Below, one piece after another: positions 1 to 64,000 of a DNA stretch of 64,000 nucleotides. Positions within the stretch are counted from its first letter, which is position 1; every line of letters starts with the position of its first letter. The notes beneath the pieces were generated by a model. The model did not search any database, was not told the origin of the DNA, and saw only the letters and a list, made by a program, of their open reading frames with translations. The stretch lies in IMG/VR virus record IMGVR_UViG_3300032236_001850, positions 124,001-188,000 of that record; one strand, 5' to 3'. Both the position numbers and the translations under genes were made by a program.

Positions 1-1
1 C

Positions 2-2062
2 AATTCAGTTGCAAAGAAATCCAATGTATGGGATTCTCATACTACCTACAATATGGGTGACGTTGTTATAGGCCCAGATAATTGGGTCTATGCTTCCTTG
101 GTTGGTGGTAATAATAATGTAAATCCAGCAGGCTATGATATGTTTAATCTTCCATACGGTACAGGTGCATTTGATAATCAAGGTGGAACAGGAGGAATAT
201 TCTCGGTACCACCGTGTAAAGATTGGGGATATCATCCGTATGCTCCTGTTGACACCAGAAGATTCTGGTTGAGATTTTGGCCGGTTATTTACAATTGGTT
301 TGCTCCCTGGGGAAATCTAAATTCAAAATGGAATGACTTAGATAATGCACCAGATTCGGACCCATATTCAGTGTATTTTGTGGGTAATGCAGATTTTGAT
401 TATGTGAGTTCAGGAACATTCTGCCAACCGATATCAATTAGTATGTATCCTGGAGAACCTACAGAAGTACGAACATTTGGAGGGGATAATGATAATGTTA
501 GTGGAGAGGGTGGTGCATTTAATCTTGACTATGTAAGTGATATTGATCTAGGAACACCATCAAACGTTTCGCAGAGTGGTTACGTTCACACTGACGGTTT
601 AGCGAGAGGATGGAATCCTCCATTCAACGATCATCCCGGAGGTGATACGAAATACCCAAGAGAGGATGTTCAGGGTAATTTATATGTTGGTAGTTCATAC
701 GTAAACGATAATAGAATAGTTACATTTCCCTATGTTGCGCTTGCCGTTGCACCAGGATCACCAGTATCACCAAGAGATTCAGCCCTATCGTACCTATTGG
801 GTGATCCTAATGGTGGATTTGTTTCAGGAATATATTTTGGAAGCAATTCAGCTTCCAATACATTCTATGTGTATCCACAAGATAATTCCTCTAGATATAA
901 AATATGGGCAAGTGAGATAAGTGGACCTACAGATCCATATTTCGTTAATTATACCTATGGAGGTCAATATACGTTAGGAGCCTATGATGGAAGCACGCCA
1001 CAAAGTGCAGGAATAGAATGGGTGGAGAATGATCTGGATTATGATGCTTATAACGACGATTGGCCTAATAAGGACAGGATAGCGGAAAGAGATCCTTTCC
1101 CGACCAACACCTTTGGTGATTGCCATTTCGGAGATAATTTCACGGGTAATGTTGCTTTCTGTGCTATAACATGGGAAAATGTTGACGAAAAAACGGTAAG
1201 AAATAATCCAAGTTATCTCCTGGTAGATGATCCTTCACTTACATTCCCTGTTGATGGGGTTTTCCGTGGGGTAACTATGAAAACCAACAACAGATATAAT
1301 ATTTTTCTACATGGAGTAAATGGACTGGATATTAAATCAAGCGATTCCACAATATTTGAAACCATAAGCAACAATAGAGGTGAATTATCGCAATTTAATA
1401 TCTGTAGAAATTTAACCGATGTGGAGCTAGGTAAATCCAGATATAACTCACTTTATGGGTTAATTGGGGTTTACCAATCGGGCACAATGATTCATAATTA
1501 TATCGAGAATGTTCATAATAGTTCAATGAAGGATGGCATGTGGTACAACACTATGACATTTTTCAACCGTGGACCAAAAGGATGGACTATTGTAGCAGAT
1601 AACAGAGATTGGGCTACCTTCTATATAAGCGAGGGAAACACATACTCGGAGGGATTCCAAGAAAATAGATTCAGGGGATCTTCTATAGCTTCCTCGTACG
1701 GTAATTATTTCTTTAAAAATGGGACTCTTTTTCCTTTCGGAAATGAGTCCATATTACCAATAGACGTCAGAACATCCTCATTTGGTCCACATCAAATCGA
1801 TAATAGTATAGGAAAATTTTATAACACCACAGTTGAAACATCAGCAATGAATGGACTCGATGTTAGCAGACCAACCTATCTACAATTGTATTTTAACAAG
1901 AGAATATTAAGACCAACTAGATGGAACGCAGAAGGAGGTAGTTGGACCTATGGGGATTTCCCAATGATACACTTCTATGATAACTCAGGTTACATATTTT
2001 ACCAACAATACGGAAGTACATCGCAATACAATACACCGGATGGACCAAGACCAAATTTCTAA
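2..2062 (+). CDS. Large G/N/D-rich putative virion structural (fibre/spike-like) protein, 5' partial
   Basis: Frame is open from position 2 (ORF track starts at ATG 53); G/N/D/Y-rich, with NxFG-like repeats; no catalytic motif seen. Confidence 0.5.
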   Translation, partial: NSVAKKSNVWDSHTTYNMGDVVIGPDNWVYASLVGGNNNVNPAGYDMFNLPYGTGAFDNQGGTGGIFSVPPCKDWGYHPYAPVDTRRFWLRFWPVIYNWFAPWGNLNSKWNDLDNAPDSDPYSVYFVGNADFDYVSSGTFCQPISISMYPGEPTEVRTFGGDNDNVSGEGGAFNLDYVSDIDLGTPSNVSQSGYVHTDGLARGWNPPFNDHPGGDTKYPREDVQGNLYVGSSYVNDNRIVTFPYVALAVAPGSPVSPRDSALSYLLGDPNGGFVSGIYFGSNSASNTFYVYPQDNSSRYKIWASEISGPTDPYFVNYTYGGQYTLGAYDGSTPQSAGIEWVENDLDYDAYNDDWPNKDRIAERDPFPTNTFGDCHFGDNFTGNVAFCAITWENVDEKTVRNNPSYLLVDDPSLTFPVDGVFRGVTMKTNNRYNIFLHGVNGLDIKSSDSTIFETISNNRGELSQFNICRNLTDVELGKSRYNSLYGLIGVYQSGTMIHNYIENVHNSSMKDGMWYNTMTFFNRGPKGWTIVADNRDWATFYISEGNTYSEGFQENRFRGSSIASSYGNYFFKNGTLFPFGNESILPIDVRTSSFGPHQIDNSIGKFYNTTVETSAMNGLDVSRPTYLQLYFNKRILRPTRWNAEGGSWTYGDFPMIHFYDNSGYIFYQQYGSTSQYNTPDGPRPNF

Positions 2063-2074
2063 TACGTAGGAATT

Positions 2075-2779
2075 TTAAAAACCGAGATCTCCAAGGGTTG
2101 ACATATCACTTAGACCTTCGCCGCCCTCACCCTCGAATCTTTTCCAAATTTCAGGTGCATATTTCTTAAGCAGGCTTAAGATCTCGAATGATTTCTGTGG
2201 ATATTTTTGGAGTGTTGAATTAAGCATCTCCATATCTGAGAAGAGAGTGAGCACTAAGGATTTTATCTTTGGTGTGTTGATTTTTTCTATTTCGTCTATA
2301 ATGCTTGGAATACTAAAATTTCCTTCATCAGTTCCGAAATAGGAGCATTCAAACTTTCCACCAACCTTAACAGGAAACCCTTCAAGAGTAACAAGTGGGT
2401 TGTACCATATATTATAATCTCTACCAACTTCAATAGGTCCGCCTTCTAATGATTTTATGCTGTTATTATTAACTAGGAAACTACCGCCAACTTTTGTAGG
2501 AGAGCCTTCCAAAGATTCCAATCCACAATTTGTAAATTGAAAATCCCCAGTAACTTCACCAAATTGAACTCCTTTAAAATCTCTACAAACAAGTTTTGAT
2601 TTTGTGTCATTCTCTCCGAATTTAACATCACCTTTCACATTAACCAGACCTGTTGATCTATCAAAGTCCCATTTGTCACCTGCAACCTTATTCAGGAAGA
2701 AGAATTGGTCCATTGAAGGACCATTATCATCATCCATATCAGAGGATTCGAAAATTTCGTATGCTTTTATATTTTTCAT
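2075..2779 (-). CDS. 22-aa LRR-type repeat protein with CTS-like leader
   Basis: Starts MKNIKAYEIFES; repeats SLEGSPTKVGGSF / SLEGGPIEVGRDY / TLEGFPVKVGGKF; ends LGDLGF. Confidence 0.8.
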   Translation of the reverse strand: MKNIKAYEIFESSDMDDDNGPSMDQFFFLNKVAGDKWDFDRSTGLVNVKGDVKFGENDTKSKLVCRDFKGVQFGEVTGDFQFTNCGLESLEGSPTKVGGSFLVNNNSIKSLEGGPIEVGRDYNIWYNPLVTLEGFPVKVGGKFECSYFGTDEGNFSIPSIIDEIEKINTPKIKSLVLTLFSDMEMLNSTLQKYPQKSFEILSLLKKYAPEIWKRFEGEGGEGLSDMSTLGDLGF

Positions 2780-2781
2780 AA

Positions 2782-3342
2782 TTATGTAAATTTTGTTGCT
2801 CTTTTAGCTTTTATTAATTTTGTATACAAATCCCTGTTTGGAAGTTTATTTAGAATTTCTTGTAAATCCTCCGAATCCACAAATCTCATTATTCTGGGTG
2901 GGTTTTTTATTAGAGAATCAATAACACATTGATCAAAATCATCAGTTCCGTTATTTTTAAATATCTCATCAACATTACTAAAAACTTTTTTAAATTCCTC
3001 AATTATTTTGTACGGATTTCTTTCAATACACCAGAATGAGTACTTCTCATTATTTCTTGGTTTAAGTCCACTCCAGGCTTCATAGTCCATATTGTCGGCA
3101 TCTTGACTATTCATTAATTCACCAACCTCACTCATAAGCATATAAAGATCAGTCACTGTTGAAGCATCAGCTTCCTCAGCAAACTCTGAAATAACAACCG
3201 CAGCTGCATCAAAGAAATCCTTAGCAACCACGATCAAGTAACCAATCGTTGATACCTCCCTGCCAGTTATTTCCATATAGAAAACAAATCCCATCATATC
3301 AGATTTGTCATTTAGTTCCTCGTATAGTTTAATGTTTCTCAT
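2782..3342 (-). CDS. Hypothetical protein with CTS-like leader
   Basis: Starts MRNIKLYEELND; ATGA overlap with upstream gene. Confidence 0.8.
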   Translation of the reverse strand: MRNIKLYEELNDKSDMMGFVFYMEITGREVSTIGYLIVVAKDFFDAAAVVISEFAEEADASTVTDLYMLMSEVGELMNSQDADNMDYEAWSGLKPRNNEKYSFWCIERNPYKIIEEFKKVFSNVDEIFKNNGTDDFDQCVIDSLIKNPPRIMRFVDSEDLQEILNKLPNRDLYTKLIKAKRATKFT

Positions 3343-3965
3343 AAAAATCCTCTTTTTAATGCCCTTCCTATATGGGAAAAATCCTTTATTCCCGCTTTAT
3401 CCATGATTTTTTTCTTTAAATCCGGACACGGATTCAGAATATAAGTTGATGTTGGTTTGTCCTTAAAGAATTTAATAACCTTCGATTCTGGGATTCTTGT
3501 TATTAAAGATTTTATAAGATCTGGATTTCCACAGTCTATTAGCGGCTCCAAATTTTCGGGATCATCCAGGTATTTTCTATTTGACATATCATAGTCATAA
3601 AGTTCCTTAACTGCAAATTTTTCTATCCCTCTAAATATTGACTCGTAATCGGAAACACTAGACACACTAAATCCCATAATGTATTCCCAATCAAAATCTT
3701 TAAATTCGTAAATACCAATTCTTATCTTATCGTTGGATGTTGGTGTCATCTCTCTCAATTCATACTTCAACACAGTTTCATCCTCACCATGTGGATAAAT
3801 GGTTATCTTAGTTACCTTGCCGTCCTGTTTTTGTTCTGTGTTAATATCCGCCCATTCGGAAATTTTCTTATATGCATCAAGATTTCCCAATGAACCAACA
3901 TAAGGTCTATAAACATTCTCGTTGATTTTTCTTCCGAAAAGATTGAAAGATTTAATTATTCTCAT
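3339..3965 (-). CDS. Hypothetical protein, CTS-like leader plus TGIKD C-terminal module
   Basis: MRIIKSFNLF...; ends KAGIKDFSHIGRALKRGFL; GATATATA at 3970-3977 on minus strand. Confidence 0.85.
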   Translation of the reverse strand: MRIIKSFNLFGRKINENVYRPYVGSLGNLDAYKKISEWADINTEQKQDGKVTKITIYPHGEDETVLKYELREMTPTSNDKIRIGIYEFKDFDWEYIMGFSVSSVSDYESIFRGIEKFAVKELYDYDMSNRKYLDDPENLEPLIDCGNPDLIKSLITRIPESKVIKFFKDKPTSTYILNPCPDLKKKIMDKAGIKDFSHIGRALKRGFL

Positions 3966-3983
3966 CCCTTATATATCCCAAAT

Positions 3984-4069
3984 AAAAAAGGTTGGAGTAG
4001 CGAATTCCAACCTTTACATAGCCGTAACTATTCCGGTCCTAAAATCTGACTTCAGAGAGTCAGCCGGAT
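3984..4069 (-). ncRNA. Candidate structured small RNA (unidentified)
   Basis: AATATATA promoter variant at 4074-4081 (minus); stems UCCGG/CCGGA and CUGACU/AGUCAG, a UACG-loop hairpin, then terminator GGUUGGA/UCCAACC-U6; no ORF. Confidence 0.45.
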
Positions 4070-4137
4070 GTTCTATATATTCTTTGCATCCCAATTTTTA
4101 GGTCGAAATTTGATATATAAACCAAAAACATAATAAA

Positions 4138-4773
4138 ATGAGAAAAGCATGCATCGTGTTATTTCTTTTGGTTTTTGGAGTGATTAATGCTCAAGACACC
4201 ATAAGACTTAAACACACAAACTACACTGCTGTCTACAGCAAGACTTTAAATTACCCAGTACTTGTTGAATGGTGGGAAACCAAAGCAAAGGACGGATGTC
4301 CAAGCCCATTAAAAAGAAAAGATGAATTCAAACCAGATCCGCTTCTACTTAAGGAGACAGATATAGCGAAGGATTATGTTGGATCAGGGTATGACAGGGG
4401 ACATATGTGCCCAGCAGCTTCCAATCTATGTAGTGGTGATAAAGTTCAATCTGAATGCTTCTATTTCAGCAATATGGCACCGCAGCTTCACAGATTAAAT
4501 GCTGGAGATTGGAAAGTATTAGAGATGAAAACAAGAGAGATAGCGATTGCTAATGACAGTGTACATGTTTGGTGTGGTAGCTTGGGAGAGATTAAAAAAG
4601 TTGGTAAGATATCAATACCTAAAACCTGTTGGAAAGTGGTTTACATCAAGAAAACAAAAATCTTTACAGCATACATTTTCAATAATGATGATTCAAAACC
4701 AGACGGAATAGAAAACAATATAGTTCCTCTGGAAGCAGTAGAAAAATTAACAGGATATAAATTTAAAAGGTAA
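4138..4773 (+). CDS. DNA/RNA non-specific endonuclease (NucA/EndA type) with signal peptide
   Basis: YDRGHMCPA motif, FYFSNMAPQ, LNAGDWKVLE; hydrophobic N-terminus ending VINA-QD. Confidence 0.92.
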   Translation: MRKACIVLFLLVFGVINAQDTIRLKHTNYTAVYSKTLNYPVLVEWWETKAKDGCPSPLKRKDEFKPDPLLLKETDIAKDYVGSGYDRGHMCPAASNLCSGDKVQSECFYFSNMAPQLHRLNAGDWKVLEMKTREIAIANDSVHVWCGSLGEIKKVGKISIPKTCWKVVYIKKTKIFTAYIFNNDDSKPDGIENNIVPLEAVEKLTGYKFKR

Positions 4774-4806
4774 AAAAAAGGCTGATATCAATATCAGCCT
4801 TTTTTT
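4773..4806. terminator. Bidirectional intrinsic terminator
   Basis: A7-GGCTGATAT-caa-TATCAGCC-T run between convergent genes. Confidence 0.85.
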
Positions 4807-5569
4807 ATATCATTCCAGATTTTAGTTTTCTACCTATTTTTCCGTAATCTTTTAACCCTGTCCTTTCCAATACTCCAGCCTTAAATTTCTCAAGATTGTC
4901 GATCTTATAGAGTTCCAATGGATTTTTCTTGAAAAAATTATCAATATCCTCAAGAACATCATAATTTATAGGATCGCCGATTTTTAATTTAAGTATGTAC
5001 TCTAGATATTTTCTAATGAAATTGGAATATTCCGGAAGATGTAATTTTTTACTCTCCAAACCAGCATAAGTCATATAAAATCTACCCCCATATTCTCTAA
5101 AAGCTAATAAAATTTGGGATATAATAAGATGAAAAATATAGTTATTATCTCCGCTAACCTCTATTTGTCTCTCCCCAGCTTCATCAGTTCCTATATAATC
5201 AAATTTATTCTCGTCAGATTCGCCAATTACAAATCTTATTTTATAAACATTTGAACCTGATCCAAGACCAGGAGAGCAACTCATTATTTTTTCATTGGGT
5301 TCTGGGTTTAGAGCCTGGGTAAAAGCATAACTTATTGTTCCCCAAAGGAAATATGTATTTAATATAACATCAAGTGTCTTGAGCCCATTTGATTTATAAT
5401 CATAGATATCACCAGCATCATAATTAGGAAAAACATGTAGACCAACAGCTTGAGAGTGATTATTTTTATCCACTCTAAAAGTTATACATTTTTCCAAATA
5501 ATGGTATATTGGAATACGATCAATTGATTCTGATTCAAAAAGTTGATCAAAGGATTTTATTATTTTCAT
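4805..5569 (-). CDS. Hypothetical protein, CTS-like leader plus TGIKD module
   Basis: MKIIKSFDQLFES; ends RTGLKDYGKIGRKLKSGMI. Confidence 0.85.
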   Translation of the reverse strand: MKIIKSFDQLFESESIDRIPIYHYLEKCITFRVDKNNHSQAVGLHVFPNYDAGDIYDYKSNGLKTLDVILNTYFLWGTISYAFTQALNPEPNEKIMSCSPGLGSGSNVYKIRFVIGESDENKFDYIGTDEAGERQIEVSGDNNYIFHLIISQILLAFREYGGRFYMTYAGLESKKLHLPEYSNFIRKYLEYILKLKIGDPINYDVLEDIDNFFKKNPLELYKIDNLEKFKAGVLERTGLKDYGKIGRKLKSGMI

Positions 5570-6684
5570 TATATGAGCCCTCCTCTTAATTTTCTACCGA
5601 TAGCACTAAAATCTTTAATCCCAGTTCTTCTTAAAACACCAGCTTTATATTCTGGATAATCATCAAGTAAATAAAGATCCGTTGGATTTTTTTTCATATG
5701 GTCATCTAGGATTTTTTCAACTTCGGAACTCAAAGATGAACCAAGAAGATAACTTCTAGCAAAATCGGTGAGCAAATTGGATTTTTCATTCATATCTATA
5801 TAGTTTTCACCTATATAAATATTCAAATGTTCGATTTCCGTAGTGATTATCTTCTCTATTTCTTTAACCACCTCATCAATAGTTTTATAACCAAGATAAA
5901 TTTTAATATCTCTCATCTTTTTACTACGACCATGAAGATCAAGGTTTCGATCGACATTTTTGCTTGTTACCTTTTTACCTTCCCCTTTCGGTATAATTCG
6001 GATTTCATTTGCATTGGTACCAATCATGTATTGATTATTGTTTCTTTTTACAGCACCGCTTATTTCCAATATAAAATCAGGGAAAATACGTATGCCAGCT
6101 AAGGCCAAATAACGAAAATTTATCACAATCCCAGCATTTTTACCTTGCATATAAATACCACTAATCGAATTAATATGATCTATCAATTTGGATTTACCCT
6201 TGATTAAAGAGAAATCTGTTATGATGTCGCTTCTTCTTTCTTTTCTGTATACAACATATAAATCGATTGGGAGTTCCCATATCTTGGAAAAGATGAAAGC
6301 ATCATCGTCAACAAGCTCTTTTGCTTCCTTCCTATTGAAATCATTAGGTGCAAACTTATAAACAATATCTCTGATGAAAGTTTGAAGCAGATCCACAAGA
6401 TTCGAAGAGTATTTCATACCGTAATGGCTCCCACTTGAAACAAAGGTAAAGTGCCAATCGCTTCCAGATTTATAAAAGTATGGGCTGCCCGGATTGTTAA
6501 CATAGTCACTGGTGTTTTTGTTTATCAACACATTTATTCTACCGGTTCTTGTTGGGTAAAGTCTATACCATTTTTGAATTTGCTCGAGTTCTCTAGTTCC
6601 TTCGGCTAGTCTGAAGAACTCCTCACAGTCCTCATTCATTTTGGCTGCTTCAAAAAGTTCATTAAAAGTTTTAATTATTCTCAT
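5569..6684 (-). CDS. Hypothetical protein, CTS-like leader plus TGIKD module
   Basis: MRIIKTFNELFEA; ends RTGIKDFSAIGRKLRGGLI; GATATATA at 6689-6696 (minus). Confidence 0.85.
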   Translation of the reverse strand: MRIIKTFNELFEAAKMNEDCEEFFRLAEGTRELEQIQKWYRLYPTRTGRINVLINKNTSDYVNNPGSPYFYKSGSDWHFTFVSSGSHYGMKYSSNLVDLLQTFIRDIVYKFAPNDFNRKEAKELVDDDAFIFSKIWELPIDLYVVYRKERRSDIITDFSLIKGKSKLIDHINSISGIYMQGKNAGIVINFRYLALAGIRIFPDFILEISGAVKRNNNQYMIGTNANEIRIIPKGEGKKVTSKNVDRNLDLHGRSKKMRDIKIYLGYKTIDEVVKEIEKIITTEIEHLNIYIGENYIDMNEKSNLLTDFARSYLLGSSLSSEVEKILDDHMKKNPTDLYLLDDYPEYKAGVLRRTGIKDFSAIGRKLRGGLI

Positions 6685-6694
6685 GAAGTATATA

Positions 6695-6985
6695 TCACTT
6701 CACAGAAATCCAACCCTTACCCAGACAAACCAGATTTATAATGTCACAGTGTTCATCTGGAATATTAACCATTGTGAAGTATGAATGATCATAATCCTTA
6801 TTTGATTCAGCAAAGACACCATATAGATTTCTTCCACTGTAATATCCTGCAAGTTTTCTTCTAATATCCATATCCTCGGAGTTGCCAAAGGAGTATTTCT
6901 GACCACCAATAAATTTGAAGGAGCCCATTATGGAATCATTTAGACAATATTCTTCTCTGTAGATAAAGGATTCACCGGAGCACAT
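6695..6985 (-). CDS. Hypothetical protein, C-terminal WxxVK
   Basis: TAATG coupling to upstream gene; ends GWISVK. Confidence 0.7.
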   Translation of the reverse strand: MCSGESFIYREEYCLNDSIMGSFKFIGGQKYSFGNSEDMDIRRKLAGYYSGRNLYGVFAESNKDYDHSYFTMVNIPDEHCDIINLVCLGKGWISVK

Positions 6986-7245
6986 TATCTGATCTTTATA
7001 AATTCAGGTGCGTTAGCATAAGCCTCCAGAAGTTCATAGATTCTTTGTGACACAATAAGCGAACTCGTTCTCCAAGCATCATCACCGTTGAATCCACCTC
7101 TTATTTTATAAACATGATCCCGACCGTTGCGAACGCGCAACTTCTCAATCTCATAAGTCTCACCATGTTTCATTTCAATTTCACCATCACTGGTTCTGAT
7201 TGGCTTTATATCAAACCAACTCTTATATACAAAACTTTCCATCAT
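6985..7245 (-). CDS. Hypothetical protein, C-terminal FIKIR
   Basis: TAATTTTG promoter at 7250-7257 (minus); ends PEFIKIR. Confidence 0.75.
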   Translation of the reverse strand: MMESFVYKSWFDIKPIRTSDGEIEMKHGETYEIEKLRVRNGRDHVYKIRGGFNGDDAWRTSSLIVSQRIYELLEAYANAPEFIKIR

Positions 7246-7298
7246 GCGACAAAATTAAAAAATGTTTGCGGATAAAAAAAATAATGCACAATAAAAAA

Positions 7299-7322
7299 CA
7301 TACTATGTTACTAACATACTAT
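7299..7322. repeat. Nested palindrome element (CATASTATG-TTASTAA-CATASTAT), copy 1
   Basis: catactatgttactaacatactat in a divergent intergenic region. Confidence 0.9.
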
Positions 7323-7497
7323 CTACGCAGATCCCACCCAGGGCGCATATACGTTCGCGTATATGAACGCGCTATTAAAAACATATGTAGATCCGGTAAA
7401 ATGGTTTTACTTCAGCAGCAAACAAATAAACAAGCAAAAAACAAACTATCGGAACATTTCATAAAAAAATCGATAGAATCTTTGAAAATCCCGCAAA

Positions 7498-7680
7498 ATG
7501 GCAAAATTTATATCTCCTCAGAAAAAGTTGGAGAATGATGAATCACTAAGAAGAATCAAGATTCGTCTGGATATTAGATTTGGTAGATATAGAGATGAAA
7601 TGAAGAACGAGATACCAATCGGGATTAACGGTTCCAAGTACTACAGGGTTAAAAAACTAGAAAACAAAACGGATGAGTAG
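7498..7680 (+). CDS. Small basic hypothetical protein
   Basis: 60-aa ORF overlapping the next start. Confidence 0.6.
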   Translation: MAKFISPQKKLENDESLRRIKIRLDIRFGRYRDEMKNEIPIGINGSKYYRVKKLENKTDE

Positions 7681-7876
7681 AAAAGTTACATTAGCGGAGG
7701 GATTACGAGAAGCTGCAGGAAATCTCACAATAGTTTATATCTGTTACGCATTAATACAGTGGGAACCAAATCCACTGAAATGGAATCCAATAGTACAGTA
7801 CTTTGCCATTTTTATGTCGTGTATTTATTTTCCATATAGGGACAATCAAAGATGGGAGAGGGATAAGGACAAATAA
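7673..7876 (+). CDS. Small two-TM membrane protein
   Basis: Two hydrophobic segments flanking WEPNPLKW. Confidence 0.75.
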   Translation: MSRKVTLAEGLREAAGNLTIVYICYALIQWEPNPLKWNPIVQYFAIFMSCIYFPYRDNQRWERDKDK

Positions 7877-7921
7877 TCCCACGGTGTCCGCACATACACG
7901 ACCGCATTCGATATATAATGT

Positions 7922-8554
7922 ATGAAAATAATAAAGACATTCGAGAGTTTCGAGGAGAAGGAATACACCTTTGATGAACTATCACAAGATGCAAAGAATC
8001 ATGCAATAGAGAACGAGAGAGGTTCATTGTATGACAGTATGGGTGATTGGTGGTACGAAGGAACAATAGAGGATGAAGCACAAAAACTAAGGGATGAGGG
8101 ATTTGAAGATGTTGATATACAATTTTCAGGATTCCACAGTCAAGGTGATGGAGCTTCATTTACTGGCAGAGTATCAGACATTAAACTTTTTGTTAAAGGC
8201 ACTCTCGATATGAAAACCATGAGCGACCAGGTTTTAGATAACATTTACATCTCAGTGGTTAGAACAGACACCAGACACGTTCATGAAAACTCGGTTAGGT
8301 TTGATTGTGAAGTTGACGGTGAGGAAGAAATAGTTTTATTCAGAGCACCAGGTTCAAATCTAGATATAAAAATATCAATTCAGTCTCAGTGTGATAAAAT
8401 AGAAGAAGTCGGAGCACCTTGGGTCAAGAGTAGATGTAAGGAGATATATGAAAAACTCGGTAAGGAGTACGACAGCTACTTTGAAGAGGAACACATAATA
8501 GCAGACATTAAAGCAAACGACTGTAAGTTTGACGAAGACGGAGATTTAATTTAA
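7922..8554 (+). CDS. YTFxELS-family phage protein with CTS-like leader
   Basis: YTFDELSQDAK..., FSGFHSQGDGASF; GATATATA 4 nt upstream; paralogous to 9805..10410. Confidence 0.85.
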   Translation: MKIIKTFESFEEKEYTFDELSQDAKNHAIENERGSLYDSMGDWWYEGTIEDEAQKLRDEGFEDVDIQFSGFHSQGDGASFTGRVSDIKLFVKGTLDMKTMSDQVLDNIYISVVRTDTRHVHENSVRFDCEVDGEEEIVLFRAPGSNLDIKISIQSQCDKIEEVGAPWVKSRCKEIYEKLGKEYDSYFEEEHIIADIKANDCKFDEDGDLI

Positions 8555-8586
8555 AGCACATCAAAAAGATGTGCTTTTATTTTTTT
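8554..8586 (+). terminator. Intrinsic terminator
   Basis: AAGCACATC-aaaaa-GATGTGCTT then T run. Confidence 0.75.
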
Positions 8587-8634
8587 ATTCCGAAATGATT
8601 TCATATATTTGCAATGATAATTATAATTGTAACT

Positions 8635-9159
8635 ATGAAACACTTTCTGGATAACCTAAACATCTTCCAAGATAGAAACGACGGAAAATTAAAATTGCTA
8701 CCAAAATTAGACGGACTATCTGCTTCTTACACACCATATTCTGAATCATATAAAAGCAGATTACCAGAAATGCTTGCTTCAAGAACGGACAGTCAAATTA
8801 AAAGATTCGAAACGGAAGCAAGAGGTAACCTCGGCAAGGGTCTAAGACCGTACACTCTAGGAAAATACGATGAATTAAACGAGATCGCGGAACCAGATGC
8901 GGAAAAACTAATTGCAAAATATGTTGCTTTAAAACTTAGAAACCCAACTCCGGTTATACTTTGGCATTATCCAAGTATGGTTAAATTAGCTACACCACAT
9001 ATGATTTCAAGGATTGAGAAAATTCTTGAGTATGAAAAAACTAAAGCAGATTTATACCAAGCTATAGAGGATCTTGAGCATAGTCACAAAAGATACCTAG
9101 AAGGAAACGAAAAAACTATAGAATCAGTTCTTAAAAAAGGACACAATCTCATGATATAA
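8635..9159 (+). CDS. Hypothetical protein ending KGHNLMI
   Basis: ATG 8635 after promoter 8604; tail shared with next gene. Confidence 0.8.
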   Translation: MKHFLDNLNIFQDRNDGKLKLLPKLDGLSASYTPYSESYKSRLPEMLASRTDSQIKRFETEARGNLGKGLRPYTLGKYDELNEIAEPDAEKLIAKYVALKLRNPTPVILWHYPSMVKLATPHMISRIEKILEYEKTKADLYQAIEDLEHSHKRYLEGNEKTIESVLKKGHNLMI

Positions 9160-9734
9160 TGGAAAACGAAAACGATTACTATTCCTTTGCAGACCAATAT
9201 GGTAGTGTTAGAAATGACGGAATAAGAAGATATGTTACTTATGACGGCGAAACATCAAATGTGATTAGGGATAGAGGAATAGATGCTCTGCAAGCTATGC
9301 GAGAGGAAATTGAAAGATCATCAAGAATAAGTTTAGTCGATGCAGCTGCTTTAGCACAAATACAGGCATATGGAAACGAGCACAGAATGAGGATGGAAGC
9401 GAAAAAACCGGACTGTGTTCTTGACGATGTTTTGATGAATCTAAAAAGAGGACTAAAACCTTATTATCAAGAAAGACTCGATTACTACATAGGTGAAGTT
9501 GATTCCAATAAAGGGTGCTATATAGAATATGAACCAGGAATGGAATTGTTACCGTCACAAAAGGTGGAATGGTTACTGACAAAAACTGTTGAAAAGATAA
9601 ATGCTCTATACGAATCTAAGAAAAAAGCATATCACGATAAAATAAATGCTGAAAAGATATACAAGGATAAAATAGAAAGTTTAGAAAAATCGATAAAAAA
9701 TTATAAAACGAAGGGACACGACCTTATGATATAA
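9159..9734 (+). CDS. Hypothetical protein ending KGHDLMI
   Basis: TAATG coupling; tail shared with previous gene. Confidence 0.8.
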   Translation: MENENDYYSFADQYGSVRNDGIRRYVTYDGETSNVIRDRGIDALQAMREEIERSSRISLVDAAALAQIQAYGNEHRMRMEAKKPDCVLDDVLMNLKRGLKPYYQERLDYYIGEVDSNKGCYIEYEPGMELLPSQKVEWLLTKTVEKINALYESKKKAYHDKINAEKIYKDKIESLEKSIKNYKTKGHDLMI

Positions 9735-9804
9735 AAAAAATATCAAAATAAATTTTTTTAATAAAAAAGAATTTCCTACATTTGCATAACAAATAAAAAA
9801 AATC

Positions 9805-10410
9805 ATGAGAACCCTAAATATTTACACATTTTCAGAATTGTCGGAGGAAGCCAAAAAAAGAGCAATTCAGGACGTTAGAGAGGAGCTAAAAGAGAATACT
9901 CCTCATGAACTTGTGTTCGACTGGGCTATCGATGATTGCTGGTTATTCGAACCAAGCGAGCAAGTTATGAAGGAAACTTTTGGCGATCAATACTTGGAAG
10001 ATCTTGGTGACGATTTCCTTATGAAGAATTTGAGAAAGGGTATTTCTCACAAAAATGGTAATCTTAACGTCACACAGGCACTAAAGATAAACAATCACGA
10101 TATGTTTAAAACGTGGTTGGGTATTCCCAAGATCATTCAGAGATATGTTAACTTTTCAGTGATAGGTTCTGACGAAGATCCATCAACTTTGGATTTTGAA
10201 ATTCTTTTACCTAATTACGATCCCAGATCGTTAGCAATAAAAGGTTGCTCTGAAAATGCAGTTAAGTTATTTGACACCCACATGATTTATGTGGAGGGAA
10301 AAATCATAAACGGTATAAGAGAGTATTTCAATGACGATAATTTAGAGCAAGCCATACTCTCCAGCGATCGTTATGAGTTTTTAGAAAATGGCAGATTATA
10401 CAACAGCTAA
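9805..10410 (+). CDS. YTFxELS-family phage protein (no leader)
   Basis: YTFSELSEEAKKRAI...YEFLENG; own early promoter. Confidence 0.85.
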   Translation: MRTLNIYTFSELSEEAKKRAIQDVREELKENTPHELVFDWAIDDCWLFEPSEQVMKETFGDQYLEDLGDDFLMKNLRKGISHKNGNLNVTQALKINNHDMFKTWLGIPKIIQRYVNFSVIGSDEDPSTLDFEILLPNYDPRSLAIKGCSENAVKLFDTHMIYVEGKIINGIREYFNDDNLEQAILSSDRYEFLENGRLYNS

Positions 10411-10672
10411 CCAATTAAAATTAATAAACATGGAAAGACTAAGAGGTAAAGTAAAAGCGGATGTTCCTACTATCGCAGAGGCTCCTGCTAGAAAAAAGTA
10501 CGAAAAAGCTCCAAAATGCGAGACTAACACGGAAACAAGACCGTTGGATGTTTTGATTAGAGAATTCGAAGCTTCGGCTGGCAATTTTGATGAATTTCAC
10601 ACAACCATGAACGGAAGAGAAAAAATCCTATTCAAAGGGTATATCCATTCAATGAGAGAGGTTAAAGCTTAA
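10388..10672 (+). CDS. Hypothetical protein
   Basis: 94-aa ORF in co-directional run. Confidence 0.7.
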   Translation: MADYTTANQLKLINMERLRGKVKADVPTIAEAPARKKYEKAPKCETNTETRPLDVLIREFEASAGNFDEFHTTMNGREKILFKGYIHSMREVKA

Positions 10673-10741
10673 TTTTTTATTGCTAAACGAAATTTTTGTG
10701 ATTTTTTATACTAGAATAAATATATAAAAAAACCAATCAAT

Positions 10742-10963
10742 ATGGCAGCAATAAGATTTGTATGTAGAACCGATAACAAAGCAAAACACGAGGAGGTTAA
10801 GAATAGAACATACCTTGCTGGTGGTGCTATTGTAAGAGAAAAAATATACAGAGACACAAGTTCTGTATTTGAAGCAGAGATGGAAATAGTTTCCGAGGGA
10901 GGTACGCTTTATAGAGAAGCTAAAGAGTTAGACTTAGTAAATAAAATCAATATCATAGAGTAA
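10742..10963 (+). CDS. Hypothetical protein
   Basis: 73-aa ORF; AATATATA variant upstream. Confidence 0.75.
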   Translation: MAAIRFVCRTDNKAKHEEVKNRTYLAGGAIVREKIYRDTSSVFEAEMEIVSEGGTLYREAKELDLVNKINIIE

Positions 10964-10965
10964 TT

Positions 10966-11322
10966 ATGTACGAGGATGAAGATGATGACCTAGGAGATGA
11001 CATCAACGGGTATTTAAGAGAACAAGCTAGAGAGGTAGCTGAAAGACAGAGAAAAGAAACTCTTAAGAATTTTATAGACGGTTGTTATGTTGCATACGAT
11101 ATGCTTACTCGAGAGGGTGCAAAGGCAATGGAGGGTAGCAACGAGGAATCCATAGGAAGTGCAATCAACAGAATGACTGCTCTATTTCTAGAAAGAGAAG
11201 AGTATGAAAGATGTGGATTTCTAAAAAGATTTGTTAGTGAACACATGCCGGGAAGAGAAGTTGTCCCGGATCCACAGGTTATTAAAGAACTTAAAGAACT
11301 TGAAGCAGATGGCTACTACTAA
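10966..11322 (+). CDS. Hypothetical protein with UvrB/C-like coiled motif
   Basis: FLEREEYERCGFLKR resembles the UVR motif. Confidence 0.65.
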   Translation: MYEDEDDDLGDDINGYLREQAREVAERQRKETLKNFIDGCYVAYDMLTREGAKAMEGSNEESIGSAINRMTALFLEREEYERCGFLKRFVSEHMPGREVVPDPQVIKELKELEADGYY

Positions 11323-11479
11323 AAATTCAGGAGGTTATACTTCCAGTAAAACGAGAATACCAAAAAGCATGCCGTGTAAATTATGCGGAGAAAAAGTCAA
11401 AAACGTTGACGAAAAGGCTACAGCAGTAACTTGTTACAAATGTGTAATCAAGTTATGCAATAAACCAAATTTAAAATAA
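11309..11479 (+). CDS. Small zinc-finger protein
   Basis: CKLC...CYKC; probable ATG 11309. Confidence 0.75.
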   Translation: MATTKNSGGYTSSKTRIPKSMPCKLCGEKVKNVDEKATAVTCYKCVIKLCNKPNLK

Positions 11480-11489
11480 CCCATAAAGA

Positions 11490-11675
11490 ATGGACCCAAA
11501 AACGGAAGCTCTGTTATCAGAATATGACAGCGTGGTTAAGAAAACAGCTAGAAGCGTGTATTTAAAAGCTGAAGCTCTTAAATTAGAATTAGATTCAAGT
11601 ATTATTAATCCGGAGGATAAAAATACCATTATGCTACATTGTATAGCAATGTTAGTAAATAAAGCATCTAAGTAA
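11490..11675 (+). CDS. Hypothetical protein
   Basis: 61-aa ORF, TAATG coupling to next gene. Confidence 0.7.
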   Translation: MDPKTEALLSEYDSVVKKTARSVYLKAEALKLELDSSIINPEDKNTIMLHCIAMLVNKASK

Positions 11676-11878
11676 TGGAAAGAGAAACTAGAAAAGATAT
11701 TATTTTTAATATTATAGAAAAATACTATCAAGCTAACAAAAAGCTCGACAAATCAGGTTTACGTGAGCATCTTATGAGCAATCAAATTGATCTTAGTGAA
11801 GAAGTACTCGATGAAAGAATAAAACATTTTAACAATGAAACTTCTAAAGCTAATAAAGAAAAAATTAAGAACTCTTAG
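11675..11878 (+). CDS. Hypothetical protein
   Basis: 67-aa ORF. Confidence 0.7.
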   Translation: MERETRKDIIFNIIEKYYQANKKLDKSGLREHLMSNQIDLSEEVLDERIKHFNNETSKANKEKIKNS

Positions 11879-12128
11879 AAAAAGATACATCTTAAAAAAG
11901 TGTATAGAGAAGGCTGGAGGTAAGGATTTAAGGGACACCTTAAGAAACGAAAGGCTCCAGAAAATAAGGACTCTCAAAAGAGCAGAAATAAATTCTCTGG
12001 TTAATAGTTGGAAGCTAAAGGAAATAAGTCCACCAACAGAGGAAGAGTATTACAAATTCTTTTTTGAGACCTCACTAACAATTGATTATATTAATTCTGT
12101 TATCAAAAAATACTGGAGAAATCCCTGA
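11835..12128 (+). CDS. Basic hypothetical protein
   Basis: 97-aa K/R-rich ORF. Confidence 0.65.
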   Translation: MKLLKLIKKKLRTLRKRYILKKCIEKAGGKDLRDTLRNERLQKIRTLKRAEINSLVNSWKLKEISPPTEEEYYKFFFETSLTIDYINSVIKKYWRNP

Positions 12129-12151
12129 TATATAGGAGAGCCCAATACCTT

Positions 12152-12190
12152 AAGAGAGGTTATCGGTAAATAAGATGCCTCTCTTTTTTT
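12152..12190 (+). terminator. Intrinsic terminator
   Basis: AGAGAGG...CCTCTCT-T run. Confidence 0.7.
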
Positions 12191-12267
12191 ATAAAAAAAT
12201 AATAAAAATATTTTTTTTATTCGATTTTTATATTTATATTTGCCTAACAATTAAAAAAACATAAAAA

Positions 12268-12609
12268 ATGAAATACTACGGAATAGCAAGCGCAAACGGA
12301 ATCGAATCATTCCTACCAGTTCCATTCAGTGCAAAGACTGATACATTTGCAGCTGATCCAAGAGAGTTATCTCTTATGGCATTAACGGTTAATGCTAATA
12401 GACAAAGACATTCTGTTCTTTTCATGGTTGATGTTGCAACAGACGTAGCAAAAGAAATCAGAGCTCTTGTAGCAGACGGAGACGTTGTAGAAGCATTAAT
12501 CATACTGAAAGAGAAAGCAAAGTCAATAAGCATCATGCAATCTCCAGGAGCGGAAAAAAGTTGGAACCTTATACCTAACAAGGACCTAGATCCTTTTAAC
12601 GGAAAATAA
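12268..12609 (+). CDS. Hypothetical protein
   Basis: 113 aa after early promoter. Confidence 0.85.
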   Translation: MKYYGIASANGIESFLPVPFSAKTDTFAADPRELSLMALTVNANRQRHSVLFMVDVATDVAKEIRALVADGDVVEALIILKEKAKSISIMQSPGAEKSWNLIPNKDLDPFNGK

Positions 12610-12611
12610 AA

Positions 12612-12869
12612 ATGGCGCAAAACATTCACGTTGGTGATGATTTCAGAACAAATCCTCTAAGTTTAAAACCTGGAGGGTATGATGTTACTGTTATCTACCA
12701 AAACGGTAAGTCCTTCACTTACGACAAAATCAAAAACCCAGCAAACTACATTACTAGGATCTCATCAAATTCTAAATACGGTCAGATAGTAGAAATCCTT
12801 ATAGACGGAAATTCAACCTGGTCTATAGAGAGAAGAGGAGAGACTAACGAATTTGGTATAAATCTATAA
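12612..12869 (+). CDS. Hypothetical protein
   Basis: 85 aa, operonic spacing. Confidence 0.8.
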   Translation: MAQNIHVGDDFRTNPLSLKPGGYDVTVIYQNGKSFTYDKIKNPANYITRISSNSKYGQIVEILIDGNSTWSIERRGETNEFGINL

Positions 12870-12872
12870 TCT

Positions 12873-13118
12873 ATGAAAGATATAATTGGACCCATTTTAA
12901 AAAATGGTAAGGATAAAAAGAACATAGGTTTAATCCTACTTGGATTAATTGCAGTATTAGCAGTAGCTATTTGCTTACCTTTATCATTAGTTCTTGGATT
13001 ACAATGTATAGGATTTCCAGTACAACTAAGCTTAAAAAGCTGGTTTGGAGCAGTTCTTATAATTGTATTTCTTAAAGCAGTTTCGGTCAATAATAAGGAA
13101 ACACTAGAAAACAAATAA
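12873..13118 (+). CDS. Membrane protein
   Basis: Two hydrophobic helices. Confidence 0.8.
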   Translation: MKDIIGPILKNGKDKKNIGLILLGLIAVLAVAICLPLSLVLGLQCIGFPVQLSLKSWFGAVLIIVFLKAVSVNNKETLENK

Positions 13119-13207
13119 AAACGAAATTGTGTTGTTGAGTAGTTGGTTTGTAACCAATGATCAGCCTGGGGATTGGGTTTATTCTTGAATCCCCTAATTT
13201 TTTTACT

Positions 13208-13417
13208 ATGGGAAAGAAGAAAAAAGAATCTATTATTATGTGCGGAGGTTGCTATAACGATCTAATCGAGGATCAAATCAAAATAGCCACCATGAACGTT
13301 AATCCAGAAAGTTCAAAAAATGGAGTCTATGCCAGAAATCTTTGTCCAAAATGTTTAGAGTCCGATTACTACAAATCTAGAGTTCTCTCAGTGGAACCAT
13401 ATAGAAAATTTAATTAA
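13208..13417 (+). CDS. Small zinc-finger protein
   Basis: CGGC...CPKC; probable ATG 13208. Confidence 0.75.
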   Translation: MGKKKKESIIMCGGCYNDLIEDQIKIATMNVNPESSKNGVYARNLCPKCLESDYYKSRVLSVEPYRKFN

Positions 13418-13480
13418 TAAATTATTTTTTTATTTGAAAAGGATTTCATATATTTGCAATGTAATTAAAAAACAAATAGA

Positions 13481-14038
13481 ATGGGACTAGATATAATGGC
13501 AATCAGTAATCTTGAAAAGAAAATCAAGATGGACCCAAGGGTAAAAGTTCTTTCCTGGCAAATAAGACCTAAGGTAAAAGAAACTAGGATCAAGATAGAT
13601 GTCACACCCTACGGATCAGAACATGGTGGATTTAACAAGTGCGAGGATATGGAAGGTGGTAAATACGCAGAAACTGATGCAACGGTGGAACATCACTTCA
13701 GAGCAGGTAGCTACGGAGGTTATAACACATTCAGAAAATATCTTTCCAGAGCTTTATGTGGTGTTGAACCAGAAGCTATATGGGCTACACCAGAGGATTT
13801 TAAAGCTGCACCAATGTTTGAGATGATAAATTTCAGCGACTGTGAAGGCATTTTAGGAACGGGGATTTGTAAAAAAATTCACCCACAATTTGTTGAAAAT
13901 AGAGAGAAATTTGAAAACTATCTTAAGGAGCAATTTGGTTATGACGAAAATGAAGTAAGATGGCAAATGTCAACCTATGACGATTTCACAGAGGCATTTA
14001 GATTGGGAGCAGAAAATGGAATAGTAGTTTACACGTAA
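13481..14038 (+). CDS. Conserved-type phage hypothetical (MGLDI... family)
   Basis: MGLDIMA start, FRAGSYGGYN, FSDCEG; early promoter. Confidence 0.85.
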   Translation: MGLDIMAISNLEKKIKMDPRVKVLSWQIRPKVKETRIKIDVTPYGSEHGGFNKCEDMEGGKYAETDATVEHHFRAGSYGGYNTFRKYLSRALCGVEPEAIWATPEDFKAAPMFEMINFSDCEGILGTGICKKIHPQFVENREKFENYLKEQFGYDENEVRWQMSTYDDFTEAFRLGAENGIVVYT

Positions 14039-14280
14039 TGAAACTAATAACAATAAAAATACAAACAGTACTAGGGGAAAATGAAGAGTTTGATGATTTA
14101 TTTTTCCAATATTTGGATGAGTACTCGATAGATCGTAATGTGCTACCAATAGAGGAGGGTGAGGCATACCCAATGGTTGAATACACATCAGGACCAATTG
14201 CTTTAGGTAACATGCTTAGAGAAAGATTTGGCTATGACAGATACGAAATAGAGGAGAAATTTCCAGAACTAATCGAATAA
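14038..14280 (+). CDS. Acidic hypothetical protein
   Basis: TAATG coupling. Confidence 0.8.
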   Translation: MKLITIKIQTVLGENEEFDDLFFQYLDEYSIDRNVLPIEEGEAYPMVEYTSGPIALGNMLRERFGYDRYEIEEKFPELIE

Positions 14281-14324
14281 TACAATTCCGCCAGAATTGC
14301 TATTTGTTTTGATTGATTACAAAG

Positions 14325-14353
14325 AAAAAGGTCTGATTACTCAGACCTTTTTT
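14325..14353. terminator. Bidirectional intrinsic terminator
   Basis: A5-GGTCTGA-ttac-TCAGACC-T run. Confidence 0.85.
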
Positions 14354-14357
14354 GATT

Positions 14358-15179
14358 TTATTTTGTTCCAGTTGAAAGTCCAAATGCTGCCTGAGCGTCC
14401 TTTGCATTAACGTCTCCTCCATCCTCGCCGAAAAATTTTCTAGCCCCACTTACTATTTTACCCAGTAATCCTCCAGGATTTTCCTTTGCATCTTTCTCAT
14501 CATTATTAGAAGTTGCAGAGTCACCTCCGATAATATCATCTCCAGGTAAACGTCTTTCTGCATTATCCTTACTAACATCAATCATATCTTTCTTAACAGC
14601 TTCAGTGAAGCTATTATCAAAATCGCTACTTCTGTCCGGGAAGTAATCTATAAATCCAAGAAGACCGTCAACTAGGACAGATCTATTATATGCACCTACA
14701 CCCTGTCCGTCTTTTAGTCTAACATTACCCTCAATTGTTGTGAATTTCTTACCGTTATAATCAACACTAGTAACTATTCCAGCATGACCACCACCCTCTC
14801 TTTTTGCAATCATTATTTGACCAGGTTTAACTAGAGAAAAATTAGATCTTGCCTGATCTGCAGTTATCTTTTTACCCCCGGTTTTTTCCCATTCCTCCAA
14901 TGCAGAACCAGTTTTATATACTGGATTGGTGATTCCACTTTTTTTACTGAACTCGTCAAAAATATAGTAAATGAAAGCCATACACCAAGGCTGACCGTCA
15001 CTTATTCCTACTGATCTCTGAAATTTATTAACATCGGAACCACTATTGTTACCGACCTCCTTCGCTTTTATATTATTTGATATAACCTTAGCTAGCTCAG
15101 ATCCAGCTCCTGATGGATTATCTAATTTGAATCCGGAGTCTTCATTTATAAATTCATTGAAACTCTTTAATCTTTCCAT
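14358..15179 (-). CDS. CHAP-domain peptidoglycan hydrolase with CTS-like leader
   Basis: GQPWCMAF (Cys), GGHAGIV (His), TIEGN; leader MERLKSFNEFINE. Confidence 0.88.
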   Translation of the reverse strand: MERLKSFNEFINEDSGFKLDNPSGAGSELAKVISNNIKAKEVGNNSGSDVNKFQRSVGISDGQPWCMAFIYYIFDEFSKKSGITNPVYKTGSALEEWEKTGGKKITADQARSNFSLVKPGQIMIAKREGGGHAGIVTSVDYNGKKFTTIEGNVRLKDGQGVGAYNRSVLVDGLLGFIDYFPDRSSDFDNSFTEAVKKDMIDVSKDNAERRLPGDDIIGGDSATSNNDEKDAKENPGGLLGKIVSGARKFFGEDGGDVNAKDAQAAFGLSTGTK

Positions 15180-15287
15180 ATTTATTTGTATTTTGTCTTC
15201 TATATATCAAAAAAATATTCCTTATAATTTTTTTATTTAAAAAGAATTTCATATATTTGCAATGTAAATCAATAAAACAAAATAAAA

Positions 15288-15686
15288 ATGGCAAAAATAC
15301 AAGAAGAGGAGCACATCCTCATAGCAGTAAGAGGTTCACTTAACGAGGAAGTTAGAGTTGAAACAATTAAAATCTCAGAGAAGGATGAGGAATTTGAGGC
15401 CGATGGTTTTGAAGACTTTGGAGAATATGCAGACTATGTTCTAGAGAACTCTGCAGGAGAATACGAACAAGGATTTTGTGCAGTTCTAACAATCAATGCA
15501 AGCCAGAAAGATGAACTTATCAGAAAACTTGGTGGATTTACTAGAGAAGACATGGAGTTCTCATTCAACGCTGGAGGTAACCACAGAGAGGAATCAATAG
15601 AATTTGACATGGATGAAATCGAAGAAATCACTGAACCAAATTTTGTGGATTGGATGGCTCAGGAGTTTTCAGAGGAAACAGAATAA
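15288..15686 (+). CDS. Acidic hypothetical protein
   Basis: 132 aa after early promoter. Confidence 0.85.
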   Translation: MAKIQEEEHILIAVRGSLNEEVRVETIKISEKDEEFEADGFEDFGEYADYVLENSAGEYEQGFCAVLTINASQKDELIRKLGGFTREDMEFSFNAGGNHREESIEFDMDEIEEITEPNFVDWMAQEFSEETE

Positions 15687-15704
15687 TAAAGACTATATAA
15701 AATT

Positions 15705-15735
15705 AAAAAGTCCGATATTGCTATCGGACTTTTTT
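15705..15735. terminator. Bidirectional intrinsic terminator
   Basis: A5-GTCCGATA-ttgc-TATCGGAC-T6. Confidence 0.85.
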
Positions 15736-16414
15736 ATGCGGTTAGTGTTTTGTTTATATTGTTTATTGTTGATGTTAATTTTCTTTCGTAATCTGGAGCT
15801 GAAGCATATCTCTGATTGTTTACATTAACAAACTTTTTTAATAACTCAGGAGCAGTTTTATTCTGGGAAGGAACCACATAACTCTTAGCCATTGTTCTAT
15901 AGTAAGCATCGATACCAGATTGCCAATCATTATGGTTAACAACTGCACCGCTATCAACATTACCAACATTGAATGGATTTTTAGTTCTGATTGGTTTATT
16001 TGATGTGTCTCTACTTAAACCACCCTCCAACGTTAACTGAGCTAAAGCAAGTTGTGGAGGAATATAAGCACCGTGATCCATCACGGCCTTTTTCGCACCG
16101 AGGGCTAGCATTTCACCTTTTATTGGGGATGATGGATTAGTTTTATCAATCCATTTTTGAGCAATATCAGCATAAGCTTTAAATCCTTCAGAAGTTTTAA
16201 GATCCAACGGTGTAAAAATGCTTCCGTCATTAACATTATTTAGACCCAAACTCTTAAGAGCTATTTGATCCGCGGTGTCAGGAATGTCAAGATTCAAAGA
16301 ACCTGTTCCGGTGGTATCGCTATCTGATTTAGCATTAAGTGCATTACTAATTAATAAGGCAGGGTTAAAATCCATCTCATTAATAAAGTCACCAAAAGAT
16401 TTTATGTTGTTCAT
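15734..16414 (-). CDS. GH73 glucosaminidase with CTS-like leader
   Basis: LAQLTLEGG, NPFNVG, YASAPDYERKL; probable start MNNIKSFGDFINE at 16414. Confidence 0.82.
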   Translation of the reverse strand: MNNIKSFGDFINEMDFNPALLISNALNAKSDSDTTGTGSLNLDIPDTADQIALKSLGLNNVNDGSIFTPLDLKTSEGFKAYADIAQKWIDKTNPSSPIKGEMLALGAKKAVMDHGAYIPPQLALAQLTLEGGLSRDTSNKPIRTKNPFNVGNVDSGAVVNHNDWQSGIDAYYRTMAKSYVVPSQNKTAPELLKKFVNVNNQRYASAPDYERKLTSTINNINKTLTA

Positions 16415-16517
16415 ATCTATTTGTATTTTATCATCTATATATCCAAAAAATATATTCAATAATTTTTTTATTTGGAAATGATTTCATATATTTGCAACGT
16501 AATCAATAAACAAAATA

Positions 16518-18221
16518 ATGGAATCAGGTACACTACAATTTTGGACAACTGGCGAGGCCTATATGGGCTTAATGAACGACTTTTTTAGATCTGGAGAATT
16601 TGAAAAATATCATCAGCTGCTTGGGGATGGCAACTTAGACAGAGCACAAAAGATGATGGCATTCAGATATAGAATGGTCCTAAGTGGGGACACTAGAACG
16701 GAGGAGGGTTTAAGCTGTTCTTTTCTACCAGAAGAGCCAAAAGACTTCAATAAAACACTATATTATGCTATTAGAACAGCTATCGTTGCAGCTAATAGAA
16801 AACATGATAGATGGAACGATAAAACTCTGGAAATAAGAGAGATTGCTAAATCCGGCTACCGAGATATTGTTACTCTACTAGAATATTTTCCAGTTGAGGA
16901 AATCTATAAGAGATGCTACAAATACATCATAGAGGAGGAAGGTTATACGTTAACCACTCTCTACGATGCAATAACTAAAAATGACCATACAATCTCGGGT
17001 CTTCTAATGAGAAACGGTGAGTTTGCTCAATGTGGTTACCAGGATCACATCTCACTGTATCCATTTCTTGTTCAACTTGGACTTGTAGAGGGTGAGGACA
17101 GATTGGATTGCGATGCAGTATCAATATCATCTAATATGTTATGTGGTGCTGCTGCTTTTGGGTTGGAATCTCTACATTTTGACCTTAATAAAAGGTATCA
17201 TCTCAGTGATGAGCAGATGACAGAGTTATGGCGACTTAGAGAATATCATCTACAGCACTACACTAGCAATGAGAAAAGATCAGTATCGGAAGGAATTCGT
17301 GAATTTTTCTGCTACAAAGAAGCAATGGGTGCTAAGTATGGCAACATTATGTTTCTAAAAAGATTTTTTCCACATATCAAAACATGCGAGGTTTCCAAAG
17401 ATTTCAGACCAGATTGGAAAGCCAACTTTGTTAGAACCTCACCAAAATATTCAATTCCTGGTCTTCTACATAGTATTAAAGCTAACGACGAGCAAGAAGC
17501 ACATAATGCTGTGCTACAAATCCAGAAAGACTTCGAAAAACATAAGGAAGTTCGGGGAAGAAACAATATACATTGGTTCTATCAGGAGTACTTGGAAGGG
17601 GAGAACGGTGTACTCAATTGCATAAAAACAACGGAGGTTAGCCGTGGATATGCAAGAGAATATGCTAATCTGATGGAATATGACATAAAGATAGCATGTA
17701 GCTCGGTTCAAGGTGACATTGTGGGTGGTAAGAAATCAAGCTTTGAAATAAGTTTAGACGATCAATCAGCACTAAGAAAGATTGCTAGAGAACTTGCAAC
17801 CACTTTCGAGGAAGACATCCAGCTAGAATTTGTAAGAGTTGCTGAGGGTGACATCAGAATAGTTCAATTCAGAACCCTGAAGGGAAGTCCACAGGTAAAC
17901 TTCGAACCACAGAAGGAAGAGTTGGAAAAAGCTATAGTGATTGGTAAAACTTTCTGCAAACCGTACTACACAAATAATGGCGACGAAATAAACACCAACG
18001 ATATTCTGGTTGTTGAAGAGGATTGCGAATCAGAAGCTCTATTGGGTAAGAAAGCACTTATAGTTGAGAATGACACAAACTTCTCGCACATTCTCGCACT
18101 ATCCAAAGCCCTAAATATTCCATCTATATACGGCACAGGTAAGGTTGATCTACCTAAGGACAAACAGGTTTGGTTTAATACAGGATATGGTACGGGGTAT
18201 GTAAAAATAATCACCAAATAA
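16518..18221 (+). CDS. PEP-synthase/PPDK-like ATP-grasp plus phospho-His swivel-domain protein
   Basis: VRTS, QEYLEGENGV, IQLEF...IVQFRTL (ATP-grasp-like) and DILVV...FSHILALSKALNIPSIYG (mobile His domain); no TIM-barrel part. Confidence 0.7.
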   Translation: MESGTLQFWTTGEAYMGLMNDFFRSGEFEKYHQLLGDGNLDRAQKMMAFRYRMVLSGDTRTEEGLSCSFLPEEPKDFNKTLYYAIRTAIVAANRKHDRWNDKTLEIREIAKSGYRDIVTLLEYFPVEEIYKRCYKYIIEEEGYTLTTLYDAITKNDHTISGLLMRNGEFAQCGYQDHISLYPFLVQLGLVEGEDRLDCDAVSISSNMLCGAAAFGLESLHFDLNKRYHLSDEQMTELWRLREYHLQHYTSNEKRSVSEGIREFFCYKEAMGAKYGNIMFLKRFFPHIKTCEVSKDFRPDWKANFVRTSPKYSIPGLLHSIKANDEQEAHNAVLQIQKDFEKHKEVRGRNNIHWFYQEYLEGENGVLNCIKTTEVSRGYAREYANLMEYDIKIACSSVQGDIVGGKKSSFEISLDDQSALRKIARELATTFEEDIQLEFVRVAEGDIRIVQFRTLKGSPQVNFEPQKEELEKAIVIGKTFCKPYYTNNGDEINTNDILVVEEDCESEALLGKKALIVENDTNFSHILALSKALNIPSIYGTGKVDLPKDKQVWFNTGYGTGYVKIITK

Positions 18222-18271
18222 TTTTTTTATTCGAAAAGGATTTCTTATATTTGCATATCGATTTAAAACAA

Positions 18272-18478
18272 ATGGACATGAAAAATTTTGTATATCTAGT
18301 AAAGAGTAAAAACAAGTTAATAGTAACTTCCATGGCTGTTAACAATCCGGACTATATCGTTTTACTCGCATCGGAAGGACCACAATCATTTGAATACTGT
18401 AAAATGTATTGCTTAGGTTCCATGACTGGGAATCAAGTTGGAACTAAATTCAATAATTCAATCTCTGATTTTCAATAG
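18272..18478 (+). CDS. Hypothetical protein
   Basis: ATG 18272 after early promoter. Confidence 0.65.
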   Translation: MDMKNFVYLVKSKNKLIVTSMAVNNPDYIVLLASEGPQSFEYCKMYCLGSMTGNQVGTKFNNSISDFQ

Positions 18479-18482
18479 TCAT

Positions 18483-18872
18483 ATGGAGCTAAATGAAGGC
18501 ATTTTAAAGGCTATTGACTCTTCGGTAATAGTATTGGATCAATACCAACCTAGAGACACGTATGGAGTGTTCTATAAAGGTAAAAGAGTACAAGTTGATG
18601 GAGCTAAGAAAGTATACTACACAAAAAATGCTGCCAAGAAAGCAGTTTACAATTTAGTCTTCATGACTTTCTGGCAAGGTGAGTACTGGCAGTCCTGTAG
18701 TAGACAGATAAAAGAAAGATCCGGGGTTGATGTTGACTTTAGCGCAACCATTGCTATTCTACCACAGTACGGAAAAACTGACAGATTCAAAGATCCGGAG
18801 ACAATCAGAATGTTTAAAGCTCTCAGAGACGAGCTACTGAAAAAAGAAATATTCACAATAGTAAAATTCTAA
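18483..18872 (+). CDS. Hypothetical protein
   Basis: Probable ATG 18483. Confidence 0.8.
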   Translation: MELNEGILKAIDSSVIVLDQYQPRDTYGVFYKGKRVQVDGAKKVYYTKNAAKKAVYNLVFMTFWQGEYWQSCSRQIKERSGVDVDFSATIAILPQYGKTDRFKDPETIRMFKALRDELLKKEIFTIVKF

Positions 18873-18874
18873 TT

Positions 18875-19228
18875 ATGAGAATTACATCTAAAGACCTAGT
18901 AGGTAAAACAAGAGGAAAAGTAAGGGACTGGATTTGTGAGGAGGTATTATCTTCTTTGACAGATGAAACCATCTATTCACCAACCCAAAATGATGAGGAT
19001 GGTCACGTCTACGAAATCAAACTTGTCATTAACGGGATTGAGGTTGAACCTAAACTTCTACAAAGGTTATACGATGGAATAGAAAAAATAGTTGATGACG
19101 AAGCTGCAATTATTGCTGACAATAAATTGAAGGATGCACTAAGCAGCATAGATACACTTCACGAAGTCATCAAAGAAGCAGAGTATAAAATTAGAGACAA
19201 ATTTAACATCGAAGATAAAGAATACTAA
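18875..19228 (+). CDS. Hypothetical protein
   Basis: 117 aa, operonic. Confidence 0.8.
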   Translation: MRITSKDLVGKTRGKVRDWICEEVLSSLTDETIYSPTQNDEDGHVYEIKLVINGIEVEPKLLQRLYDGIEKIVDDEAAIIADNKLKDALSSIDTLHEVIKEAEYKIRDKFNIEDKEY

Positions 19229-19230
19229 TT

Positions 19231-19956
19231 ATGAAGCTATACGTACCTGAAATCGGAGATCGTCTAAGACTAACAAAGGATTGGACATTCACTTTACATT
19301 ACGAGCACAGAAACTCAAGTCTATTGGAGCATTTTGGTAAAAGTTTCCAATACAGAAGCGGGACTACAAATCAGGATATTGTGGTTACCCTGCCAAAAGA
19401 TACAGTACTGAAAGTTGATAGAATCTACATCAGAAAGGGATTGGAGGAATGGTCATCGATAAGCTTCTATGCTGAGGGTATAGGAACGGGAAGTGGTGCT
19501 TTCGGTAGACCTAAGAGTGCTAGATTTTGGGCTAAACTTTCGGATTGCAATAACATAGAGTTTGAAATCGAAGAAACGAAGGATGTTACTAAACCTTCAT
19601 TGAGCTTCTCCAGCGTCCAAGATATAAGAAAAAACACTTCAACCACTTCATTAACTAGAAAAGAACCAGAACCAAAAAGAATTTCATTCAACTCTGTCGT
19701 CTACGCTGGTAAGAATTGGAGAAATCATGTGGAGAAATATAATGTGGTTACTAGCTACACAGAAAGCTACGTTTATAAATCAGAAGGAGTTAACGGAGGT
19801 CTCTTTGGGATGGGTAGAAATACCATCTATTACTTCGACGTCAGAAGACCAGATCTTAAATATAGTTTATCAACCATCGAAGGGGATTTTATCGGAGAGT
19901 ACGGAACTCTTGCTGCACTTAAGAAAGCAGCAAACGAGCACTATAAAAATAATTGA
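19231..19956 (+). CDS. Phage hypothetical protein
   Basis: 241 aa; LKVDRIYIRKG...RFWAKLSD. Confidence 0.85.
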   Translation: MKLYVPEIGDRLRLTKDWTFTLHYEHRNSSLLEHFGKSFQYRSGTTNQDIVVTLPKDTVLKVDRIYIRKGLEEWSSISFYAEGIGTGSGAFGRPKSARFWAKLSDCNNIEFEIEETKDVTKPSLSFSSVQDIRKNTSTTSLTRKEPEPKRISFNSVVYAGKNWRNHVEKYNVVTSYTESYVYKSEGVNGGLFGMGRNTIYYFDVRRPDLKYSLSTIEGDFIGEYGTLAALKKAANEHYKNN

Positions 19957-20022
19957 TAAATAATTTTTTTATTTGGAAATGATTTCATATATTTGCCATA
20001 TAAATCATTAAAAATCAAATAT

Positions 20023-20451
20023 ATGATAACCATTATCAAGGACATTCCAGTACATAAATTAACAGAGCACAAAGACTATGTTAACCATCTTTTCAGAAAT
20101 TCTAGCGGAGTTTATAACATCTGCAGAAATGAAGAGGACGTTATTAAATCAAACCAATGGTTTAGTAATTTACCAAAGAGAGCAATATTGGTTGACGAGG
20201 ATCTAACAATAGAGGCTGGAGACAAATTTGTTGCAAGGGCTACTAATAGATCATTGGATGGTAAGATCTTCAAATTTATAGGACCAACAGAGGGTGGAGA
20301 GGACATCATAGACGTTGAGGACGAGGACGGAAACATTCTCGTTTCAACCATCTACTTATTGGAAAATTCATTAAAGATAGTTAGAGAAGCCACGATGGAG
20401 GATCTTGAAAATGTTGCTAATGCTAAGTGTGCAATCCTTGAGATTGAATAA
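20023..20451 (+). CDS. Hypothetical protein
   Basis: ATG 20023 after early promoter. Confidence 0.8.
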   Translation: MITIIKDIPVHKLTEHKDYVNHLFRNSSGVYNICRNEEDVIKSNQWFSNLPKRAILVDEDLTIEAGDKFVARATNRSLDGKIFKFIGPTEGGEDIIDVEDEDGNILVSTIYLLENSLKIVREATMEDLENVANAKCAILEIE

Positions 20452-20482
20452 TTATTAGATTTTAAAAACAAAATATTACAAA

Positions 20483-20746
20483 ATGAAAAAAGTATTTAGT
20501 TTAATGCTATTAGTATTAATGATTGCTGTAACGGGATGTTCCAGCAATAACGATTTCAACAAGGGTAAAAAACTTCTTGAGGATCAAGGTTACACGGACG
20601 TGGTAAACACAGGACACACGTTCTTCTGCTGTGACGAGAAAGACACATACTCAACCGGTTTCAAATGCAAAGACAAGCAAGGGAATGAAGTTAAAGGGTG
20701 TTTTTGTTCAAGTCTAACTAAAGGGGTAACTATCAGATACGAATAG
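20483..20746 (+). CDS. Lipoprotein
   Basis: Signal peptide with lipobox VTG-C; Cys-rich body. Confidence 0.85.
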   Translation: MKKVFSLMLLVLMIAVTGCSSNNDFNKGKKLLEDQGYTDVVNTGHTFFCCDEKDTYSTGFKCKDKQGNEVKGCFCSSLTKGVTIRYE

Positions 20747-20748
20747 TT

Positions 20749-21021
20749 ATGAAAGTTAAGGCATCCATAGATGCAGGCTTAGAAACCACAAAATCCATAA
20801 TGGAGCACGTCATACCAAATCACAAGTTTGACGGTGATCCTAAGCAACTTCAGATCAGCATCCATCCACAGATTGCAAATGCTATGTTTGCAAGGGATAA
20901 AGAAGTTCTTGAGCTGGAAAGGTTGACAACTCTAATAACTCTAGCGAGAACATTGGATGACGAGAATCTACACAAGGCATACGATGCACTAAATTATCAA
21001 ATAATTAAAAGAGTAGAATAG
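20749..21021 (+). CDS. Hypothetical protein
   Basis: 90 aa, operonic. Confidence 0.75.
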   Translation: MKVKASIDAGLETTKSIMEHVIPNHKFDGDPKQLQISIHPQIANAMFARDKEVLELERLTTLITLARTLDDENLHKAYDALNYQIIKRVE

Positions 21022-21024
21022 CAC

Positions 21025-21846
21025 ATGGACGATCAATTAAGAGAGCTACTCAATGAGCTTAACAAGCACAAGAAAGAACAGGATGAGCTATCATCCAAAG
21101 TTCTAGAAATACTCAAAGGAGCTGACAGAGTTAGCGTTATGCCCGAGGTGCTGTGCTCCATATTCGAATCACTGGAACATGAAGGTGACATGAATTTTCA
21201 GAATCTAATAATGTATTGGGGATTGGAAAGATACGTTTCCAAGAAAGTTACTGCTCAGATTGAAAATATAGGAAAGCTTTATGACCACTGTGTGAAAGAA
21301 AACTACACACAGGATAACACCTGGCATTGGGGATCTGGAGACAGAACAGTCTGCTTCATACCATCAGAAACTAAGAAAATACTTCTCTTCGAGAACCAGA
21401 ACATCCAGTTTGTTTGTGTGGTTGATCTAGGAAGACTTGGAGATCTACATATTAGAAAGGTTTATCCCGATTTATTCAACGAGTACTCGGGATATGGTTT
21501 CTATAGCCTCGGAAGCTTTGGTGATGTTGATCATCTAAGAGAAGGTTTAAAGGGAGAAAATGGTTTAGAAATAGCTGTTGCAAATCTAACTGGGAAATAT
21601 AAGGAATGGTCAAATTCAATTTCTGGTGTTAAATATCCATGCAGAATAAGTCTCAAAAGTATGATTGAAGACGACTTCTCCGCACCAAATAGAGCATTTG
21701 ACTATGGCGATAACAGGGACGAGGGCTACATTCTTTCAGTAAAGTTTATGGATAGATGCGAAGTTAGTGACTATTACCAAGCAGCATATGTTTTCTATGA
21801 TGTTATTGGAGCTATAAAAGAAATGGAAGAAAATAATCATGAGTAA
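21025..21846 (+). CDS. Hypothetical protein
   Basis: 273-aa ORF. Confidence 0.85.
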   Translation: MDDQLRELLNELNKHKKEQDELSSKVLEILKGADRVSVMPEVLCSIFESLEHEGDMNFQNLIMYWGLERYVSKKVTAQIENIGKLYDHCVKENYTQDNTWHWGSGDRTVCFIPSETKKILLFENQNIQFVCVVDLGRLGDLHIRKVYPDLFNEYSGYGFYSLGSFGDVDHLREGLKGENGLEIAVANLTGKYKEWSNSISGVKYPCRISLKSMIEDDFSAPNRAFDYGDNRDEGYILSVKFMDRCEVSDYYQAAYVFYDVIGAIKEMEENNHE

Positions 21847-22150
21847 AATAACATTTGACGAGTTCTGTAATATGATATGCGATGGAATGTACGATCCAAA
21901 ATTTCCATTGGAAGTTCAGTGTTCAGGATACAAGAACCTCAGAAAAATGGTAATTGAAAATATTAGACCAGCATCACTGGAGGAGATGAAGAGATGGGAA
22001 ACCAATCCAACACCAGAGGAACTCTGGGCAGTTCCTGATATTAAATATCTAAGATTTCTACATTTTAAGCTAAGAGAATACATCGTGGAAAATTGGGACG
22101 ATATAATGAAGCTACACTTTTGTAGATTTGAATTTACTAAAATTAAATAG
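21839..22150 (+). CDS. Hypothetical protein, C-terminal FTKIK
   Basis: Ends RFEFTKIK. Confidence 0.8.
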   Translation: MSKITFDEFCNMICDGMYDPKFPLEVQCSGYKNLRKMVIENIRPASLEEMKRWETNPTPEELWAVPDIKYLRFLHFKLREYIVENWDDIMKLHFCRFEFTKIK

Positions 22151-22152
22151 GT

Positions 22153-22575
22153 ATGAGAAAGTATATAAATCTGGAGAACGTTAATAAGCCAAAATACTTT
22201 GTTGCTGGTGAAGTACCTATAGATGATTTTGTTTCCATTATGGACACACTATTTGCTGCAGAACCTAAGGACATAAGAAGATCCAAGGTGATGAAAGGGA
22301 GAAAGGCTCACTGGTATAAACTAGTAATAGATGGAAATCTTACTTGTCCGGTTACTGGTCTTAAAGCAGAGTATTGCAGACTAGATATTCAAAAACATCC
22401 AAATCCAAAGGTCGAGGACACATATCACTTTAACTTCTATAGTGCGGACGGAGACCTATTTACCATAGATCATAAAACTCCACTTTCACAAGGAGGTAGA
22501 GACATTTACGAAAACGTTCAGCCCATGATTGCAGAATTCAATTGGGAGAAAGGAAGCGAACTAATATACACATAG
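22153..22575 (+). CDS. HNH endonuclease-like protein
   Basis: FTIDHKTPLSQGG...NVQPMIAEFNWEKG. Confidence 0.8.
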   Translation: MRKYINLENVNKPKYFVAGEVPIDDFVSIMDTLFAAEPKDIRRSKVMKGRKAHWYKLVIDGNLTCPVTGLKAEYCRLDIQKHPNPKVEDTYHFNFYSADGDLFTIDHKTPLSQGGRDIYENVQPMIAEFNWEKGSELIYT

Positions 22576-22577
22576 TC

Positions 22578-22877
22578 ATGATACTATCTCAAAGAGAAGC
22601 TAAGCATTTCATAGACATTAGGGTTCTCAAGAACTCACATCGTCCAGACTACATCATAGGAAAACTGGAGAACAAGATTGAGGAATGGAAGGCTGAAAAG
22701 TTTATTCTTGGGATGACTAACATCTTCGATATGACCTCAGAGGAAACCGCAAAGCACAGGGAACTTACCTGGCTTATAGAGCACGGTGAAAGCGTTGTTA
22801 CCAGACATCAGATTTCCAAATGGACTCGTAAAAGACCCACACCTAAACCTAAGGTTTGTGGGTGTTGCGGAAAATAA
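22578..22877 (+). CDS. Hypothetical protein
   Basis: Probable ATG 22578; ends CGCCGK. Confidence 0.75.
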   Translation: MILSQREAKHFIDIRVLKNSHRPDYIIGKLENKIEEWKAEKFILGMTNIFDMTSEETAKHRELTWLIEHGESVVTRHQISKWTRKRPTPKPKVCGCCGK

Positions 22878-22945
22878 TCCTCCAAATATTTTTTTATTTA
22901 AAAAGGATTTCATATATTTGCCTTGTAATTAAAAATCAAAACACA

Positions 22946-23131
22946 ATGGCAACAAACAGAACCCACGCTTACGATCTACTTCAGAAGCTAACTAACGACA
23001 TGGACTACTCACACGAGGAGATCCTTGATTACCTTATCAGCAATCATCTTAGCGGAGACCAAGCTCTTGATGCAATGAGAGGATTCTTAGAAGACAAATC
23101 ACTGGATGAAAATTTAATGCCGACGGACTAA
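22946..23131 (+). CDS. Hypothetical protein
   Basis: ATG 22946 after early promoter. Confidence 0.8.
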   Translation: MATNRTHAYDLLQKLTNDMDYSHEEILDYLISNHLSGDQALDAMRGFLEDKSLDENLMPTD

Positions 23132-23241
23132 TGAGAAAGTTAACACCCTTCGGAGCTATGGTTATATCGATGATATTTACCATAATATGTGTGATAGTTG
23201 TTCTAATACACATTCATCAAAATTTTCCAACTTGTAAATAA
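23131..23241 (+). CDS. 36-aa single-TM peptide (not in ORF track)
   Basis: TAATG coupling; MRKLTPFGAMVISMIFTIICVIVVLIHIHQNFPTCK. Confidence 0.6.
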   Translation: MRKLTPFGAMVISMIFTIICVIVVLIHIHQNFPTCK

Positions 23242-23247
23242 TTAGTC

Positions 23248-23571
23248 ATGAAAAAGATACTATTAGGAATCAAAACAAACTCAGCTTCTTATTCATCAAC
23301 CTCAAGTGAGGGATACAGCTGCGGCACAATGGAAGCTAGTCAAGTTGACATCGTCATGAGTGGAACTGAAGAGGAAATAAGAGAAGCAGTTTCTAAAAAG
23401 AGAGAAGCACGTAAGCAATTAGAAAAACTATCAGACAGAATAGAATTTCTAGAAGACTCTGAACGCTGGGAGGAAATAGACGAGGTTCGTGAGGAATTTG
23501 ATAGAATTTCGCTAGAAACAAGAGAGGTCAACTACCCAAAATTAATCATGGTTGACGGAATAGAATTATAA
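23248..23571 (+). CDS. Hypothetical coiled-coil protein
   Basis: 107 aa. Confidence 0.8.
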   Translation: MKKILLGIKTNSASYSSTSSEGYSCGTMEASQVDIVMSGTEEEIREAVSKKREARKQLEKLSDRIEFLEDSERWEEIDEVREEFDRISLETREVNYPKLIMVDGIEL

Positions 23572-23573
23572 AA

Positions 23574-23714
23574 ATGAAAACAATAGTAGTTTCCTTACAG
23601 GAAAGATGGGCAGCCACGAGAGGGGTTGCTCATAAGAACAAAAAGAAGTACAGCAGAAAGGGAAGGGATCATTCCAGAACCCTATCTGCGAGAAAACTTC
23701 AACTTGAAGATTAG
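23574..23714 (+). CDS. 46-aa basic peptide, ArfA-like motif (not in ORF track)
   Basis: MKTIVVSLQERWAATRGVAHKNKKKYSRKGRDHSRTLSARKLQLED; operonic spacing. Confidence 0.6.
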   Translation: MKTIVVSLQERWAATRGVAHKNKKKYSRKGRDHSRTLSARKLQLED

Positions 23715-23743
23715 AAAATGATTACTAACCAAATCAGAAGCTT

Positions 23744-24304
23744 ATGTATTACAAGTATAACAAAGAGATACTCGACTTCGAGAAATCTACAGCCCACAGA
23801 AAGCTAATCCTAGCATTAGTGTTTAGTGTTACATTATCCTTAATATTAGGATTTTTTGCATCGAAAAGAACAGACATCAGAAATCTAACCCCCGAAGAGA
23901 AGCTTATAGTTTTACGAGATAATAACAACTTTTCGGAGGACAGATTACTAGAGAAAATAAAGGCACTAAACTTTAAATTTCCAGACATAGTATTTGCACA
24001 AGCAAAACTGGAATCTGGAAACTTCAACTCAGCAATATTTCTAGAAAACCATAACATGTTTGGGATGCGGGAGGCCAAATTAAGGGCAAACCTTGCAAAG
24101 GGAACAAACAGAGGTCATGCCTTCTATGATTCGTGGGAAGACTCCGTTTTAGATTATGCACTGTACTATTCAACCTATCTCTGCAGAATTGACACAAAGG
24201 AGGAATATTTTGATTACTTACAGCAGAGCTATGCTGAGGACCCAACCTATGTCAAAAGACTAAAAACAATTTTATCAAAAGAAAAAAATAAAATTTCAAA
24301 ATAA
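23744..24304 (+). CDS. Membrane-anchored GH73 glucosaminidase
   Basis: N-terminal TM; AQAKLESG, HNMFGMR, YAEDPTYVKRL. Confidence 0.88.
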   Translation: MYYKYNKEILDFEKSTAHRKLILALVFSVTLSLILGFFASKRTDIRNLTPEEKLIVLRDNNNFSEDRLLEKIKALNFKFPDIVFAQAKLESGNFNSAIFLENHNMFGMREAKLRANLAKGTNRGHAFYDSWEDSVLDYALYYSTYLCRIDTKEEYFDYLQQSYAEDPTYVKRLKTILSKEKNKISK

Positions 24305-24364
24305 TTTTTTTATTCAAAATCAATTTCATATATTTGCAAAGTAAATCAATAAAACAAAATAATT

Positions 24365-25378
24365 ATGGCGCACACACCACCATCAGGGCTTAAGAAACCC
24401 ATGAGCGAAGAAGCAAGACAAAGAATAGCAGATGCTGTAAGAGCAACAGCAGCCCGTAAAAGAGCAGAGGCTGGATTACCACCAATCGGTGAACCTAATG
24501 CTCCAGCTCCAGACTACATCGAAAGACCTCTGGAGTTGGTAAAGATGAGAGATCAGAATTTCTCTCCAGATCTATTCATTCCAATGAAAACCAGCAAGCC
24601 TGTCGATTTTCTATTTACCGACGACGGGGGATTACCAAAGGCATGTAATTTCATGGTTGTTGGGGATCCAGGTGTAGGTAAGACCACAGTCACCTTAGAT
24701 ATCCTGGCGGATCTAAATCTGGCTGGTTATAAAACACTATTCATCTCTGCGGAAATGTCACGTATCGACTTATATGGATACGTACAGAGATTTCCTAAAT
24801 TCGGAGAGGTTGATATTCTTTTCACTGGGGAATACTGCGACAGCAACCCAAGAACCATTTTGGAACAAGCACTCAAGCCAGGTTATGATGTTGTACTTAT
24901 CGACTCACTAGTGGAGCTACAGGAAGACATCAAAGAGGTTCTTCGTATGACAACTATAGGTTCAGAAAAATTAGTTATTGACATGATGCTGTCACACAAC
25001 ATGGCGGAGAATGATTCAAAGACACACACAACTTTTCTTGCCATTCAACAAGTAGGAAAAAATGGAATTTTCGTGGGGTCAAACAAGATAAAACACGCTG
25101 TTACGGGTATGCTTGAAATTAGAAGAGACCAGAAAGGTGGGGGTTCTTATCTTATGTTTGATAAAAATCGTAGAGGTTCAGTAAACAAGAGAATGTTTTA
25201 TAATCTATCAGTCGATGGGGATGTTGAATATGATCTTAGACGTTTTAATAATGACGAAGATGCAAGGGATGCATTGGCACAGGAGAGAGCCATATTGGAG
25301 GGTGAGGATAAAAGTTTTGATGATATGTTCGGTACCAATAGACATCCTACCGATGACGATACAGATAACGCAATCTAA
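24365..25378 (+). CDS. RecA-superfamily (RadA/Sms-like) ATPase
   Basis: Walker A GDPGVGKTT, FISAEM, Walker B VLIDS, GSNKIKH, KNRRG. Confidence 0.85.
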   Translation: MAHTPPSGLKKPMSEEARQRIADAVRATAARKRAEAGLPPIGEPNAPAPDYIERPLELVKMRDQNFSPDLFIPMKTSKPVDFLFTDDGGLPKACNFMVVGDPGVGKTTVTLDILADLNLAGYKTLFISAEMSRIDLYGYVQRFPKFGEVDILFTGEYCDSNPRTILEQALKPGYDVVLIDSLVELQEDIKEVLRMTTIGSEKLVIDMMLSHNMAENDSKTHTTFLAIQQVGKNGIFVGSNKIKHAVTGMLEIRRDQKGGGSYLMFDKNRRGSVNKRMFYNLSVDGDVEYDLRRFNNDEDARDALAQERAILEGEDKSFDDMFGTNRHPTDDDTDNAI

Positions 25379-25412
25379 AGAAACAAAGGGATCGGGATAA
25401 AGTATAATTCAT

Positions 25413-26177
25413 ATGAATATCATATACGAAATATACGATCCAATAACTGGTAAAAAATACATAGGATCAAAGACCAACTGGAAAGGTCCAGGTACATATT
25501 ACGGTTCGTCAAAAAATCAGGAAATGTTAGATATTATAAAGGAACGCAAATCGACTCTAATATTTAAAATATTAGAGGAGGTTGATTCCATAAGTAATAT
25601 ACTTGAAAGAGAGGAATATTGGCAGAGACTGTATGGAGTTGCAGAATCGGAAATGTATTGGAATCAAAGATACGCATATGCTTGGGGATTTTACATGACA
25701 GGAAAAACCCACACGCAGGAGTCAATAGATAAAATAAAAAAGAGCCACAATGATCCAAAGATGGTCAATCACCTTAGAGAAAAAGCAAAAGAAAAATGGG
25801 ACGAAAAGAGGGAGAATGGCGAAGATTATTTTAGTCAGGAAGGAATGGATAATTTAAGAAAAGAGGGTGCTAAGGTTGGAAAATTTCCAAGAAATGAGGA
25901 ATGGTCAAGAAAACATAGAGAGAGAAAATTAGGTTCCTCCAATACACCAGAAAGTAAAATTAAAGCATCTAAGTCACTAAAGTTAAAATATCTAAATGGT
26001 GAAATAGAAAATGCTTATGCTAAAAAAGTTATAGCAACATCAGAAACCGATGGAACAGAAACGGAACACAAGTCTATAACACAAGGAGCTATCTCAATAG
26101 GTTATAAAGCACACAACATAAGACAAGCCATTAAAACAGGAAAGCCATTAGGTGGGTTTTACTGGAAATTAAAGTAG
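25413..26177 (+). CDS. Free-standing GIY-YIG (Seg-like) homing endonuclease
   Basis: IIYEIY...KYIGSK, YYGSS, REEYW; NUMOD3-like GKTHTQESIDKIKKS; NUMOD1-like C-terminus. Confidence 0.9.
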   Translation: MNIIYEIYDPITGKKYIGSKTNWKGPGTYYGSSKNQEMLDIIKERKSTLIFKILEEVDSISNILEREEYWQRLYGVAESEMYWNQRYAYAWGFYMTGKTHTQESIDKIKKSHNDPKMVNHLREKAKEKWDEKRENGEDYFSQEGMDNLRKEGAKVGKFPRNEEWSRKHRERKLGSSNTPESKIKASKSLKLKYLNGEIENAYAKKVIATSETDGTETEHKSITQGAISIGYKAHNIRQAIKTGKPLGGFYWKLK

Positions 26178-26278
26178 CAACACCAAAAAGATATATAAAA
26201 CATCCTAAATTATTTTTTTTATTCGAGGGAATTTGATATATTTGTAGGGTAATTAAAAAAACAAATTAAAAGAAAATT

Positions 26279-27418
26279 ATGAGTAGATTTGAGACATTAT
26301 CGCAATCTGTATTTGATTCAAAAGTTAAGGAAGCAATTGCAGTATCTCCTCTTCGTAAAGAGGTAAGTTTAAAAGAAGTTGAAATCGTAAAGAGCAACGT
26401 TCTTAGATACCAAGACAGAAACATTCCAATGGAGGAGGCTGCTTTCAAAGGTATCTGTAAAATCATAGGACTTCCTACTGGTTTTGACAAAACATTCTCT
26501 GAGGCTTTCGGGGACAAGGCAAGACAATCTCTAGTTAACAGACTAAAGGTTGCAGTTCAAGCCAAAGGTAAAACTACGGTTTCTTTGGTTATCAATCCTG
26601 AAACAAAAAGAGTTGTTAGTGTTCAACCAGATCCTAAGAACTTGGTGAGCAACCAAACATTCATCGATACCACATCTCGTATTATTGATAAATATGGTTT
26701 GGAAGTAAACAACTTCTCAATCGGAAACAACGGCGGAGTTATTGTTAACGCTTCTTCACCTAAGAATGCTTGGGGATTAGCTGGTTTAACCAATGAGGAT
26801 CACTACGGTGGTGTATCATTTACAAATAGTCCAGACGCTGGATTTAAGGTTTCTCCATTCATGTACAGATTAATTTGTGCAAATGGTATGATTGGGACAG
26901 CTTTCAACGAGAGTATTTCTCTTGGTCAAATGGATGCTAAGACAATGGAAAGCTTTTGGGCACTGTTGAATGATATGGCAACCAGATCTTTCAGACCAAC
27001 TCTCTTCGACGAAAAAGCTAGATTGGCTATGAACACTAATGCTTCACTTTGGGAGCTTCAAAATGCACATGATGTACTTAAAAGATACTCAAATGCAGAA
27101 TACAAAGAATTGGAAGCTTGGGTTCCTCTAGTAACAACTAAAGAGGCATTCCACAATGCAAGAATTGACACATTCACTATGGGCAAAGATCAAATGAAAA
27201 ATGCTAGAACTGGAGTTTCAGTTTGGGACGTTATCAATGGCTTAACTCATTTTGGATCATCCGATAATGGATTTAAGATTTCTGATTACGATTCTAGAAA
27301 AATCCAATACGAAGCTGGTGCATTACTTGCTAAGAAAAGCTTTGATATGGCTAATCAAGTTAGATCGCCATTCAATGAAATTGAAACTAAATTCGGAGCC
27401 ACCTGGCAAAAGAATTAA
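26279..27418 (+). CDS. DUF932-family protein
   Basis: YRLICANGM and VWDVINGLT motifs. Confidence 0.75.
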   Translation: MSRFETLSQSVFDSKVKEAIAVSPLRKEVSLKEVEIVKSNVLRYQDRNIPMEEAAFKGICKIIGLPTGFDKTFSEAFGDKARQSLVNRLKVAVQAKGKTTVSLVINPETKRVVSVQPDPKNLVSNQTFIDTTSRIIDKYGLEVNNFSIGNNGGVIVNASSPKNAWGLAGLTNEDHYGGVSFTNSPDAGFKVSPFMYRLICANGMIGTAFNESISLGQMDAKTMESFWALLNDMATRSFRPTLFDEKARLAMNTNASLWELQNAHDVLKRYSNAEYKELEAWVPLVTTKEAFHNARIDTFTMGKDQMKNARTGVSVWDVINGLTHFGSSDNGFKISDYDSRKIQYEAGALLAKKSFDMANQVRSPFNEIETKFGATWQKN

Positions 27419-27444
27419 TATTTGGTCAACATAACGTTAAGTTT

Positions 27445-27475
27445 AAACCTGCTGTTCTCACCAGCAGGTTTTTTT
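27445..27475 (+). terminator. Intrinsic terminator
   Basis: AAACCTGCTG-ttctcac-CAGCAGGTTT-T run. Confidence 0.9.
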
Positions 27476-27501
27476 GTGGGTTTTTGCTTCCTTGATTCCT
27501 C

Positions 27502-27520
27502 ACACCGTTGCCGACGGTGT
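27502..27520. repeat. CACCG-N7-CGGTG element, copy 1
   Basis: acaccg-ttgccga-cggtgt, downstream of terminator and upstream of promoter. Confidence 0.9.
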
Positions 27521-27597
27521 TCAGGATGTGGAAAATATATCGGGAAATATTTTTTTATTCGGAAAGAATTTCTTATATTTGTAAAAAGATTTATTGA

Positions 27598-28038
27598 ATG
27601 TTAAAAGAATCAAAACTATACAAAACCTACATCAGATTTAATAAGGACGAGAAGGTCTTTGAGGAGATAGTTCTAGACAGAACACATCAGGAAAGATTCG
27701 AACGTTTTAAATCTCGACTCGAATTTTGTGTCTCTGTTGGGGATTTAGTTAGGGTTAGAGATGGTAGTGGAAATTTAGATTTTGATGATGGAAAGAAACG
27801 ATTCGGCATTGACGAGCTATTCAAACAGAATCCAGCATTAGTCATCGAGACTGGTCTTTCTTTTATAACAGAACCCATGGTGGGAATAGGTGAGAGCTCC
27901 AGATACGTCCTGGATCTACTTCTTCTTTTTCCAGAAGGGGAAAGAGTTTACACGTCGACCACCTTTGTGGAACCGACTAATGATGATGAATGGAGATATT
28001 ACGGAACAACATGGCCAAAATGGGACAGAATCAGATAG
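27598..28038 (+). CDS. Hypothetical SH3/KOW-like protein, C-terminal WDRIR
   Basis: VGDLVRV motif; ends KWDRIR. Confidence 0.8.
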   Translation: MLKESKLYKTYIRFNKDEKVFEEIVLDRTHQERFERFKSRLEFCVSVGDLVRVRDGSGNLDFDDGKKRFGIDELFKQNPALVIETGLSFITEPMVGIGESSRYVLDLLLLFPEGERVYTSTTFVEPTNDDEWRYYGTTWPKWDRIR

Positions 28039-28274
28039 GGGTCATCAAAAATGATATTGAGTTCGATTACAGACTCGATGATCCCTATGCTGGGATTATA
28101 TTTGCTACCCTACGCAAGGGTGAATTTGTTAAACTCAGTAATCCAAGAATTGGTAACTTTGATACTGTTTACTATGATGGTCTAATAACGGAAGGAGAGC
28201 ACAGTGGGGTGGTTTTAAATATAGCAGATTATGATGTTGACATAATAGACACAACATGGAAAAAGATCAGATAG
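28020..28274 (+). CDS. Small beta-barrel-like protein, C-terminal WKKIR
   Basis: Start within 19-nt overlap; ends TWKKIR. Confidence 0.8.
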   Translation: MGQNQIGVIKNDIEFDYRLDDPYAGIIFATLRKGEFVKLSNPRIGNFDTVYYDGLITEGEHSGVVLNIADYDVDIIDTTWKKIR

Positions 28275-28477
28275 CAATATTAAAAAACTCTAGACTTATT
28301 AGATCAAGTAATGGATATGTGCTATGGAAATCAGGAACTGGATTGATAGCAACCAAGACAAATTTTGAGGATTTGTACATCGTAAACACACTAGAGAATA
28401 ACGTTTTACATTGTTCAATATCATCAGCGGAGATAATAATATTAGAATGGGTAAATAAATGGAAAAGACTAAGATAG
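28256..28477 (+). CDS. Small protein, C-terminal WKRLR
   Basis: 19-nt overlap start; ends KWKRLR. Confidence 0.8.
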   Translation: MEKDQIAILKNSRLIRSSNGYVLWKSGTGLIATKTNFEDLYIVNTLENNVLHCSISSAEIIILEWVNKWKRLR

Positions 28478-28740
28478 GTGTTTTAACACAGAAACTGGTC
28501 TTCCAAGAAAAATGTGGGGAAACTTTCAAAGAGATCACGTGGCATAAAGGAACCATAGTGGAGATATACGAATGTGGAGAAAATATTTACCATAAGACCA
28601 AAAGACTTCAGTATCAAGAAAGTGATAAGGTAAAAGTTTACTACTGTAACGAATGGAAGTTTACCATGATAGCTAAACACCGGATAGATGTTATGGAGGT
28701 GGATGATATTAGATGGGAAAAAATATTAAGCAAAGATTAA
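28459..28740 (+). CDS. Small protein, C-terminal WEKIL
   Basis: 19-nt overlap start. Confidence 0.8.
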   Translation: MEKTKIGVLTQKLVFQEKCGETFKEITWHKGTIVEIYECGENIYHKTKRLQYQESDKVKVYYCNEWKFTMIAKHRIDVMEVDDIRWEKILSKD

Positions 28741-28750
28741 AGATTTTAAA

Positions 28751-29026
28751 GTGATACAAGCAAATGACGTGCATATAGCGGTTCTTAAGGAGACATTTAG
28801 GACAACCAATTATCAATCAGGTGGATTTATAACATGGAACGAAAATGAAGCAGTACAGGTCAAGCATAATGGAGTTGACGGATCACCGCTATGGTACTGT
28901 TTAAAATTGGATGAGTCTACGGATGTTGACATTGATGAATTCATATATAATGGTCTTGTAGCTGCTTCGAGCCAGTTGGATTTTATAGAAGTTAATTGGG
29001 TAAATGTAAATGGGATCAACAGATAA
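28751..29026 (+). CDS. Small protein, paralog A1
   Basis: GTG start; first ~108 nt nearly identical to 29173 onward. Confidence 0.8.
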   Translation: MIQANDVHIAVLKETFRTTNYQSGGFITWNENEAVQVKHNGVDGSPLWYCLKLDESTDVDIDEFIYNGLVAASSQLDFIEVNWVNVNGINR

Positions 29027-29159
29027 ATTAGGAGTAGTTAAAAAAATTCGATGCATCCATATACAGAAAAGATCTTATATGGGAGGAAGGAGAGATTGTT
29101 TGGATTGGTGGCGAAGATTAATAGATGGAATCCAAATAGAATTTAAACGAATAAGGTGA
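29010..29159 (+). CDS. 49-aa ORF B1, doubly frameshifted paralog of 29442..29660 (not in ORF track)
   Basis: MGSTDKLGVVKK...IQIEFKRIR; middle DNA aligns to B2 in another frame. Confidence 0.55.
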   Translation: MGSTDKLGVVKKIRCIHIQKRSYMGGRRDCLDWWRRLIDGIQIEFKRIR

Positions 29160-29455
29160 TTGATATGGATGAAATACAGGCAAATGACGTGCGTATAGCG
29201 GTCCTTAATAAGGCATTTAAGACAACCAATTATCAATCAGGTGGATTTATATCATGGAACGAAAATGAAGCAGTACAGGTCATAAAACACGGTGGAAGGA
29301 TGAGTATGCACCTATGGTGCTGTATAAAAATGGAAGATCCAGTAATTGGACTACATAGAAATAATCTACCAAAAAATCTTATTGTTTCTAGGAGTCATTT
29401 GGAGTTTATAAATATGGAGTTTATAAATATAAAAAACGAAGGTGGAACCAACTGA
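29156..29455 (+). CDS. Small protein, paralog A2
   Basis: TTNYQSGGFISWNENEAVQV shared with A1. Confidence 0.8.
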   Translation: MIDMDEIQANDVRIAVLNKAFKTTNYQSGGFISWNENEAVQVIKHGGRMSMHLWCCIKMEDPVIGLHRNNLPKNLIVSRSHLEFINMEFINIKNEGGTN

Positions 29456-29660
29456 TAGATTAGCAATTATAAAGACAGAATTCGAGACATCCATATATGG
29501 GAATGAACTTATATGGAAAGGTGGAGAGATTGTTTGGATTGGCGGGGAAGATGCTATAACTGGTATGGTAACTATTTGCAAATTTGACAAGCCATTTGCA
29601 ACATACGTTCCGAAAGATTCGGTTGATGAATTCATAATAGAATGGCAAAATATTGGATGA
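29442..29660 (+). CDS. Small protein B2, C-terminal WQNIG
   Basis: IWKGGEIVWIGGED; ends IEWQNIG. Confidence 0.8.
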   Translation: MEPTDRLAIIKTEFETSIYGNELIWKGGEIVWIGGEDAITGMVTICKFDKPFATYVPKDSVDEFIIEWQNIG

Positions 29661-29884
29661 TGGAAACTACCAAATATTTAGGTACATTAACAAGATCACT
29701 GGTATCGCAGGATTTAGGAAAGGATAAGATTCTATGGGGTGAGGGTGAAACAGTTATAGTAAAAGAAATTGACGGTAATCCAGAATATTTCAGGATAATC
29801 AAACTACAAAACACATTAGGAAATATGGTAGTGCCACACTCAGCATTCATATACTACAGACCAGACTGGGTCAAATTAAGGTAA
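29642..29884 (+). CDS. Small protein, C-terminal WVKLR
   Basis: 19-nt overlap start; ILWGEGETV resembles B2. Confidence 0.8.
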   Translation: MAKYWMMETTKYLGTLTRSLVSQDLGKDKILWGEGETVIVKEIDGNPEYFRIIKLQNTLGNMVVPHSAFIYYRPDWVKLR

Positions 29885-29939
29885 AAATATTTTTTTATTC
29901 AAAAAGAATTTCTTATATTTGCATATCAAATCAATCAAA

Positions 29940-30140
29940 ATGCAAACAGCAACACTTAGAAGATCGGTTTATACAAAATTTGGAGGTTATTACCCTAAGG
30001 GAGCAAAGGTGGAGGTTGATACAATTGATATGGCTAATGACAGGGTATCAATAAAAAAACTAAACTATGAAGGTCCGATAAGGGTTTCACTTAAACCTAA
30101 GGATTTAATTTTCAATATAAAATGGAAACAACTGACATGA
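29940..30140 (+). CDS. Small protein, C-terminal WKQLT
   Basis: ATG 29940 after early promoter. Confidence 0.8.
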   Translation: MQTATLRRSVYTKFGGYYPKGAKVEVDTIDMANDRVSIKKLNYEGPIRVSLKPKDLIFNIKWKQLT

Positions 30141-30583
30141 TATTTAGCAATTCCTTTTATGGAGCATTTCCTGACATGAAAGGGGAATTGATGCGCAGAA
30201 AAGAGCTTGAAGAAAAATTAGACAGAAAAAGAGGAGAAAATTTTATTAATAAGGGTGATTCGATTTCACATTTTCTAATGAAGGATTTCATTATAAACGA
30301 TGATGGAACGGAAAGACCTATAAAACTCAAAGATATATGCTTCGGAAAACCATTTCAGGGTTTAATTCCATCAAGACCCAGCATTTATGCTGTAACTTCA
30401 GTTCATTATGTAGCTGGTTACAAAATAGTTATAAAAAGATTTCAGGACACTTCAGACGACATCATTTGGTATGAAACACCAATAGACCATTACTACTGCA
30501 AAATATCAGAACTGGAGGGAGTAATACACGAACATCTACTCGAAGCAATACAAAGGGATTCAACATGGAACAGAGTAAAATAG
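30122..30583 (+). CDS. Hypothetical protein, C-terminal WNRVK
   Basis: 19-nt overlap start. Confidence 0.8.
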   Translation: METTDMIFSNSFYGAFPDMKGELMRRKELEEKLDRKRGENFINKGDSISHFLMKDFIINDDGTERPIKLKDICFGKPFQGLIPSRPSIYAVTSVHYVAGYKIVIKRFQDTSDDIIWYETPIDHYYCKISELEGVIHEHLLEAIQRDSTWNRVK

Positions 30584-30912
30584 GATTCTTTATAATCAGA
30601 ACGTTCGACGATCTTGTGTTTACTAGAGACGATTTTAGTGGATATCCTGATCAGTACACTGTGGAGATGCTAGAAAGAATAACCCCATTCAGAGCAAGAA
30701 TGAAATTCGAAAAGGAGTTTGGAGGAGATGACACGGAAGCTAGTGTGATCTATGGGGCATCAACATACTCAACCAAAGGAAGGGATGGGGAATATGACAC
30801 ATTTGAGGTTTGGTATTCGGATGAGGATGAACCTAGAGGTTACGAAACCAAGGAACAAATAAATGCAGAATTTCTAAGAAGGAGTTTAAATAAAACATCA
30901 CTGGAGTTATGA
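30565..30912 (+). CDS. Hypothetical protein
   Basis: 19-nt overlap start; ATGA coupling to next gene. Confidence 0.8.
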   Translation: MEQSKIGFFIIRTFDDLVFTRDDFSGYPDQYTVEMLERITPFRARMKFEKEFGGDDTEASVIYGASTYSTKGRDGEYDTFEVWYSDEDEPRGYETKEQINAEFLRRSLNKTSLEL

Positions 30913-31097
30913 AAGTAAAAATATTTAAAAGTTGGATGATTGAGGAACAGCAGAACGAGATCAATCAATGGTTTTCTGAAAATAATGTTATAGTACATAA
31001 CATCACGCAGTCAACCGGGGGAGAGACCACACAATGGACAATCATATCTATATTCTACACAGAAGTTAAACAATTGGAATTTGAAAAAGTTAAGTAA
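30909..31097 (+). CDS. Cse60-like small protein, C-terminal FEKVK
   Basis: KVKIF...EINQWFSEN...ISIFY; paralog of 58060 and 60875. Confidence 0.75.
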   Translation: MKVKIFKSWMIEEQQNEINQWFSENNVIVHNITQSTGGETTQWTIISIFYTEVKQLEFEKVK

Positions 31098-31381
31098 TGG
31101 AGGATTCTACATATCATGCTACACTACTGGGGAAGATAAATGCGATGAAATTTTATGAATTTGTATATGACGACAAGTTTCCTAATCCGTTAGTCAATAG
31201 AAATCTATTAAATGGCCAAAGATATACGATATTCATCAATTCACACACAACCGGAACACATAACAGATTTCTGATGAATGGTAAATTTAACACCGGGTAC
31301 GGCAGCATAAGCTTCGGTGGGGAAATACTTGGAAATATACTAACAATAGGAAATCCTCCACAATTTCAAAAAATTCTTTAA
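31097..31381 (+). CDS. Hypothetical protein, C-terminal FQKIL
   Basis: TAATG coupling. Confidence 0.75.
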   Translation: MEDSTYHATLLGKINAMKFYEFVYDDKFPNPLVNRNLLNGQRYTIFINSHTTGTHNRFLMNGKFNTGYGSISFGGEILGNILTIGNPPQFQKIL

Positions 31382-31441
31382 ATAATTTTTTTATTCAAAA
31401 AGGATTTTATATATTTGCCATGTAATCAAAATGAAAACACA

Positions 31442-31819
31442 ATGGCATACAACGTAACTACATGGAAAATGAAGAGCATGGATAATCTAGTTATCCCACT
31501 TGCAGCTCTTTACGAATCACCAAGAAAAGACTGGCATCCTAAGGAGCCAAAAATCAAAGACGCAGTCACTATGGAGGTTTCTCTACAATGCGGATGTGAG
31601 CAGGAAATTGTTGGGATTCTGAAAGAAGGAAACCTACACGTCACCAAACTCTCAATGTCGGGTGAAGGATCAGGGGGATTTATTGGCGGAGTGCTTAGAC
31701 CAGCATTAGAAAAAAGCACAGGATCATTCTCAGCTTTAGCTGTTTGGGAGGGAGGAGATTCCATAACTAATATTGGATTCCAAGATGGATTCTACAAAGA
31801 GGAGGACGTAGAGCTATGA
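31442..31819 (+). CDS. Hypothetical protein
   Basis: ATG 31442 after early promoter; AVWEGGDSI. Confidence 0.8.
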   Translation: MAYNVTTWKMKSMDNLVIPLAALYESPRKDWHPKEPKIKDAVTMEVSLQCGCEQEIVGILKEGNLHVTKLSMSGEGSGGFIGGVLRPALEKSTGSFSALAVWEGGDSITNIGFQDGFYKEEDVEL

Positions 31820-32250
31820 AATATCCAAACCCAATAGACACACTGTTTAGTGAGCACCTTCATGGCAAAGAAGCCTATATCAGGGCAGCAGGTTTAGTAT
31901 CAGAAGGAAACATAGACTCCAAATGTATAATGGAATACCGTAAGTACAGCGGTGTGGTATGCAAATCAGAGCTCAAGTGGAACGCAGTTGAAATCAAGGA
32001 TGAATTTCTAAAGAAGTTAAACTCAATTAGGGAGGAAGCTGGACTGACTTATGATATGCGTGATGCTGTACACAAGGGAGCAAACGAATTGTTTGACACA
32101 CTCCACGTTAAAGTTGGTATGATTTACTATCACTCGGTAGTTAAACACGAGGTACTAACAGATAAGGATGGCGTGATAACAAGAGTTGATTTAACTTACG
32201 AAAACGGTACAACCGTAGAGATTAGAAACATAACTAACATAAGAAAATAA
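31816..32250 (+). CDS. Hypothetical protein
   Basis: ATGA coupling. Confidence 0.8.
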   Translation: MKYPNPIDTLFSEHLHGKEAYIRAAGLVSEGNIDSKCIMEYRKYSGVVCKSELKWNAVEIKDEFLKKLNSIREEAGLTYDMRDAVHKGANELFDTLHVKVGMIYYHSVVKHEVLTDKDGVITRVDLTYENGTTVEIRNITNIRK

Positions 32251-32254
32251 AACC

Positions 32255-32644
32255 ATGGACACAAAAATATATTTTGACGTTGAGAAAATAAGCGTCATAG
32301 AAGTTAGACCAGAAACCCTATCAGACTATGTTTTCTATCCAGAAAAACCGGCCTACCAGAGGCACATCTTTGGTTTCATCCCATCAGGTAAGAACCCATA
32401 TCTTCCGCCAAGATGGAGTTCCGACGAAGGATGGTTTTATAAAACCGACGAGGATCTAAGATCTTATAACCACTATCGAATAGACGACGTTGAGAAAAAG
32501 ATATATCACAGAGCACGTGTGGTGATTCATCTTGGCTACAAGGAGAGTGTTAATAGAGTATTTGACTCAACGGATGAAGCAATGGAATGGGCGGATCATA
32601 TAATTAGAACATCAGGAAAAAACTTAGAATTATTAATCAAATAA
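32255..32644 (+). CDS. Hypothetical protein
   Basis: 129 aa. Confidence 0.8.
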   Translation: MDTKIYFDVEKISVIEVRPETLSDYVFYPEKPAYQRHIFGFIPSGKNPYLPPRWSSDEGWFYKTDEDLRSYNHYRIDDVEKKIYHRARVVIHLGYKESVNRVFDSTDEAMEWADHIIRTSGKNLELLIK

Positions 32645-32652
32645 AATTAGAA

Positions 32653-33060
32653 ATGGCAACAAGATCAAGAATTGGAATTGAGAGAGAAAACGGACATATA
32701 GAATCCATCTATTGTCACTGGGATGGCTATCCTAGCCACAATGGTAAAATCTTAGCGGAACATTACACGGACCCGGAAAAAATTAAAGCATTAATAGCAC
32801 TGGGTGACATCAGCTCATTAAACGAAAACGTTAGTCCTGCCGACGGTGTTGAACATTCATTCGATAAACCAGCAGAGAATGTAACAGTAGCATATCACAG
32901 AGACAGAGGTGAGGATTTAACCAAAGCAAGAGTAAGCTACTCAATGAAAGGTTTCGAACAAAGCGACTACGAGGAATATGGATACATATTTACAAAAGAC
33001 AACCAATGGAAAGTGGTTGGAGTTAAAAAATGCTTCGTTCCGCTAGCTGACGTTATATAA
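32653..33060 (+). CDS. Conserved-type phage hypothetical (TRSRIG...YCHWDGYP family)
   Basis: MATRSRIGI...IYCHWDGYPSHNG...YHRDRGE. Confidence 0.88.
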   Translation: MATRSRIGIERENGHIESIYCHWDGYPSHNGKILAEHYTDPEKIKALIALGDISSLNENVSPADGVEHSFDKPAENVTVAYHRDRGEDLTKARVSYSMKGFEQSDYEEYGYIFTKDNQWKVVGVKKCFVPLADVI

Positions 33061-33081
33061 TAGAAACCAATACAAGTTAAT

Positions 33082-33118
33082 AAAATCCGAATAAATATTT
33101 TTTTATTCGGATTTTTTT
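33082..33118 (+). terminator. Terminator overlapping next promoter
   Basis: AATCCGAATAAA-tattt-TTTATTCGGATT-T run. Confidence 0.75.
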
Positions 33119-33146
33119 ATTATATTTGCTTATTAAATCCAATTAA

Positions 33147-33452
33147 ATGAGGGTAATAGAAATAAAGAAACACGTTACTAATGGATTCAGACTTGGACAT
33201 CTGATACTTGACGATTACTACAGCAACGACGATGTTGAATACGAGGTTGAGGATTGGTGTCACAAAGACGGAAGTGGACATAGTAGAGGATGGAGGAGTG
33301 AATGGAGAGAGATTACCGACGTCACGGAGAGAGGAGTAATCATGATGGAGGAACATAGAAAACTAGGAAAATCCATAGAGAGAATTGAAAAAAGAAGAAA
33401 AGACATTCTTGATAATCTAATAGTACCATTCGTAGAAATACATAGAAAATGA
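33147..33452 (+). CDS. Hypothetical protein
   Basis: 101 aa after early promoter. Confidence 0.8.
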   Translation: MRVIEIKKHVTNGFRLGHLILDDYYSNDDVEYEVEDWCHKDGSGHSRGWRSEWREITDVTERGVIMMEEHRKLGKSIERIEKRRKDILDNLIVPFVEIHRK

Positions 33453-33652
33453 TAATAGACACAATATACATACCAGCATTGAGCTTTTTAGTTCTATGTT
33501 TTCTCACTTTAATAGCCAATGGTTTTAAAGCAGACGTACCTGAAAATCGTCTGGCCTTGGTTTTTATGGTTTTAGCAGTAATCAATCTTTACTATGATGT
33601 TATATTCTACTTTGTTAAACTCGTAGAATGGATGCTATCATCAGTTGTTTAG
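33449..33652 (+). CDS. Small membrane protein
   Basis: Two hydrophobic helices; ATGA coupling. Confidence 0.75.
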   Translation: MIIDTIYIPALSFLVLCFLTLIANGFKADVPENRLALVFMVLAVINLYYDVIFYFVKLVEWMLSSVV

Positions 33653-33861
33653 TTACTTTTTAATAACATCCACAAGAACTGCAAAGAAGCAAATTCCTAG
33701 GAAAACGCCAATCACATAAAGTGGGCATGTAGGGTCAGGGTTCATTATAGGGTACATATTTCTGCTATATATCGGTTTATGGTATCAAATTGTAACATTT
33801 TTATCCCAAAATATTTTTTTATTTCATTATTTTTTCATATATTTGCATAAAGTAATATCAT

Positions 33862-34215
33862 ATGTTGGTTTCTGAACTGTGTCCTAGCAAATATCTGATA
33901 ACAGATGCCCATTTTGAAGAGATCCAGTGGGTAATTTCAAAGGAGGTTCCATTAACACACTTTGCAAGTATAGCAGGTGGTCTTGTATTGGTAACAAACG
34001 AAAGACAAATGTGGTATGAAGATACAGATGGCCATGATACTTCCCTATGGATGACCAGGTTTTATGTAAGAGGAGACGAAAATCCTTTCTTCTGGTTTAG
34101 TAAAGGAAACAACAGAATTGGCAATCTGGAAATACAACATCTCAACGAAAATCTCATCAAGAGAATCGGAGAGATAAAATGGAAAAAGATAGAATGGACC
34201 ACATTAGAAAAGTAA
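33862..34215 (+). CDS. Hypothetical protein, near-terminal WKKIE
   Basis: After early promoter. Confidence 0.8.
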   Translation: MLVSELCPSKYLITDAHFEEIQWVISKEVPLTHFASIAGGLVLVTNERQMWYEDTDGHDTSLWMTRFYVRGDENPFFWFSKGNNRIGNLEIQHLNENLIKRIGEIKWKKIEWTTLEK

Positions 34216-34481
34216 TACTTAGCACTATTCCGGATGGCGTTCTAAGAGTACTGGCTGAGTCTAGTCTTGTCTTGGTACCGCCAAACTTTGAAGATAATGT
34301 CTTCAATAGGGCAGGTATTGATATAGAACTACCAAATTTATCAATGAATATAGAAAGGTTTGTTGATACCGATCATTGGTGGATAGAAGACGAATATTAC
34401 AGCTACTATACACCAGAAGAGATGGATAGGAAGCTAGCGGAAGAAATATCAAAATCGGTTACATGGATAAAAATTCAATAG
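34179..34481 (+). CDS. Hypothetical protein, C-terminal WIKIQ
   Basis: Start formed by A+TGG of the upstream Trp. Confidence 0.8.
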   Translation: MEKDRMDHIRKVILSTIPDGVLRVLAESSLVLVPPNFEDNVFNRAGIDIELPNLSMNIERFVDTDHWWIEDEYYSYYTPEEMDRKLAEEISKSVTWIKIQ

Positions 34482-34744
34482 TTTATATAAAGGAAATATT
34501 CACTGACGCTATGTTCGAATCCGGATATCGGAGGGATAACGACGAGTGCGACGTGTTTCCAATAGTAAGACCTGACGAGAGAATAAATCCAATAGTTATA
34601 GAAAGATTAAAATTAGCTACAAGAGGTAATAAACGTCTATATTGGATAACGGGATTCAATCTACCCAGCATGGATGCAGAAGAGGTGGAAAGAGAAGTAA
34701 TAAAAGATATAATGGAATGTTTAGTATGGGAAAATATAAAATAG
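34463..34744 (+). CDS. Hypothetical protein, C-terminal WENIK
   Basis: 19-nt overlap start. Confidence 0.8.
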   Translation: MDKNSIVYIKEIFTDAMFESGYRRDNDECDVFPIVRPDERINPIVIERLKLATRGNKRLYWITGFNLPSMDAEEVEREVIKDIMECLVWENIK

Positions 34745-35115
34745 AAAATAGTAAATTTACATTCGATGTCGACGATCTGTTTACAGATTACTCACAAATT
34801 AAAAAATTTCCAATAAGACCTAGTAAGATTGCAGGATTACAGGAAATACTATTTCAGATAACAGAGACCAGAGACGAGTTACCGGAACTATGTGCATTGG
34901 TTGTATACGAAACACAAGGTTATCAATATGTAGTAGAGAATAGGAAAAGAAGTTATTCTAATGATGTCTATCTGAAGATATACAAAATCCACAGCAACGA
35001 TTTTAGAGAAGTTGTTAGTGACTCTACCATTAATCCAGATTACATCGAGGAGTTTATAATTCAACACATATCAAGTCACCTTGAATGGGCAAAAATACCG
35101 TGGGTTGGGGTATAA
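34726..35115 (+). CDS. Hypothetical protein, near-terminal WAKIP
   Basis: 19-nt overlap start at ATG 34726. Confidence 0.8.
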   Translation: MGKYKIENSKFTFDVDDLFTDYSQIKKFPIRPSKIAGLQEILFQITETRDELPELCALVVYETQGYQYVVENRKRSYSNDVYLKIYKIHSNDFREVVSDSTINPDYIEEFIIQHISSHLEWAKIPWVGV

Positions 35116-35179
35116 AAAGATTGAATATTATTTTTATATTAAAAGATAATTTCATATATTTGCATATTAAACAGAGAAA

Positions 35180-35494
35180 ATGAAAAAAATAAAGCTACCA
35201 AAAATCAATCTTAAGTCAATCTGGGAAACCGTAGAGTTTCCTTTTGTTTGTTTGTTTTTACTCATCCTATTTTTTGGCTGTATTGTTATAGCTGCAAATG
35301 GTTATAAGGAGGAGAAGGGGGAATATCCAAAACCAATTAAGCTTGGACTTGGTGACAATATAAAAGCTAGCTTGGTTGTAACCGGATCACATGAGTACAT
35401 AGTAACAACATACACAACCAAAACTGGAGCAGGAATTTCAACTATACATAATCAAAGTTGCAAATTTTGTGCAGCTAAAAAATCAAAAAAATGA
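35180..35494 (+). CDS. Single-TM membrane protein
   Basis: TM at residues ~20-40; after early promoter. Confidence 0.8.
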   Translation: MKKIKLPKINLKSIWETVEFPFVCLFLLILFFGCIVIAANGYKEEKGEYPKPIKLGLGDNIKASLVVTGSHEYIVTTYTTKTGAGISTIHNQSCKFCAAKKSKK

Positions 35495-35742
35495 GATTAA
35501 TAGCATTCCTGTATCGATTACCAATACTTCCTATATTAATAGGGTATGAGCTCTATGTTATCAATAGAATAGTAAAGGAGTCCGATATGAACGACCTAAT
35601 GGAGATACAATCCAGTGGAGACCTTCAAAAGATTACTCATCCCTACTTGGAAACATTTAGAAAAAAATACTCAGGACCTTTACATCTATTTTCGATCCTA
35701 TCATGGATAACCTTCATAAGAATAGCTATAATGCATCACTAA
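35491..35742 (+). CDS. Membrane protein
   Basis: Hydrophobic N- and C-terminal segments. Confidence 0.75.
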   Translation: MRLIAFLYRLPILPILIGYELYVINRIVKESDMNDLMEIQSSGDLQKITHPYLETFRKKYSGPLHLFSILSWITFIRIAIMHH

Positions 35743-35743
35743 T

Positions 35744-36148
35744 ATGAAATTCAAATTTATAAATTTCCAGTACCCCTTTACTAAGGATGAACTCTTGGAA
35801 GACTTCAAGGAGGTTGAGTGCCCGCTACCGTACAATAACCTTCCCGATGGTGAATATCTTATTAGAGGGAATAAGGCACAGCACAGAAAGAAGTATTGGA
35901 AGTCTGGAGATTCTTGGTTTTTTGTTGATGAAAGCACTAGGGATAATGGACACTTCATGTGTGAAGCAACAACTTATAAATTATATCCACAGTTATCAGA
36001 AAAGGAATGGGCAGCTCTATCAGCAGTACCGTTTAAGTGTCTCAATCGTTATTGGCAAAGAGCTCTTTGCGGATATAGGTTCGATATGGAACTGAGAGAG
36101 ATGAGTAGAAATATTGCAAAGGATTTTTTAAGTTTAGATAAAGAATGA
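35744..36148 (+). CDS. Hypothetical protein
   Basis: 134 aa. Confidence 0.8.
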   Translation: MKFKFINFQYPFTKDELLEDFKEVECPLPYNNLPDGEYLIRGNKAQHRKKYWKSGDSWFFVDESTRDNGHFMCEATTYKLYPQLSEKEWAALSAVPFKCLNRYWQRALCGYRFDMELREMSRNIAKDFLSLDKE

Positions 36149-36771
36149 AAAGTACCAAATTACTTAGAGTTGTAAGAACTGGTGAAATAGTAAAGATCTT
36201 ATGGAAAAATGATCTTATGACAGCATATAATAAAGCTGCTTGTGATAGTAATGGCTATTCATATTACAATATACTATCGGCAACACAGATTCCTGGTGTT
36301 TTCATACCCAGAGAAACACCAATAAAGGTTAAATACCTAGGACCACATCCAAATGGACAGGGCTCTTTGCATGAATGGATTCCAGTAAGGACAGACGAAT
36401 ACGAAAACATAGAATTATCAGAAGAAGAGGAAAAGAGAGAGCTGGAAAGATTTGAATGGGAAAAATTTAGATTCTCTATGACTGACGATCTAATATCAAT
36501 AACGAAATCCATAGTTAATGAATTTCCAATGCTCCGAGGTCATACATGTATGGTTCACGACGAGGACATAGATAGAACAAACAAGTATGATGGAATATAC
36601 ATTTACCCAGACGGTAACAAATATGAGATTCTCAGAGTATATCGGAATGTAAGGGTTACTATACCAAGAGGTGGGGGACTAGCAATATGTAATTTCAACA
36701 TGGAGGAAGAGTTTGATAGAAAAATATTAACAGGTAACAAAAAAATAGAATGGCAGAAGATAGAAGACTAG
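36145..36771 (+). CDS. Hypothetical protein, C-terminal WQKIED
   Basis: ATGA coupling. Confidence 0.8.
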   Translation: MKSTKLLRVVRTGEIVKILWKNDLMTAYNKAACDSNGYSYYNILSATQIPGVFIPRETPIKVKYLGPHPNGQGSLHEWIPVRTDEYENIELSEEEEKRELERFEWEKFRFSMTDDLISITKSIVNEFPMLRGHTCMVHDEDIDRTNKYDGIYIYPDGNKYEILRVYRNVRVTIPRGGGLAICNFNMEEEFDRKILTGNKKIEWQKIED

Positions 36772-37475
36772 ACAGCATCCTAGACAAGATCAGTAAAAGT
36801 GGAATTGATTCACTATCCAAGGATGAGAGATCGTATCTCAGAAAGATCTCGGGAGAACCAGAACCGAAATTAGATACAAAATTAGTATCCAATCCAAATG
36901 GTTTTAGAATGGCTAACATCAGTTCCGATGTGGAATCGACTGCTGATTGTGTTGCAGCTCTTAATGAATATAAGAACTCAAAATGGAAAAGAAAAACCAA
37001 GTTCAATATCAAGATAACCCCAGAGGAAAGCAGCACGGTTAGAGTATTTACCGACGGTGTGGAAACATTGTCAATTCTGCAATCGCCTAATGATGGAGCA
37101 TTCCTTATCAATTATGATCTTGATACTCTAAGACCACTTATAGAAAAATTACAAAAAACAGCAAAGAAATGCTACACTCATGATTATGGCCAGGTTTATC
37201 TAAATCCGTGGAGCATGAGCGTATGGGTTGTTGGTGGTGATGGTGGAATTGTTCAAACTGATGATAAACCGTCCGATGTAGTAAAAAGATTAGATGAGGG
37301 TGATTGGGGTGACTGTGAATTTGATATTGATTTCAGTGTGGATGCACACGAAATAAAAGACACCATATTGGAAGCTGAATATTTCCCTGCAATGGACGAG
37401 GATTCAGAATACGACGACAACAAAATGGAGTGGATAGAGGTTGCTAGAACAATAGATATATGTAACTTTGAATAA
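36750..37475 (+). CDS. Hypothetical protein
   Basis: LDSILDKISKSGIDSLSKDERSYL helix motif; 22-nt overlap start. Confidence 0.82.
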   Translation: MAEDRRLDSILDKISKSGIDSLSKDERSYLRKISGEPEPKLDTKLVSNPNGFRMANISSDVESTADCVAALNEYKNSKWKRKTKFNIKITPEESSTVRVFTDGVETLSILQSPNDGAFLINYDLDTLRPLIEKLQKTAKKCYTHDYGQVYLNPWSMSVWVVGGDGGIVQTDDKPSDVVKRLDEGDWGDCEFDIDFSVDAHEIKDTILEAEYFPAMDEDSEYDDNKMEWIEVARTIDICNFE

Positions 37476-37868
37476 ATGAAATATCTAGTTCCATTTATTA
37501 TTTTCTCCTCGCTCTGTTACCCGCAAAAAACAGAATATTACAGATATGGGTATGAAGGAATAGAGATGTTTGCTAAATTCAAGGATAGCACAATCATATA
37601 CACCCAACACCTTGCAAAGGCAACAATAAGGAAAGATGTGGCACTCGTAGTTTTAAATTTATATCCAAAAAGAAAACTAAATAATGGACATCTTGTGGTT
37701 GAGTTACCAAATGCCATAGTTACAGGTGAGATAAAAATAGAAAGAGCGGAGAAACTTGTGGTTATTAACTATTACTACGAAAAAGTGGAGTGGTGTGATA
37801 AGAATCTAATAGAAATACCAGAGGAACTTAAAAAATCAAAAATCGATGTACACACCAATAAAAGATGA
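37476..37868 (+). CDS. Secreted hypothetical protein
   Basis: N-terminal signal-like peptide. Confidence 0.75.
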   Translation: MKYLVPFIIFSSLCYPQKTEYYRYGYEGIEMFAKFKDSTIIYTQHLAKATIRKDVALVVLNLYPKRKLNNGHLVVELPNAIVTGEIKIERAEKLVVINYYYEKVEWCDKNLIEIPEELKKSKIDVHTNKR

Positions 37869-38208
37869 TGATGTTGCTTTAGTCAAATGGAAAGAGACAT
37901 CATATAAGGGCACACCTGTCTATATAGGTTTGATTAACGATTTTGTAGCTGCTGTGTGTACAAATAACTCCGGTATAGAATATGATGTTGTAGCAATCAG
38001 GTTCAGATTGAAATATTACGGAACTAAAATTGTTAATGAGGTTTATAAAACAGAATCAATAGGTGTGATAGCTGTCTATAGACACGGATGGACTCTATGT
38101 GATCTGAAGGAGGGTTTATGGTTATCATCAGCTGAGTTGGATAGAATTAACACAGCTATAGAAAAAGCATTGGATGAGAAAAAATTAGATTTTGTTGCAG
38201 TAAAATAG
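37846..38208 (+). CDS. Hypothetical protein, C-terminal FVAVK
   Basis: 120 aa. Confidence 0.75.
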   Translation: MYTPIKDDDVALVKWKETSYKGTPVYIGLINDFVAAVCTNNSGIEYDVVAIRFRLKYYGTKIVNEVYKTESIGVIAVYRHGWTLCDLKEGLWLSSAELDRINTAIEKALDEKKLDFVAVK

Positions 38209-38216
38209 AATATGTT

Positions 38217-38561
38217 ATGGATAAAACAACTACAGAAAATATTCTAATAGACTATATCAGCCATGATGTATTCAAAAAAAATATGAGACTGGATCACAGT
38301 TCGGGTATAGCCACAACCGTGGAATATATGATTTTAGATATCAGAAACATCCATTGTCATATAGAGGAAATAAAGATAGGTAAATCAAATTTACCAACAT
38401 TGGATAACCGATTTTTTGCTTACATAAAAATTAGAGGTGTGGAAAAAGCTATAATGTCACACTTTTATCCAATGTTCAATGTTTCTAATTTTGTAGCTGA
38501 ACATATAGGCAGGAACTTAATTTGGGTTGATATATACACTACAAATAAACAAATCAAATGA
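38217..38561 (+). CDS. Hypothetical protein
   Basis: 114 aa; LIWVDI near C-terminus. Confidence 0.75.
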   Translation: MDKTTTENILIDYISHDVFKKNMRLDHSSGIATTVEYMILDIRNIHCHIEEIKIGKSNLPTLDNRFFAYIKIRGVEKAIMSHFYPMFNVSNFVAEHIGRNLIWVDIYTTNKQIK

Positions 38562-38878
38562 ACATAATCAAAACCTTCGAAAGCTTCCATGCATTCGATA
38601 TGAACAACGAAAAGCTAGGGGTGGAAGGTCTAAGCAAATTCATAGGTAAACCACTTCTTGGTGGATATATCACAAACCCATTTGTTAATAATGCAGCTTC
38701 AGTTGGAGTGATGATTAGCGACACTCCAGACTCAGAACCAAATGATACGGATAACAAAATTCTATTTTGGATTAACGATTACTTTTGGCAATTGGATGGT
38801 CTTAGAGATAAGAAAACACCAAAGGATGAACAACTTCTTTCAGAGATGGCCAAAGTAATAGATGCAAGTGTACAGTAA
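38558..38878 (+). CDS. Hypothetical protein with CTS-like leader
   Basis: MNIIKTFESF; GATATATA at 38529. Confidence 0.8.
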   Translation: MNIIKTFESFHAFDMNNEKLGVEGLSKFIGKPLLGGYITNPFVNNAASVGVMISDTPDSEPNDTDNKILFWINDYFWQLDGLRDKKTPKDEQLLSEMAKVIDASVQ

Positions 38879-39009
38879 TGTGGTTATTAGATTTAATATT
38901 TGGCAGAAGAATAGATCCTAAGGCTGAGGTCGAAAAGGAACTAACATCAAAATACGGAAAGGATTGGCACAGATACGACGGAATCATTCACTGGGTCAGA
39001 CTAAGATGA
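38878..39009 (+). CDS. 43-aa peptide ending IHWVRLR (not in ORF track)
   Basis: TAATG coupling; carries the C-terminal tag. Confidence 0.65.
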   Translation: MWLLDLIFGRRIDPKAEVEKELTSKYGKDWHRYDGIIHWVRLR

Positions 39010-39026
39010 GCCAAGATATATAGTTT

Positions 39027-39512
39027 ATGAAACACATACTCTCCATAGACGAGGCATATAGACACGTACCAAAACAGATAACAAAATTTTATTTTACTTT
39101 CGAAAGTACAAATCCAATAAACAGAAGGGACGCAAGCTCCAATGTTCCTTTGTATGGTTCCACACTTATAGGTGATGCCTTATCACTATACAAGGAAGAA
39201 AAAGATCAATCAGAACAGCCAGAAAATGTACGTTTTTACGAGGGTATTTGTAAGCTTTCCATAGCTTATATGAAAGACCTAGAAGAACTAGCAAATCAGA
39301 GATCAGTCAGCATACAATCAATATTAGATGCATTGGAACAAAATCCACCAGTTAGAGAGTTGCATAATATTCTAAGGGATAACACAGAATGGGATTTTTA
39401 CTATATGTACGATGCTATTTCATTTCAGGATGAGGAAGAAAGGGAGAGATTAGTAGTTATCAGACCTTATCTCGATATACTCACTGAACTTAATCCAAAT
39501 AAACTAAGATAA
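39027..39512 (+). CDS. Hypothetical protein with CTS-like leader
   Basis: MKHILSIDEA; GATATATA 4 nt upstream. Confidence 0.8.
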   Translation: MKHILSIDEAYRHVPKQITKFYFTFESTNPINRRDASSNVPLYGSTLIGDALSLYKEEKDQSEQPENVRFYEGICKLSIAYMKDLEELANQRSVSIQSILDALEQNPPVRELHNILRDNTEWDFYYMYDAISFQDEEERERLVVIRPYLDILTELNPNKLR

Positions 39513-39516
39513 AGAA

Positions 39517-39885
39517 ATGATTAAGAAATACGACGATTTTATTAATGAATCAATAGGTTCCACATTCACACCTGAACAGCAGGAAATCATAAAAAATTTT
39601 GCTAAGGATCTGGAAAAGGTTTCATTGTATAAAATAAGTACAGAAACAGATAGTTCAAAATTTGAAATAAAGATGAATAAGTATTCTAATTTGTATGAAT
39701 ATGTCTATTCATGCTACATCAGCAATCGTATTTTATATCTAAGAAATTATAAAAGAAGAACATCGGGTTCATTAAGAGGTGTTATCTCTAATTTTCATGA
39801 GGAGTCACCAGAATCTCTAGAGGATGCATTGGGTATTATTGCAAAGAATACAGTTAAACAATACGAATTTAAAAGAATAAAATAA
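39517..39885 (+). CDS. Hypothetical protein, CTS-like leader plus FKRIK tail
   Basis: MIKKYDDFINES...YEFKRIK. Confidence 0.8.
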   Translation: MIKKYDDFINESIGSTFTPEQQEIIKNFAKDLEKVSLYKISTETDSSKFEIKMNKYSNLYEYVYSCYISNRILYLRNYKRRTSGSLRGVISNFHEESPESLEDALGIIAKNTVKQYEFKRIK

Positions 39886-39892
39886 TAGAATC

Positions 39893-40039
39893 TTATTTTT
39901 TCTTTCTTTTTTTCTTACGTTTAATTCTAACACAATTAGGAACTATCCTACCATCCAGTTCTTTAGTGCCTATCTGCTTAAATCCTACCCAGCATGGATC
40001 ATTCTTTTCGGCTAAAAATTCATCAAATTTTAGTATCAT
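39893..40039 (-). CDS. 48-aa CTS-leader peptide with CW...NCV motif and basic tail (not in ORF track)
   Basis: MILKFDEFLAEKNDPCWVGFKQIGTKELDGRIVPNCVRIKRKKKRKKK; TAATG coupling to 40039..40620. Confidence 0.8.
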   Translation of the reverse strand: MILKFDEFLAEKNDPCWVGFKQIGTKELDGRIVPNCVRIKRKKKRKKK

Positions 40040-40620
40040 TAGTCTTCTATTTTTTTAAATTCTCTAATCGAATTTTCATCAAAAATTGCAACATTCTTGC
40101 TTCCTCTTTCAACCAAACAGAATCCATCATAGCCCGATTTTTTAATTGCTTCTAATATAGGAGCACATTCTATGATTCTCCATGCTCCGTGTTTGATTCT
40201 CCAAAGGTAGTGATAAACACTATCACCTGGGTCATCAACATCAAATTCTCTGTCAGTGTCGTAATCATATCCCTTCATACCAGAAGCACTAACAGGTTTA
40301 AATTTGGTACCGTTAGTTTCATCCTCATATCCGCTAACAATCATCTTCTCTATCACACCCTTCAGGTCAAGCTTCTTGGCAATCTTAGGGTCCATAGGGT
40401 CACAAAGGTTAACTCCAGGTTTTAGCCACACTTCCCAAACTGCTCCATCCGGAAATTTTGATCTCTCATCAGCACCAGAAAAATCCTTAGCAAATGCAAG
40501 ATTACTAGTCAGAAATATACAACCACCAAATCTTTTCATTTTAGGTGGGAAATCTCCTTTTCTATTTCCGTGGTACAATCTCTCACCAACGAAAGATTCA
40601 AATAAAGCTATGTGTCTCAT
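40039..40620 (-). CDS. ADP-ribosyltransferase-fold protein with CTS-like leader
   Basis: RLYHG, IFLTSNLAFAKDF, GYDGF...VAIFDENSI. Confidence 0.7.
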   Translation of the reverse strand: MRHIALFESFVGERLYHGNRKGDFPPKMKRFGGCIFLTSNLAFAKDFSGADERSKFPDGAVWEVWLKPGVNLCDPMDPKIAKKLDLKGVIEKMIVSGYEDETNGTKFKPVSASGMKGYDYDTDREFDVDDPGDSVYHYLWRIKHGAWRIIECAPILEAIKKSGYDGFCLVERGSKNVAIFDENSIREFKKIED

Positions 40621-40635
40621 TAATGTATGTTAAGA

Positions 40636-41208
40636 TTAGTATCTATCATCATCATATTTTTCCTCAATCATGAAATCAAAAATATCTTCGTATCCTGAGG
40701 TGTAATCAAGTTTTTTGGCTATATCCTTAATCTCACTATCAGTTTTTCGGTGATTATCGAAAGCTTCAGCAAATTCTTCATTAAATTCTAATTTTGGCTT
40801 CCAATCCATTTTTCTTGCTAAATTGATTGCCTCTATCTCTTTTTGATTAACCGGAGGTGCATCAAAAATTCCAACCTCAACATCCACCGTATCTCTATCG
40901 TAAAGGTACCATCCACACGAATCCAGCCAATCATGTAGTAATTCTTCAAGTTTTTCAGATGTTGCATTTTCTGGAACCTGAAAGTTCCATGGTTCTAAAG
41001 GATTTTCGTCATCAACACCAATCCAATTCGAAAGAACAACAAGAAGCTCGTTGAAATCCTTTTGTAGATTCATACCCTTAGAAACCCCAATTGTTGTAGT
41101 TTCTTCCTCCTCCGGACAATAAAAAAATATTTTTGCCACTATAATTTTACCTCCACCTGAACCCGAGGATTCAGATTCGAATAGTTCATATTTTCTAATG
41201 TGTTTCAT
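40636..41208 (-). CDS. Acidic hypothetical protein with CTS-like leader
   Basis: MKHIRKYELFES; GATATATA at 41226 (minus). Confidence 0.82.
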   Translation of the reverse strand: MKHIRKYELFESESSGSGGGKIIVAKIFFYCPEEEETTTIGVSKGMNLQKDFNELLVVLSNWIGVDDENPLEPWNFQVPENATSEKLEELLHDWLDSCGWYLYDRDTVDVEVGIFDAPPVNQKEIEAINLARKMDWKPKLEFNEEFAEAFDNHRKTDSEIKDIAKKLDYTSGYEDIFDFMIEEKYDDDRY

Positions 41209-41300
41209 CGATTAACTTTTTTGTATATATATCGGTTAAACAAATCCTCATTTTTATTTTTTTATTTGGAAAGGATTTCTTATATTTGCATATCAAATCA

Positions 41301-41516
41301 ATGGAAATGGACAGATACCCAAAGGACGAGCAACTAACAGGAATTTACGTTAAGAGATGTAAGTGTGGTGCCAGACCTTATATGGACAGAGTTATGTCAG
41401 GTGGCACACCCAAGTGGATCAAGTGCGACAACTGTGGGAGAACTGGTGAGAGTGATCGAGATAAGCAGACAGCAATAGATAATTGGAATCAAAATAAAAT
41501 AGTTTACGAATCATGA
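41301..41516 (+). CDS. Lar-like (restriction alleviation) zinc-ribbon protein
   Basis: KRCKCG...IKCDNCG...AIDNWN pattern. Confidence 0.6.
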   Translation: MEMDRYPKDEQLTGIYVKRCKCGARPYMDRVMSGGTPKWIKCDNCGRTGESDRDKQTAIDNWNQNKIVYES

Positions 41517-41749
41517 GCGACACTAAAACAAAATCGGAACAAATAGTAGAAATAGAGGAAAGAATTAAGCACTTATTTGCAGAAAGTTCATTAACTAAGG
41601 AACAGTTAAAGACGTCCAATTCCCTGATAGAGGAATGGAAAGTATTAACAGGATGGAAAACTGATGAGACGCCATTCCTGAAAGGATCTCACGACCGGAT
41701 TCTTGATGACAAGCCTGTGTGGTACTATAAATTAAGTCAAAAATACTAA
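41513..41749 (+). CDS. Hypothetical protein
   Basis: ATGA coupling. Confidence 0.75.
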   Translation: MSDTKTKSEQIVEIEERIKHLFAESSLTKEQLKTSNSLIEEWKVLTGWKTDETPFLKGSHDRILDDKPVWYYKLSQKY

Positions 41750-41774
41750 GATGATAAATTTAAAATAAACCACG

Positions 41775-42125
41775 ATGAAAACAATTAAATTTACATTTAT
41801 TCTTTTAATAACAGCATTTGTTGCAGTATCTTGTGAGAAGCAAAGCAAACCAGTGCAGGAAATATTAAAAACTGACGATCGTAGCGATCTCATTGTTTAT
41901 GGAGATTATGATGACTACGGAGTACATCATGACGACGGTACTGCATTCTATATGCTAAGAACGTGTTATAGAGATTGCAGAATCACTGACTGTGGCACAT
42001 CAGAGTATATTGATAAACTAATCAAGCAAAGAAGAAATGATGTGGTTGCTCTCCAAAAAGAGTATGACTCGCTGGTTCATAAAACTGAAACAGATTACGA
42101 TAAACTAAAAGAAAAAACCGAATAA
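41775..42125 (+). CDS. Lipoprotein
   Basis: Lipobox AVS-C. Confidence 0.82.
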   Translation: MKTIKFTFILLITAFVAVSCEKQSKPVQEILKTDDRSDLIVYGDYDDYGVHHDDGTAFYMLRTCYRDCRITDCGTSEYIDKLIKQRRNDVVALQKEYDSLVHKTETDYDKLKEKTE

Positions 42126-42134
42126 AAATATAAT

Positions 42135-42224
42135 ATGGGATATTATCACGCTTTTATGATGCTCTGCGCATTTGTTATCATCATAATACTAGGTGGAATC
42201 TACGAGAACACAAAAAGAAAGTAA
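42135..42224 (+). CDS. 29-aa TM peptide (not in ORF track)
   Basis: MGYYHAFMMLCAFVIIIILGGIYENTKRK; TAATG coupling. Confidence 0.5.
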   Translation: MGYYHAFMMLCAFVIIIILGGIYENTKRK

Positions 42225-42298
42225 TGAAACAACGGATCATCACCTGGATATTAACACGAACCACGTGTATCTGGCTTAGATGGATAAAAAGAAAATAG
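42224..42298 (+). CDS. 24-aa peptide ending RWIKRK (not in ORF track)
   Basis: MKQRIITWILTRTTCIWLRWIKRK. Confidence 0.45.
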   Translation: MKQRIITWILTRTTCIWLRWIKRK

Positions 42299-42299
42299 C

Positions 42300-42494
42300 A
42301 TGGCAACAACCTGGAAATCAGAAAAACAGTCACTGGCAGAGTTAAATGACAAGGTGAAAGAACAAGCTAAGCTAATCAAAACCCTTAAGAGCGAGGAGGA
42401 GATTAGAAAGATGTTCGATAGGTATAATGAGTTCATAGCACACCACGACATCGAGGAGTGGCAACCGTGGATAGACAAACAATTTAAAAAATAA
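42300..42494 (+). CDS. Hypothetical protein
   Basis: 64 aa. Confidence 0.75.
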   Translation: MATTWKSEKQSLAELNDKVKEQAKLIKTLKSEEEIRKMFDRYNEFIAHHDIEEWQPWIDKQFKK

Positions 42495-42499
42495 AAATC

Positions 42500-42832
42500 A
42501 TGTCAGTAAGAGTAGAACAGTATTTAATTTATGGCTATAAGTTCGGGGAAGAATTTACAGAGGAGTATTGGGAAAAGGATTTTAGAGATGATATGGAATG
42601 GGATAAGAGAAAACCTAAGGACCAACCATTCTTTATCACTGATGGAATGAGCGGAGATTACACGTTCTTTGGTTTGATCTGTCAACTATCAAATGGCTGG
42701 GACGAAGATTACGATGCAAAGGAAATCGATTTCCCGTACAACAAAGGGATTATTATTGAAAAATTCTCGGAGTTATATCCAGATATGGAAATTCCAGGAA
42801 TTAAATTATATTATTTACCACACTATGTTTAA
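42500..42832 (+). CDS. Hypothetical protein
   Basis: 110 aa; DGMSGDYTFFG. Confidence 0.8.
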   Translation: MSVRVEQYLIYGYKFGEEFTEEYWEKDFRDDMEWDKRKPKDQPFFITDGMSGDYTFFGLICQLSNGWDEDYDAKEIDFPYNKGIIIEKFSELYPDMEIPGIKLYYLPHYV

Positions 42833-42843
42833 AAGATAAACAA

Positions 42844-43134
42844 ATGAAAAAGATAATCTTATTCTTAGCAATCATCACCCTAGTATCATGCGATGATGGT
42901 ACAAAACCAAAATTTATAGGTCAGGACATCATAGACGGTAAGGTTTCTGCAATAAAACCAGGAACAGCGGGAGGATATGGACATCCAGCGGATCTTCCAG
43001 TCATCTGGGTACAGACACCCACTGAAACAAGAAAGGTTGAAATTCCATTTGAGTATGAAGGAAAATGGAAAGTTGGCGATACCTGTTTACTAATCATAGA
43101 GAGATACGTGGAACCAACAGAGACAACCAAATAA
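42844..43134 (+). CDS. Lipoprotein
   Basis: Lipobox LVS-C. Confidence 0.82.
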   Translation: MKKIILFLAIITLVSCDDGTKPKFIGQDIIDGKVSAIKPGTAGGYGHPADLPVIWVQTPTETRKVEIPFEYEGKWKVGDTCLLIIERYVEPTETTK

Positions 43135-43586
43135 TGAACAAAGTATTCCAGCGTAACGTGAACAAAGGGAATGGTGATTGCGTCAGAGCTGCACTGTCAA
43201 CTCTATTTGGTATTCAGTACGAGGATTGTGAACCGCTTGCTCCGGATGAACACCAAGCATACAACATGCTGCTCTTCTATAGAAAAATGGGATACGATGA
43301 ATTCTCATTCTATAGAACCAATATACAGTCAGAAGAGAGAGGATTTCCATCACTTGCAGAGGTATTGGAATTCGACGGAGGAATCAATGGGCTCTTCTAT
43401 GCATCGGTTAAGTCTAGAACATTCGACGATGGTACTCATGCAGTTCTTATAGACAAGAGCGGAACTGTTGTACATGATCCGAATCCAAACCAAAAATGTT
43501 TGGGTCTAGGTATAGAAGAGGTCATAGATGTCGTGGTGACGGGGAATTGGCACATTTCAACGGAAGGTAAACTAATAAGAGAATAA
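43134..43586 (+). CDS. Papain-fold (C39-like) peptidase candidate
   Basis: GDCVRA (Cys), THAV (His), VHDP (Asp); TAATG start 43134. Confidence 0.6.
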   Translation: MNKVFQRNVNKGNGDCVRAALSTLFGIQYEDCEPLAPDEHQAYNMLLFYRKMGYDEFSFYRTNIQSEERGFPSLAEVLEFDGGINGLFYASVKSRTFDDGTHAVLIDKSGTVVHDPNPNQKCLGLGIEEVIDVVVTGNWHISTEGKLIRE

Positions 43587-43587
43587 A

Positions 43588-43803
43588 ATGAAAGTAAAAA
43601 TAGAATACATGCTCATCACTGATCTACTAGGAGATAGACCCAACGGTAGATGTCCAGAGATCTTCAAGAGCGTAGAGGAGGCAACCCAGCATTGGAGAAT
43701 CCATTATCAAAATAGAAGCAAGGGTGATGGTTACGATGAGTACTGGAGAAAAACCCCTCTAAGAATACAGCAGATCATCACAACCAATCTTTGGGAAATT
43801 TAA
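43588..43803 (+). CDS. Hypothetical protein
   Basis: 71 aa. Confidence 0.75.
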   Translation: MKVKIEYMLITDLLGDRPNGRCPEIFKSVEEATQHWRIHYQNRSKGDGYDEYWRKTPLRIQQIITTNLWEI

Positions 43804-43815
43804 AACACAAACGCC

Positions 43816-44016
43816 ATGCCTGAACAATTTAAAGACTACATCAAAGGGAAATACCCAAACCTTGACACAGATAGAATCCTGTCTCTGATAGATCAGAACG
43901 TCAAACAGATACAACCAAATCTAAACAATCCAACCAGAGGATGTGTGGTGCCAATCGGCTGTGATCTGAACAAGAACCTCATCATTAAAATCATTTCAGA
44001 GTATCTAAATCCATAA
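43816..44016 (+). CDS. Hypothetical protein
   Basis: 66 aa. Confidence 0.7.
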   Translation: MPEQFKDYIKGKYPNLDTDRILSLIDQNVKQIQPNLNNPTRGCVVPIGCDLNKNLIIKIISEYLNP

Positions 44017-44018
44017 AC

Positions 44019-44225
44019 ATGAGACTAGTTAAGTGGAAGACGTTGATCCAGAATCAGCATGCCTTCGAATACGACGAATTCACTATGAAGGGCACAGTCA
44101 TGATAGAGGATGACTCGCTGTCAGACGAAGGGATCAGTAAGAGGATAGAGGAGAGGCTGCTCACTCAAGAACAGAGAGACAACAGGGTTTCAAAAATCTC
44201 CATCACCCACATTCCCATCATCTAA
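44019..44225 (+). CDS. Hypothetical protein
   Basis: 68 aa. Confidence 0.7.
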   Translation: MRLVKWKTLIQNQHAFEYDEFTMKGTVMIEDDSLSDEGISKRIEERLLTQEQRDNRVSKISITHIPII

Positions 44226-44268
44226 GAACCCGATTTTGCTAAGATATATAGAGAAAATAAGCAACAAA

Positions 44269-44568
44269 ATGGAAAATATTAAACCTTACGAGTCATTCAA
44301 TTTGGAACCAGAAGAAGTAAACGAAAACTTCTGGACTAAAATGTTTGGCAGACCCACAGTCGATGATGCTGCACATGACTCACTAAGAGGAAAAGGCTTC
44401 AGTCACAGAGGCAAGGACAGCGAGAGATCGGAAGACAACTACATCATGTTTGATGGTAACAAATTCTATCCAGATCAGATTGAGTATGATGATTATCATT
44501 CAACCAAGGAACTTCCAAGAGTAGAGAATGGCAAACTCATCATAGCCAACCCAGCCTGGAGTATGTAA
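44269..44568 (+). CDS. Hypothetical protein with CTS-like leader
   Basis: MENIKPYESFNLE; GATATATA at 44243. Confidence 0.8.
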   Translation: MENIKPYESFNLEPEEVNENFWTKMFGRPTVDDAAHDSLRGKGFSHRGKDSERSEDNYIMFDGNKFYPDQIEYDDYHSTKELPRVENGKLIIANPAWSM

Positions 44569-44581
44569 TCATATCACACAT

Positions 44582-44610
44582 AAAAAATCCACCTTCACGG
44601 TGGATTTTTT
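44582..44610. terminator. Bidirectional intrinsic terminator
   Basis: AAAAATCCACC-ttcac-GGTGGATTTTT. Confidence 0.88.
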
Positions 44611-44677
44611 ATGACATTATCTCTAGGAACTCGGCCAATCCGAGCATATTACTAGGTGATATACGGATGGATTAAAA

Positions 44678-46609
44678 TTAGATAAATCCTCTTTTTAATA
44701 ATTTACCAATCTTTCCGGCGTCCGTTATTCCAGTTCTTTTTATAACACCAGCTTTTACATCAGGATGCGAGTCTAGCATATAAATATCCAATGGCATCTT
44801 TTTAAAATAATCATCCAAAGCAGAGTCACCTATAATCGAATCAAGAAGCGTAAATGTTTCCGGATGTTCCTTAAAAAACTCTATAAATCTACCCACATCC
44901 CATCGACCCTCATTCTGCATAATATATTTTTTACCATTTATATCAAATGAAAAATACTCACCAATCTCATCAGGTAACCCCTTAAGTGATTTCAAATTGT
45001 TACCTGTACAAATAAAATATCCTCCGACCTCCCCCGGTGCTCCTTCTAAGGATTCAAGATTGTTATCATAACATTGGAAGCTTCTACCAACGATTTCAGG
45101 TGCTCCCTCCAGAGTCTTTAATTTGTTTTTTGCACACACAAATGAATTCTGGATTTCCCTAGGTGCTCCCTTCAATGACACAAGTTTGTTATCATTACAA
45201 AAGAAGCCAAAGGAAAATTGAGGTGCTCCCTCCAATGAGGTTAACTCGTTACTGGTACAACTGTATTCACCCTCAACTATCTCCGGACCTCCTTTTAATG
45301 ACTTCAGCTTGTTTTCTTGACACTCAAACCTACCGGCCACCGTTCTAGGTCCTCCCTCCAGTGATTCTAGTTTATTCTTATTGCAAGTGAAATTACCATT
45401 AACAATTTGAGGTGCACCTTCAAGGGTTTTCAAATTGTTGTCTGAACAATCGAAACCATCCACCGTTTGTGGTGAACCTATTAACGATTCTAGATTACTA
45501 TTATTACAAGCTAAACTTTTCACTTTCTCTGGTGCTCCCATCAGGTTTTTTAAATTGTTGTATGAACAATTGAAACCACCATCCACCGTTTGTGGTGCTC
45601 CTTTTAGTGATGTTATATTATTTCTAGAACAGTTGAAATCTCCAGTAACGTGACCAAATTCAATGCCTTGGAAATTTCTTATTCCCCAGTCATTACATCT
45701 AAAAGTTCCTTTTATGTCCACAAGTCCAGTCTCCTCATTTATTTTCCATTCCCCACTAGTGCACTCGTTCAACCATTTAACTTTATTCGATTCCCTTCCA
45801 GTTCCACTAAGATCTTTAATTCCGGTTCTTTTTAGCACACCACTCTTTAAATCGGGAAGGTCGTCTAGTAGATATAAGTCCTCAGGATTCTCAGTGAAAT
45901 GATTGTCAAGTATATTCTCAATTTTTTTACCGTTTACTATTCCAAGATCGGAAAGACATGTCATCACATCCATATCATCTAATTTAATAGCGATACGAAC
46001 AAGGTCAGCAGCAAGATCAGATTTTATCTTAGAATTAAGAACAACCCCAGCTTTAATACCAGGAATTGACAGCAGAAATTCAAGTTGTTTGAATTGTCTA
46101 TAAATTTTGTAAATACCAGAATTTCCAGTAGGAAATCCTCTACTGTCACTGTTTGATGATGTTCTTAATTCTTCCTTAGATAGCTTATCTAGGATTCTTT
46201 TGATCGAAAGATTTAGTCCATAGAATTGTCCATTAAAAACAGCTTCCTTCAATGTAGAATATGAGATCTTTGAAACATATGTCATTTGTGCAATACTATA
46301 CAATATCAACTTTGTCATTGCATCGTTCATCTCCTCTTGTGTGGAGAAAGGCATATCTTTCTCAATTGTAAAACTTCCATAAATCAGGTTGACCTTTCCA
46401 TCACCGGAAGGCTTTAATGAACATGAGTAGGAGGTTCCAAAATTATATTCTCTCACCCCCAGGGAACTACTCTTGGCACCATCTCCCAAAAATTTCCTAG
46501 CCTTCTTATAAATAGGAAGTTTACTCAATGTTTCAAAAGACGGAAACTCCTCCTTGTCCTTTTTGGTTGCGCCTTCAAACAACTCATTAAATGTTTTTAT
46601 TCTTCTCAT
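44678..46609 (-). CDS. Chimeric LRR protein: CTS leader, domain, TGIKD module, 22-aa LRRs, second TGIKD module
   Basis: About 11 repeats of CxxNxLxSLxGAPxxVxGxF; module at ILDNHF...RTGIKD and at the C-terminus. Confidence 0.88.
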   Translation of the reverse strand: MRRIKTFNELFEGATKKDKEEFPSFETLSKLPIYKKARKFLGDGAKSSSLGVREYNFGTSYSCSLKPSGDGKVNLIYGSFTIEKDMPFSTQEEMNDAMTKLILYSIAQMTYVSKISYSTLKEAVFNGQFYGLNLSIKRILDKLSKEELRTSSNSDSRGFPTGNSGIYKIYRQFKQLEFLLSIPGIKAGVVLNSKIKSDLAADLVRIAIKLDDMDVMTCLSDLGIVNGKKIENILDNHFTENPEDLYLLDDLPDLKSGVLKRTGIKDLSGTGRESNKVKWLNECTSGEWKINEETGLVDIKGTFRCNDWGIRNFQGIEFGHVTGDFNCSRNNITSLKGAPQTVDGGFNCSYNNLKNLMGAPEKVKSLACNNSNLESLIGSPQTVDGFDCSDNNLKTLEGAPQIVNGNFTCNKNKLESLEGGPRTVAGRFECQENKLKSLKGGPEIVEGEYSCTSNELTSLEGAPQFSFGFFCNDNKLVSLKGAPREIQNSFVCAKNKLKTLEGAPEIVGRSFQCYDNNLESLEGAPGEVGGYFICTGNNLKSLKGLPDEIGEYFSFDINGKKYIMQNEGRWDVGRFIEFFKEHPETFTLLDSIIGDSALDDYFKKMPLDIYMLDSHPDVKAGVIKRTGITDAGKIGKLLKRGFI

Positions 46610-46744
46610 CCGTTATATATCCAAATTAAATGAAACTACATATACCCATGTGGCAATCACAGACTGAAATACATAGATAAAATAGAATCAAAAGAACCTC
46701 ATTCGAAGTGAACCTGTCTAAAATCCGATACCGATATATACAAA

Positions 46745-47152
46745 ATGAAACACATCAACACATTCTACCAACACATTAACGAATCAAAATCTCAAATAGC
46801 GGAAGCCATAGAGGTTAACGCAGATGAATTTGAATCAGCCGGTTCAAAAGAAGGAAATTTCATGGTTAATTTTCCAAAGGAAGATGTTGAAATTTTGAAG
46901 GATTTGAGTGAATTGATTGGATTTGAATGCGTTTCACAAGTTGGCATATTTCTAATGGTTACTAGAGATCCAAGCACTAGAGAAAAACCATTGGCATATT
47001 TTTCTAAAACCGCTAAATTATACAGAATGGAAATATACCCGAAGGAGCTTACCTGAGATAAATTATACTACTTGGGTGATTCACCAGAATCATTGATGGC
47101 TGTTTTCCTCAGCTATGTTGGATGGAGACCAGAGTGGATTAAAATAAGATAA
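46745..47152 (+). pseudogene. CTS-leader/WIKIR gene interrupted by in-frame TGA (47054-47056)
   Basis: Frame continues after TGA as DKLYYLGDSPESL...PEWIKIR-TAA. Confidence 0.75.
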
Positions 47153-47156
47153 TCAA

Positions 47157-47584
47157 ATGAAACACATACATACATTCTACCAACACATCAACGAATCTCA
47201 ACTCGAAATAGAATCGACCAATCTACCGGATGGGGTAAAAGAGATTGATGAAGAGGAACTTAAAAAATGGGGAAAAAAGCCACACAAATTCTTACCATCG
47301 GGGATGATGAAGCATTTAAACAGTTTAAAAATTGGACTGGAGTGACCAAATCTGAGGATCCCCGGGATTTGCTAGTCCTTAAATCATCATCCACCTCAGA
47401 GGAATATCAATGGTGCTTTGTTCTTTGGACCAAGGAAGAAGATGAGGAGAAAGCAAGACGATTTCTTTCAAGAACACTAGAGGGTGTTTTTGTAACATAC
47501 ATTATCACCTCACCGTCACAAAAAGTTAGAGAGCAGCTAATGCACTACATCAACGATTATGTTAAATGGATCAAAATCAGATAG
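47157..47584 (+). pseudogene. CTS-leader/WIKIR gene split by -1 frameshift at A-AAA-AAG (47273-47279)
   Basis: Leader in frame of 47157; WIKIR in the -1 frame (47267..47584). Confidence 0.75.
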
Positions 47585-47605
47585 ACAAATAAAACATAGA
47601 CAATA

Positions 47606-48046
47606 ATGAAAAACTTAATGATTTTTACTGATTTTTTAAAAGAATCAATTAATTCAGGTGGAATGCCACATCGAAGATATGAAGAAATAACTAAAGATCA
47701 ATGGCGAGAGAAAAAAGAAACACTCCAATGTGTTAGCTTGACAAATGATGAGATAGAGTCAATAGATGAAATATATGAATTTATAAGGGATGTTATATAC
47801 CCAAAAGCAGAAAGAATAAAGTTTTGGGAGTTTTCTCAGAAAGACACTCAATATCTCATCGAAATACGTGATTTAAACATTATGATTACTAAATATTCAC
47901 CATCAATGTGGTTAATTTTTACTAATAGGAATGAGGATGTAGAAGATGAACATTTTTATATTGCAACTTCATTAAAGGAAACAATCGATCTTACAGCATA
48001 TCTTGCGGGTGAATTATTTCATATCGAATGGATCAAAATAAGATAG
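47606..48046 (+). CDS. CTS-leader/WIKIR protein
   Basis: MKNLMIFTDFLKES...IEWIKIR. Confidence 0.85.
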   Translation: MKNLMIFTDFLKESINSGGMPHRRYEEITKDQWREKKETLQCVSLTNDEIESIDEIYEFIRDVIYPKAERIKFWEFSQKDTQYLIEIRDLNIMITKYSPSMWLIFTNRNEDVEDEHFYIATSLKETIDLTAYLAGELFHIEWIKIR

Positions 48047-48050
48047 AAGA

Positions 48051-48683
48051 ATGAAACACATCCATACATTCTCACAACACATCAACGAGAGCTCCTCTCA
48101 GGAGATCATGGACTTCTGCAAGAAGTACAAGATTTCAATTGAACAGTTTAGAGGACAGGAGGAAATCCCAGGTGATTTTAGAAAACTTTCAAATCTAAAA
48201 TCCATTCCTTCAGGTTTCAACCCAAAGGTTGAAGGGAATCTGACTCTTTCCTCGATTTACAGCTTACCTGATGGGTTTTCACCCGTTGTTGGTGGAGATC
48301 TGGAACTGCATGAACTGAATCATTTGCCAGAGGGATTCTCACCCACTGTGGGAAGAGATCTACATCTGAACTATCTAAATCGTATTCCATATGAATTCAC
48401 TGTTAATGTGGGAGACAATCTGATTTTAGATAATGTGTATGAGGTTGGGAAGGGATTCTCACCCACTGTGGGCGGCAATCTGGATCTAGGATCACTCAGA
48501 ATTTATGCGGAAGGATTCTCACCCATCGTGGGCGGGAATCTAATCTTAAATAAAATGGAAAGCATTCCGCTAAAAGGTGTTTCGCTAAAAGGAGTTAAAG
48601 GAAAGATAGAACTTTTTCACAATTACAATCGTGTAAATCTAGAAACCATAGCGGGTGATATAAAATGGATCAAAATAAGATAG
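48051..48683 (+). CDS. CTS-leader/WIKIR protein with 22-aa LRR-like repeats
   Basis: Repeats LxxLPEGFSPxVGGDLxL; DNA repeat ggattctcaccca about every 66 bp. Confidence 0.85.
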   Translation: MKHIHTFSQHINESSSQEIMDFCKKYKISIEQFRGQEEIPGDFRKLSNLKSIPSGFNPKVEGNLTLSSIYSLPDGFSPVVGGDLELHELNHLPEGFSPTVGRDLHLNYLNRIPYEFTVNVGDNLILDNVYEVGKGFSPTVGGNLDLGSLRIYAEGFSPIVGGNLILNKMESIPLKGVSLKGVKGKIELFHNYNRVNLETIAGDIKWIKIR

Positions 48684-48695
48684 GGTATATAGCAC

Positions 48696-49517
48696 ATGAA
48701 AAGAATACTAACATTCCACCAGCTATTTGAAGCAGCCAAACCAAAGGACACATCTTGGATGCCAACCCCCGCGGAGATAAGTCAATTGGAAATTTTTCAA
48801 AATCTGAGAGATGATCATCTTATACGTTTATCCGAACCATACCTCTTAACACAGGGTCAGATAGAAAGGAATGTGAGATCAATAAGTTTTTCAACAGACA
48901 CCAATAACCTTTATAGACTGGAGCCAAATTCAGATGGCACAATCAACATCAAATTTGGAAGAAGCTACATAGCCAAAAATAAGCCTTTCAAAAACCAGGA
49001 GGAAATGACGGATGTTATTATTTACTTAATGATCGTAACAATAGCAATTTATGATCCTGTATGGAGTCGTAAGCCACACAATCCACCCAAAAGAACTCCT
49101 TTCAATGACGATCACGTGAAACTAAATGGGGAATTGGAGAGAGGTGATCTCGAAGGCTTGCTAAACGGCATCACAGAGCTTATGAAATCCAAATTTGGAT
49201 TCTGTGAGGAAAGACTGGTCCAGATTGCGATCATTCTGATGTGGTACATGAAGTCAGCCACACAGGAGGCAAAAAACAACTTCATAAAGCAACTGATCGT
49301 CAATGTGACAGCAGAGAGAATGTTCTTGCATTGGTGCCATCTGCCTAAAATTTTATCTCATCGCCAACCCTTCGTGTCGATGCCTGCAGTTACGGAAGGT
49401 CTCTCCATGGCATTCTCAGATTTTCTTAATAACAATGGGGATGCTCCAATGCCACCAGCTCTGGGGGAGTTCCTTTCCAAGATAACCGATGGGTTCAGAT
49501 GGATTAAAATCAGATAA
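48696..49517 (+). CDS. CTS-leader/WIKIR protein
   Basis: MKRILTFHQLFEA...FRWIKIR; N-terminal part resembles that of 44678..46609. Confidence 0.85.
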   Translation: MKRILTFHQLFEAAKPKDTSWMPTPAEISQLEIFQNLRDDHLIRLSEPYLLTQGQIERNVRSISFSTDTNNLYRLEPNSDGTINIKFGRSYIAKNKPFKNQEEMTDVIIYLMIVTIAIYDPVWSRKPHNPPKRTPFNDDHVKLNGELERGDLEGLLNGITELMKSKFGFCEERLVQIAIILMWYMKSATQEAKNNFIKQLIVNVTAERMFLHWCHLPKILSHRQPFVSMPAVTEGLSMAFSDFLNNNGDAPMPPALGEFLSKITDGFRWIKIR

Positions 49518-49576
49518 CCAGATAAATAAATCATCACTGATTAAAGTGGGATATATAAATAAAATAAAACCAAAAA

Positions 49577-50062
49577 ATGAAACACCTAATCGCCTTTGAG
49601 ATTTTTGAAAATGAGAATATGGAATCTCTAATTCCTAAAATTGCTATTTTTAGCGAGGGTGACTACTATAAACTAAAGGAATATATAAAATCCAATAACA
49701 TAAAGACTGATCTCATTCCCCACCATTTCCCATACGAGGAATATTACAGAGATAATATTAAACGTGGTCAGAGGGGCAATAATTTTTTCTATATCATCAA
49801 CGATAAGGTTATGTTGTACCCAAGTCCAGGATACGATAAAAAATTGAAAAAACTAACAGATAGGGATCTAAATTTTCCTAAATCCCACAGAGCTGCATAC
49901 ATTAAAGATTTCAGAAACATCCCACTAGAGGAACTTTACAACAACTCGGAAGAAATACTTGGGTACTCAATATTCCTACTGGACAAACTTATAACAAAGG
50001 CGAAGCAAATGACAAGAAGCAAATTAACACCATTTGAGGTGACTCTATTCGATAGAGATTAG
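49577..50062 (+). CDS. Hypothetical protein with CTS-like leader
   Basis: MKHLIAFEIFEN; GATATATA at 49550. Confidence 0.82.
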   Translation: MKHLIAFEIFENENMESLIPKIAIFSEGDYYKLKEYIKSNNIKTDLIPHHFPYEEYYRDNIKRGQRGNNFFYIINDKVMLYPSPGYDKKLKKLTDRDLNFPKSHRAAYIKDFRNIPLEELYNNSEEILGYSIFLLDKLITKAKQMTRSKLTPFEVTLFDRD

Positions 50063-50065
50063 CAC

Positions 50066-50521
50066 ATGAAACACATACACACATTTCACCAACACGTCAA
50101 CGAATCCCAATCTCTACCTTCAGGGGTAAGCAAGGTGACAGCCGATGAGTATACAAAACAAAAATGTGTTCCTCTATCCCAGGAGGAAACTGAAAACATC
50201 TTATTCTTAACTAATATAGTGGAACTTGCTTCTTCGACAGATCCACAGAGGAAAAACGCGGATAGCGAGGACAATCAGATCTATCTTTGCGCTGGTTTTT
50301 ATCCTTATGGAGCTATTCCGCCATGGGCATTCTTCGGAAAGTCAAAGTCAGGAATTTACTATCTATCAGCTAATCCCACACGATTAACGGACACAGAAGG
50401 CCAGGAAAGCAACTATTACGCTGCAAACTCATTGCAACCTCTAATTTCAATTGCTCTTGATATGTTCATTAAACTTGGAATGGTTGATACCTCCGGAATC
50501 AGCTGGATCGAAATCAAGTAA
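50066..50521 (+). CDS. CTS-leader protein ending WIEIK
   Basis: MKHIHTFHQHVNES...ISWIEIK. Confidence 0.85.
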   Translation: MKHIHTFHQHVNESQSLPSGVSKVTADEYTKQKCVPLSQEETENILFLTNIVELASSTDPQRKNADSEDNQIYLCAGFYPYGAIPPWAFFGKSKSGIYYLSANPTRLTDTEGQESNYYAANSLQPLISIALDMFIKLGMVDTSGISWIEIK

Positions 50522-50665
50522 ACCTCTAAGGGGCCGGCCACCGGAGATCTAACATCCAACATCATTATAGCACGTTTAAGGGACAATAATCTACAAACCC
50601 ATATCTACATCTTATTAGAGAGATATAAACAAGCTACACTCAAATAAACAACCGCATATAAGCAT

Positions 50666-51028
50666 ATGAAACACATCCTACATATAGACACGTATCAACA
50701 CATGAACGAGTCAATAACAAACCCATCATGGGAGAGAGAAGGCACAAGAGTCACACTGGCAGATATAGAGCCACACCTAGAAGAGGAGTTGCTAATCCAA
50801 CCGGACTCCATAGCACATCTACTCATACCCACAGAGAGGGATCCTAGAAGAGTGGCACAAGCCAATCTGGATCACCCAATCATACTCACAAGAGACAAGG
50901 GCCAGCTCACAAGCATACTAGATGGACAACACAGAGTCACAAAAGCCATAGAGCAAGGCAAGTGGGTAAAGGCAAGACAACTCGATCTAGACACAGTCCC
51001 AGAACACATAGCCAAGGTGCTCAGATAA
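50666..51028 (+). CDS. ParB/Srx N-terminal-like protein with CTS-like leader
   Basis: RVAQANLDHPIIL...ILDGQHRVTKA. Confidence 0.75.
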   Translation: MKHILHIDTYQHMNESITNPSWEREGTRVTLADIEPHLEEELLIQPDSIAHLLIPTERDPRRVAQANLDHPIILTRDKGQLTSILDGQHRVTKAIEQGKWVKARQLDLDTVPEHIAKVLR

Positions 51029-51543
51029 CCCAACTCTCATAGAGGCATTCTAAAGGGACTTAGGAAGCAAACCATATAGAGAGATAGTCAGAATAATATA
51101 ACACAGACACGGCCAGGTAATCGCGTTTAACGACCCCCTTCGGAAGCCCCTCTGCATGTGTGAGTTACCACCCAGGGCTGTCCCAACAAGATTTCCTCGT
51201 CGCCCCGATTTCCCATTTCATTCCACTTCTCTCCACTTTGTTCCACTGGGCAAGAGTTTCCACACAGAAACCCACGTTTTCTTTAGGAAAAACCAAATCT
51301 TTTATATATCCGTGATTTTGGGACGAGGTTCCCTGAACACCCATCACTATCTCGCCCCGAACCATGCCTCTTCCCTACATCTCTCTATGTGGAATGGATC
51401 TCCTGCCTCTCTATTAGAGACGGAACATTCTATGTGGCATTATCTCTCTATGCTCTCTCTATAGGAATGACTACCGGGTTGGCCGGCCCTCACCCCTATC
51501 TTGGCCCCAAATTCCCCCATTGCCGGCAGAGGATATATAGTGT
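51029..51543. other. GC-richer non-coding locus with skew flip and CTCTCTAT repeats (candidate origin/terminus)
   Basis: CTCTCTAT at 51381, 51407, 51444, 51455, inverted copy at 51076; TGGCCGGCCC at 51480 inverted to 50530. Confidence 0.45.
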
Positions 51544-52185
51544 ATGAGACACCTTAAGATTTTTGAAATGAACCCAGCCTTCTACGAGGATCCACCGGAA
51601 CCAAAACGTGAGGGAGCGGATGTGGAGTACCCAGAGCATGAGCAGCTCTTCTCCCCTGTGTTCTGCCATGAGGGGTATCCAGAAGAAGATAAAGTCAGAG
51701 GAGAGAAAGGTTACCCTGACTTTGCCATAGTGATGGACAAGACACCTCAGAAAGCCATATGGGTTGTGAGAGATATTGACGATGTCATTCCCGAGAGCTA
51801 CCTGACCTATTGGGAAACGTCCGAAGGAGGCGAGCATGTCCAAGACACCAACTCCATCCTGAACTTTGCCACTGACGAATTCAAAGCCGGTAGATGGGTG
51901 GATGGCTTTGATGCTTGGGACGAGGATGAATGGGCAGTGGATCTTGTGAAGATCACCACTGTGGAAGATGTGGATTCCCTTATCCAAGATCTCTCCAACT
52001 TCATTAACCCGAGCCACGCCTCCTACTATGGCAAGGTGAGAAATCCCAAGATCAAAGATCACTACAGAATTAGTCACGTTCCAGGTGAGGGCGAGATCTC
52101 TTTGGCGAAGAGAGCAATCAGAGCGCTAGAGATATACAAGAGAAGGATTGAATCAAACACCGTCGGCGGGTCCACACCGGCTTAA
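51544..52185 (+). CDS. Acidic hypothetical protein with CTS-like leader
   Basis: MRHLKIFEM; GATATATA 4 nt upstream. Confidence 0.82.
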   Translation: MRHLKIFEMNPAFYEDPPEPKREGADVEYPEHEQLFSPVFCHEGYPEEDKVRGEKGYPDFAIVMDKTPQKAIWVVRDIDDVIPESYLTYWETSEGGEHVQDTNSILNFATDEFKAGRWVDGFDAWDEDEWAVDLVKITTVEDVDSLIQDLSNFINPSHASYYGKVRNPKIKDHYRISHVPGEGEISLAKRAIRALEIYKRRIESNTVGGSTPA

Positions 52186-52274
52186 TCCCAGCCCACTATG
52201 GAGTCCACTCTCCCAAGTCCAGTCCGGAACCCGGCCTCATGAATGGCCTTTCATTTTTCAAAAACAAAAGTAAT

Positions 52275-52315
52275 AAAAATCCTCGAGATAAAAAAATATT
52301 TCGAGGATTTTTTTT
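52275..52315 (+). terminator. Terminator overlapping next promoter
   Basis: AAAAATCCTCGA...TCGAGGATTTTT-T run. Confidence 0.8.
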
Positions 52316-52365
52316 ATTCGAAAGGATTTTGTATATTTGCAATGTAAACAATAAGGCCCCAGGTA

Positions 52366-52390
52366 CATACTATGTTACTAACATACTATG
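52366..52390. repeat. Nested palindrome element, copy 2
   Basis: catactatgttactaacatactatg. Confidence 0.9.
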
Positions 52391-52415
52391 TCTGAGACCA
52401 CGGCAAACACGAACT

Positions 52416-52619
52416 ATGCGCAGACTTAAGAACGGATGGGAGATCGCGGGAGCGACATCAATATGTATTGCTCTCGCGAGCATCTTTATATACATCATGT
52501 GGGAACTCGGCTTATATGGGATGCCTAGTACTACCGATGTGGTTGTCTCAGTAGTACTCACAGCTGTCACACTCTTTCTCTTTATCTGGAGCCCACCCGA
52601 CGAGAACTCTAATACATAG
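52416..52619 (+). CDS. 67-aa two-TM protein flanked by palindrome repeats
   Basis: MRRLKNGWEIAG...; stop codon lies inside repeat copy 3. Confidence 0.7.
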   Translation: MRRLKNGWEIAGATSICIALASIFIYIMWELGLYGMPSTTDVVVSVVLTAVTLFLFIWSPPDENSNT

Positions 52620-52640
52620 TATGTTACTAACATACTATGT
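52614..52640. repeat. Nested palindrome element, copy 3 (perfect 13-bp arms)
   Basis: ACATAGTATGTTA-C-TAACATACTATGT. Confidence 0.92.
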
Positions 52641-52683
52641 CTGGGACTGACCACGAACACGTACACGAACTAATTAATAGAAA

Positions 52684-52989
52684 ATGAAAACATATCAACT
52701 TAAAACACCTTACTCAGAGTACACCGTTATATTATCGGGCGGCACGTATGCGAACGGACGTCAAGCTATTCGCATACTAGACGCGGAGGATGGGTTACCA
52801 GTTATGACTGCCACTGTGAATGTCCCTGAGGTGGATCTGGAACCAGGTGAGATCATCATCAAGAACTACTCAGAGAACGAAGGGTGCTTGCCCTTTCTCA
52901 TCACCAACGGTGTTGTCTCCTCTGTCGAGAGATGGGTTGGCCACGGTATGGCTGTTGTGAAACTCCTGATAGACATAGACGATATATAG
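52684..52989 (+). CDS. DUF4313-like protein
   Basis: YANGRQAI...ATVNVP...IIKNYSENEG. Confidence 0.65.
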   Translation: MKTYQLKTPYSEYTVILSGGTYANGRQAIRILDAEDGLPVMTATVNVPEVDLEPGEIIIKNYSENEGCLPFLITNGVVSSVERWVGHGMAVVKLLIDIDDI

Positions 52990-53005
52990 AGGAAAACTCT
53001 ATAGA

Positions 53006-53380
53006 ATGAAACACCTAATGCTTTTTGAAAGCTTCTTTCGCCGCGGTGCGATGGATCCGACCGCCTTGCAATTGGTCAAAATCGGCGGTGCGGTTAATCC
53101 GGCTTTAGGCTTCCTTAAAAAACACGACATAGATACCCTTACCGAAGCTGGTATAGAGACCGAAGTGGTTGGAGAAATCACAGGGAAAGACGACTACGCT
53201 TTCTGGGATATCAACGGTGTTTTATCGGATCCCTATTATGTTGCTTTCACTCATCCTGGCAAGGAGAATTCCCTTATGACAAAGGAGAAGAATTTCGAGA
53301 TACATCCTGGTAAAATATACTTCCGAAGAAAGGGTGGTTGGGCGAAAGAAAACGTCAGTGATTTCATCCAATCAAGATAA
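53006..53380 (+). CDS. Hypothetical protein with CTS-like leader
   Basis: MKHLMLFESFF; GATATATA at 52981. Confidence 0.8.
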   Translation: MKHLMLFESFFRRGAMDPTALQLVKIGGAVNPALGFLKKHDIDTLTEAGIETEVVGEITGKDDYAFWDINGVLSDPYYVAFTHPGKENSLMTKEKNFEIHPGKIYFRRKGGWAKENVSDFIQSR

Positions 53381-53397
53381 TTTGACAATCGTTAAAG

Positions 53398-53425
53398 AAA
53401 AGCCTGATTTTAGTCAGGTTTTTTT
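53398..53425 (+). terminator. Intrinsic terminator
   Basis: AGCCTGA-ttttag-TCAGGTT-T run. Confidence 0.8.
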
Positions 53426-53563
53426 GTGCGTGCAGGTAGCGCTCGCTTCCTGTAATCTACCGTGGGAAATTTGAGGTTAAAATCAGGGGGGTAAAAATAA
53501 TTTGAAATTTTTTATTTTTATATGAAAAAATGTCATATATTTGCAAAACAAAATCACATCAAC

Positions 53564-53791
53564 ATGGAACTTTACATCTTCAAAATCATGGACGAACCCA
53601 ACACCTATGTGAAGGTGAGCACCAAAACATTTAAGTGTCGCCGTACGAAGAATATAAATGATTCAAGTTGGTGGTTTACAAAGAGGAATGCAAAGTCTTG
53701 GGAATTCTCGATTAAAACGAAATTCCCAAGTGCCACAATGATCCCCGTGGATATGTCATTAACCGAGGTTAAATTCCAATCTATCAAATGA
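53564..53791 (+). CDS. Hypothetical protein, C-terminal FQSIK
   Basis: ATG 53564 after early promoter. Confidence 0.78.
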   Translation: MELYIFKIMDEPNTYVKVSTKTFKCRRTKNINDSSWWFTKRNAKSWEFSIKTKFPSATMIPVDMSLTEVKFQSIK

Positions 53792-54060
53792 TGAAGGATT
53801 TGATAAACATAGGTCTTCACAATCACATGTCAGCGGTGCTCAAGGCAGACCTCCTGGTTATCGACGACAAGGTCTATAAAGACCGGTCCGGTAAATATGA
53901 TGGGGCAGGAGAGAACCCAAGGGTTCTAATCCCGGAAGAAGAGCTAGACAAGGTTAGAGTGGAAGTCAATGAGGCAGGAACAATATTATCCTATGATGGG
54001 TCCCAAGGAAATATTATTCTTATATCAACAGCACCAATTAAATTTCAACAAATAAAATGA
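53788..54060 (+). CDS. Hypothetical protein, C-terminal FQQIK
   Basis: ATGA coupling. Confidence 0.78.
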   Translation: MMKDLINIGLHNHMSAVLKADLLVIDDKVYKDRSGKYDGAGENPRVLIPEEELDKVRVEVNEAGTILSYDGSQGNIILISTAPIKFQQIK

Positions 54061-54392
54061 GAGCATACCACGCAACATCCGCAAGCAACGTGCCATCCAT
54101 ACAAAAGGATGGTCTGATTATCAAATGGGATTATGTTTACCTTACAGATTCAATCGATTCGGCTCTCCGTTGGATTGGCTTCAGATTACAAGCCGTCGGT
54201 GAGAAGACAATTGCCGTGATTGAGGTTGAGGTTGATGAGACAAAGCTTGAGGAAGGCATGGACCATTCACCGATGATGGTTTCTCTATTCGGTGTTGGTA
54301 AATCATGGACCTCATCGGAACCAATCCCTGCTGCTTCGATAAAAGAAGTGCATCTATATATGATTAACGATAAAAAGGAACAACATGCCTAG
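54057..54392 (+). CDS. ART-fold (KptA/Tpt1-like) protein
   Basis: AYHATSASNVPSIQKDGL, VYLTDS, VIEV. Confidence 0.7.
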   Translation: MRAYHATSASNVPSIQKDGLIIKWDYVYLTDSIDSALRWIGFRLQAVGEKTIAVIEVEVDETKLEEGMDHSPMMVSLFGVGKSWTSSEPIPAASIKEVHLYMINDKKEQHA

Positions 54393-54912
54393 TACAATTA
54401 AAAAAAGAACCTGGTGCACAACATGCCAGGAATTCGAACTGTTTGAATCACACCTAACATCACATGAAACTATCATCATAGATTCAGAAGGCAGTGAGAT
54501 AAAGAAAACATCAAAGACCACATGCGATACATGCGGTAATGAATATGTGCCATACAGCCTGTCCGAGGTGCCTGAGGAGAAGATCCTCGAGCAAAGAGAA
54601 AGATACAGACAGATGAAGAAGACCGAATTCATCAAGATGTTAAGCGCCTATCAGGATATGAGCAGATCAAATATCCTTGCCGACATGATGAGAGAGGTCT
54701 CGGATAAACCTGTTGGATACACTGTGAGAGAGGATGATGCTGGTCAGGAAGCAATTGACACTGCGGAAAGAGCAGCAAGGGATGCTCAGAGATTGGCAAA
54801 CATAGAATTCAAAGAGCAATTCCGAGGTGCACAACGTAATGACAAATGCCGATGCGGATCAGGCAACAAGTATAAAAAGTGTTGTCTACCTAAGGTTAAT
54901 GCCATACGTTAA
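54385..54912 (+). CDS. Zinc-ribbon plus SEC-C motif protein
   Basis: CTTC/CDTC at N-terminus; RNDKCRCGSGNKYKKCC at C-terminus. Confidence 0.85.
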   Translation: MPSTIKKRTWCTTCQEFELFESHLTSHETIIIDSEGSEIKKTSKTTCDTCGNEYVPYSLSEVPEEKILEQRERYRQMKKTEFIKMLSAYQDMSRSNILADMMREVSDKPVGYTVREDDAGQEAIDTAERAARDAQRLANIEFKEQFRGAQRNDKCRCGSGNKYKKCCLPKVNAIR

Positions 54913-54914
54913 CA

Positions 54915-54938
54915 CATACTATGTTACTAACATACTAT
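54915..54938. repeat. Nested palindrome element, copy 4
   Basis: catactatgttactaacatactat, 2 nt after a stop codon. Confidence 0.9.
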
Positions 54939-54957
54939 CCACACGCGTACATTTAAA

Positions 54958-55095
54958 ATGAAAAATCCAATAAAATCCTGGTGGAATGATTTGTATCCCT
55001 ATCAGAAGAGAGACGTAATCAACGGTATAATCAACACGGTAAAATATATTTTGATAATAATATTTATAATCTATTTAATAAAGAGGTACTTATGA
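54958..55095 (+). CDS. 45-aa TM peptide (not in ORF track)
   Basis: MKNPIKSWWNDL...YILIIIFIIYLIKRYL; ATGA coupling to next gene. Confidence 0.65.
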   Translation: MKNPIKSWWNDLYPYQKRDVINGIINTVKYILIIIFIIYLIKRYL

Positions 55096-55262
55096 TACAA
55101 ATAGGACTTTGGTTTGCAGGATTCATGCTGGGACTCGGCATCGGTGGAAGGATAGGACAATACATTGAAAGAAAAGATTGGGACCAGCTCATCAGGGACG
55201 GGAAGCTTCCAAAACCTGACCAACGGTGGGAAGCGGTCGATCAGGAAAAATCCTATAAATAA
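55092..55262 (+). CDS. 56-aa TM peptide (not in ORF track)
   Basis: MIQIGLWFAGFMLGLGIGG... Confidence 0.65.
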   Translation: MIQIGLWFAGFMLGLGIGGRIGQYIERKDWDQLIRDGKLPKPDQRWEAVDQEKSYK

Positions 55263-55317
55263 TTTTTTTATTTGGGAATGATTCCATATATTTGTCATGT
55301 AATTAAAAACACTTATT

Positions 55318-55539
55318 ATGGCACATGTAATAAAAGACATTGAGATAGACGGAGACTTATACAATATAAGATACTTCTTCGACGCGGACCAATCGGAAGA
55401 CGGGATAGACATCTATAGAGCAGACGACGGTGCACACATTGGAGAGATCCTCGGAAAAAGATTTCCAGATGAGGATGATGAAGATGATATGGATTACATC
55501 AAAAAGGTATTAAAGGATTGGTTGGACAACAACATATAA
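55318..55539 (+). CDS. Acidic hypothetical protein
   Basis: After early promoter. Confidence 0.8.
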   Translation: MAHVIKDIEIDGDLYNIRYFFDADQSEDGIDIYRADDGAHIGEILGKRFPDEDDEDDMDYIKKVLKDWLDNNI

Positions 55540-55552
55540 TGTACGCGTAGAC

Positions 55553-55792
55553 ATGGCAAAGAGAAAAACCATCGGTGTTTTGGAGATGATCGATTATGCA
55601 AACACCCAACTGGCAAGAAAGGACACAGATGCCACAAAGGAATTCAAGGAAGGGATTTGTGTCATGGTCGAGAAGATAATGTTTCTTACCGATTCATATT
55701 CGGGATTTCAATTTCTGGATAATAATGATTGTGAGATTCACGCATTGGGTCACGTCTCCAGAAAATATTACAAACCTGTCTTTAAAAAATAA
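55553..55792 (+). CDS. Hypothetical protein
   Basis: 79 aa. Confidence 0.8.
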   Translation: MAKRKTIGVLEMIDYANTQLARKDTDATKEFKEGICVMVEKIMFLTDSYSGFQFLDNNDCEIHALGHVSRKYYKPVFKK

Positions 55793-55859
55793 TTCCAAAA
55801 TAATTTTTTTATTTGAAAAAGGTTTTCTATATTTGCTCAGTAATTAAAATCAAACCAAA

Positions 55860-56177
55860 ATGGCAGAATTAACCAGAGATCAAAAAATGGAAAAGATAAG
55901 AACCAATGTGGAAGTTTATCTTATCAAAAATGCAGAATCATGTAATGTTCCATTCACATCATTAATCAATGACGAATCTAAGGACCACATTGTAAATATA
56001 GGAACATCAATCATGGCGAACAGATTGGGTATCGAAACATATCCAGGATCCTTCGTTAAAGCCATATTGGAAAATGACCTTTATGAAGCAATCAACAGAG
56101 CAGACTCAGTCAACCGCGGTGCTATTCCATTCTATGTCACAATGATTCACAACCTTGGAATCAATTTAGCAGAATAA
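55860..56177 (+). CDS. Phage hypothetical protein
   Basis: PGSFVKAILENDLYEAINRAD motif. Confidence 0.82.
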   Translation: MAELTRDQKMEKIRTNVEVYLIKNAESCNVPFTSLINDESKDHIVNIGTSIMANRLGIETYPGSFVKAILENDLYEAINRADSVNRGAIPFYVTMIHNLGINLAE

Positions 56178-56215
56178 GCTTTCTTTGGTAGCTTATAAAC
56201 CAGACACACAACTAT

Positions 56216-56239
56216 AAGAGGCTTCGGCCTCTTTTTTTT
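56216..56239 (+). terminator. Intrinsic terminator (identical family copy 1)
   Basis: AAGAGGC-TTCG-GCCTCTT-T run. Confidence 0.92.
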
Positions 56240-56265
56240 GTGGTGTGCATTGTGCTTGCACAGAC

Positions 56266-56284
56266 ACACCGTTGTCGACGGTGT
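56266..56284. repeat. CACCG-N7-CGGTG element, copy 2
   Basis: acaccg-ttgtcga-cggtgt. Confidence 0.9.
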
Positions 56285-56428
56285 TTTGGATGTTGCCATG
56301 AACATGCCGATTTAACATATGGATTTTTATGGATGTCCTATGGTAAACACCGTGGTAGAAACTTTAACGTTTTTAATCGTTTGTATGTAAAACCTTTCTC
56401 TTATATTTGCCTCGTAATTAAAACCAAA

Positions 56429-56923
56429 ATGAAAACAGAAACACACAGAATCGGAGACAAGGACAAGGTATACAAAGTATCCGAGTCGGGTACCTATTAT
56501 TCTAATGAAACACCAGATGAGGTGATAAGAGTATTAGAATCGCTAAGAGGTACACACCAAAGAGTTAAAATCTATCTTGGAGATAGAGAGACAGGCAGAG
56601 ATTGGATGGAGGAAGATGGCAAGGTTGGTAAGATAGGCAGAAGCACTGGTCCAATTAAAATTCCAATACTTCTTAGAACTATGAACAGCCACGGTGGCGG
56701 AGCACTGCTAGATGATTGCATCGTTAAGATAGTAACCTCGCCAACATCATCGACAAGAACACTATACCAGCACCCGAGGTATTACCAACCTGCCATGGAA
56801 ATCACAAATGAAGGTCTGGAAGGTAAGCCAGAGTACACTCACACATTAAGAATCGGCGGTGAGGTCTATAGCAGACACACTTCAATGAGATCAGCCCAAA
56901 GATTGGTCGCATTATTAAAATAA
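56429..56923 (+). CDS. Phage hypothetical protein
   Basis: ATG 56429; GRDWMEE...IGRSTGPIKIP...GGALLDDCIVKI. Confidence 0.85.
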   Translation: MKTETHRIGDKDKVYKVSESGTYYSNETPDEVIRVLESLRGTHQRVKIYLGDRETGRDWMEEDGKVGKIGRSTGPIKIPILLRTMNSHGGGALLDDCIVKIVTSPTSSTRTLYQHPRYYQPAMEITNEGLEGKPEYTHTLRIGGEVYSRHTSMRSAQRLVALLK

Positions 56924-57019
56924 AAACTTTAACGAAAAAAACCTTAAAATAATTTTTTTATCTAAATAGAATTTTTTACATTTACGGAGTAATTAATTAA
57001 ACACTTAAATACATTCACC

Positions 57020-57523
57020 ATGAACAAAAATGAAAAAAAAGCTGGAAACAGCGCAGTAGCAGCTTCGGCTGGGAAAGTTGAAAAAATGGCAAAAGCAGTT
57101 GTCAAAAAAGAAACTGCTAAAGTAGATGCTCCTGAGGCAGCAGTGGCTGAGGTGCCTGCACCGCTAGTACCGCACATCAACGGTGCCTTCGAAGTGGGGT
57201 CAAGAATCGAAACTTCATTGGTTTCTCCATTGAAAGTTTTCGGTAAAAAAGAAGCAACTGGTACTCCGGCTCAAATGAAGCCATGTGCTGCAATCATCTT
57301 AGAAAAGTTGGCCATCGCTGGTCCTACTGGAACTAACTTGATTAGAGTTAAAAAACCAGGTTCAACACGTATTTTCTACACAACTGAGGAAAACCTAATC
57401 GTAGGAGAGGGTGCACCAGCAGCGGTGGTAACGGCTCCAGTCGTTAAGGAGGAAAAACCTGCACCTGCACCAAAGGCTGCAAAAGCTCCAAAAGCTGAAA
57501 CAGTTGCAGAGACTGCTGAGTAA
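57020..57523 (+). CDS. Ala/Lys/Pro-rich protein with central small domain
   Basis: KPAPAPKAAKAPKAE tail. Confidence 0.8.
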   Translation: MNKNEKKAGNSAVAASAGKVEKMAKAVVKKETAKVDAPEAAVAEVPAPLVPHINGAFEVGSRIETSLVSPLKVFGKKEATGTPAQMKPCAAIILEKLAIAGPTGTNLIRVKKPGSTRIFYTTEENLIVGEGAPAAVVTAPVVKEEKPAPAPKAAKAPKAETVAETAE

Positions 57524-57541
57524 TCAGTAACCCACGGTATT

Positions 57542-57566
57542 AAAAGAGGCTTCGGCCTCTTTTTTT
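57542..57566 (+). terminator. Intrinsic terminator (identical family copy 2)
   Basis: AAGAGGC-TTCG-GCCTCTT-T run. Confidence 0.92.
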
Positions 57567-57601
57567 GTGGGCAAAGAATTCCTATGTCGGACCATGTGAT
57601 C

Positions 57602-57618
57602 CACCGTTGTCGACGGTG
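57602..57618. repeat. CACCG-N7-CGGTG element, copy 3
   Basis: caccg-ttgtcga-cggtg. Confidence 0.9.
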
Positions 57619-57722
57619 TTGGGGTTTGTCCCGCCTGAAACATGTCAAAAAAATAATTGATAAATTATCGTTGTGTTTGCTAAGGATTTATTATATTTGC
57701 TTTGTAATTAAACTATAACAAT

Positions 57723-58076
57723 ATGGATGAACTTGATGACGTATTGGAAAGGCTCAATGTCTTGGCAGAGAGGGTAAGAGCAATCAGAGAAACTCTGGAG
57801 GAAGTTGAAACAAAGGTTGGAGAGATCAAAGGACTTGAAGCCCGTATGGATTTTATAAAGAGAGCCAGAAGATTCACCAGCCACGACGAAGCTCTTGTAT
57901 GGAAAAATATAGAGGATGGTATCATCCGAAAAATAGACACGGCTTCGCCCGAACAGATGCAGATGCTTTTGGATAAGAAGGGATTTGCATTTAGATACTA
58001 TCCCGAGATATACGACGGTGTGGATAAGCTGGGCATGTTAACAATCAAAGAAAAACGATATGACACTACGATGTAA
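57723..58076 (+). CDS. Coiled-coil hypothetical protein
   Basis: After promoter 57692. Confidence 0.8.
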   Translation: MDELDDVLERLNVLAERVRAIRETLEEVETKVGEIKGLEARMDFIKRARRFTSHDEALVWKNIEDGIIRKIDTASPEQMQMLLDKKGFAFRYYPEIYDGVDKLGMLTIKEKRYDTTM

Positions 58077-58242
58077 AATATTCAGAAAGGTCAAGGTAAG
58101 TGATCTTGAAACGGAGATCAACAACTGGCTGGAATCCAATGATGATGTTGTGATTTCACAAGTAACACACAGCGAAGACGACCAATGGGGTACAGTTATT
58201 ATTTTCTATTCTAGAAAATTGGAATACGTAAAAGTGAAATAA
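58060..58242 (+). CDS. Cse60-like small protein, C-terminal YVKVK
   Basis: KIF...LETEINNWLESN...VIIFY. Confidence 0.75.
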   Translation: MTLRCKIFRKVKVSDLETEINNWLESNDDVVISQVTHSEDDQWGTVIIFYSRKLEYVKVK

Positions 58243-58314
58243 ACTTTAACGGTTTTTATCGTGGTTATGTAAAATATATAGCTTATATTTACATGTAATT
58301 AAAACAATAACATT

Positions 58315-58869
58315 ATGAACAAACCAAAATTATTTCCGGGATTTCCACAGGGAGACTTCGGAGCACTTAGAGAAGGCGTAATAAGAACAGCAAGCATTTT
58401 CGCAGAGGAAGGTGGAGAAAAAAACAGAAAAATAGCATCGGTGCTTAGCGTGCTTGGTGACGCAATGGCAGACCAGAAGCTATATGAAAACATCTACAAA
58501 GGAGTAGAAAAGGATTATAACATGTACCACAATTGGTGGAACAGAGAGATGTACCAGAAGGTAGGTGGGGAAATGGGTTCAGGTAAACTTGTAGCACTAG
58601 CCCAGGATGAAATGCCAAAACACATTTCTGATGCTGTTGAAGGCGTATCATACCAAGGAATGTATCTTCTACAAATGCAAATCCAGGCATCTAAAGATGG
58701 TGGACAACTATCAAGAATTGGCACACATCCAGACTTTAAGGAACAACTACATGTTTTCCATCAAATAATTTGGTTTATTTATATGGCAATACTTTACCCT
58801 AATGGTCTAAATATGATTTCCAAAATCTTCATATCCAACAGTGGCAAATCAGGAAAGAATTGGGCATAA
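58315..58869 (+). CDS. Hypothetical protein
   Basis: 184 aa with own promoter and terminator. Confidence 0.82.
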   Translation: MNKPKLFPGFPQGDFGALREGVIRTASIFAEEGGEKNRKIASVLSVLGDAMADQKLYENIYKGVEKDYNMYHNWWNREMYQKVGGEMGSGKLVALAQDEMPKHISDAVEGVSYQGMYLLQMQIQASKDGGQLSRIGTHPDFKEQLHVFHQIIWFIYMAILYPNGLNMISKIFISNSGKSGKNWA

Positions 58870-58887
58870 GAAATCCCACACACAATT

Positions 58888-58911
58888 AAAGAGGCTTCGG
58901 CCTCTTTTTTT
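58888..58911 (+). terminator. Intrinsic terminator (identical family copy 3)
   Basis: AAGAGGC-TTCG-GCCTCTT-T run. Confidence 0.92.
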
Positions 58912-58937
58912 ATGACATCAGGCTGTGCCTATGAGAT

Positions 58938-58956
58938 ACACCGAGGCCGACGGTGT
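58938..58956. repeat. CACCG-N7-CGGTG element, copy 4
   Basis: acaccg-aggccga-cggtgt. Confidence 0.9.
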
Positions 58957-59086
58957 TAGGAATCGATGAATCCGCCATGTCAAAAATAAAAAATCAAAAT
59001 TAAATTTTAACGAAAACTTTAACGTTTGACATCGTTGTGTCTACTAAGAATTTCTTACATTTACATGTAATTAAAATCAAAACATC

Positions 59087-59875
59087 ATGTCAGAAGAAAC
59101 AAAAACACCAGAAGTAAAGGAAGTAGATTTCATCCTTGAATTGAATGAGGAGCTTAAGAAATTAGAGGACATCAGAGAATTATTCATTTGCCAATCCTAT
59201 GCTGAGGAATTCAATGAAAGGGATGAGAGAATTCTCAAGGAGGTTAAAATACCGATTCATCAGGGAGGACAGGAATGTGGTAAAGTTGATATCGGTGAAT
59301 ACATCAGCTTATATCTGGATGACATCAAGCACCAAGGGAAACCCGAGAGAGTGTTCTCCAACGGTAGAAACCCATTCAGAGGACCAAAAGAAATTCCTGT
59401 ATTCTCGGGAGATAAATCTGGACCAAGAGAAATGTTGAAGTGTGAGATAACTCCAGAGGAGGAAGCGAAGATTGCACAATTCGAGAAGACACACATTAAA
59501 CCATCTGGACCAAGTGATACCATCATCGGTGAATTGTTCCGAGCATTCCAAAGAATCGAATACAGAGCAGGTAACGACGGTGACAACTTCATGTGCATCG
59601 GAACACCAAGCTTCGAATCTTTTCTTTACATCATGTCCACATTGGATATCATCAATTGGGGTTGGTTGTATGATAAGGAAATCCAATTAAAAAATCCACT
59701 TCTCCAAGTTTGGGTATACAGTAACAGAATCACATGGGAAGGTGAACTATTCGAAATCAAGTTTGTCCAATTGATTCTTATCGAATTATTGGAAACCGGG
59801 GTGATTAAGGACAGACCTAATGATATGGATTCACGAGATTTTATGAAAATAAAATCTGATAATGATCGTTGGTGA
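59087..59875 (+). CDS. Hypothetical protein
   Basis: 262 aa; SGPSDTIIGELFRAFQRIEYRAGNDGD. Confidence 0.85.
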   Translation: MSEETKTPEVKEVDFILELNEELKKLEDIRELFICQSYAEEFNERDERILKEVKIPIHQGGQECGKVDIGEYISLYLDDIKHQGKPERVFSNGRNPFRGPKEIPVFSGDKSGPREMLKCEITPEEEAKIAQFEKTHIKPSGPSDTIIGELFRAFQRIEYRAGNDGDNFMCIGTPSFESFLYIMSTLDIINWGWLYDKEIQLKNPLLQVWVYSNRITWEGELFEIKFVQLILIELLETGVIKDRPNDMDSRDFMKIKSDNDRW

Positions 59876-59921
59876 TTGAAAAGGATTTATTATATTTGTC
59901 ATGTAATTAAAATCAAAACAA

Positions 59922-60155
59922 ATGGAAAAAAAATTATTTTGTGTGATGTTCACCAGTCGGGATGACTGGGACTCACCAACTGTTGTCTTCGTTAATGCAA
60001 CGGACAGGGACAAAGCTTACTTTGCCGCTCTAAAGAAAATTGGATTTACTGAAGAGGAAGATGAGGAGATGAGAGAGCGAGGAGACCATGATAACGTCAT
60101 CATCGAAGTGGATGACACCATAGACGAAGATTACGAACCAACTGAAGATGAATAA
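59922..60155 (+). CDS. Acidic hypothetical protein
   Basis: After promoter 59891. Confidence 0.8.
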   Translation: MEKKLFCVMFTSRDDWDSPTVVFVNATDRDKAYFAALKKIGFTEEEDEEMRERGDHDNVIIEVDDTIDEDYEPTEDE

Positions 60156-60157
60156 TT

Positions 60158-60352
60158 ATGGCAAAGAAAACTGTATTGGATTTTCTCTTATCCATAGCTA
60201 TCACGGTCTTGGTGTATTCTATTCTTACCGCACCACATCTATGTTTAATCCTTTTTGGATTCGGGTTTGCTTACTCTCAGGGTTGGTGTATTACATGTGG
60301 TGTGGCTTCGGCTATTATCGGTCATATTATATCAGACAAGTTGAAAATTTAA
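60158..60352 (+). CDS. Small membrane protein
   Basis: Two to three hydrophobic segments. Confidence 0.75.
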   Translation: MAKKTVLDFLLSIAITVLVYSILTAPHLCLILFGFGFAYSQGWCITCGVASAIIGHIISDKLKI

Positions 60353-60419
60353 CGTTTTAAATCATTGCCACGTAAAAAAGATTTCTTATATTAGCCACGT
60401 AATTAAAATCAATCACATC

Positions 60420-60641
60420 ATGAGCACATTAAGACCAGGTGATCCAGTAAGAGTCACACAAGAACCAAAATCAAGATTCAATCAACACCCAACCAAAGTT
60501 GGCATAGGTCATGTCTATGTACGTAGCGGACAAAGTGGAAATTCACTCTATGTGGCAGTGGCTTGGGAAGATGGAAATTGTTGCAATGGTTTATTAAGTT
60601 CCTTTACAACTGTAGAAAAAATAAATATTTCTAAAATATAG
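60420..60641 (+). CDS. SH3/KOW-like small protein
   Basis: LRPGDPVRV...VAWEDG; paralog of 63154..63504. Confidence 0.78.
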   Translation: MSTLRPGDPVRVTQEPKSRFNQHPTKVGIGHVYVRSGQSGNSLYVAVAWEDGNCCNGLLSSFTTVEKINISKI

Positions 60642-60732
60642 GGAATAAAAATGAAACATTAGGTATTATTACTACTATAATATCTGTTAAATCGGATTTA
60701 ACAATTCAATTTGATATTCATGTTATGTTTTT

Positions 60733-60760
60733 AAAGGAGCTTACCCGGCTCCTTTTTTTT
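60733..60760 (+). terminator. Intrinsic terminator
   Basis: AAGGAGC-ttacccg-GCTCCTT-T run. Confidence 0.88.
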
Positions 60761-60770
60761 ATGTATAAAA

Positions 60771-60795
60771 CATACTATGTTAGTAACATACTATG
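60771..60795. repeat. Nested palindrome element, copy 5
   Basis: catactatgttagtaacatactatg between terminator and promoter. Confidence 0.9.
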
Positions 60796-60874
60796 TCCAC
60801 GCGAGAACTTTAACGTTTGGCCTCGTGCGTATATGAAAAAGATTTCTTATATTTGCTTTATAATTAAATGGAAC

Positions 60875-61090
60875 ATGAAGTTTTTTCTTGTCACATCAGA
60901 CGAAATGCAAACCCTAAGGGATAAGGTTAACCAATTCTTGGATGAGCATCCTGGCATCATCCTACATAGTCATCAATTCGCAACATGTGGGACAACTGGT
61001 AAGAACAAATATGTTTCCATATTTTATGACGATGCACCAGAATATTTAAAAATAAAAAACAATGACAAAGGAACAGAAAGAACTTTATAA
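60875..61090 (+). CDS. Cse60-like small protein
   Basis: ATG 60875; LRDKVNQFLDEH...VSIFY. Confidence 0.75.
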   Translation: MKFFLVTSDEMQTLRDKVNQFLDEHPGIILHSHQFATCGTTGKNKYVSIFYDDAPEYLKIKNNDKGTERTL

Positions 61091-61235
61091 AAGGATCAAA
61101 GCAAAAGCAAAGGACAGAGGGGTAAAAACCGTGGACGAGTTACACGACCTAATCGCAGACGAGTTTTACGACGACGGTGTAACTGGAGCGGACTTTGAAT
61201 TCATCAAAGACTCACTTAGACTCAAGAGGTTTTAA
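61062..61235 (+). CDS. 57-aa hypothetical protein (not in ORF track)
   Basis: MTKEQKELYKRIKAKAKDRGV... Confidence 0.7.
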   Translation: MTKEQKELYKRIKAKAKDRGVKTVDELHDLIADEFYDDGVTGADFEFIKDSLRLKRF

Positions 61236-61259
61236 TTACACATACTTCTTTTTGAAAGG

Positions 61260-61286
61260 GGCTTTCTTTATAAGAAAGCCTTTTTT
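61260..61286 (+). terminator. Intrinsic terminator
   Basis: GGCTTTCTT-tat-AAGAAAGCC-T6. Confidence 0.88.
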
Positions 61287-61324
61287 GTTGGCATTGACAT
61301 GGAAAATGCATGTACATGCATATT

Positions 61325-61341
61325 CACCGGCGGCGACGGTG
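61325..61341. repeat. CACCG-N7-CGGTG element, copy 5
   Basis: caccg-gcggcga-cggtg. Confidence 0.9.
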
Positions 61342-61440
61342 TGGAGGATGTAGGCGGATTAATTCGGAAAATAATTCGGATTTATCGTTGGTATATAAAA
61401 AAGGTTACTTATATTTGCATGTAATTAAAATCAAAACATT

Positions 61441-61632
61441 ATGGACGAGACATTAAAAGGTAAGAGAATCACATTAATAAAAATGGGTGATGACCCAAAT
61501 CCAATAAAGGCAGGAGAAATGGGAACCATCCAAGGTGTGGATGGCATCGGCCAGATCCACGTCAATTGGGACAACGGTAGAAGTCTAGCGCTAATACCAG
61601 GTACCGATGTATATCAAATTATAAGAGAATAA
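61441..61632 (+). CDS. DUF4314 protein
   Basis: GKRITLIKMGDDPNPIKAGEMGTIQGVDGIGQIHVNWDNGRSLALIPGTD. Confidence 0.88.
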   Translation: MDETLKGKRITLIKMGDDPNPIKAGEMGTIQGVDGIGQIHVNWDNGRSLALIPGTDVYQIIRE

Positions 61633-61811
61633 TGTACAAGTTTGGAAAATTCCCAACCCATACGGGTGGTCTAAAAAAAGGCCAATATGCGGATAAAAGG
61701 ATGGATCCTAGAAGAATACAGATTGTCAGAAGAGCAGAGAAGATTCAACACACATTTCCAAATAGAAGTTTATTCTCAGCTATAAGATATATTTTGAAAT
61801 ACGGTAATTAA
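61632..61811 (+). CDS. 59-aa basic protein (not in ORF track)
   Basis: TAATG coupling; MYKFGKFPTHTGG... Confidence 0.65.
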   Translation: MYKFGKFPTHTGGLKKGQYADKRMDPRRIQIVRRAEKIQHTFPNRSLFSAIRYILKYGN

Positions 61812-61840
61812 TAATTGGTTAGGTTTTTTAATTCAGAATC

Positions 61841-61866
61841 AGGCTTTCTTAAAGAAAGCCTTTTTT
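61841..61866 (+). terminator. Intrinsic terminator
   Basis: GGCTTTCTT-a-AAGAAAGCC-T6, near copy of 61260. Confidence 0.8.
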
Positions 61867-61900
61867 GTGACCAAAGGATTTTATAGGCAAGACCATAAAA

Positions 61901-61917
61901 CACCGGCGGCAACGGTG
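61901..61917. repeat. CACCG-N7-CGGTG element, copy 6
   Basis: caccg-gcggcaa-cggtg. Confidence 0.88.
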
Positions 61918-62009
61918 GAAAAGATGTTGAAAGATGTCAAAAAGGATGAAGAAGAAATGAAGATGATGTATAAAGATGTACAAAGAGATGTATCCTTCAC
62001 ACCGCGGTT

Positions 62010-62031
62010 CATACTATGTTAGTAACATACT
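62010..62031. repeat. Nested palindrome element, copy 6
   Basis: catactatgttagtaacatact. Confidence 0.88.
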
Positions 62032-62117
62032 CTCCACGCGTATTGAATTTTAACGGTGGTTTGCATGGTAATTATGAAGTATTCATTATATTTGCTATGT
62101 AATTAAAACAATTAAAC

Positions 62118-62312
62118 ATGGAAGAACAAGTTAAAGAAGCCAGAGAACACTTCAGAAATCACAAATCACATATACACATTTATCAGATAGAAGATGATGT
62201 CATAGCCGAACTCCTCGGGCGAGAGCATATTCAAAGATTATCTTTCGAGATGAAGATGGATTGCCTTTATGACCATTTGCTTTCCCAAGGTCTTTGTGAT
62301 GTGACCGAATAA
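62118..62312 (+). CDS. Hypothetical protein
   Basis: After class II promoter. Confidence 0.75.
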   Translation: MEEQVKEAREHFRNHKSHIHIYQIEDDVIAELLGREHIQRLSFEMKMDCLYDHLLSQGLCDVTE

Positions 62313-62332
62313 TTCACATGTAAACACATATT

Positions 62333-62349
62333 CACCGCCGGCCGAGGTG
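62333..62349. repeat. CACCG-N7-CGGTG element, copy 7 (imperfect)
   Basis: caccg-ccggccg-aggtg. Confidence 0.7.
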
Positions 62350-62470
62350 GTCTAGCGGGATCCCTGACAGGATAAAAAAATTCCGATGGATACTTGAAAT
62401 TTTAACGTTTTATATCGTGGTTTATCAATAGGAATGCCTTATATTTGCCATGTAATTAAAACCAATCAAT

Positions 62471-62713
62471 ATGAATCAAATCACACACGAACAATTAAGA
62501 AATCGGCTTAGAGAAGGTTCAACCCGATTCTTTTTCAGAAAGACCAACGGTGAACTAAGACCTGCCTATGGCACAACAGATTTAACAAGAATTCCAAACC
62601 ATTCCCATCCAAAGGGAGGTGACGCCCCGGTGGGTACCACTTGCTACTTTGACCTCGATAAGAATGCTTGGCGCTCAGTTTCACACACCCAAGAAATTTG
62701 GTCCAATGAATAA
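62471..62713 (+). CDS. WYL_2/DUF2693-like SH3 beta-barrel protein
   Basis: FFFRKTNGELRPAYGT...YFDLDKNAWRSV. Confidence 0.82.
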   Translation: MNQITHEQLRNRLREGSTRFFFRKTNGELRPAYGTTDLTRIPNHSHPKGGDAPVGTTCYFDLDKNAWRSVSHTQEIWSNE

Positions 62714-62885
62714 ACATGAAATCATAAGCAAGACCAGAAGACTGCTAAACTCCGCGGGCTTCGATGATATGGAATACACAATCAGCTTGCAAGGTCCAAC
62801 GGTGATAATGGGAGAGGGCATGGAGGAAAAATTAACACCAGAATTACGAAAAGAAATCCTGGAAACAGGAATGAAGTTTCTATAA
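62706..62885 (+). CDS. Hypothetical protein
   Basis: ATG 62706 overlapping upstream stop. Confidence 0.7.
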   Translation: MNKHEIISKTRRLLNSAGFDDMEYTISLQGPTVIMGEGMEEKLTPELRKEILETGMKFL

Positions 62886-62917
62886 CCAGGACTTCCTGCT
62901 TTGGTCAGGTTATAGCT

Positions 62918-62950
62918 AAAGGGTGACATTTGAGAGTCACCCTTTTTTTT
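62918..62950 (+). terminator. Intrinsic terminator
   Basis: AAGGGTGAC-atttgaga-GTCACCCTT-T run. Confidence 0.88.
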
Positions 62951-62979
62951 GTGGCATGAATTAGGCCTGGATACTTGCC

Positions 62980-62996
62980 CACCGAGGTCGACGGTG
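62980..62996. repeat. CACCG-N7-CGGTG element, copy 8
   Basis: caccg-aggtcga-cggtg. Confidence 0.9.
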
Positions 62997-63153
62997 TGAC
63001 CGGATTCACATGCATTTTGATTCATGATGAAGCAAGCAATTGTTTTTCCGAATCGGATGATGCTTAACACCGAGGAAAAAACTTTAACGTTTAATATCGT
63101 TGTGAATTAACTATTATGTCTTATATTTGCTTTGCAATTAAAAAATCAAAATT

Positions 63154-63504
63154 ATGGGAACATTAAAAGCAGGAGACATGGTGATGGTAACCACACAGAA
63201 CGCAAACGGTGTGGGATTCATCTATAACACATATCCAGACAAACCAGAGGAAGGAGTCCTAAGAGCATCCATAGCCTGGAGCGACGGTGGATGTAGCGAC
63301 GGCCTTGTTATTTCGGAATTCAAAACCATAGAGAAAACCGGGGTGCTTACAGAAGAGAAAGGAAAAGAAATAATCAAGGAATTAGATGAATTTGCATCGG
63401 GTCTGGATAAGTATTCATTAGGCTTGCCTGGTGGAGTTGACCACACAGGAGAAATGGTTCATATAATCCGAATGGGTCTAATCAACGAGACCGTGGAAGC
63501 TTAG
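63154..63504 (+). CDS. SH3/KOW-like protein with C-terminal extension
   Basis: LKAGDMVMV...IAWSDG; paralog of 60420. Confidence 0.8.
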   Translation: MGTLKAGDMVMVTTQNANGVGFIYNTYPDKPEEGVLRASIAWSDGGCSDGLVISEFKTIEKTGVLTEEKGKEIIKELDEFASGLDKYSLGLPGGVDHTGEMVHIIRMGLINETVEA

Positions 63505-63506
63505 TT

Positions 63507-63779
63507 ATGAGTGTTTCGATCAACGGTGAAGGCGCGAAGCTCTGGGGATTAGTCAGAGTTGATAGGGATCGCTACAGAGACACTTCACTGGAAATGTGGC
63601 TGGCCAACGATGAGGAACATCTTAAAGAGCAGATAAAGGAGGAATATCTACAGGATTACAATGACGGTGATTGGTTTAGAAAGGAGGTCGAGAAGGATTT
63701 TGAAGCGGATTGGGAATACACCATATTACCATTTGAAATAGACCTGAGCGGACTAGTAAAACCGTGGACCAAACTTTAA
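63507..63779 (+). CDS. Acidic hypothetical protein
   Basis: 90 aa. Confidence 0.78.
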   Translation: MSVSINGEGAKLWGLVRVDRDRYRDTSLEMWLANDEEHLKEQIKEEYLQDYNDGDWFRKEVEKDFEADWEYTILPFEIDLSGLVKPWTKL

Positions 63780-63844
63780 CGGTTTTTATCGTTGTGATTA
63801 CAAATAATTTCTTACTTTTACTCTGTAATTAAAATCAACCCATT

Positions 63845-64000
63845 ATGACAAAAGCAACATTAAGACAACAATTAGAAGCCTTCGATAGAGGCATTTACCT
63901 CGATTCCGACGGTAAGGAAAGTTGGTGCTACACTTTCTACGATTGGTTCTGTCAGGACTCATCACTGAAGAGAAAATCTGATAAATTATTCAAACAGGTT
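63845..64000 (+). CDS. Hypothetical protein, 3' partial
   Basis: ATG 63845 after class II promoter; FYDWFCQDSSL; runs off the window. Confidence 0.75.
   Translation, partial: MTKATLRQQLEAFDRGIYLDSDGKESWCYTFYDWFCQDSSLKRKSDKLFKQV

Follow-up and report, generated by a model that had tools for sequence, protein, structure and literature searches.

A small open reading frame of an uncultured pond phage encodes a 193-aa protein which, judged from its sequence, stands alone as a divergent relative of the ART-PolyVal family (PF18760) and is kin of AcrIF11. At its N-terminus it bears a short leader that resembles the capsid-targeting signal (CTS) found on T4's internal proteins. The reading that we favour, and to which we give about even credence, is that this small stand-alone ADP-ribosyltransferase (ART) of the H-Y/F-D clade is packaged in the head, injected, and ADP-ribosylates a macromolecule of the host. 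The packaging of ARTs in phage heads is an established theme (PMC5512222, PMC9503650): head-delivered ARTs are already known (T4 Alt) and have been predicted for the polyvalent proteins, and little work exists on the polyvalent-type ART. By analogy, the phage ART described here would be a variant of this theme, with packaging and use of NAD as its presumed features. With its small size (193 aa), high conservation, and free-standing form, the family might offer a convenient biochemical entry to the polyvalent-type ART clade.

The window, that is, the whole stretch of DNA analysed, comprises 64,000 nucleotides (positions 124,001 to 188,000 of IMG/VR record IMGVR_UViG_3300032236_001850). The genome of the phage is complete (434.5 kb, 654 ORFs), and the relatives of its capsid protein are from Bacteroidota phages. 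The initial annotation had described the reading frame together with its YHG and FLTS motifs and a leader, and all of these were confirmed by the ORF listing and by conservation among 120 homologues. The YHG motif corresponds to residues 16-18 and the FLTS motif to residues 36-39. The coordinates are collected in Table 1, for which the codons of His17, Phe36, Asp165, and Glu171 were checked by eye on the + strand. The gene is present in a single copy, with no paralogue in the genome. Homologues of equal length number more than 150, and the family is highly conserved: more than 150 clusters, with about 60% identity, were found on contigs of up to 520 kb. Among 50,697 phage records of isolated phages, no match was obtained with megablast (5 kb) or with tblastn (193-aa protein), and the ART locus was in none of the RNA runs in which it was sought; the phage was present in DNA runs of three further studies.

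Table 1. Positions of the ART gene, its parts and neighbours, and two head genes (window positions, or C1 positions where so prefixed)
Feature	Position	Strand	Remarks
ART-fold protein gene	40039-40620	-	193-aa ORF; ATG start; stop codon 40039-40041
Putative capsid targeting propeptide (leader), codons 1-13	40582-40620	-	V-G-E end
Predicted ART domain, residues 14-193	40042-40581	-	From model secondary structure and alignment with PF18760-bearing proteins
His17 codon, strand 1 of the H-Y/F-D site	40570-40572	-	gtg on + strand; invariant; pairs with the H that is invariant in PF18760-passing domains
Phe36 codon, strand 2 aromatic	40513-40515	-	aaa on + strand; F in 120/120 homologues
Asp165 codon, immediately ahead of strand 166-171; putative counterpart of the family strand-5 Asp	40126-40128	-	atc on + strand
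Glu171 codon, second invariant acid, end of strand 166-171	40108-40110	-	ttc on + strand
First gene of the unit: 190-aa leader-bearing protein, nearly orphan	40636-41208	-	Leader score 20.8
Third gene of the unit: 48-aa protein	39893-40039	-	Short T4-like leader (ends L-A-E), Cys-containing motif, Lys/Arg tail
GATATATA motif, candidate late-type promoter element of the unit	41226-41233	-	25 nt upstream of the ATG of the 190-aa gene
Peptidase_S77 prohead protease (T4-type)	C1:296799-298763
Gp23 capsid protein	C1:298781-300505

The 193-aa protein showed no direct match in Pfam, PHROGs, or NCBIfam. PF18760 was not matched even at E<=1, and none was found genome-wide at E<=10; PF26151 (AcrIF11) likewise gave no direct match. 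The assignment to ART-PolyVal is based on profile searches and on hhalign, and not on a Pfam gathering score. With a limit of E<=1e-3, the family profile picked out 251 of 1.8 billion proteins, and many of these are 1000-4400 aa long. In the long proteins, the aligned residues are those of PF18760, adjoining LPD22, LPD38, and GP88 domains, and the matches on these PF18760 residues had E values from 1e-24 to 1e-7. Alignment of the ART family with PF18760-passing domains by hhalign gave a probability of 99.8% (E 9e-30). In a language-model search, the clusters of PF18760 and AcrIF11 were nearest to the protein, and a mixed PF26151/PF18760 cluster was at rank 25 in the feature search. Stand-alone relatives of 180-250 aa exist as well. 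A PDB sequence search with the family profiles brought up no ART; a match of the C-terminal third to a cycloisomaltooligosaccharide glucanotransferase in the PDB profile search (E 0.013-0.6) was regarded as chance, being below significance and in an unrelated fold context.

The likeness to ART-PolyVal extends from the fold and the sequence family to single motifs: the YHG of strand 1, the I-[YF]-x-T of strand 2, the G-[YFH]-D-G that precedes the final strands, and the strand with K-N-x-A-x-F. ART-PolyVal occurs in phage "polyvalent" ejection proteins, for which delivery with the DNA has been proposed (PMC5512222), and such delivery is predicted for both. Here, however, the domain forms a single protein of 193 aa and is not part of a polypeptide of 1000-4000 aa, and it has a short T4-type leader instead of fusion to MuF, portal-associated, or other virion modules.

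The AlphaFold2 (AF2) model of the protein has the ART fold, with a pLDDT of 90.5 and a pTM of 0.84. Its strands comprise residues 15-19 (with His17), 34-38 (with Phe36), 60-66, 166-171, 174-179, and 185-191; residues 41-48 form a helix, and a mostly helical insert covers about residues 67-165. The top ~30 rows of VIA-align and the top rows of Foldseek were ARTs, and the leading matches include diphtheria toxin, RES, ParT, MbcT, AcrIF11, Arr, and PARPs. The best solved match was the ejection protein of cyanophage A4 (9k3a_B; Z 7.4 over 138 residues; Foldseek E 5e-4). RES (9r35, Z 7.0) and MbcT (6fkg, Z 6.4) were both among the best structural matches, and AcrIF11 was matched with Z 6.4 (6kyf) and 4.7 (8dwq). 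In BFVD, the best matches were named ART-PolyVal-like or polyvalent, with E values down to 2e-7. The ART fold that had been proposed at the outset is supported by the structure prediction, by the fold search, and by the profile homology to ART-PolyVal. Z values of 6-7 are middling and, taken alone, could reflect no more than a common arrangement.

The prominence of RES and MbcT among these matches suggests another function, that of an NADase or NAD+ phosphorylase which lowers host NAD+ or blunts NAD-derived defence signals. The phage also carries an NAD salvage gene (NAPRTase family), which would allow the NAD+ to be refilled. The Z values obtained with the model, however, do not separate the ART families from each other, and the sequence homology is to ART-PolyVal/AcrIF11, with their H-Y/F-D site, rather than to RES domains, whose site is R-E-S. 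Destruction or conversion of NAD+, in place of ADP-ribose transfer to a macromolecule, seems unlikely as the function of this protein.

Tyr16, His17, Gly18, Ile35, Phe36, Thr38, Glu151, Glu171, and Asn176 are identical in 120/120 homologues (57-84% identity), and His17, Phe36, Glu151, Glu171, and Asn176 are kept also across relatives of 25-30% identity. The ART-PolyVal family is defined by His, Tyr, and Asp (PMC5512222). The strand 1 histidine corresponds to His17, whereas the position of the strand 2 tyrosine is occupied by phenylalanine throughout. PF18760-passing domains carry either Tyr or Phe at this position (Phe in P0185 and P0165, for example), and the active enzyme AcrIF11Pae1, with Asp115 as its catalytic residue, has the configuration H-F-H-D (PMC12421852). 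For this reason, Phe36 is considered from the alignments to be a tolerated variant that does not exclude the protein from the ART-PolyVal clade. Asp165 aligns with the aspartate that is invariant in set A3, whose domains pass PF18760, and strand 166-171 follows immediately after it. The residue is Asp in 112/120 close homologues and is replaced in 8/120. Glu171 is invariant in all 120 and across the set A2, and it is also kept where Asp165 is lost. The site pattern apparent from the alignments is H17 / F36 / D165, plus the invariant Glu171 and Asn176. Such a pattern of invariant residues is that of a working site.

The substitution of Phe for Tyr in strand 2 and the loss of Asp165 in a few homologues, together with the lack of a direct Pfam match, might instead be taken as signs of a catalytically dead ART fold retained as a binding or structural protein of the head. 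The invariance of the five residues from His17 to Asn176, even across the distant relatives, argues against this, and H-F-...-D is the very configuration of active AcrIF11Pae1. Loss of catalysis seems very unlikely.

The leader consists of residues 1-13 of the ART protein, of which residues 1-8 have pLDDT values below 50 and lie outside the fold. Phe7 is kept in 115/120 homologues and Glu8 in 119/120. The strict leader pattern occurs at the N-terminus of 28 of the 654 ORFs, as compared with 1.2 expected from internal positions. A loose pattern gave only 2.3-fold enrichment; fixed-spacing patterns and a position matrix were adopted in its place. With the threshold of the matrix set for 0.5 false matches, the leader was found on 66 ORFs, or on 63 of the 654 after removal of three signal peptides. 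The matrix score of the ART leader is 21.4, and its core, FESFVGER, reaches 12.2 bits, as do 3.5e-5 of internal 8-mers. The T4 core scored 10.6 bits on the same matrix (reached by 1.5e-4 of internal 8-mers), the IPII/IPIII leader of T4 being read from NC_000866. A DNA-level repeat was rejected as the source of the leader: the codons differ freely, and the conservation is that of a peptide, not of DNA.

In T4, residues 4 and 7 of the CTS determine targeting, and residues 8 and 10 determine processing (PMC9026906). These residues map to positions 7, 10, 11, and 13 of the leader, in which Phe7 and Phe10 are the strongest positions and the end is formed by [FI]11 and Glu13. The leaders end in [IFLV]-x-E, which is of the cleavage type, and the ART protein ends this segment with V-G-E13. 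A candidate site of cleavage lies after Glu13; L-F-E8 is a second candidate. The signals of IPI, IPII, and IPIII likewise have 10-20 residues at the N-terminus, with two aromatics three apart followed by [ILV]-x-E, and in both phages the signal is common to otherwise unrelated, fast-evolving small proteins. The common form in the pond phage is three residues longer at the N-terminus and occurs on ~60 genes, whereas T4 has a handful. As judged from the sequences, the leader is a genome-wide peptide signal with likeness to the T4 CTS, and its role in targeting is putative. In the uncultured phage LR756500 (462 kb), 1/78 genes within a stretch of 50 kb carried the signal, and in Flavobacterium phage MaF61, a distant isolated relative, it was on 0/38 genes.

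T4-type head machinery is encoded in the same genome. In addition to the T4-type prohead protease and the gp23-type shell protein (Table 1), a T4-type portal was identified by a Portal_T4 match (E 5e-56). Three features expected for T4-type CTS cargo, namely, a signal of 10-20 residues, a T4-type prohead protease, and a gp23-type shell, are found together. The designation as a capsid leader, made earlier from this one gene, holds in the sense that it is a genome-wide N-terminal signal with a T4 CTS-like core in a phage having the T4-type protease, portal, and capsid.

The ART gene is the middle gene of a three-gene unit, and the start of the 48-aa gene overlaps the ART stop by one base. Upstream of the unit is the motif GATATATA, which precedes 36 of the 63 leader genes but only 50 of the 591 others (odds ratio 14, p 5e-19). 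The genes of the portal, sheath, neck-like protein, and prohead protease likewise have it upstream. Leader genes interspersed among replication genes still have GATATATA, whereas those replication genes are without it. Because of the genes that it precedes, GATATATA is considered to be a putative promoter element with late timing. A scan of the three-gene unit for sigma-70 promoters and terminators gave sites no commoner than in shuffles. The first gene encodes a protein with only two homologues among 5.8 billion proteins, and no family of Pfam, PHROG, or NCBIfam passed the cut-off for it.

The ART gene is located ~130 kb from the head module and is surrounded by small unknown genes, which counts against packaging. 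Many packaged ART genes adjoin portal or terminase genes; the gene of the 193-aa protein does not. Moreover, the leader is present on ~10% of the genes, including that of an AAA ATPase, which are many for head cargo in comparison with the handful of CTS proteins in T4, so that it may signify something other than head packaging. An active ART could then be made and act inside the infected cell without being packaged, like T4 ModA/ModB or like AcrIF11, a neighbour in structure and in feature space, which is an expressed anti-CRISPR enzyme (PMC12421852). In that case the leader might serve, for example, as a common interaction helix, as a tag for an assembly site or chaperone, or as a degradation signal. 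The agreement of the leader with the determinant positions of the T4 CTS, its protease-type [IFLV]-x-E end, the T4-type protease in the genome, and the GATATATA motif common to leader genes and to the portal, sheath, and protease genes are all against this explanation. We regard it as rather doubtful.

Since the leader resembles the head-loading tag of T4, the ART probably enters the host together with the DNA and modifies a molecule there. Under the preferred reading, its life history can be sketched as follows. The ART gene would be transcribed late, with the virion genes, from a GATATATA-type promoter. The 13-residue leader would guide the protein to the scaffold core while the prohead assembles, as the CTS does in T4, and would probably be removed by the T4-type prohead protease after V-G-E13 or L-F-E8. 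The mature ART would stay in the head with the DNA and enter the next host, probably a Bacteroidota bacterium, where it would ADP-ribosylate a host macromolecule in an NAD+-dependent manner at the very beginning of infection. Most likely, a transcription or defence protein would be the target, and it is probably selected by the variable helical insert (about residues 67-165). Host RNA polymerase, defence proteins, or nucleic acids had been named as candidate targets in the initial annotation.

The initial annotation had also proposed an analogue of T4 Alt, and this stands as an analogy, but not as kinship. The two share the ART fold, and each comes from a phage whose head is of the T4 type. 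Each starts with a propeptide (a putative one here) of the sort that the prohead protease cleaves, and the life history proposed here (late synthesis, packing in the head, injection, and being first to act) is that of Alt. However, Alt, at 682 aa, is a member of the R-S-E clade (Alt/VIP2), while the pond phage protein is H-F-D; the distinction between the R-S-E (Arg, Ser-Thr-Ser, Glu) and H-Y/F-D clades is stated in PMC5512222. An Alt-type ART (PF03496) was sought across the genome without a match. The sequences therefore indicate that the relation to Alt is one of analogy, and not of homology within the ART subclades.

AcrIF11 (6kyf, 8dwq, PF26151) is a closer counterpart in size: both are small stand-alone phage ARTs with an H-F-...-D site. 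In AcrIF11, target choice has been ascribed to a variable helical region (PMC12421852), and such a region is present here too. AcrIF11 differs in its length of 132-167 aa, in having no leader, and in being expressed in the cell, and there is no significant direct match between the two by sequence or HMM. Its target, Csy1 of type I-F CRISPR, is not known to matter in a Bacteroidota host. The ejection protein of cyanopodophage A4 (9k3a chain B, ~1418-1604) has its ART-like domain within the capsid-internal pre-ejectosome; that domain is, however, part of a podovirus protein longer than 1600 aa, and the identity is 12-14%. In the publication of the 9k3a structure, no ADP-ribosyltransferase is mentioned.

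The phage encodes a NADAR protein (C1:74661-75098, E 1e-52), and in one related 520-kb contig (L026) the NADAR gene is only 1.7 kb from the ART homologue. This raises the idea that the ART modifies bases of nucleic acids in the manner of DarT or pierisin, and that NADAR undoes this modification on the phage's own molecules or keeps it in check. In the pond phage, however, the NADAR gene is 90 kb from the ART gene, and the neighbourhood differs in other related loci. DarT was a weak structural match (Z 3.6), and the clade has been described as related to protein-modifying ARTs (PMC5512222). Base modification is considered most improbable. Macro (PF01661) was absent when sought across the genome. 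A toxin-antitoxin reading was also rejected: in four related loci the adjacent genes are different and show no similarity, and the upstream gene is nearly orphan. A partner conserved across these four loci (an antitoxin or immunity gene, for example) was not found.

The preferred reading can be widened, tentatively, to a cargo set. The ART would then be the conserved member of a set of ~60 proteins, unrelated to one another, which are tagged with the leader, share the putative late promoter motif, and are loaded into the head and injected. Besides the ART, such a set would include an SLT lytic transglycosylase, the AAA ATPase, and many orphans, as these are found among the leader bearers. Lytic transglycosylase is a typical ejected activity. 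We consider this wider reading to be possible, though well short of probable. If it is true, separately tagged small proteins deliver the multi-activity arsenal that other phages fuse into polyvalent proteins. The leader would provide a simple rule for likely head cargo in an uncultured megaphage. If the rule holds, ~60 orphan genes, with similar genes in related pond phages, become a catalogue of candidate injected effectors, and the targeting mechanism of T4 extends to distant Bacteroidota megaphages.

The 48-aa basic protein encoded next to the ART is similar in size and charge to the T4 internal proteins. Its leader core reaches 8.8 bits, and its residues 12-38 match PHROG families as part of larger phage proteins, with a best E value of 7e-6.

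The initial annotation had described an ADP-ribosyltransferase (ART) fold behind a capsid leader. The sequence motifs on which it relied are present in the 193-aa ORF: Y-H-G forms residues 16–18 and F-L-T-S residues 36–39. The codons of His17, Phe36, Asp165, and Glu171 were verified on the plus-strand sequence; translation was by the standard bacterial code only. Direct family scans of the protein (Pfam, PHROGs, NCBIfam) gave no match. With a cut-off of E ≤ 0.01, a word search returned 158 proteins. The 120 matches listed show 56–84% identity, 117 of them are 189–209 aa long, all are unnamed, and they originate from contigs up to 523 kb. The homologue alignments contain nearly or fully invariant blocks, namely L-Y-H-G-N-R-K-G-D-F-P-P, I-F-L-T, F-A-x-x-F, W-R-I-I-E, G-Y-D-G-F, and x-V-x-E-R-G-S-K-N-V-A-I-F. 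An exhaustive profile search gave 251 proteins at E ≤ 1e-3, many of which have 1000–4400 residues and an internal match. The matched residues of these long proteins are assigned by Pfam to ART-PolyVal (PF18760), e.g., 1098–1277 of match P0185 and 14–185 of match P0139, and adjoin LPD22, LPD38, and GP88 domains, which are typical of polyvalent proteins. Profile-profile comparison with domains passing the PF18760 cut-off gave 99.8% probability (E 9e-30, 168 columns), a value that is not fully independent because these domains were retrieved with the ART family's own profile. In an alignment-independent language-model feature search, a PF18760 cluster came top (0.94, 188 shared features); the list of matches also contained a mixed AcrIF11/PF18760 cluster.

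The AlphaFold2 model of the protein has a pLDDT of 90.5, falling below 50 at residues 1–8 only, and a pTM of 0.84. The ART fold claimed earlier was recovered by this prediction: the matches in Foldseek and in an exhaustive VIA-align search were almost exclusively ARTs. The top match was residues 1418–1604 of the cyanophage A4 ejection protein (9k3a_B; Z 7.4, rmsd 4.6, 138 residues). Others were diphtheria toxin (Z 7.0), RES toxin (7.0), ParT (6.5), MbcT (6.4), and AcrIF11 (6.4), as well as Arr, cholix toxin, exotoxin A, many PARPs, and Tpt1. The individual Z values are middling; the weight lies in a uniform list of ARTs that agrees with the sequence evidence. Among predicted viral structures, 38 matched at E ≤ 1e-3 (lowest 2e-7), and the best were named ART-PolyVal-like, PolyVal ADP-ribosyltransferase, or large polyvalent protein. 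The 193-aa protein is very likely an ART-PolyVal relative with a fold of that type. It should be mentioned that the region around 1418–1604 of 9k3a chain B, capsid-internal in cyanophage A4, may itself be an unannotated ART-PolyVal-type module, because its structure paper has no mention of ADP-ribosyltransferase.

Iyer et al. define the ART family by His in strand 1, Tyr in strand 2, and Asp in strand 5 (PMC5512222). In the AlphaFold2 model, His17 is within the strand of residues 15–19, and Phe36 is within that of residues 34–38, which is followed by the helix carrying the invariant F-A-x-x-F. Asp165 is immediately before the strand of residues 166–171 and is aligned with the invariant Asp of PF18760-passing domains. 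At the aromatic position of strand 2, all 120 listed close homologues have Phe, as do several genuine PF18760 domains. The site of AcrIF11Pae1, an ART with experimentally demonstrated activity, is described as H-F-H-D with Asp115 as the catalytic residue (PMC12421852). Glu171 and Asn176 are unvarying, and Asp165 is substituted in 8 of the 120 listed homologues; either Asp165 or Glu171 may be the acid that faces the NAD site. It is very probable that the protein functions as an NAD+-using enzyme akin to ART-PolyVal and AcrIF11, and catalytic activity is a likely prediction; a dead ART fold is a lesser alternative. An ART-fold enzyme that destroys NAD+ instead of transferring, and a nucleic-acid target tied to the NADAR gene of the phage, are likewise lesser ones. 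A mostly helical insert of ~100 residues, the least conserved part in the wider family, lies between the strand of residues 60–66 and Asp165; the corresponding region of AcrIF11 has been proposed to serve target recognition (PMC12421852). As for the suggested likeness to T4 Alt, the protein may still be proposed as a functional analogue. However, its family is that of polyvalent ejection proteins, and its site is not R-S-E: Iyer et al. place T4 Alt, with its R-S-E site, apart from the H-Y-D family (PMC5512222). The putative address tag of the ART is of the T4 internal-protein type.

The leader is also real in that residues 1–13 lie outside the fold, are modelled without confidence, and contain Phe7 and Glu8, which are conserved like the catalytic core. 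A fixed-spacing leader pattern occurs at 28 N-termini of the genome against 1.2 expected from internal positions; the Poisson p of ~1e-28 is only indicative because the pattern was defined after looking. An iterated leader matrix, whose threshold was set on 110,000 internal windows with 0.5 false hits allowed, matched 66 of 654 ORFs. Removal of three plain signal peptides leaves ~63 leader genes with the consensus M-K-[HN]-I-K-T-F-E-[QE]-F-[FI]-N-E-[AS], 23 of them in the window, including both partners of the ART gene. Several are tandem paralogues, e.g., three within 46745–50521 starting M-K-H-I-[HN]-T-F. Residues common to two leaders have identical codons only 57% of the time; judged from these sequences, the leader is selected as a peptide. 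It was also found on neighbours of ART homologues in related contigs and on several stand-alone ARTs of only ~30% identity; none of 38 genes from MaF61, a distant isolate, has it. The leader proteins are mostly without a Pfam family, and one has a lytic transglycosylase domain, a classic ejected activity. Polyvalent proteins combine transglycosylase and ART domains (PMC5512222), and this co-occurrence was seen also among the predicted-viral-structure matches.

In the T4 record, IPII and IPIII start M-K-T-Y-Q-E-F-I-A-E-A, and IPI starts M-K-T-F-K-E-F. Residues 4 and 7 of the ten-residue T4 capsid targeting sequence (CTS) serve targeting, and residues 8 and 10 processing (review of Black's work, PMC9026906); the tag by itself suffices for loading foreign proteins into heads (PMC9026906, PMC5694885). 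When the aromatic pairs are aligned, these four residues correspond to leader positions 7, 10, 11, and 13. Within the leader core, the information content is highest at positions 7 and 10 (4.0 and 3.5 bits), with only M1 and H3 comparable among all 14 positions. Positions 11 and 13 form an [FI]-x-E end, and the next residue is A or S. On the leader matrix, which was built from this phage's leaders only, the T4 core reaches 10.6 bits, as do 1.5e-4 of internal 8-mers. The equivalent end in the ART is V11-G12-E13, immediately before strand 1, and L-F-E8 is a second candidate site. Position 13 is Glu in 78 and Asp in 18 of the 120 listed homologues. Head packaging seems to be, by a little, the better reading of the leader. 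The ART would then be loaded into the head and injected as an ADP-ribosyltransferase; this is the account with the best support, and as a whole it has an even chance of being right. The main alternative is an active ART working inside the infected cell, the leader serving another purpose; the great number of leader genes and the distance of the ART gene from the head module argue for it.

An upstream motif, [AG]ATATATA, was found for 86 genes no more than 50 nt from the start codon, mostly at 12 or 25–32 nt. Of the 63 leader genes, 36 have it, compared with 50 of the 591 remaining genes (odds ratio 14, p 5e-19); when a simple operon rule is applied, the counts are 55 of 63 and 116 of 591. Among large genes outside the leader set, the motif stands before those of the portal, the tail sheath, and the prohead protease, before one for a neck-like protein, and before one for a 1087-aa protein with collagen-like repeats, perhaps a tail fibre; the other large non-leader ORFs with the motif have no family match. 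Replication and nucleotide-metabolism genes are without the motif, and leader genes scattered among them carry it. From the genes that it accompanies, the motif is a candidate late, structural-gene promoter element. Its 12-nt class would yield almost leaderless mRNAs.

The ART gene is the middle one of three closely packed minus-strand genes. The 190-aa partner is a near-orphan. The 48-aa partner has a T4-length targeting-like tag with the end L-A-E, a C-terminal Lys/Arg run, and a small Cys motif, D-P-C-W...V-P-N-C-V, which occurs within larger phage proteins according to PHROGs (E 7e-6); in size and charge it resembles the internal proteins of T4, which are small and basic. Comparison of related contigs revealed that the ART is kept across the clade, while the genes around its homologues change. 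T-even phages show the same contrast, with the targeting tag on one side and variable internal proteins on the other (PMC3012670).

Location of the features (window coordinates; C1, whole virus genome)
Feature	Coordinates	Strand	Remarks
ART gene	40039-40620	-	one ORF at exactly these coordinates, 193 aa, ATG start
190-aa gene	40636-41208	-	15 nt upstream of ART gene; leader-bearing
48-aa gene	39893-40039	-	ATG overlaps ART stop by one base; leader-type tag
[AG]ATATATA of ART unit	41226-41233	-	25 nt before first ATG
Leader genes	2075-2779, 2782-3342, 3339-3965, 4805-5569, 5569-6684	-	
Leader genes	7922-8554, 9805-10410	+	
Leader genes	14358-15179, 15734-16414	-	
Leader gene	38558-38878	+	
Leader gene	39517-39885	+	shorter tag form
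Leader gene	44269-44568	+	
Leader gene	44678-46609	-	
Leader genes	46745-47056, 47606-48046, 48051-48683, 48696-49517	+	
Leader genes	49577-50062, 50066-50521, 53006-53380	+	
Leader protein, SLT lytic transglycosylase domain	C1:29892-30623		E 1.6e-9
Leader protein, AAA_5/MoxR-like ATPase domain	C1:21670-23166		E 2.4e-7
Peptidase_S77 (T4-type prohead protease domain) ORF	C1:296799-298763		domain ~ residues 37-170 of 654-aa ORF
Very large genes, 871-1704 aa	C1:107879-126062 and window 1-2062		collagen-like G-x-T-G repeats at N-termini
NADAR protein	C1:74661-75098		E 1e-52
NAPRTase-family NAD salvage enzyme	C1:79647-81332		

Packaging of ARTs in phage heads is an established idea (PMC5512222, PMC9503650). 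What is new is a conserved stand-alone ART-PolyVal relative that the Pfam model does not reach, the joining of this protein to a T4-type targeting leader in a megaphage of (probably) Bacteroidota, and the size of the leader set together with the candidate promoter motif common to its genes. Among the papers in the library searched, none links capsid targeting sequences to megaphages.

The window is part of a virus record made up of a single 434,509-bp sequence, which has direct terminal repeats, a G+C content of 35%, and no N. This genome encodes a T4-type portal (E 5e-56), large terminase, and tail sheath, and the gene of a Gp23-family major capsid protein is directly downstream of the prohead protease ORF; a fused scaffold may make up the long acidic C-terminal region of this ORF. 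The closest relatives of the capsid protein in the phage collection are those of an uncultured 462-kb phage (45% identity), Lak megaphages of Prevotella (44%), 630–735-kb uncultured phages, and isolated phages of Flavobacterium, Chryseobacterium, and Tenacibaculum. Because of these relatives and of start codons without Shine-Dalgarno-like spacers, the host is probably a member of Bacteroidota. Metagenomes from ponds and from viral fractions contain near-identical DNA; they belong to three studies other than the likely source. No tRNA genes were found in the 64-kb window, and no Macro domain in the phage genome. The row of collagen-like giant genes, probably tail fibres, stops at the start of the window, and the last one carries a GATATATA motif. 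In L026, a related 520-kb contig, a NADAR gene (8250-8753) is 1.7 kb from the ART homologue.

What the first reader, a model, noticed from the sequence alone, without database searches (positions are those of the whole stretch)
39893..40039. Hidden 48-aa cargo peptide: near-T4 leader, two-Cys hairpin and polybasic tail
Seen: MILKFDEFLAE (compare T4 MKTYQEFIAE), then KNDPCWVGFKQIGTKELDGRIVPNCV, then RIKRKKKRKKK. From memory, CW-x-G-Y/F-K...VPNCV motifs recur in T4-like phage proteins. Inference: after cleavage, a 37-aa DNA-binding or condensing, or membrane-penetrating, internal peptide.
Basis: partly seen in the sequence, partly recalled or inferred. Interest (0 to 1): 0.6.

Follow-up and report, generated by a model that had tools for sequence, protein, structure and literature searches.

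The report
Small basic megaphage peptide, T4-like leader
A real, conserved 48-residue gene of a 434-kb pond megaphage joins a T4-like capsid-targeting leader, a widespread but unstudied phage two-cysteine hairpin and a lysine tail, so it is probably a small DNA-bound peptide packed in the phage head, though no experiment shows this yet.

Summary
Window 39893-40039 (-) is a 48-aa ORF whose ATG overlaps the stop of the upstream gene (TAATG). Related contigs keep it under purifying selection (dN/dS 0.05-0.15).

The genome is a 434.5-kb virus record with terminal repeats, related to Lak megaphages. It encodes a T4 gp21-family (S77) prohead protease.

The leader matches the four mapped positions of the T4 capsid-targeting sequence (CTS), shifted by one residue. 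It is a weak member (7.6 bits) of a leader family on 53 of 652 ORFs. A profile of that family ranks T4 IPII and IPIII among the top four of 274 T4 ORFs. It finds almost nothing in three control phages.

The Cys motif is a phage-specific mini-domain: 684 clusters, no Pfam family, no solved structure, no paper found. It occurs mostly inside larger proteins. One of these, cyanophage T4-GC119, was detected by mass spectrometry in S-SM1 virions.

The upstream, translationally coupled gene has an ADP-ribosyltransferase fold and the same leader, as T4 Alt does.

My best reading is a head-packaged peptide cleaved after E11 to a 37-aa, +11 peptide (confidence about 0.4). Packaging, cleavage and DNA binding are inferred, not shown.

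The parts
39893..40039 (-). 48-aa ORF (144 nt plus TAA stop at 39895-39893)
   Evidence: Conserved with dN/dS 0.05-0.15. Predicted as a gene in related contigs.
40007..40039 (-). Leader, residues 1-11 (MILKFDEFLAE). F5, F8, L9 and E11 correspond to Y4, F7, I8 and E10 of the T4 CTS. The predicted cleavage site is after E11.
   Evidence: Leader profile score 7.6 bits, T4 CTS 9.6 bits. Roles of T4 CTS residues 4, 7, 8 and 10 come from PMC9026906. AF2 predicts a helix at 5-12.
39929..40006 (-). Two-Cys hairpin module, residues 12-37. Invariant C16, W17, G24, V33, P34, C36; nearly invariant P15, K26, G30, N35, V37.
   Evidence: Alignment A1. PHROG hits. 684 clusters. AF2 beta-hairpin 20-28/31-38 with pLDDT 87-90.
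39896..39928 (-). Polybasic tail, residues 38-48 (10 of 11 are K or R), predicted disordered
   Evidence: Length varies in close homologues. Similar tails occur in 11 of 34 module-terminal proteins.
40037..40041 (-). TAATG stop/start overlap with the upstream gene (translational coupling)
   Evidence: read from the sequence
40039..40620 (-). Upstream co-oriented 193-aa gene with the same kind of leader (14.8 bits) and an ADP-ribosyltransferase-like fold
40636..41208 (-). First gene of the same minus-strand run, 190 aa, with a leader-like N-terminus (8.6 in the position-matrix scan)

Best explanation
The ORF encodes a small internal head protein of a Lak-related megaphage.

Proposed mechanism, inferred by analogy with T4:
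1. The N-terminal amphipathic leader (aromatics F5 and F8) docks the precursor onto the scaffolding core of the prohead.
2. The gp21-family (S77) protease cuts after L9-A10-E11.
3. The released 37-residue peptide (4.4 kDa, net +11) stays in the head. Its rigid Cys16...Cys36 hairpin and lysine-rich tail bind the packaged DNA and neutralise charge.
4. It enters the host with the DNA.

Shown here: the gene is real and constrained, the leader matches the T4 CTS at its functional positions, the protease gene is present, and the module is a conserved phage mini-domain.

Inferred only: packaging, cleavage, DNA binding and ejection.
For: 1. Leader. A profile built only from this genome's N-termini reaches >=8 bits at 53 of 652 ORF starts, against 2 of 4599 internal segments.
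- It scores the T4 CTS at 9.6 bits.
- It ranks T4 IPIII and IPII among the top four of 274 T4 ORFs.
- It finds 0 of 113, 2 of 239 and 1 of 318 ORFs in crAss001, phage K and PTm1. AT-rich composition therefore does not explain it.

2. In T4, targeting depends on CTS residues 4 and 7, and processing on residues 8 and 10 (PMC9026906). These four positions are the conserved ones in the family and in this ORF.

3. An S77 protease fused to a scaffold lies next to the major capsid protein gene.

4. In other phages the module carries such a leader mainly when it is N-terminal: 19 of 51 N-terminal copies reach >=8 bits, against 6 of 156 internal copies. PANV1 gp34 has a leader plus two modules, and that genome has an S77 protease.

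5. T4-GC119, which carries the module in S-BM3 and S-SM1, was detected in purified S-SM1 virions with 13 peptide counts (PMC3037559 Table S8). Other clusters fuse the module to XkdF-type prohead proteases.

6. Operon context. The coupled upstream gene has the leader and an ART fold. Its matches include a domain of the cyanophage A4 pre-ejectosome (Z 7.1) and the diphtheria-toxin catalytic domain (Z 7.3). This parallels head-packaged T4 Alt.

7. Mature T4 heads retain 2.5 and 3.9 kDa fragments, and lysines of the internal proteins contact DNA.
Against: - There is no expression, proteomic or biochemical evidence. No RNA run holds the locus.
- The ORF's leader is two residues shorter than the family consensus. 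It scores 7.6 bits, and 0.4% of internal segments reach 6 bits.
- A leader-like stretch precedes 6-16 of 156 internal modules, and AF2 gives it a helix next to the hairpin. It may therefore be part of the module rather than an address tag.
- T4-GC119 is a multi-module protein, so its presence in virions may owe nothing to this module. Sullivan et al. also place it in a possibly mobile cassette.
- PTm1 has an S77 protease but no leader family.
- Fifty-odd packaged proteins would be unusually many.
Confidence: 0.4

Rival explanations
1. It is a small cytoplasmic nucleic-acid-binding or host-takeover protein that is never packaged. On this view the N-terminal helix is a structural cap of the hairpin, or a shared interaction helix of a large paralogous group, and is not cleaved.
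For: - A leader-like stretch sits directly before some internal modules.
- AF2 places a helix at 5-12 next to the hairpin.
- The module is fused to many cytoplasmic-type enzymes, such as cytidylyltransferase, PAP2, HD and NTP transferase.
- The surrounding region is full of small genes of unknown function, as in early regions.
Against: - The leader is strongly N-terminus-specific (53 of 652 starts against 2 of 4599 internal segments) and sits on unrelated protein bodies.
- It coincides with the functional positions of the T4 CTS.
- T4 IPII and IPIII are recovered by the profile.
- The cytidylyltransferase family T4-GC190 was itself detected in virions.
Confidence: 0.3
2. The hairpin is a portable docking tag for the capsid interior, portal or DNA, which normally carries cargo domains. 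On this view the 48-aa ORF is a minimal or decaying version with no cargo and little function of its own.
For: - Most instances lie inside larger proteins, often in 2-3 copies: 156 of 208 are internal.
- Near-orthologues with the same MI-type leader carry 200-280 extra residues (P0050, P0065).
- The genome has only this one copy.
Against: - dN/dS of 0.05-0.15 shows constraint on the short form.
- Stand-alone 40-75-aa versions form many clusters of about 100 members.
- The tail stays basic in all close homologues.
Confidence: 0.12
3. It is a membrane-active, defensin-like cationic peptide used for lysis, entry or exclusion of other phages.
For: It is cationic and has a two-Cys hairpin. The top Foldseek rows are alpha-defensins.
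Against: - Those rows have E of about 1 over 22 residues, and VIA-align finds nothing with Z>=2.
- Defensins need three disulfides; this peptide has two Cys.
- It has no hydrophobic face or signal peptide.
- The module usually sits within large soluble, highly charged proteins.
Confidence: 0.05

Closest known systems
[quoted passage not shown]
   Same: - A short N-terminal propeptide with aromatics three residues apart, followed by I/L-x-E.
- A gp21-family protease in the genome.
- A basic, lysine-rich mature part.
- A diverse set of unrelated proteins sharing only the leader.
   Different: - The mature part is far smaller: 37 aa against about 76-183.
- It has no sequence similarity to any T4 IP.
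- The leader is offset by one residue (by three in the family consensus).
- The family has about 50 members rather than three.
- The host phage is a Lak-related megaphage, not a Straboviridae member.
- Packaging is untested.
Small peptides kept in the mature T4 head (2.5 kDa gp22 and 3.9 kDa gp67 fragments)
   Same: They are of similar size (4.4 kDa predicted) and are made by the prohead protease and kept inside the filled head.
   Different: From my own knowledge, the T4 peptides are acidic fragments of core proteins. This one would be a dedicated gene product and strongly basic.
Cyanomyovirus T4-GC119 (PHROG 727) and related multi-module proteins with DUF6321, DUF5872 or DUF5824
   Same: They share the Cys-Trp ... 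Val-Pro-Asn-Cys hairpin module. T4-GC119 was detected in S-SM1 virions.
   Different: They are 90-990-aa mosaics in which the module is internal. The S-SM1 copy is a variant that ends N-R-C. Their functions are unknown too.
T4 Alt (for the coupled upstream gene)
   Same: It is an ADP-ribosyltransferase-fold protein with a short N-terminal leader in a phage that has a gp21-type protease.
   Different: The upstream protein is 193 aa against about 680. It belongs to the H-Y-E-like (diphtheria toxin, RES, Tpt1) side of the fold according to its matches. Its activity and packaging are untested.
Adenovirus core peptide mu (my own knowledge, functional analogy only)
   Same: It is a very basic short peptide released by the virion protease that condenses packaged DNA.
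   Different: It comes from an unrelated virus with an unrelated protease and sequence.

Membership tests
T4-type CTS-bearing internal head proteins | N-terminal propeptide of 10-19 residues whose positions 4 and 7 (aromatic) mediate targeting | tested here: met
   F5 and F8 have the same spacing, shifted by one residue. Family column 7 is F or Y in 34 of 34 seeds.
T4-type CTS-bearing internal head proteins | Processing determinants at positions 8 and 10 (I/L-x-E, cut after Glu) | tested here: met
   L9-A10-E11 is present. The family has I/F/L/V in 27 of 34 seeds and E in 23 of 34. Cleavage itself was not tested.
T4-type CTS-bearing internal head proteins | Genome encodes a gp21-family (Peptidase S77) prohead protease | tested here: met
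   PF03420 at 36.3 bits and PHROG 207 at E 5e-40, in a 654-aa protease-scaffold ORF beside the MCP gene.
T4-type CTS-bearing internal head proteins | Statistical match to a CTS profile | tested here: inconclusive
   The ORF scores 7.6 bits (rank 56 of 652). T4 IPII and IPIII score 9.7 but T4 IPI only 4.8. Background is 0.4% at 6 bits and 0.04% at 8 bits.
T4-type CTS-bearing internal head proteins | Protein present in the virion, processed, and ejected with the DNA | not testable with these tools
   There is no isolate and no proteome. No RNA run holds the locus.
Phage Cys-Trp...Pro-Asn-Cys hairpin module (PHROGs 9737, 28131, 4359, 727 and others; no Pfam family) | Invariant C, W, G, V-P and C with 19 residues between the cysteines | tested here: met
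   All invariant columns of alignment A1 are present. PHROG E-values are 7e-6 to 1e-2. phmmer finds 684 clusters.
Alpha-defensin-like antimicrobial hairpins | Three conserved disulfides and a significant structural match | tested here: not met
   The peptide has only two Cys. Foldseek E is about 1, and VIA-align finds no Z>=2.
Zinc ribbon or zinc knuckle | Four Cys/His ligands in one domain | tested here: not met
   There are two Cys and no His in the module. A shared site between two copies cannot be excluded.

The most novel reading that the evidence does not exclude
The peptide is one of roughly fifty proteins that this Lak-related megaphage addresses to its capsid with a T4-like targeting leader. 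The others include an ADP-ribosyltransferase-fold enzyme and two peptidoglycan hydrolases. That would amount to a very large injected protein arsenal. In this reading the two-Cys hairpin is a previously unrecognised portable module that anchors proteins to packaged DNA in many phage lineages.
Probability: 0.25. Interest if true: 0.8.

Novelty: new variant of a known kind. Interest (0 to 1): 0.55.

Why it matters
If the reading is right, three things follow.
- The T4 capsid-targeting system, known from a handful of internal proteins in T-even phages, would operate on a far larger scale in uncultured megaphages. A simple sequence rule would then predict which of their many unknown genes are delivered into the host.
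- A very common but unnamed phage mini-domain (684 clusters, no Pfam family, no structure, no paper found) would gain a first testable role.
- The 37-mer is small enough to synthesise, so DNA binding, disulfide state and protease cleavage can be tested directly without culturing the phage.

Tried and rejected
- DNA similarity of the 8-kb neighbourhood to known phages: no match (one search was a length slip).
- Pfam on the ORF and nine neighbours: nothing above cut-off for the ORF. The only hit is a chance-level P311 match.
- PDB by sequence profile: no hit at E<=10.
- PDB by fold: nothing significant. Foldseek E is about 1 and VIA-align wide finds no Z>=2. The defensin resemblance is rejected.
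- Literature search for the motif strings and for DUF6321, DUF5872, DUF5824 and DUF5661: nothing relevant.
- PANV1 paper: it reports no virion proteomics.
- Position of T4-GC119 between g16 and g17 as evidence of a structural role: rejected. Sullivan et al. describe that region as a hot spot with a possibly mobile cassette.
- Synteny of the small ORF with the 193-aa gene beyond close relatives: not kept. In 520-kb-class contigs an unrelated 88-aa gene follows it.
- AT-rich start-region composition as the cause of the leader: rejected by controls and by the fact that only 8% of ORFs carry it.
- Terminator and promoter scans: no more sites than in shuffles.
- No complex prediction was run, because no specific binding pair is claimed.

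Full report
**1. What is there**

The window is bases 124001-188000 of a 434,509-bp virus record with direct terminal repeats. GC is about 35-42%, the window holds no tRNA gene, and it is densely packed with small ORFs.

The major capsid protein is 44-45% identical to those of the Prevotella Lak megaphages and of a 462-kb uncultured phage. More distant relatives include Tenacibaculum phage PTm1 and Flavobacterium phage MaF61. The head module holds two tandem portal paralogues, a 654-aa S77 (T4 gp21-type) protease-scaffold fusion and the capsid gene. Near-identical DNA occurs in pond and viral metagenomes from four studies.

**2. The ORF is real**

- Its ATG overlaps the TAA of the 193-aa gene upstream.
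- A 190-aa gene precedes that one on the same strand, and a convergent gene ends 7 nt downstream.
- Three related contigs encode 44-48-aa versions. Changes are mostly synonymous, with dN/dS 0.05, 0.15 and 0.11 in the three pairs.
- Contigs from other samples show one substitution (D6N) and no slippage in the A-rich tail.

**3. The leader**

Many ORFs nearby start alike, so I called 652 ORFs on the whole genome and built a profile from their N-termini. The consensus after Met is KNIKTFSDFINEAK.

| Set scanned | Hits at >=8 bits |
|---|---|
| This genome, ORF starts | 53 of 652 |
| This genome, internal 24-residue segments | 2 of 4599 |
| T4 | 4 of 274 |
| crAss001 (35% GC, Bacteroides host) | 0 of 113 |
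| Staphylococcus phage K (30% GC) | 2 of 239 |
| PTm1 (30% GC) | 1 of 318 |

- The target ORF scores 7.6 bits (rank 56). It is a shortened version of the leader.
- The T4 CTS MKTYQEFIAE scores 9.6 bits.
- In T4 the four hits at >=8 bits are a 54-aa ORF at 18966-19130, Soc (probably chance), IPIII and IPII. IPI is ninth at 4.8 bits.
- The three control phages show that base composition does not create the signal. PTm1 has an S77 protease but no leader family.
- According to the T4 literature, targeting by the IPIII CTS depends mainly on residues 4 and 7, and processing on residues 8 and 10 (PMC9026906). These are the conserved columns of the family. In the target ORF they are F5, F8, L9 and E11.

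**4. The Cys module**

- Residues 12-37 match seven PHROG families of unknown function, 365 phage records and 684 representative clusters.
- There is no Pfam family, no PDB relative by sequence or fold, and no mention in the searchable literature.
- AF2 with a 55-sequence alignment gives a confident hairpin (20-28/31-38, pLDDT 87-90), a helix over the leader and a disordered tail.
- Of 208 instances in 151 proteins, 156 are internal, often two or three per protein.
- Fusion partners include DUF6321, DUF5872, DUF5661/HD, cytidylyltransferase-PAP2-DUF5824, DUF3721 and XkdF-type prohead proteases.
- Leader-like sequence precedes 33 of 52 N-terminal modules but only 16 of 156 internal ones. With the profile at >=8 bits the counts are 19 of 51 against 6 of 156.
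- PANV1 gp34 is a leader plus two modules, and PANV1 encodes an S77 protease.
- This genome has only the one copy.

**5. Link to virions**

In cyanomyoviruses the module sits in T4-GC119, as shown for S-BM3, ACG-2014d and S-SM1. Table S8 of Sullivan et al. 2010 lists T4-GC119 as detected in purified S-SM1 virions (13 counts). It also lists the cytidylyltransferase T4-GC190 (25 counts). In phage Melnitz a cytidylyltransferase-like protein carries the module.

This is indirect support. These are multi-module proteins, and the g16-g17 region is a variable hot spot.

**6. Neighbour**

- The coupled 193-aa gene has more than 150 homologues at 57-84% identity, on contigs of up to 523 kb.
- It has an invariant YHGNRKGDFPP stretch right after a variable leader.
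- Its model is confident (pLDDT 91), with the leader unstructured.
- All of its best structural matches are ADP-ribosyltransferase folds, at middling Z of 5.3-7.3:
  - diphtheria-toxin catalytic domain, Z 7.3
  - a domain of a cyanophage A4 pre-ejectosome chain, Z 7.1
  - RES, ParT, MbcT and Tpt1
- T4 Alt is a head-packaged ADP-ribosyltransferase with a short cleaved propeptide.
- Two other leader-bearing proteins in the window are peptidoglycan hydrolases, one CHAP and one glucosaminidase.
- In a 520-kb relative, three leader-bearing genes directly follow the protease-scaffold and capsid genes.

**7. Interpretation**

The best-supported mechanism is a T4-style internal head peptide. The leader docks on the prohead core, the S77 protease cuts after E11, and the 4.4-kDa, +11 product stays with the DNA. 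T4 heads do keep 2.5- and 3.9-kDa fragments, and lysines of the T4 internal proteins contact DNA phosphates.

I put this at about 0.4, because every functional step is inferred. The rivals are:
- an unpackaged small nucleic-acid-binding protein (0.3);
- a cargo-less remnant of a docking tag (0.12);
- a membrane-active peptide (0.05).

**8. Novelty**

The gene belongs to a catalogued but uncharacterised family. A CTS-like leader on a minimal hairpin peptide in a Lak-related megaphage, within a family of about 50 leader-bearing genes, is a new variant of the T4 internal-protein theme.

Noticed in passing
whole genome G000; in the window e.g. 48051-48683(+), 15734-16414(-), 50066-50521(+), 44678-46609(-), 5569-6684(-), 39517-39885(+): About 8% of all ORFs (53 of 652 at >=8 bits) start with a conserved leader (consensus M-KNIKTFSDFINE). 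It matches the functional positions of the T4 capsid targeting sequence. The protein bodies are unrelated and range from 46 to 643 aa.
   Followed up: partly
window 40039-40620 (-): A 193-aa protein with the leader and an ADP-ribosyltransferase-like fold. It has an invariant YHGNRKGDFPP stretch. Its matches are the diphtheria-toxin catalytic domain, RES/ParT/MbcT, Tpt1 and a cyanophage A4 pre-ejectosome domain, at Z 5.3-7.3. It is highly conserved across many huge-phage contigs.
   Followed up: partly
window 14358-15179 (-) and one other leader-bearing ORF among the 20 in alignment A3: Two peptidoglycan hydrolases (CHAP and glucosaminidase domains) carry the same leader. This would fit enzymes that are ejected from the head.
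   Followed up: no
G000:C1:282552-284186 and 284191-285843 (L008:2552-4186 and 4191-5843): Two tandem paralogous portal-protein genes (PHROG 213, E 3.5e-55 and 5e-68).
   Followed up: no
L016:13279-19825 (520-kb metagenome contig): In a related huge phage, three leader-bearing genes (133, 490 and 186 aa) directly follow the protease-scaffold and Gp23-type capsid genes on the same strand. One of them has an NFACT-R domain.
   Followed up: no
T4 NC_000866 18966-19130 (-), in locus L022: A 54-aa T4 ORF starting MKTFKEFIKE gets the highest leader-profile score in T4 (12.3 bits), above IPII and IPIII. I do not know whether it is a known head protein.
   Followed up: no
window 36750-37475 (+): A 241-aa ORF whose N-terminus matches Pfam DUF6576 above the cut-off (31.4 bits, E 2e-7).
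   Followed up: no
window 42844-43134 (+) and 41775-42125 (+): Small ORFs whose signal peptides end in a Ser/Val-Cys lipobox-like motif. Together with the capsid relatives, this fits a Bacteroidota host.
   Followed up: no
phage K KF766114 108307-109578 and 124351-124527: Two phage K ORFs start MDFNQFINNE and MDFNDFINSE and score 11.5-12 bits with the leader profile, although phage K has no S77 protease.
   Followed up: no

What the first reader, a model, noticed from the sequence alone, without database searches (positions are those of the whole stretch)
46745..47152. In-frame TGA separates the capsid leader from the WIKIR tag
Seen: ...ELT-TGA-DKLYYLGDSPESL...PEWIKIR-TAA in one frame; the post-stop part aligns with paralogs (EHFYIATSL, SNYYAANSL). 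TGA is a normal stop elsewhere. Inference: nonsense mutation, or readthrough giving tagged and untagged isoforms.
Basis: partly seen in the sequence, partly recalled or inferred. Interest (0 to 1): 0.62.

Follow-up and report, generated by a model that had tools for sequence, protein, structure and literature searches.

The report
Recent nonsense mutation in phage gene
The in-frame TGA is real, but it is a single G-to-T change seen only in this phage strain, because all relatives read GGA (glycine) there; it is an ordinary young nonsense mutation in one copy of a small phage gene family, not a conserved readthrough signal.

Summary
ORF 46745..47056 ends in TGA (47054-47056). The same frame stays open for 31 more codons and ends in WIKIR plus TAA (47150-47152). 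That post-stop part is homologous to paralogs.

The window lies in a 434.5-kb T4-like jumbo phage with terminal repeats, the standard genetic code and 31 tRNAs, none with a UCA anticodon. Every relative found carries GGA (Gly) at the stop position and encodes an uninterrupted 135-aa protein. These relatives are a 93%-identical protein seen on 11 contigs, three aligned loci at about 96% nucleotide identity, and contigs from three other runs, one of them about 98.5% identical.

The T allele occurs only in the source sample, at contig depth about 39, and in one identical scaffold. A profile search found only 30 representatives of the family. The full-length ones run from an MKH..NES leader to a C-terminal W-x-K/E-I-K/R tail.

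A structure model (pLDDT 85) places the last beta-strand and the C-terminal helix after the stop, so the 103-aa product is probably not functional. No RNA structure follows the TGA.

Verdict: a young, strain-private nonsense mutation. Low-level leak cannot be excluded. The next gene is also broken in this strain, by a frameshift.

The parts
46745..47053 (+). Upstream part of gene A: 103 sense codons. Its product is the only one made if TGA terminates translation.
   Evidence: The identical 103-aa protein P0003 is called on the source contig and on one identical scaffold only.
46745..46783 (+). N-terminal leader MKHINTFYQHINE. It resembles the T4 capsid-targeting sequence: MK, a hydrophobic residue at position 4, F at position 7, then I-x-E.
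   Evidence: The leader is shared by paralogs. T4 ipII/ipIII begin MKTYQEFIAE and ipI begins MKTFKEF, followed later by ITE. In T4, residues 4 and 7 direct targeting and residues 8 and 10 direct processing (PMC9026906). The leader is disordered in the model (pLDDT 51-57).
47054..47056 (+). In-frame TGA. Relatives have GGA (Gly), so the lesion is G to T at 47054.
   Evidence: Alignment A2; protein P0002 has G at residue 104; runs X6, X3 and X8 read G at 47054, while X1 reads T at depth 38.7.
47057..47149 (+). Post-stop remainder of gene A: 31 codons that hold the family's conserved YY..SL..L motif, the last beta-strand and the C-terminal helix.
   Evidence: Alignments A3 and A4; the model of the intact ortholog has a strand at 107-111 and a helix at 114-125.
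47135..47152 (+). WIKIR tail codons plus the TAA stop.
   Evidence: W131 is invariant and I134 nearly invariant across 29 family members. The Ile codons vary synonymously among paralogs (ATT/ATC/ATA).
47157..47584 (+). Gene B, the next paralog. It is frameshifted in this strain only. The A_AAA_AAG heptamer lies at 47273-47279, and a -1 shift there would restore the reading frame through to WIKIR.
   Evidence: Relatives have A7-T where the window has A6-G and encode an intact 141-aa gene.
47606..48046 (+). Gene C: an intact 146-aa paralog with leader and WIKIR tail.
   Evidence: pN/pS of 0.06 against L005.
48051..48683 (+). Gene D: 210 aa, with leader, a repeat-containing body and the WIKIR tail. 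Relatives lack it.
   Evidence: It is absent in L005 and in X3 (joint 48026 to 48664 with 20 shared letters).
48696..49517 (+). Gene E: 273 aa. Its leader and N-terminal domain match the LRR protein's family, but it carries the WIKIR tail.
50066..50521 (+). Gene F: a 151-aa paralog with the tail variant WIEIK.
44656..44685 (+). Orphan remnant ..VIYGWIKIR plus stop, at the edge of the inserted LRR gene.
   Evidence: The insert 44664-46732 is absent from L005.
44678..46609 (-). A 643-aa leader-bearing repeat (LRR-like) protein ending ..IGKLLKRGFI. It is present in this strain and partly in X6, but absent from L005.
   Evidence: (phrog_7816).

Best explanation
Gene A (46745-47152) belongs to a small, fast-changing family of 130-160-aa phage proteins. 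Each member has an N-terminal T4-CTS-like leader, a compact alpha/beta domain and a C-terminal W-x-K/E-I-K/R tail. In this strain one base change, GGA to TGA at 47054, introduced a premature stop. Ribosomes terminate there and make a 103-aa fragment that lacks the last beta-strand, the C-terminal helix and the tail, so the gene is a young pseudogene or at best a weak hypomorph. The post-stop frame is still open and still resembles the paralogs only because the mutation is too recent for decay. Shown here: the stop, the sense codon in all relatives, the restriction of the allele to one population, and the loss of the conserved core. Inferred: loss of function, and capsid targeting by the leader.
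For: (1) The ortholog P0002 (135 aa, 93% identity, seen on 11 contigs) is uninterrupted and has Gly at residue 104.

(2) DNA alignment of L005, L006 and L007 shows GGA against TGA, a single-base difference in about 96%-identical DNA.

(3) Contigs of three other runs read G at 47054. X6 is from the same study, X3 is a pond metagenome and X8 is a viral metagenome. X6 differs at only 4 of 274 bases.

(4) The T allele is the contig consensus in X1 (depth 38.7, identical to the window over 5 kb). It is also on one 434,721-bp ENA scaffold that is identical over 6.3 kb. This makes an assembler error unlikely.

(5) Two of the three post-stop differences from L005 (47099, 47102) are shared with X8's GGA-bearing contig. 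They are therefore standing polymorphism, not decay after the stop arose.

(6) In the profile search of 1.84 billion representatives, the only members that end at an in-frame stop before the tail are the window's two broken genes (P0003 and P0020). The other incomplete hits are one contig cut by adapter (P0007) and two that lack the N-terminus (P0009, P0032). The rest run from leader to tail.

(7) The AF2 model of the intact ortholog (pLDDT 85, pTM 0.76) places strand 107-111 and helix 114-125 after the stop.

(8) The genome uses the standard code. TGA ends 88 of 640 ORFs, with short downstream open stretches. No tRNA has a UCA anticodon and there is no tRNA-Sec. No RNA structure follows the TGA.

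(9) The adjacent paralog is also broken in this strain alone, which fits relaxed or loss-favouring selection on these genes.
Against: Only contigs were available, not raw reads, so the allele frequency within the source sample is unknown. UGA is the leakiest stop codon. [quoted passage not shown] Some full-length protein with Trp at a loop position may therefore still be made. The ENA scaffold and the JGI contig may derive from the same reads, so the persistence of the allele across samples is not established.
Confidence: 0.82

Rival explanations
1. Programmed or functionally used UGA readthrough. Most ribosomes stop at 47054-47056, but a set fraction inserts Trp via the phage's own tRNA-Trp(CCA), giving an untagged 103-aa isoform and a tagged 135-aa isoform.
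For: The post-stop frame is intact and ends exactly in the family tail. UGA is naturally leaky (established knowledge). The phage tRNA-Trp has a 4-bp anticodon stem plus U11-A24. Such tRNAs raised UGA readthrough about 2.5-fold in E. coli when overexpressed (PMC13092985). Residue 104 lies in a loop that varies across the family (G/E/D/Q and others), so Trp might be tolerated there.
Against: The stop is not conserved: every relative has GGA, and no other family member has a stop there. No stimulatory structure follows it (z -0.19). TGA ends 88 other ORFs, and the open stretches after them are shorter, not longer. tRNA-Trp genes with a 4-bp stem occur in 8.9% of bacterial tRNA-Trp genes, mostly in genomes with the standard code. 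The untagged isoform would lack a strand and a helix of the fold.
Confidence: 0.08
2. Sequencing or assembly error: the real genome has G at 47054.
For: The window is a metagenome assembly. The neighbouring gene has an indel in an A-run. All records of the T allele could derive from one data set.
Against: Three assemblies agree exactly: the JGI contig, the ENA scaffold and Logan's contig at word depth 38.7. A G-to-T substitution in the consensus at about 39x is not a typical Illumina artefact. Coding density elsewhere is normal.
Confidence: 0.04
3. Adaptive loss. The strain was selected to lose genes A and B, for example because a host defence senses these proteins, so the nonsense and frameshift lesions are escape mutations rather than neutral decay.
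For: Two adjacent paralogs are disrupted in the same strain by private changes, while flanking genes are intact. The family is otherwise under purifying selection (gene C pN/pS 0.06, gene A 0.41). The region shows rapid gain and loss of cassettes. In T-even phages, CTS-bearing internal proteins are described as diverse anti-restriction factors (PMC3012670).
Against: There is no direct evidence of selection. Two lesions among about seven paralogs can arise by drift if the genes are dispensable. Host and defence systems are unknown.
Confidence: 0.06

Closest known systems
Ordinary premature-stop pseudogene in a phage accessory (hyperplastic) region
   Same: A single-base change turns a sense codon into a stop. 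Close relatives are intact. The lesion removes the conserved core. A neighbouring paralog is also broken. The surrounding region shows gene gain and loss.
   Different: The downstream frame shows little or no private change (two of its three differences from L005 are shared with an intact allele; the third was not resolved), so the lesion looks young. The phage carries a tRNA-Trp of a type linked to UGA leak.
T4 internal proteins IPI, IPII and IPIII with the capsid targeting sequence (CTS)
   Same: The leader starts MK, has a hydrophobic residue at position 4 and F at position 7, and is followed by (I/L)-x-E. The protein bodies behind the shared leader are diverse. The genes sit in variable regions. 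The genome encodes a gp21-type protease and a gp23-type capsid protein.
   Different: The bodies show no sequence homology to the T4 IPs. The predicted cleavage site is at residue 13, against 10 or 19 in T4. A conserved C-terminal W-x-K/E-I-K/R tail has no T4 counterpart that I know of. Packaging and cleavage are untested. This genome has about 35-40 leader-bearing genes against a handful in T4.
Programmed UGA readthrough, as in the Q-beta A1 protein (from my own knowledge)
   Same: An in-frame UGA lies between a shorter product and a C-terminal extension in the same frame.
   Different: Here the stop is absent from all relatives and cuts through a folded domain instead of adding a separate one. 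No stimulatory signal was found.
dnaX-type -1 frameshifting on A_AAA_AAG (relevant to the neighbouring gene B; from my own knowledge)
   Same: The heptamer A_AAA_AAG lies in the right register exactly where the frame breaks, and a -1 slip would restore the full protein.
   Different: Relatives have no frameshift. No downstream structure was found (z -0.63). The phage encodes a tRNA-Lys(CUU), which should reduce slippage on AAG.

Membership tests
Premature-stop (nonsense) pseudogene | Close relatives carry a sense codon one base away from the stop | tested here: met
   GGA in L005, L006, L007, P0002 and runs X6, X3, X8, against TGA in the window.
Premature-stop (nonsense) pseudogene | The stop removes conserved, structurally required sequence | tested here: met
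   The conserved YY..SL..L motif, the invariant W131, strand 107-111 and helix 114-125 all lie after the stop.
Premature-stop (nonsense) pseudogene | The allele is real and not an assembly artefact | tested here: inconclusive
   Three assemblies agree, at depth 38.7. They may share the same reads, and raw reads were not available.
Programmed stop-codon readthrough | The stop codon is conserved at this position among relatives | tested here: not met
   All relatives read GGA, and no other family member has a stop there.
Programmed stop-codon readthrough | A stimulatory downstream structure or context is present | tested here: not met
   Folding 47040-47160 gives z -0.19 against shuffles. The context is TGA-G.
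Programmed stop-codon readthrough | The extended protein is detected | not testable with these tools
   No RNA run or proteome holds this phage.
Stop-codon reassignment or suppressor tRNA (TGA read as Trp, code 4) | A tRNA with a UCA anticodon, and many genes interrupted by TGA | tested here: not met
   None of the 31 tRNAs has a UCA anticodon. Code 11 gives 89% coding coverage, and reading TGA as sense gives no gain beyond that of reading TAG as sense. TGA stops are followed by short open stretches.
Selenocysteine insertion | tRNA-Sec, a SECIS hairpin after the UGA, and Cys in relatives | tested here: not met
   There is no tRNA-Sec and no hairpin signal. Relatives have Gly.
T4-type CTS-bearing internal or ejected capsid proteins | N-terminal MK-x-hydrophobic-x-x-F followed by (L/I)-x-E | tested here: met
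   The window's leader MKHINTFYQHINE|S compares with T4 MKTYQEFIAE|A and MKTFKEF..ITE|A. Key residues follow PMC9026906.
T4-type CTS-bearing internal or ejected capsid proteins | The genome encodes a gp21-type prohead protease and a gp23-type capsid protein | tested here: met
   PF03420 scores 36.3 bits and PF07068 scores 139.5 bits, both over their cut-offs.
T4-type CTS-bearing internal or ejected capsid proteins | The protein is packaged into proheads and the leader is cleaved off | not testable with these tools
   This needs virion proteomics.
T4-type CTS-bearing internal or ejected capsid proteins | Sequence or fold homology to known IPs | tested here: not met
   No Pfam or PHROG hit. No significant fold match. 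The best Z of 7.4 is within background.

The most novel reading that the evidence does not exclude
This strain keeps two adjacent cargo genes running at a trickle by recoding. On this reading, the UGA in gene A is decoded at low level by the phage's own 4-bp-stem tRNA-Trp(CCA), and the frameshift in gene B is bypassed by a -1 slip on A_AAA_AAG. Together these would set low doses of two proteins that carry both a capsid-targeting leader and a previously undescribed C-terminal W-x-K-I-R sorting tail.
Probability: 0.05. Interest if true: 0.6.

Novelty: already known. Interest (0 to 1): 0.2.

Why it matters
As a recoding candidate it does not hold up, and this saves follow-up effort: the stop is a private, recent lesion. 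The gene family around it has modest value. A T4-like jumbo phage carries about 35-40 genes with a CTS-like leader, and one subfamily also shares an invariant C-terminal W-x-K/E-I-K/R tail on unrelated protein bodies. Cassettes are gained and lost by recombination at the tail/leader junctions. If virion proteomics showed that these proteins are packaged, the tail would be a new candidate sorting or docking signal for capsid cargo.

Tried and rejected
- **Close relatives in viral contigs:** the scan found none for the 103-aa part.
- **Phage DNA:** distant blastn of the 7-kb cluster against 50,697 phage records found no match.
- **Protein families:** Pfam and PHROGs scans of ten cluster proteins gave nothing for the family. 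Pfam on ten further leader-bearing proteins gave nothing above cut-off.
- **Fold searches:** Foldseek against PDB and BFVD gave no match at E of 0.001 or better. VIA-align wide gave a best Z of 7.4 (actin capping protein; frataxin-like and immunity-protein arrangements follow). The tool's own note treats this as background, so no fold assignment is made. The ESM Atlas gave only unnamed clusters below 0.9.
- **Literature:** a search for the tail motif returned only noise.
- **Alternative genetic codes:** rejected.
- **Selenocysteine:** rejected.
- **Allele frequency from reads:** could not be measured, because all runs are held as contigs.
- **Back-up stops after TGA:** they come sooner than after other stops. 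I do not use this as evidence of leak, because overlapping ATGA gene junctions confound it.

Full report
**What is there.** Reading the window at 46400-47400 and listing ORFs shows an ATG at 46745 and 103 sense codons, then TGA at 47054-47056. The same frame continues for 31 codons to W-I-K-I-R (47135-47149) and TAA (47150-47152). Translation with X at the stop gives a 135-residue reading. An exact WIKIR-plus-stop occurs six times in the whole genome, all within window 44656-49517, and a WIEIK variant ends at 50521.

**The genome.** The window is bases 124001-188000 of a 434,509-bp virus record with direct terminal repeats.
- It has 35% G+C.
- It uses the standard code: ORFs of 80 aa or more cover 89% of it. 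Treating TGA as sense gives no gain beyond what treating TAG as sense gives.
- It has 31 tRNA genes, none with a UCA anticodon and no tRNA-Sec.
- It encodes a T4-type prohead protease domain (PF03420, 36.3 bits, inside a 655-aa ORF) and a gp23-type major capsid protein (PF07068, 139.5 bits).

It is therefore a T4-like jumbo phage. Related contigs come from pond and viral metagenomes.

**The decisive comparison.** A word-based protein search with the read-through translation found P0002. This protein is 135 aa, 93% identical and uninterrupted, with Gly at residue 104, and it was seen on 11 contigs. DNA alignment of three such loci with the window (about 96% identity) shows GGA where the window has TGA, a single G-to-T difference at 47054.

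Public runs laid on 44600-49600 gave four results:
- X1, the probable source sample, carries a Logan contig identical to the window at word depth 38.7, with T at 47054.
- X6 is from the same study but another sample. It differs at only 4 of 274 bases there and also holds pieces of the strain-specific LRR gene. It reads G.
- X3, a pond metagenome from another study, reads G.
- X8, a viral metagenome from a further study, reads G.

The truncated 103-aa protein is on record only from the source contig and from one 434,721-bp ENA scaffold that is identical over 6.3 kb. That scaffold may come from the same reads. Two of the three post-stop differences between the window and L005 (47099 and 47102) are shared with X8's GGA-bearing contig, so they are standing variation, not decay after the stop arose. 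The third difference (47126) was not among the rows shown. Only contigs were available, so minor alleles within the source sample cannot be seen.

**The family.** A profile of five paralogs was searched against 1.84 billion representative proteins and found only 30 hits at E of 0.001 or better. The only members that end at an in-frame stop before the tail are the window's two broken genes (P0003 and P0020). The other incomplete hits are one contig cut by adapter (P0007) and two that lack the N-terminus (P0009, P0032). The remaining members are 127-161 aa. They begin with an MKH-led leader, most often MKH[IL]x[TP][FY]xQH[IL]NES, and they end W-x-[KEQ]-[IVM]-[KRG]. W131 is invariant and I134 nearly so. 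A YY..SL..L motif just after the window's stop is among the best-conserved internal features.

An AlphaFold2 model of the intact ortholog, built with this alignment, has pLDDT 85 and pTM 0.76. In it the leader (residues 1-20) is disordered and the domain spans about residues 21-125. Strand 107-111 and helix 114-125 lie after the stop position. The 103-aa fragment would therefore lack part of the sheet, the closing helix and the tail, and is unlikely to fold.

No Pfam, PHROG, PDB, BFVD or Atlas match identifies the domain. Against L005, gene A has pN/pS of 0.41, gene C 0.06, gene E 0.34, and the flanking genes 0-0.38. The family is under purifying selection in general, and gene A is among the less constrained members.

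**Readthrough.** I looked for positive signs.
- No unusual RNA structure follows the TGA (z -0.19).
- The base after the stop is G.
- TGA ends 88 of 640 ORFs of 80 aa or more. The open stretch after those stops is shorter than after TAA or TAG, not longer.
- The one point in favour is the phage's own tRNA-Trp(CCA) at G000 215149-215220. It has a C27.A43 mismatch, which gives a 4-bp anticodon stem, and a U11-A24 pair.

A 2026 study reports that 4-bp-stem tRNA-Trp(CCA) raises UGA readthrough about 2.5-fold when overexpressed in E. coli. The same study reports that such genes make up 8.9% of bacterial tRNA-Trp genes, mostly in genomes with the standard code, and that most of them also carry A24 or C9 (PMC13092985). 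This keeps a low leak possible but does not make the site a programmed one, because the stop is absent from every relative.

**Leader and tail.** T4 ipII and ipIII begin MKTYQEFIAE|A, and ipI begins MKTFKEF, followed later by ITE|A. In T4 the first 10 residues suffice for capsid targeting. Residues 4 and 7 matter for targeting, and residues 8 and 10 for cleavage by gp21 (PMC9026906). T-even internal proteins are diverse apart from this leader (PMC3012670).

The window's leaders share MK, a hydrophobic residue at position 4, F or Y at position 7, and an (I/L/F)-x-E shortly after (MKHINTFYQHINE|S, MKRILTFHQLFE|A, MRRIKTFNELFE|G). About 35-40 ORFs in three blocks of the genome carry such a leader. 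Taken with the T4-type protease and capsid genes, capsid targeting is a reasonable inference. It is untested.

The tail behaves as a protein-level module. Its two Ile codons vary synonymously among paralogs. It is conserved across members that are only 16-29% identical to the first sequence. It also sits on unrelated bodies: gene D has a repeat body, and gene E has an N-domain shared with the LRR protein, which ends in a different tail. Its function is unknown. My best guess is that it docks these proteins to a common partner. The literature held here does not mention it.

**The neighbourhood is in flux.**
- Relatives lack the 643-aa LRR gene (insert 44664-46732). An orphan ..GWIKIR plus stop remnant lies at the insert's edge (44656-44685).
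- Relatives also lack gene D. In X3 the joint 48026 to 48664 shares 20 letters across the two tails, which points to recombination between tail/leader junctions.
- Gene B (47157-47584) is frameshifted in this strain only. Relatives have A7-T where the window has A6-G and encode an intact 141-aa protein.
- The break in gene B falls on an in-register A_AAA_AAG heptamer (47273-47279). A -1 slip there would give ..WGKK-ATQILT.., against ..WGKKSTQILT.. in relatives.
- No structure follows the heptamer (z -0.63), and the phage has a tRNA-Lys(CUU), so I treat it as a second lesion and only a weak recoding candidate.

**Conclusion.** The TGA is a real, recent, strain-private nonsense mutation (GGA to TGA) in one paralog of an uncharacterised leader/tail family (confidence about 0.8). 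Readthrough as a designed feature is not supported (about 0.08). Assembly error is unlikely (about 0.04). Selection for loss of genes A and B is possible but untested (about 0.06). As a recoding finding this is ordinary. The family itself is a modest lead for capsid-cargo biology.

Noticed in passing
window 47157-47584 (heptamer 47273-47279): The paralog next to the finding is frameshifted in this strain only (A6-G where relatives have A7-T). The break lies on an in-register A_AAA_AAG heptamer, and a -1 slip there would restore the whole protein through to WIKIR. No downstream structure was found (z -0.63), and the phage has a tRNA-Lys(CUU).
   Followed up: partly
window 48026-48664 and 44656-46732: Cassettes are gained and lost at tail/leader junctions. 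Gene D is absent in L005 and X3, where the joint shares 20 letters between two WIKIR tails. The 2-kb LRR gene insert is absent in L005 and has an orphan ..GWIKIR plus stop remnant at its edge.
   Followed up: partly
G000:C1:215149-215220 (outside the window): The phage tRNA-Trp(CCA) has a C27.A43 mismatch (a 4-bp anticodon stem) and a U11-A24 pair. PMC13092985 links these features to raised UGA readthrough, although they are common in bacteria with the standard code.
   Followed up: partly
whole genome G000: An in-frame back-up stop lies within 5 codons after 74% of TGA stops, against 48% after TAA or TAG (Fisher p 2e-4, ORFs of 100 aa or more). This could reflect leaky UGA, but overlapping ATGA gene junctions confound it.
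   Followed up: partly
G000 126-134 kb, 163-177 kb and 194-213 kb (window 2075-10410, 39027-53380): About 35-40 ORFs start with a T4-CTS-like leader, M[KR]x[IL]xx[FY]..[LIF]xE. Besides WIKIR, two other shared C-terminal tails recur: ..IGRKLKSGLM-like (also on the 643-aa LRR protein) and ..DLGDLGF. Ten of these proteins had no Pfam match above cut-off.
   Followed up: partly
G000:C1:296907-297239 (locus L009): The T4-type prohead protease domain (Peptidase_S77) sits inside a 655-aa open frame. From my own knowledge that is about three times the length of T4 gp21. This suggests a fused or extended protease.
   Followed up: no
window 50666-51028: A 120-aa ORF has a leader-like start (MKHILHIDTYQHMNES), matches phrog_17560 (unknown function) and contains a DGQHR motif reminiscent of ParB/sulfiredoxin-type domains.
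   Followed up: no
window 51156-52666: Long ORFs overlap on both strands (51496-52077 minus against 51544-52185 plus; 52239-52619 plus against 52370-52666 minus). At most one of each pair is likely to be a real gene.
   Followed up: no
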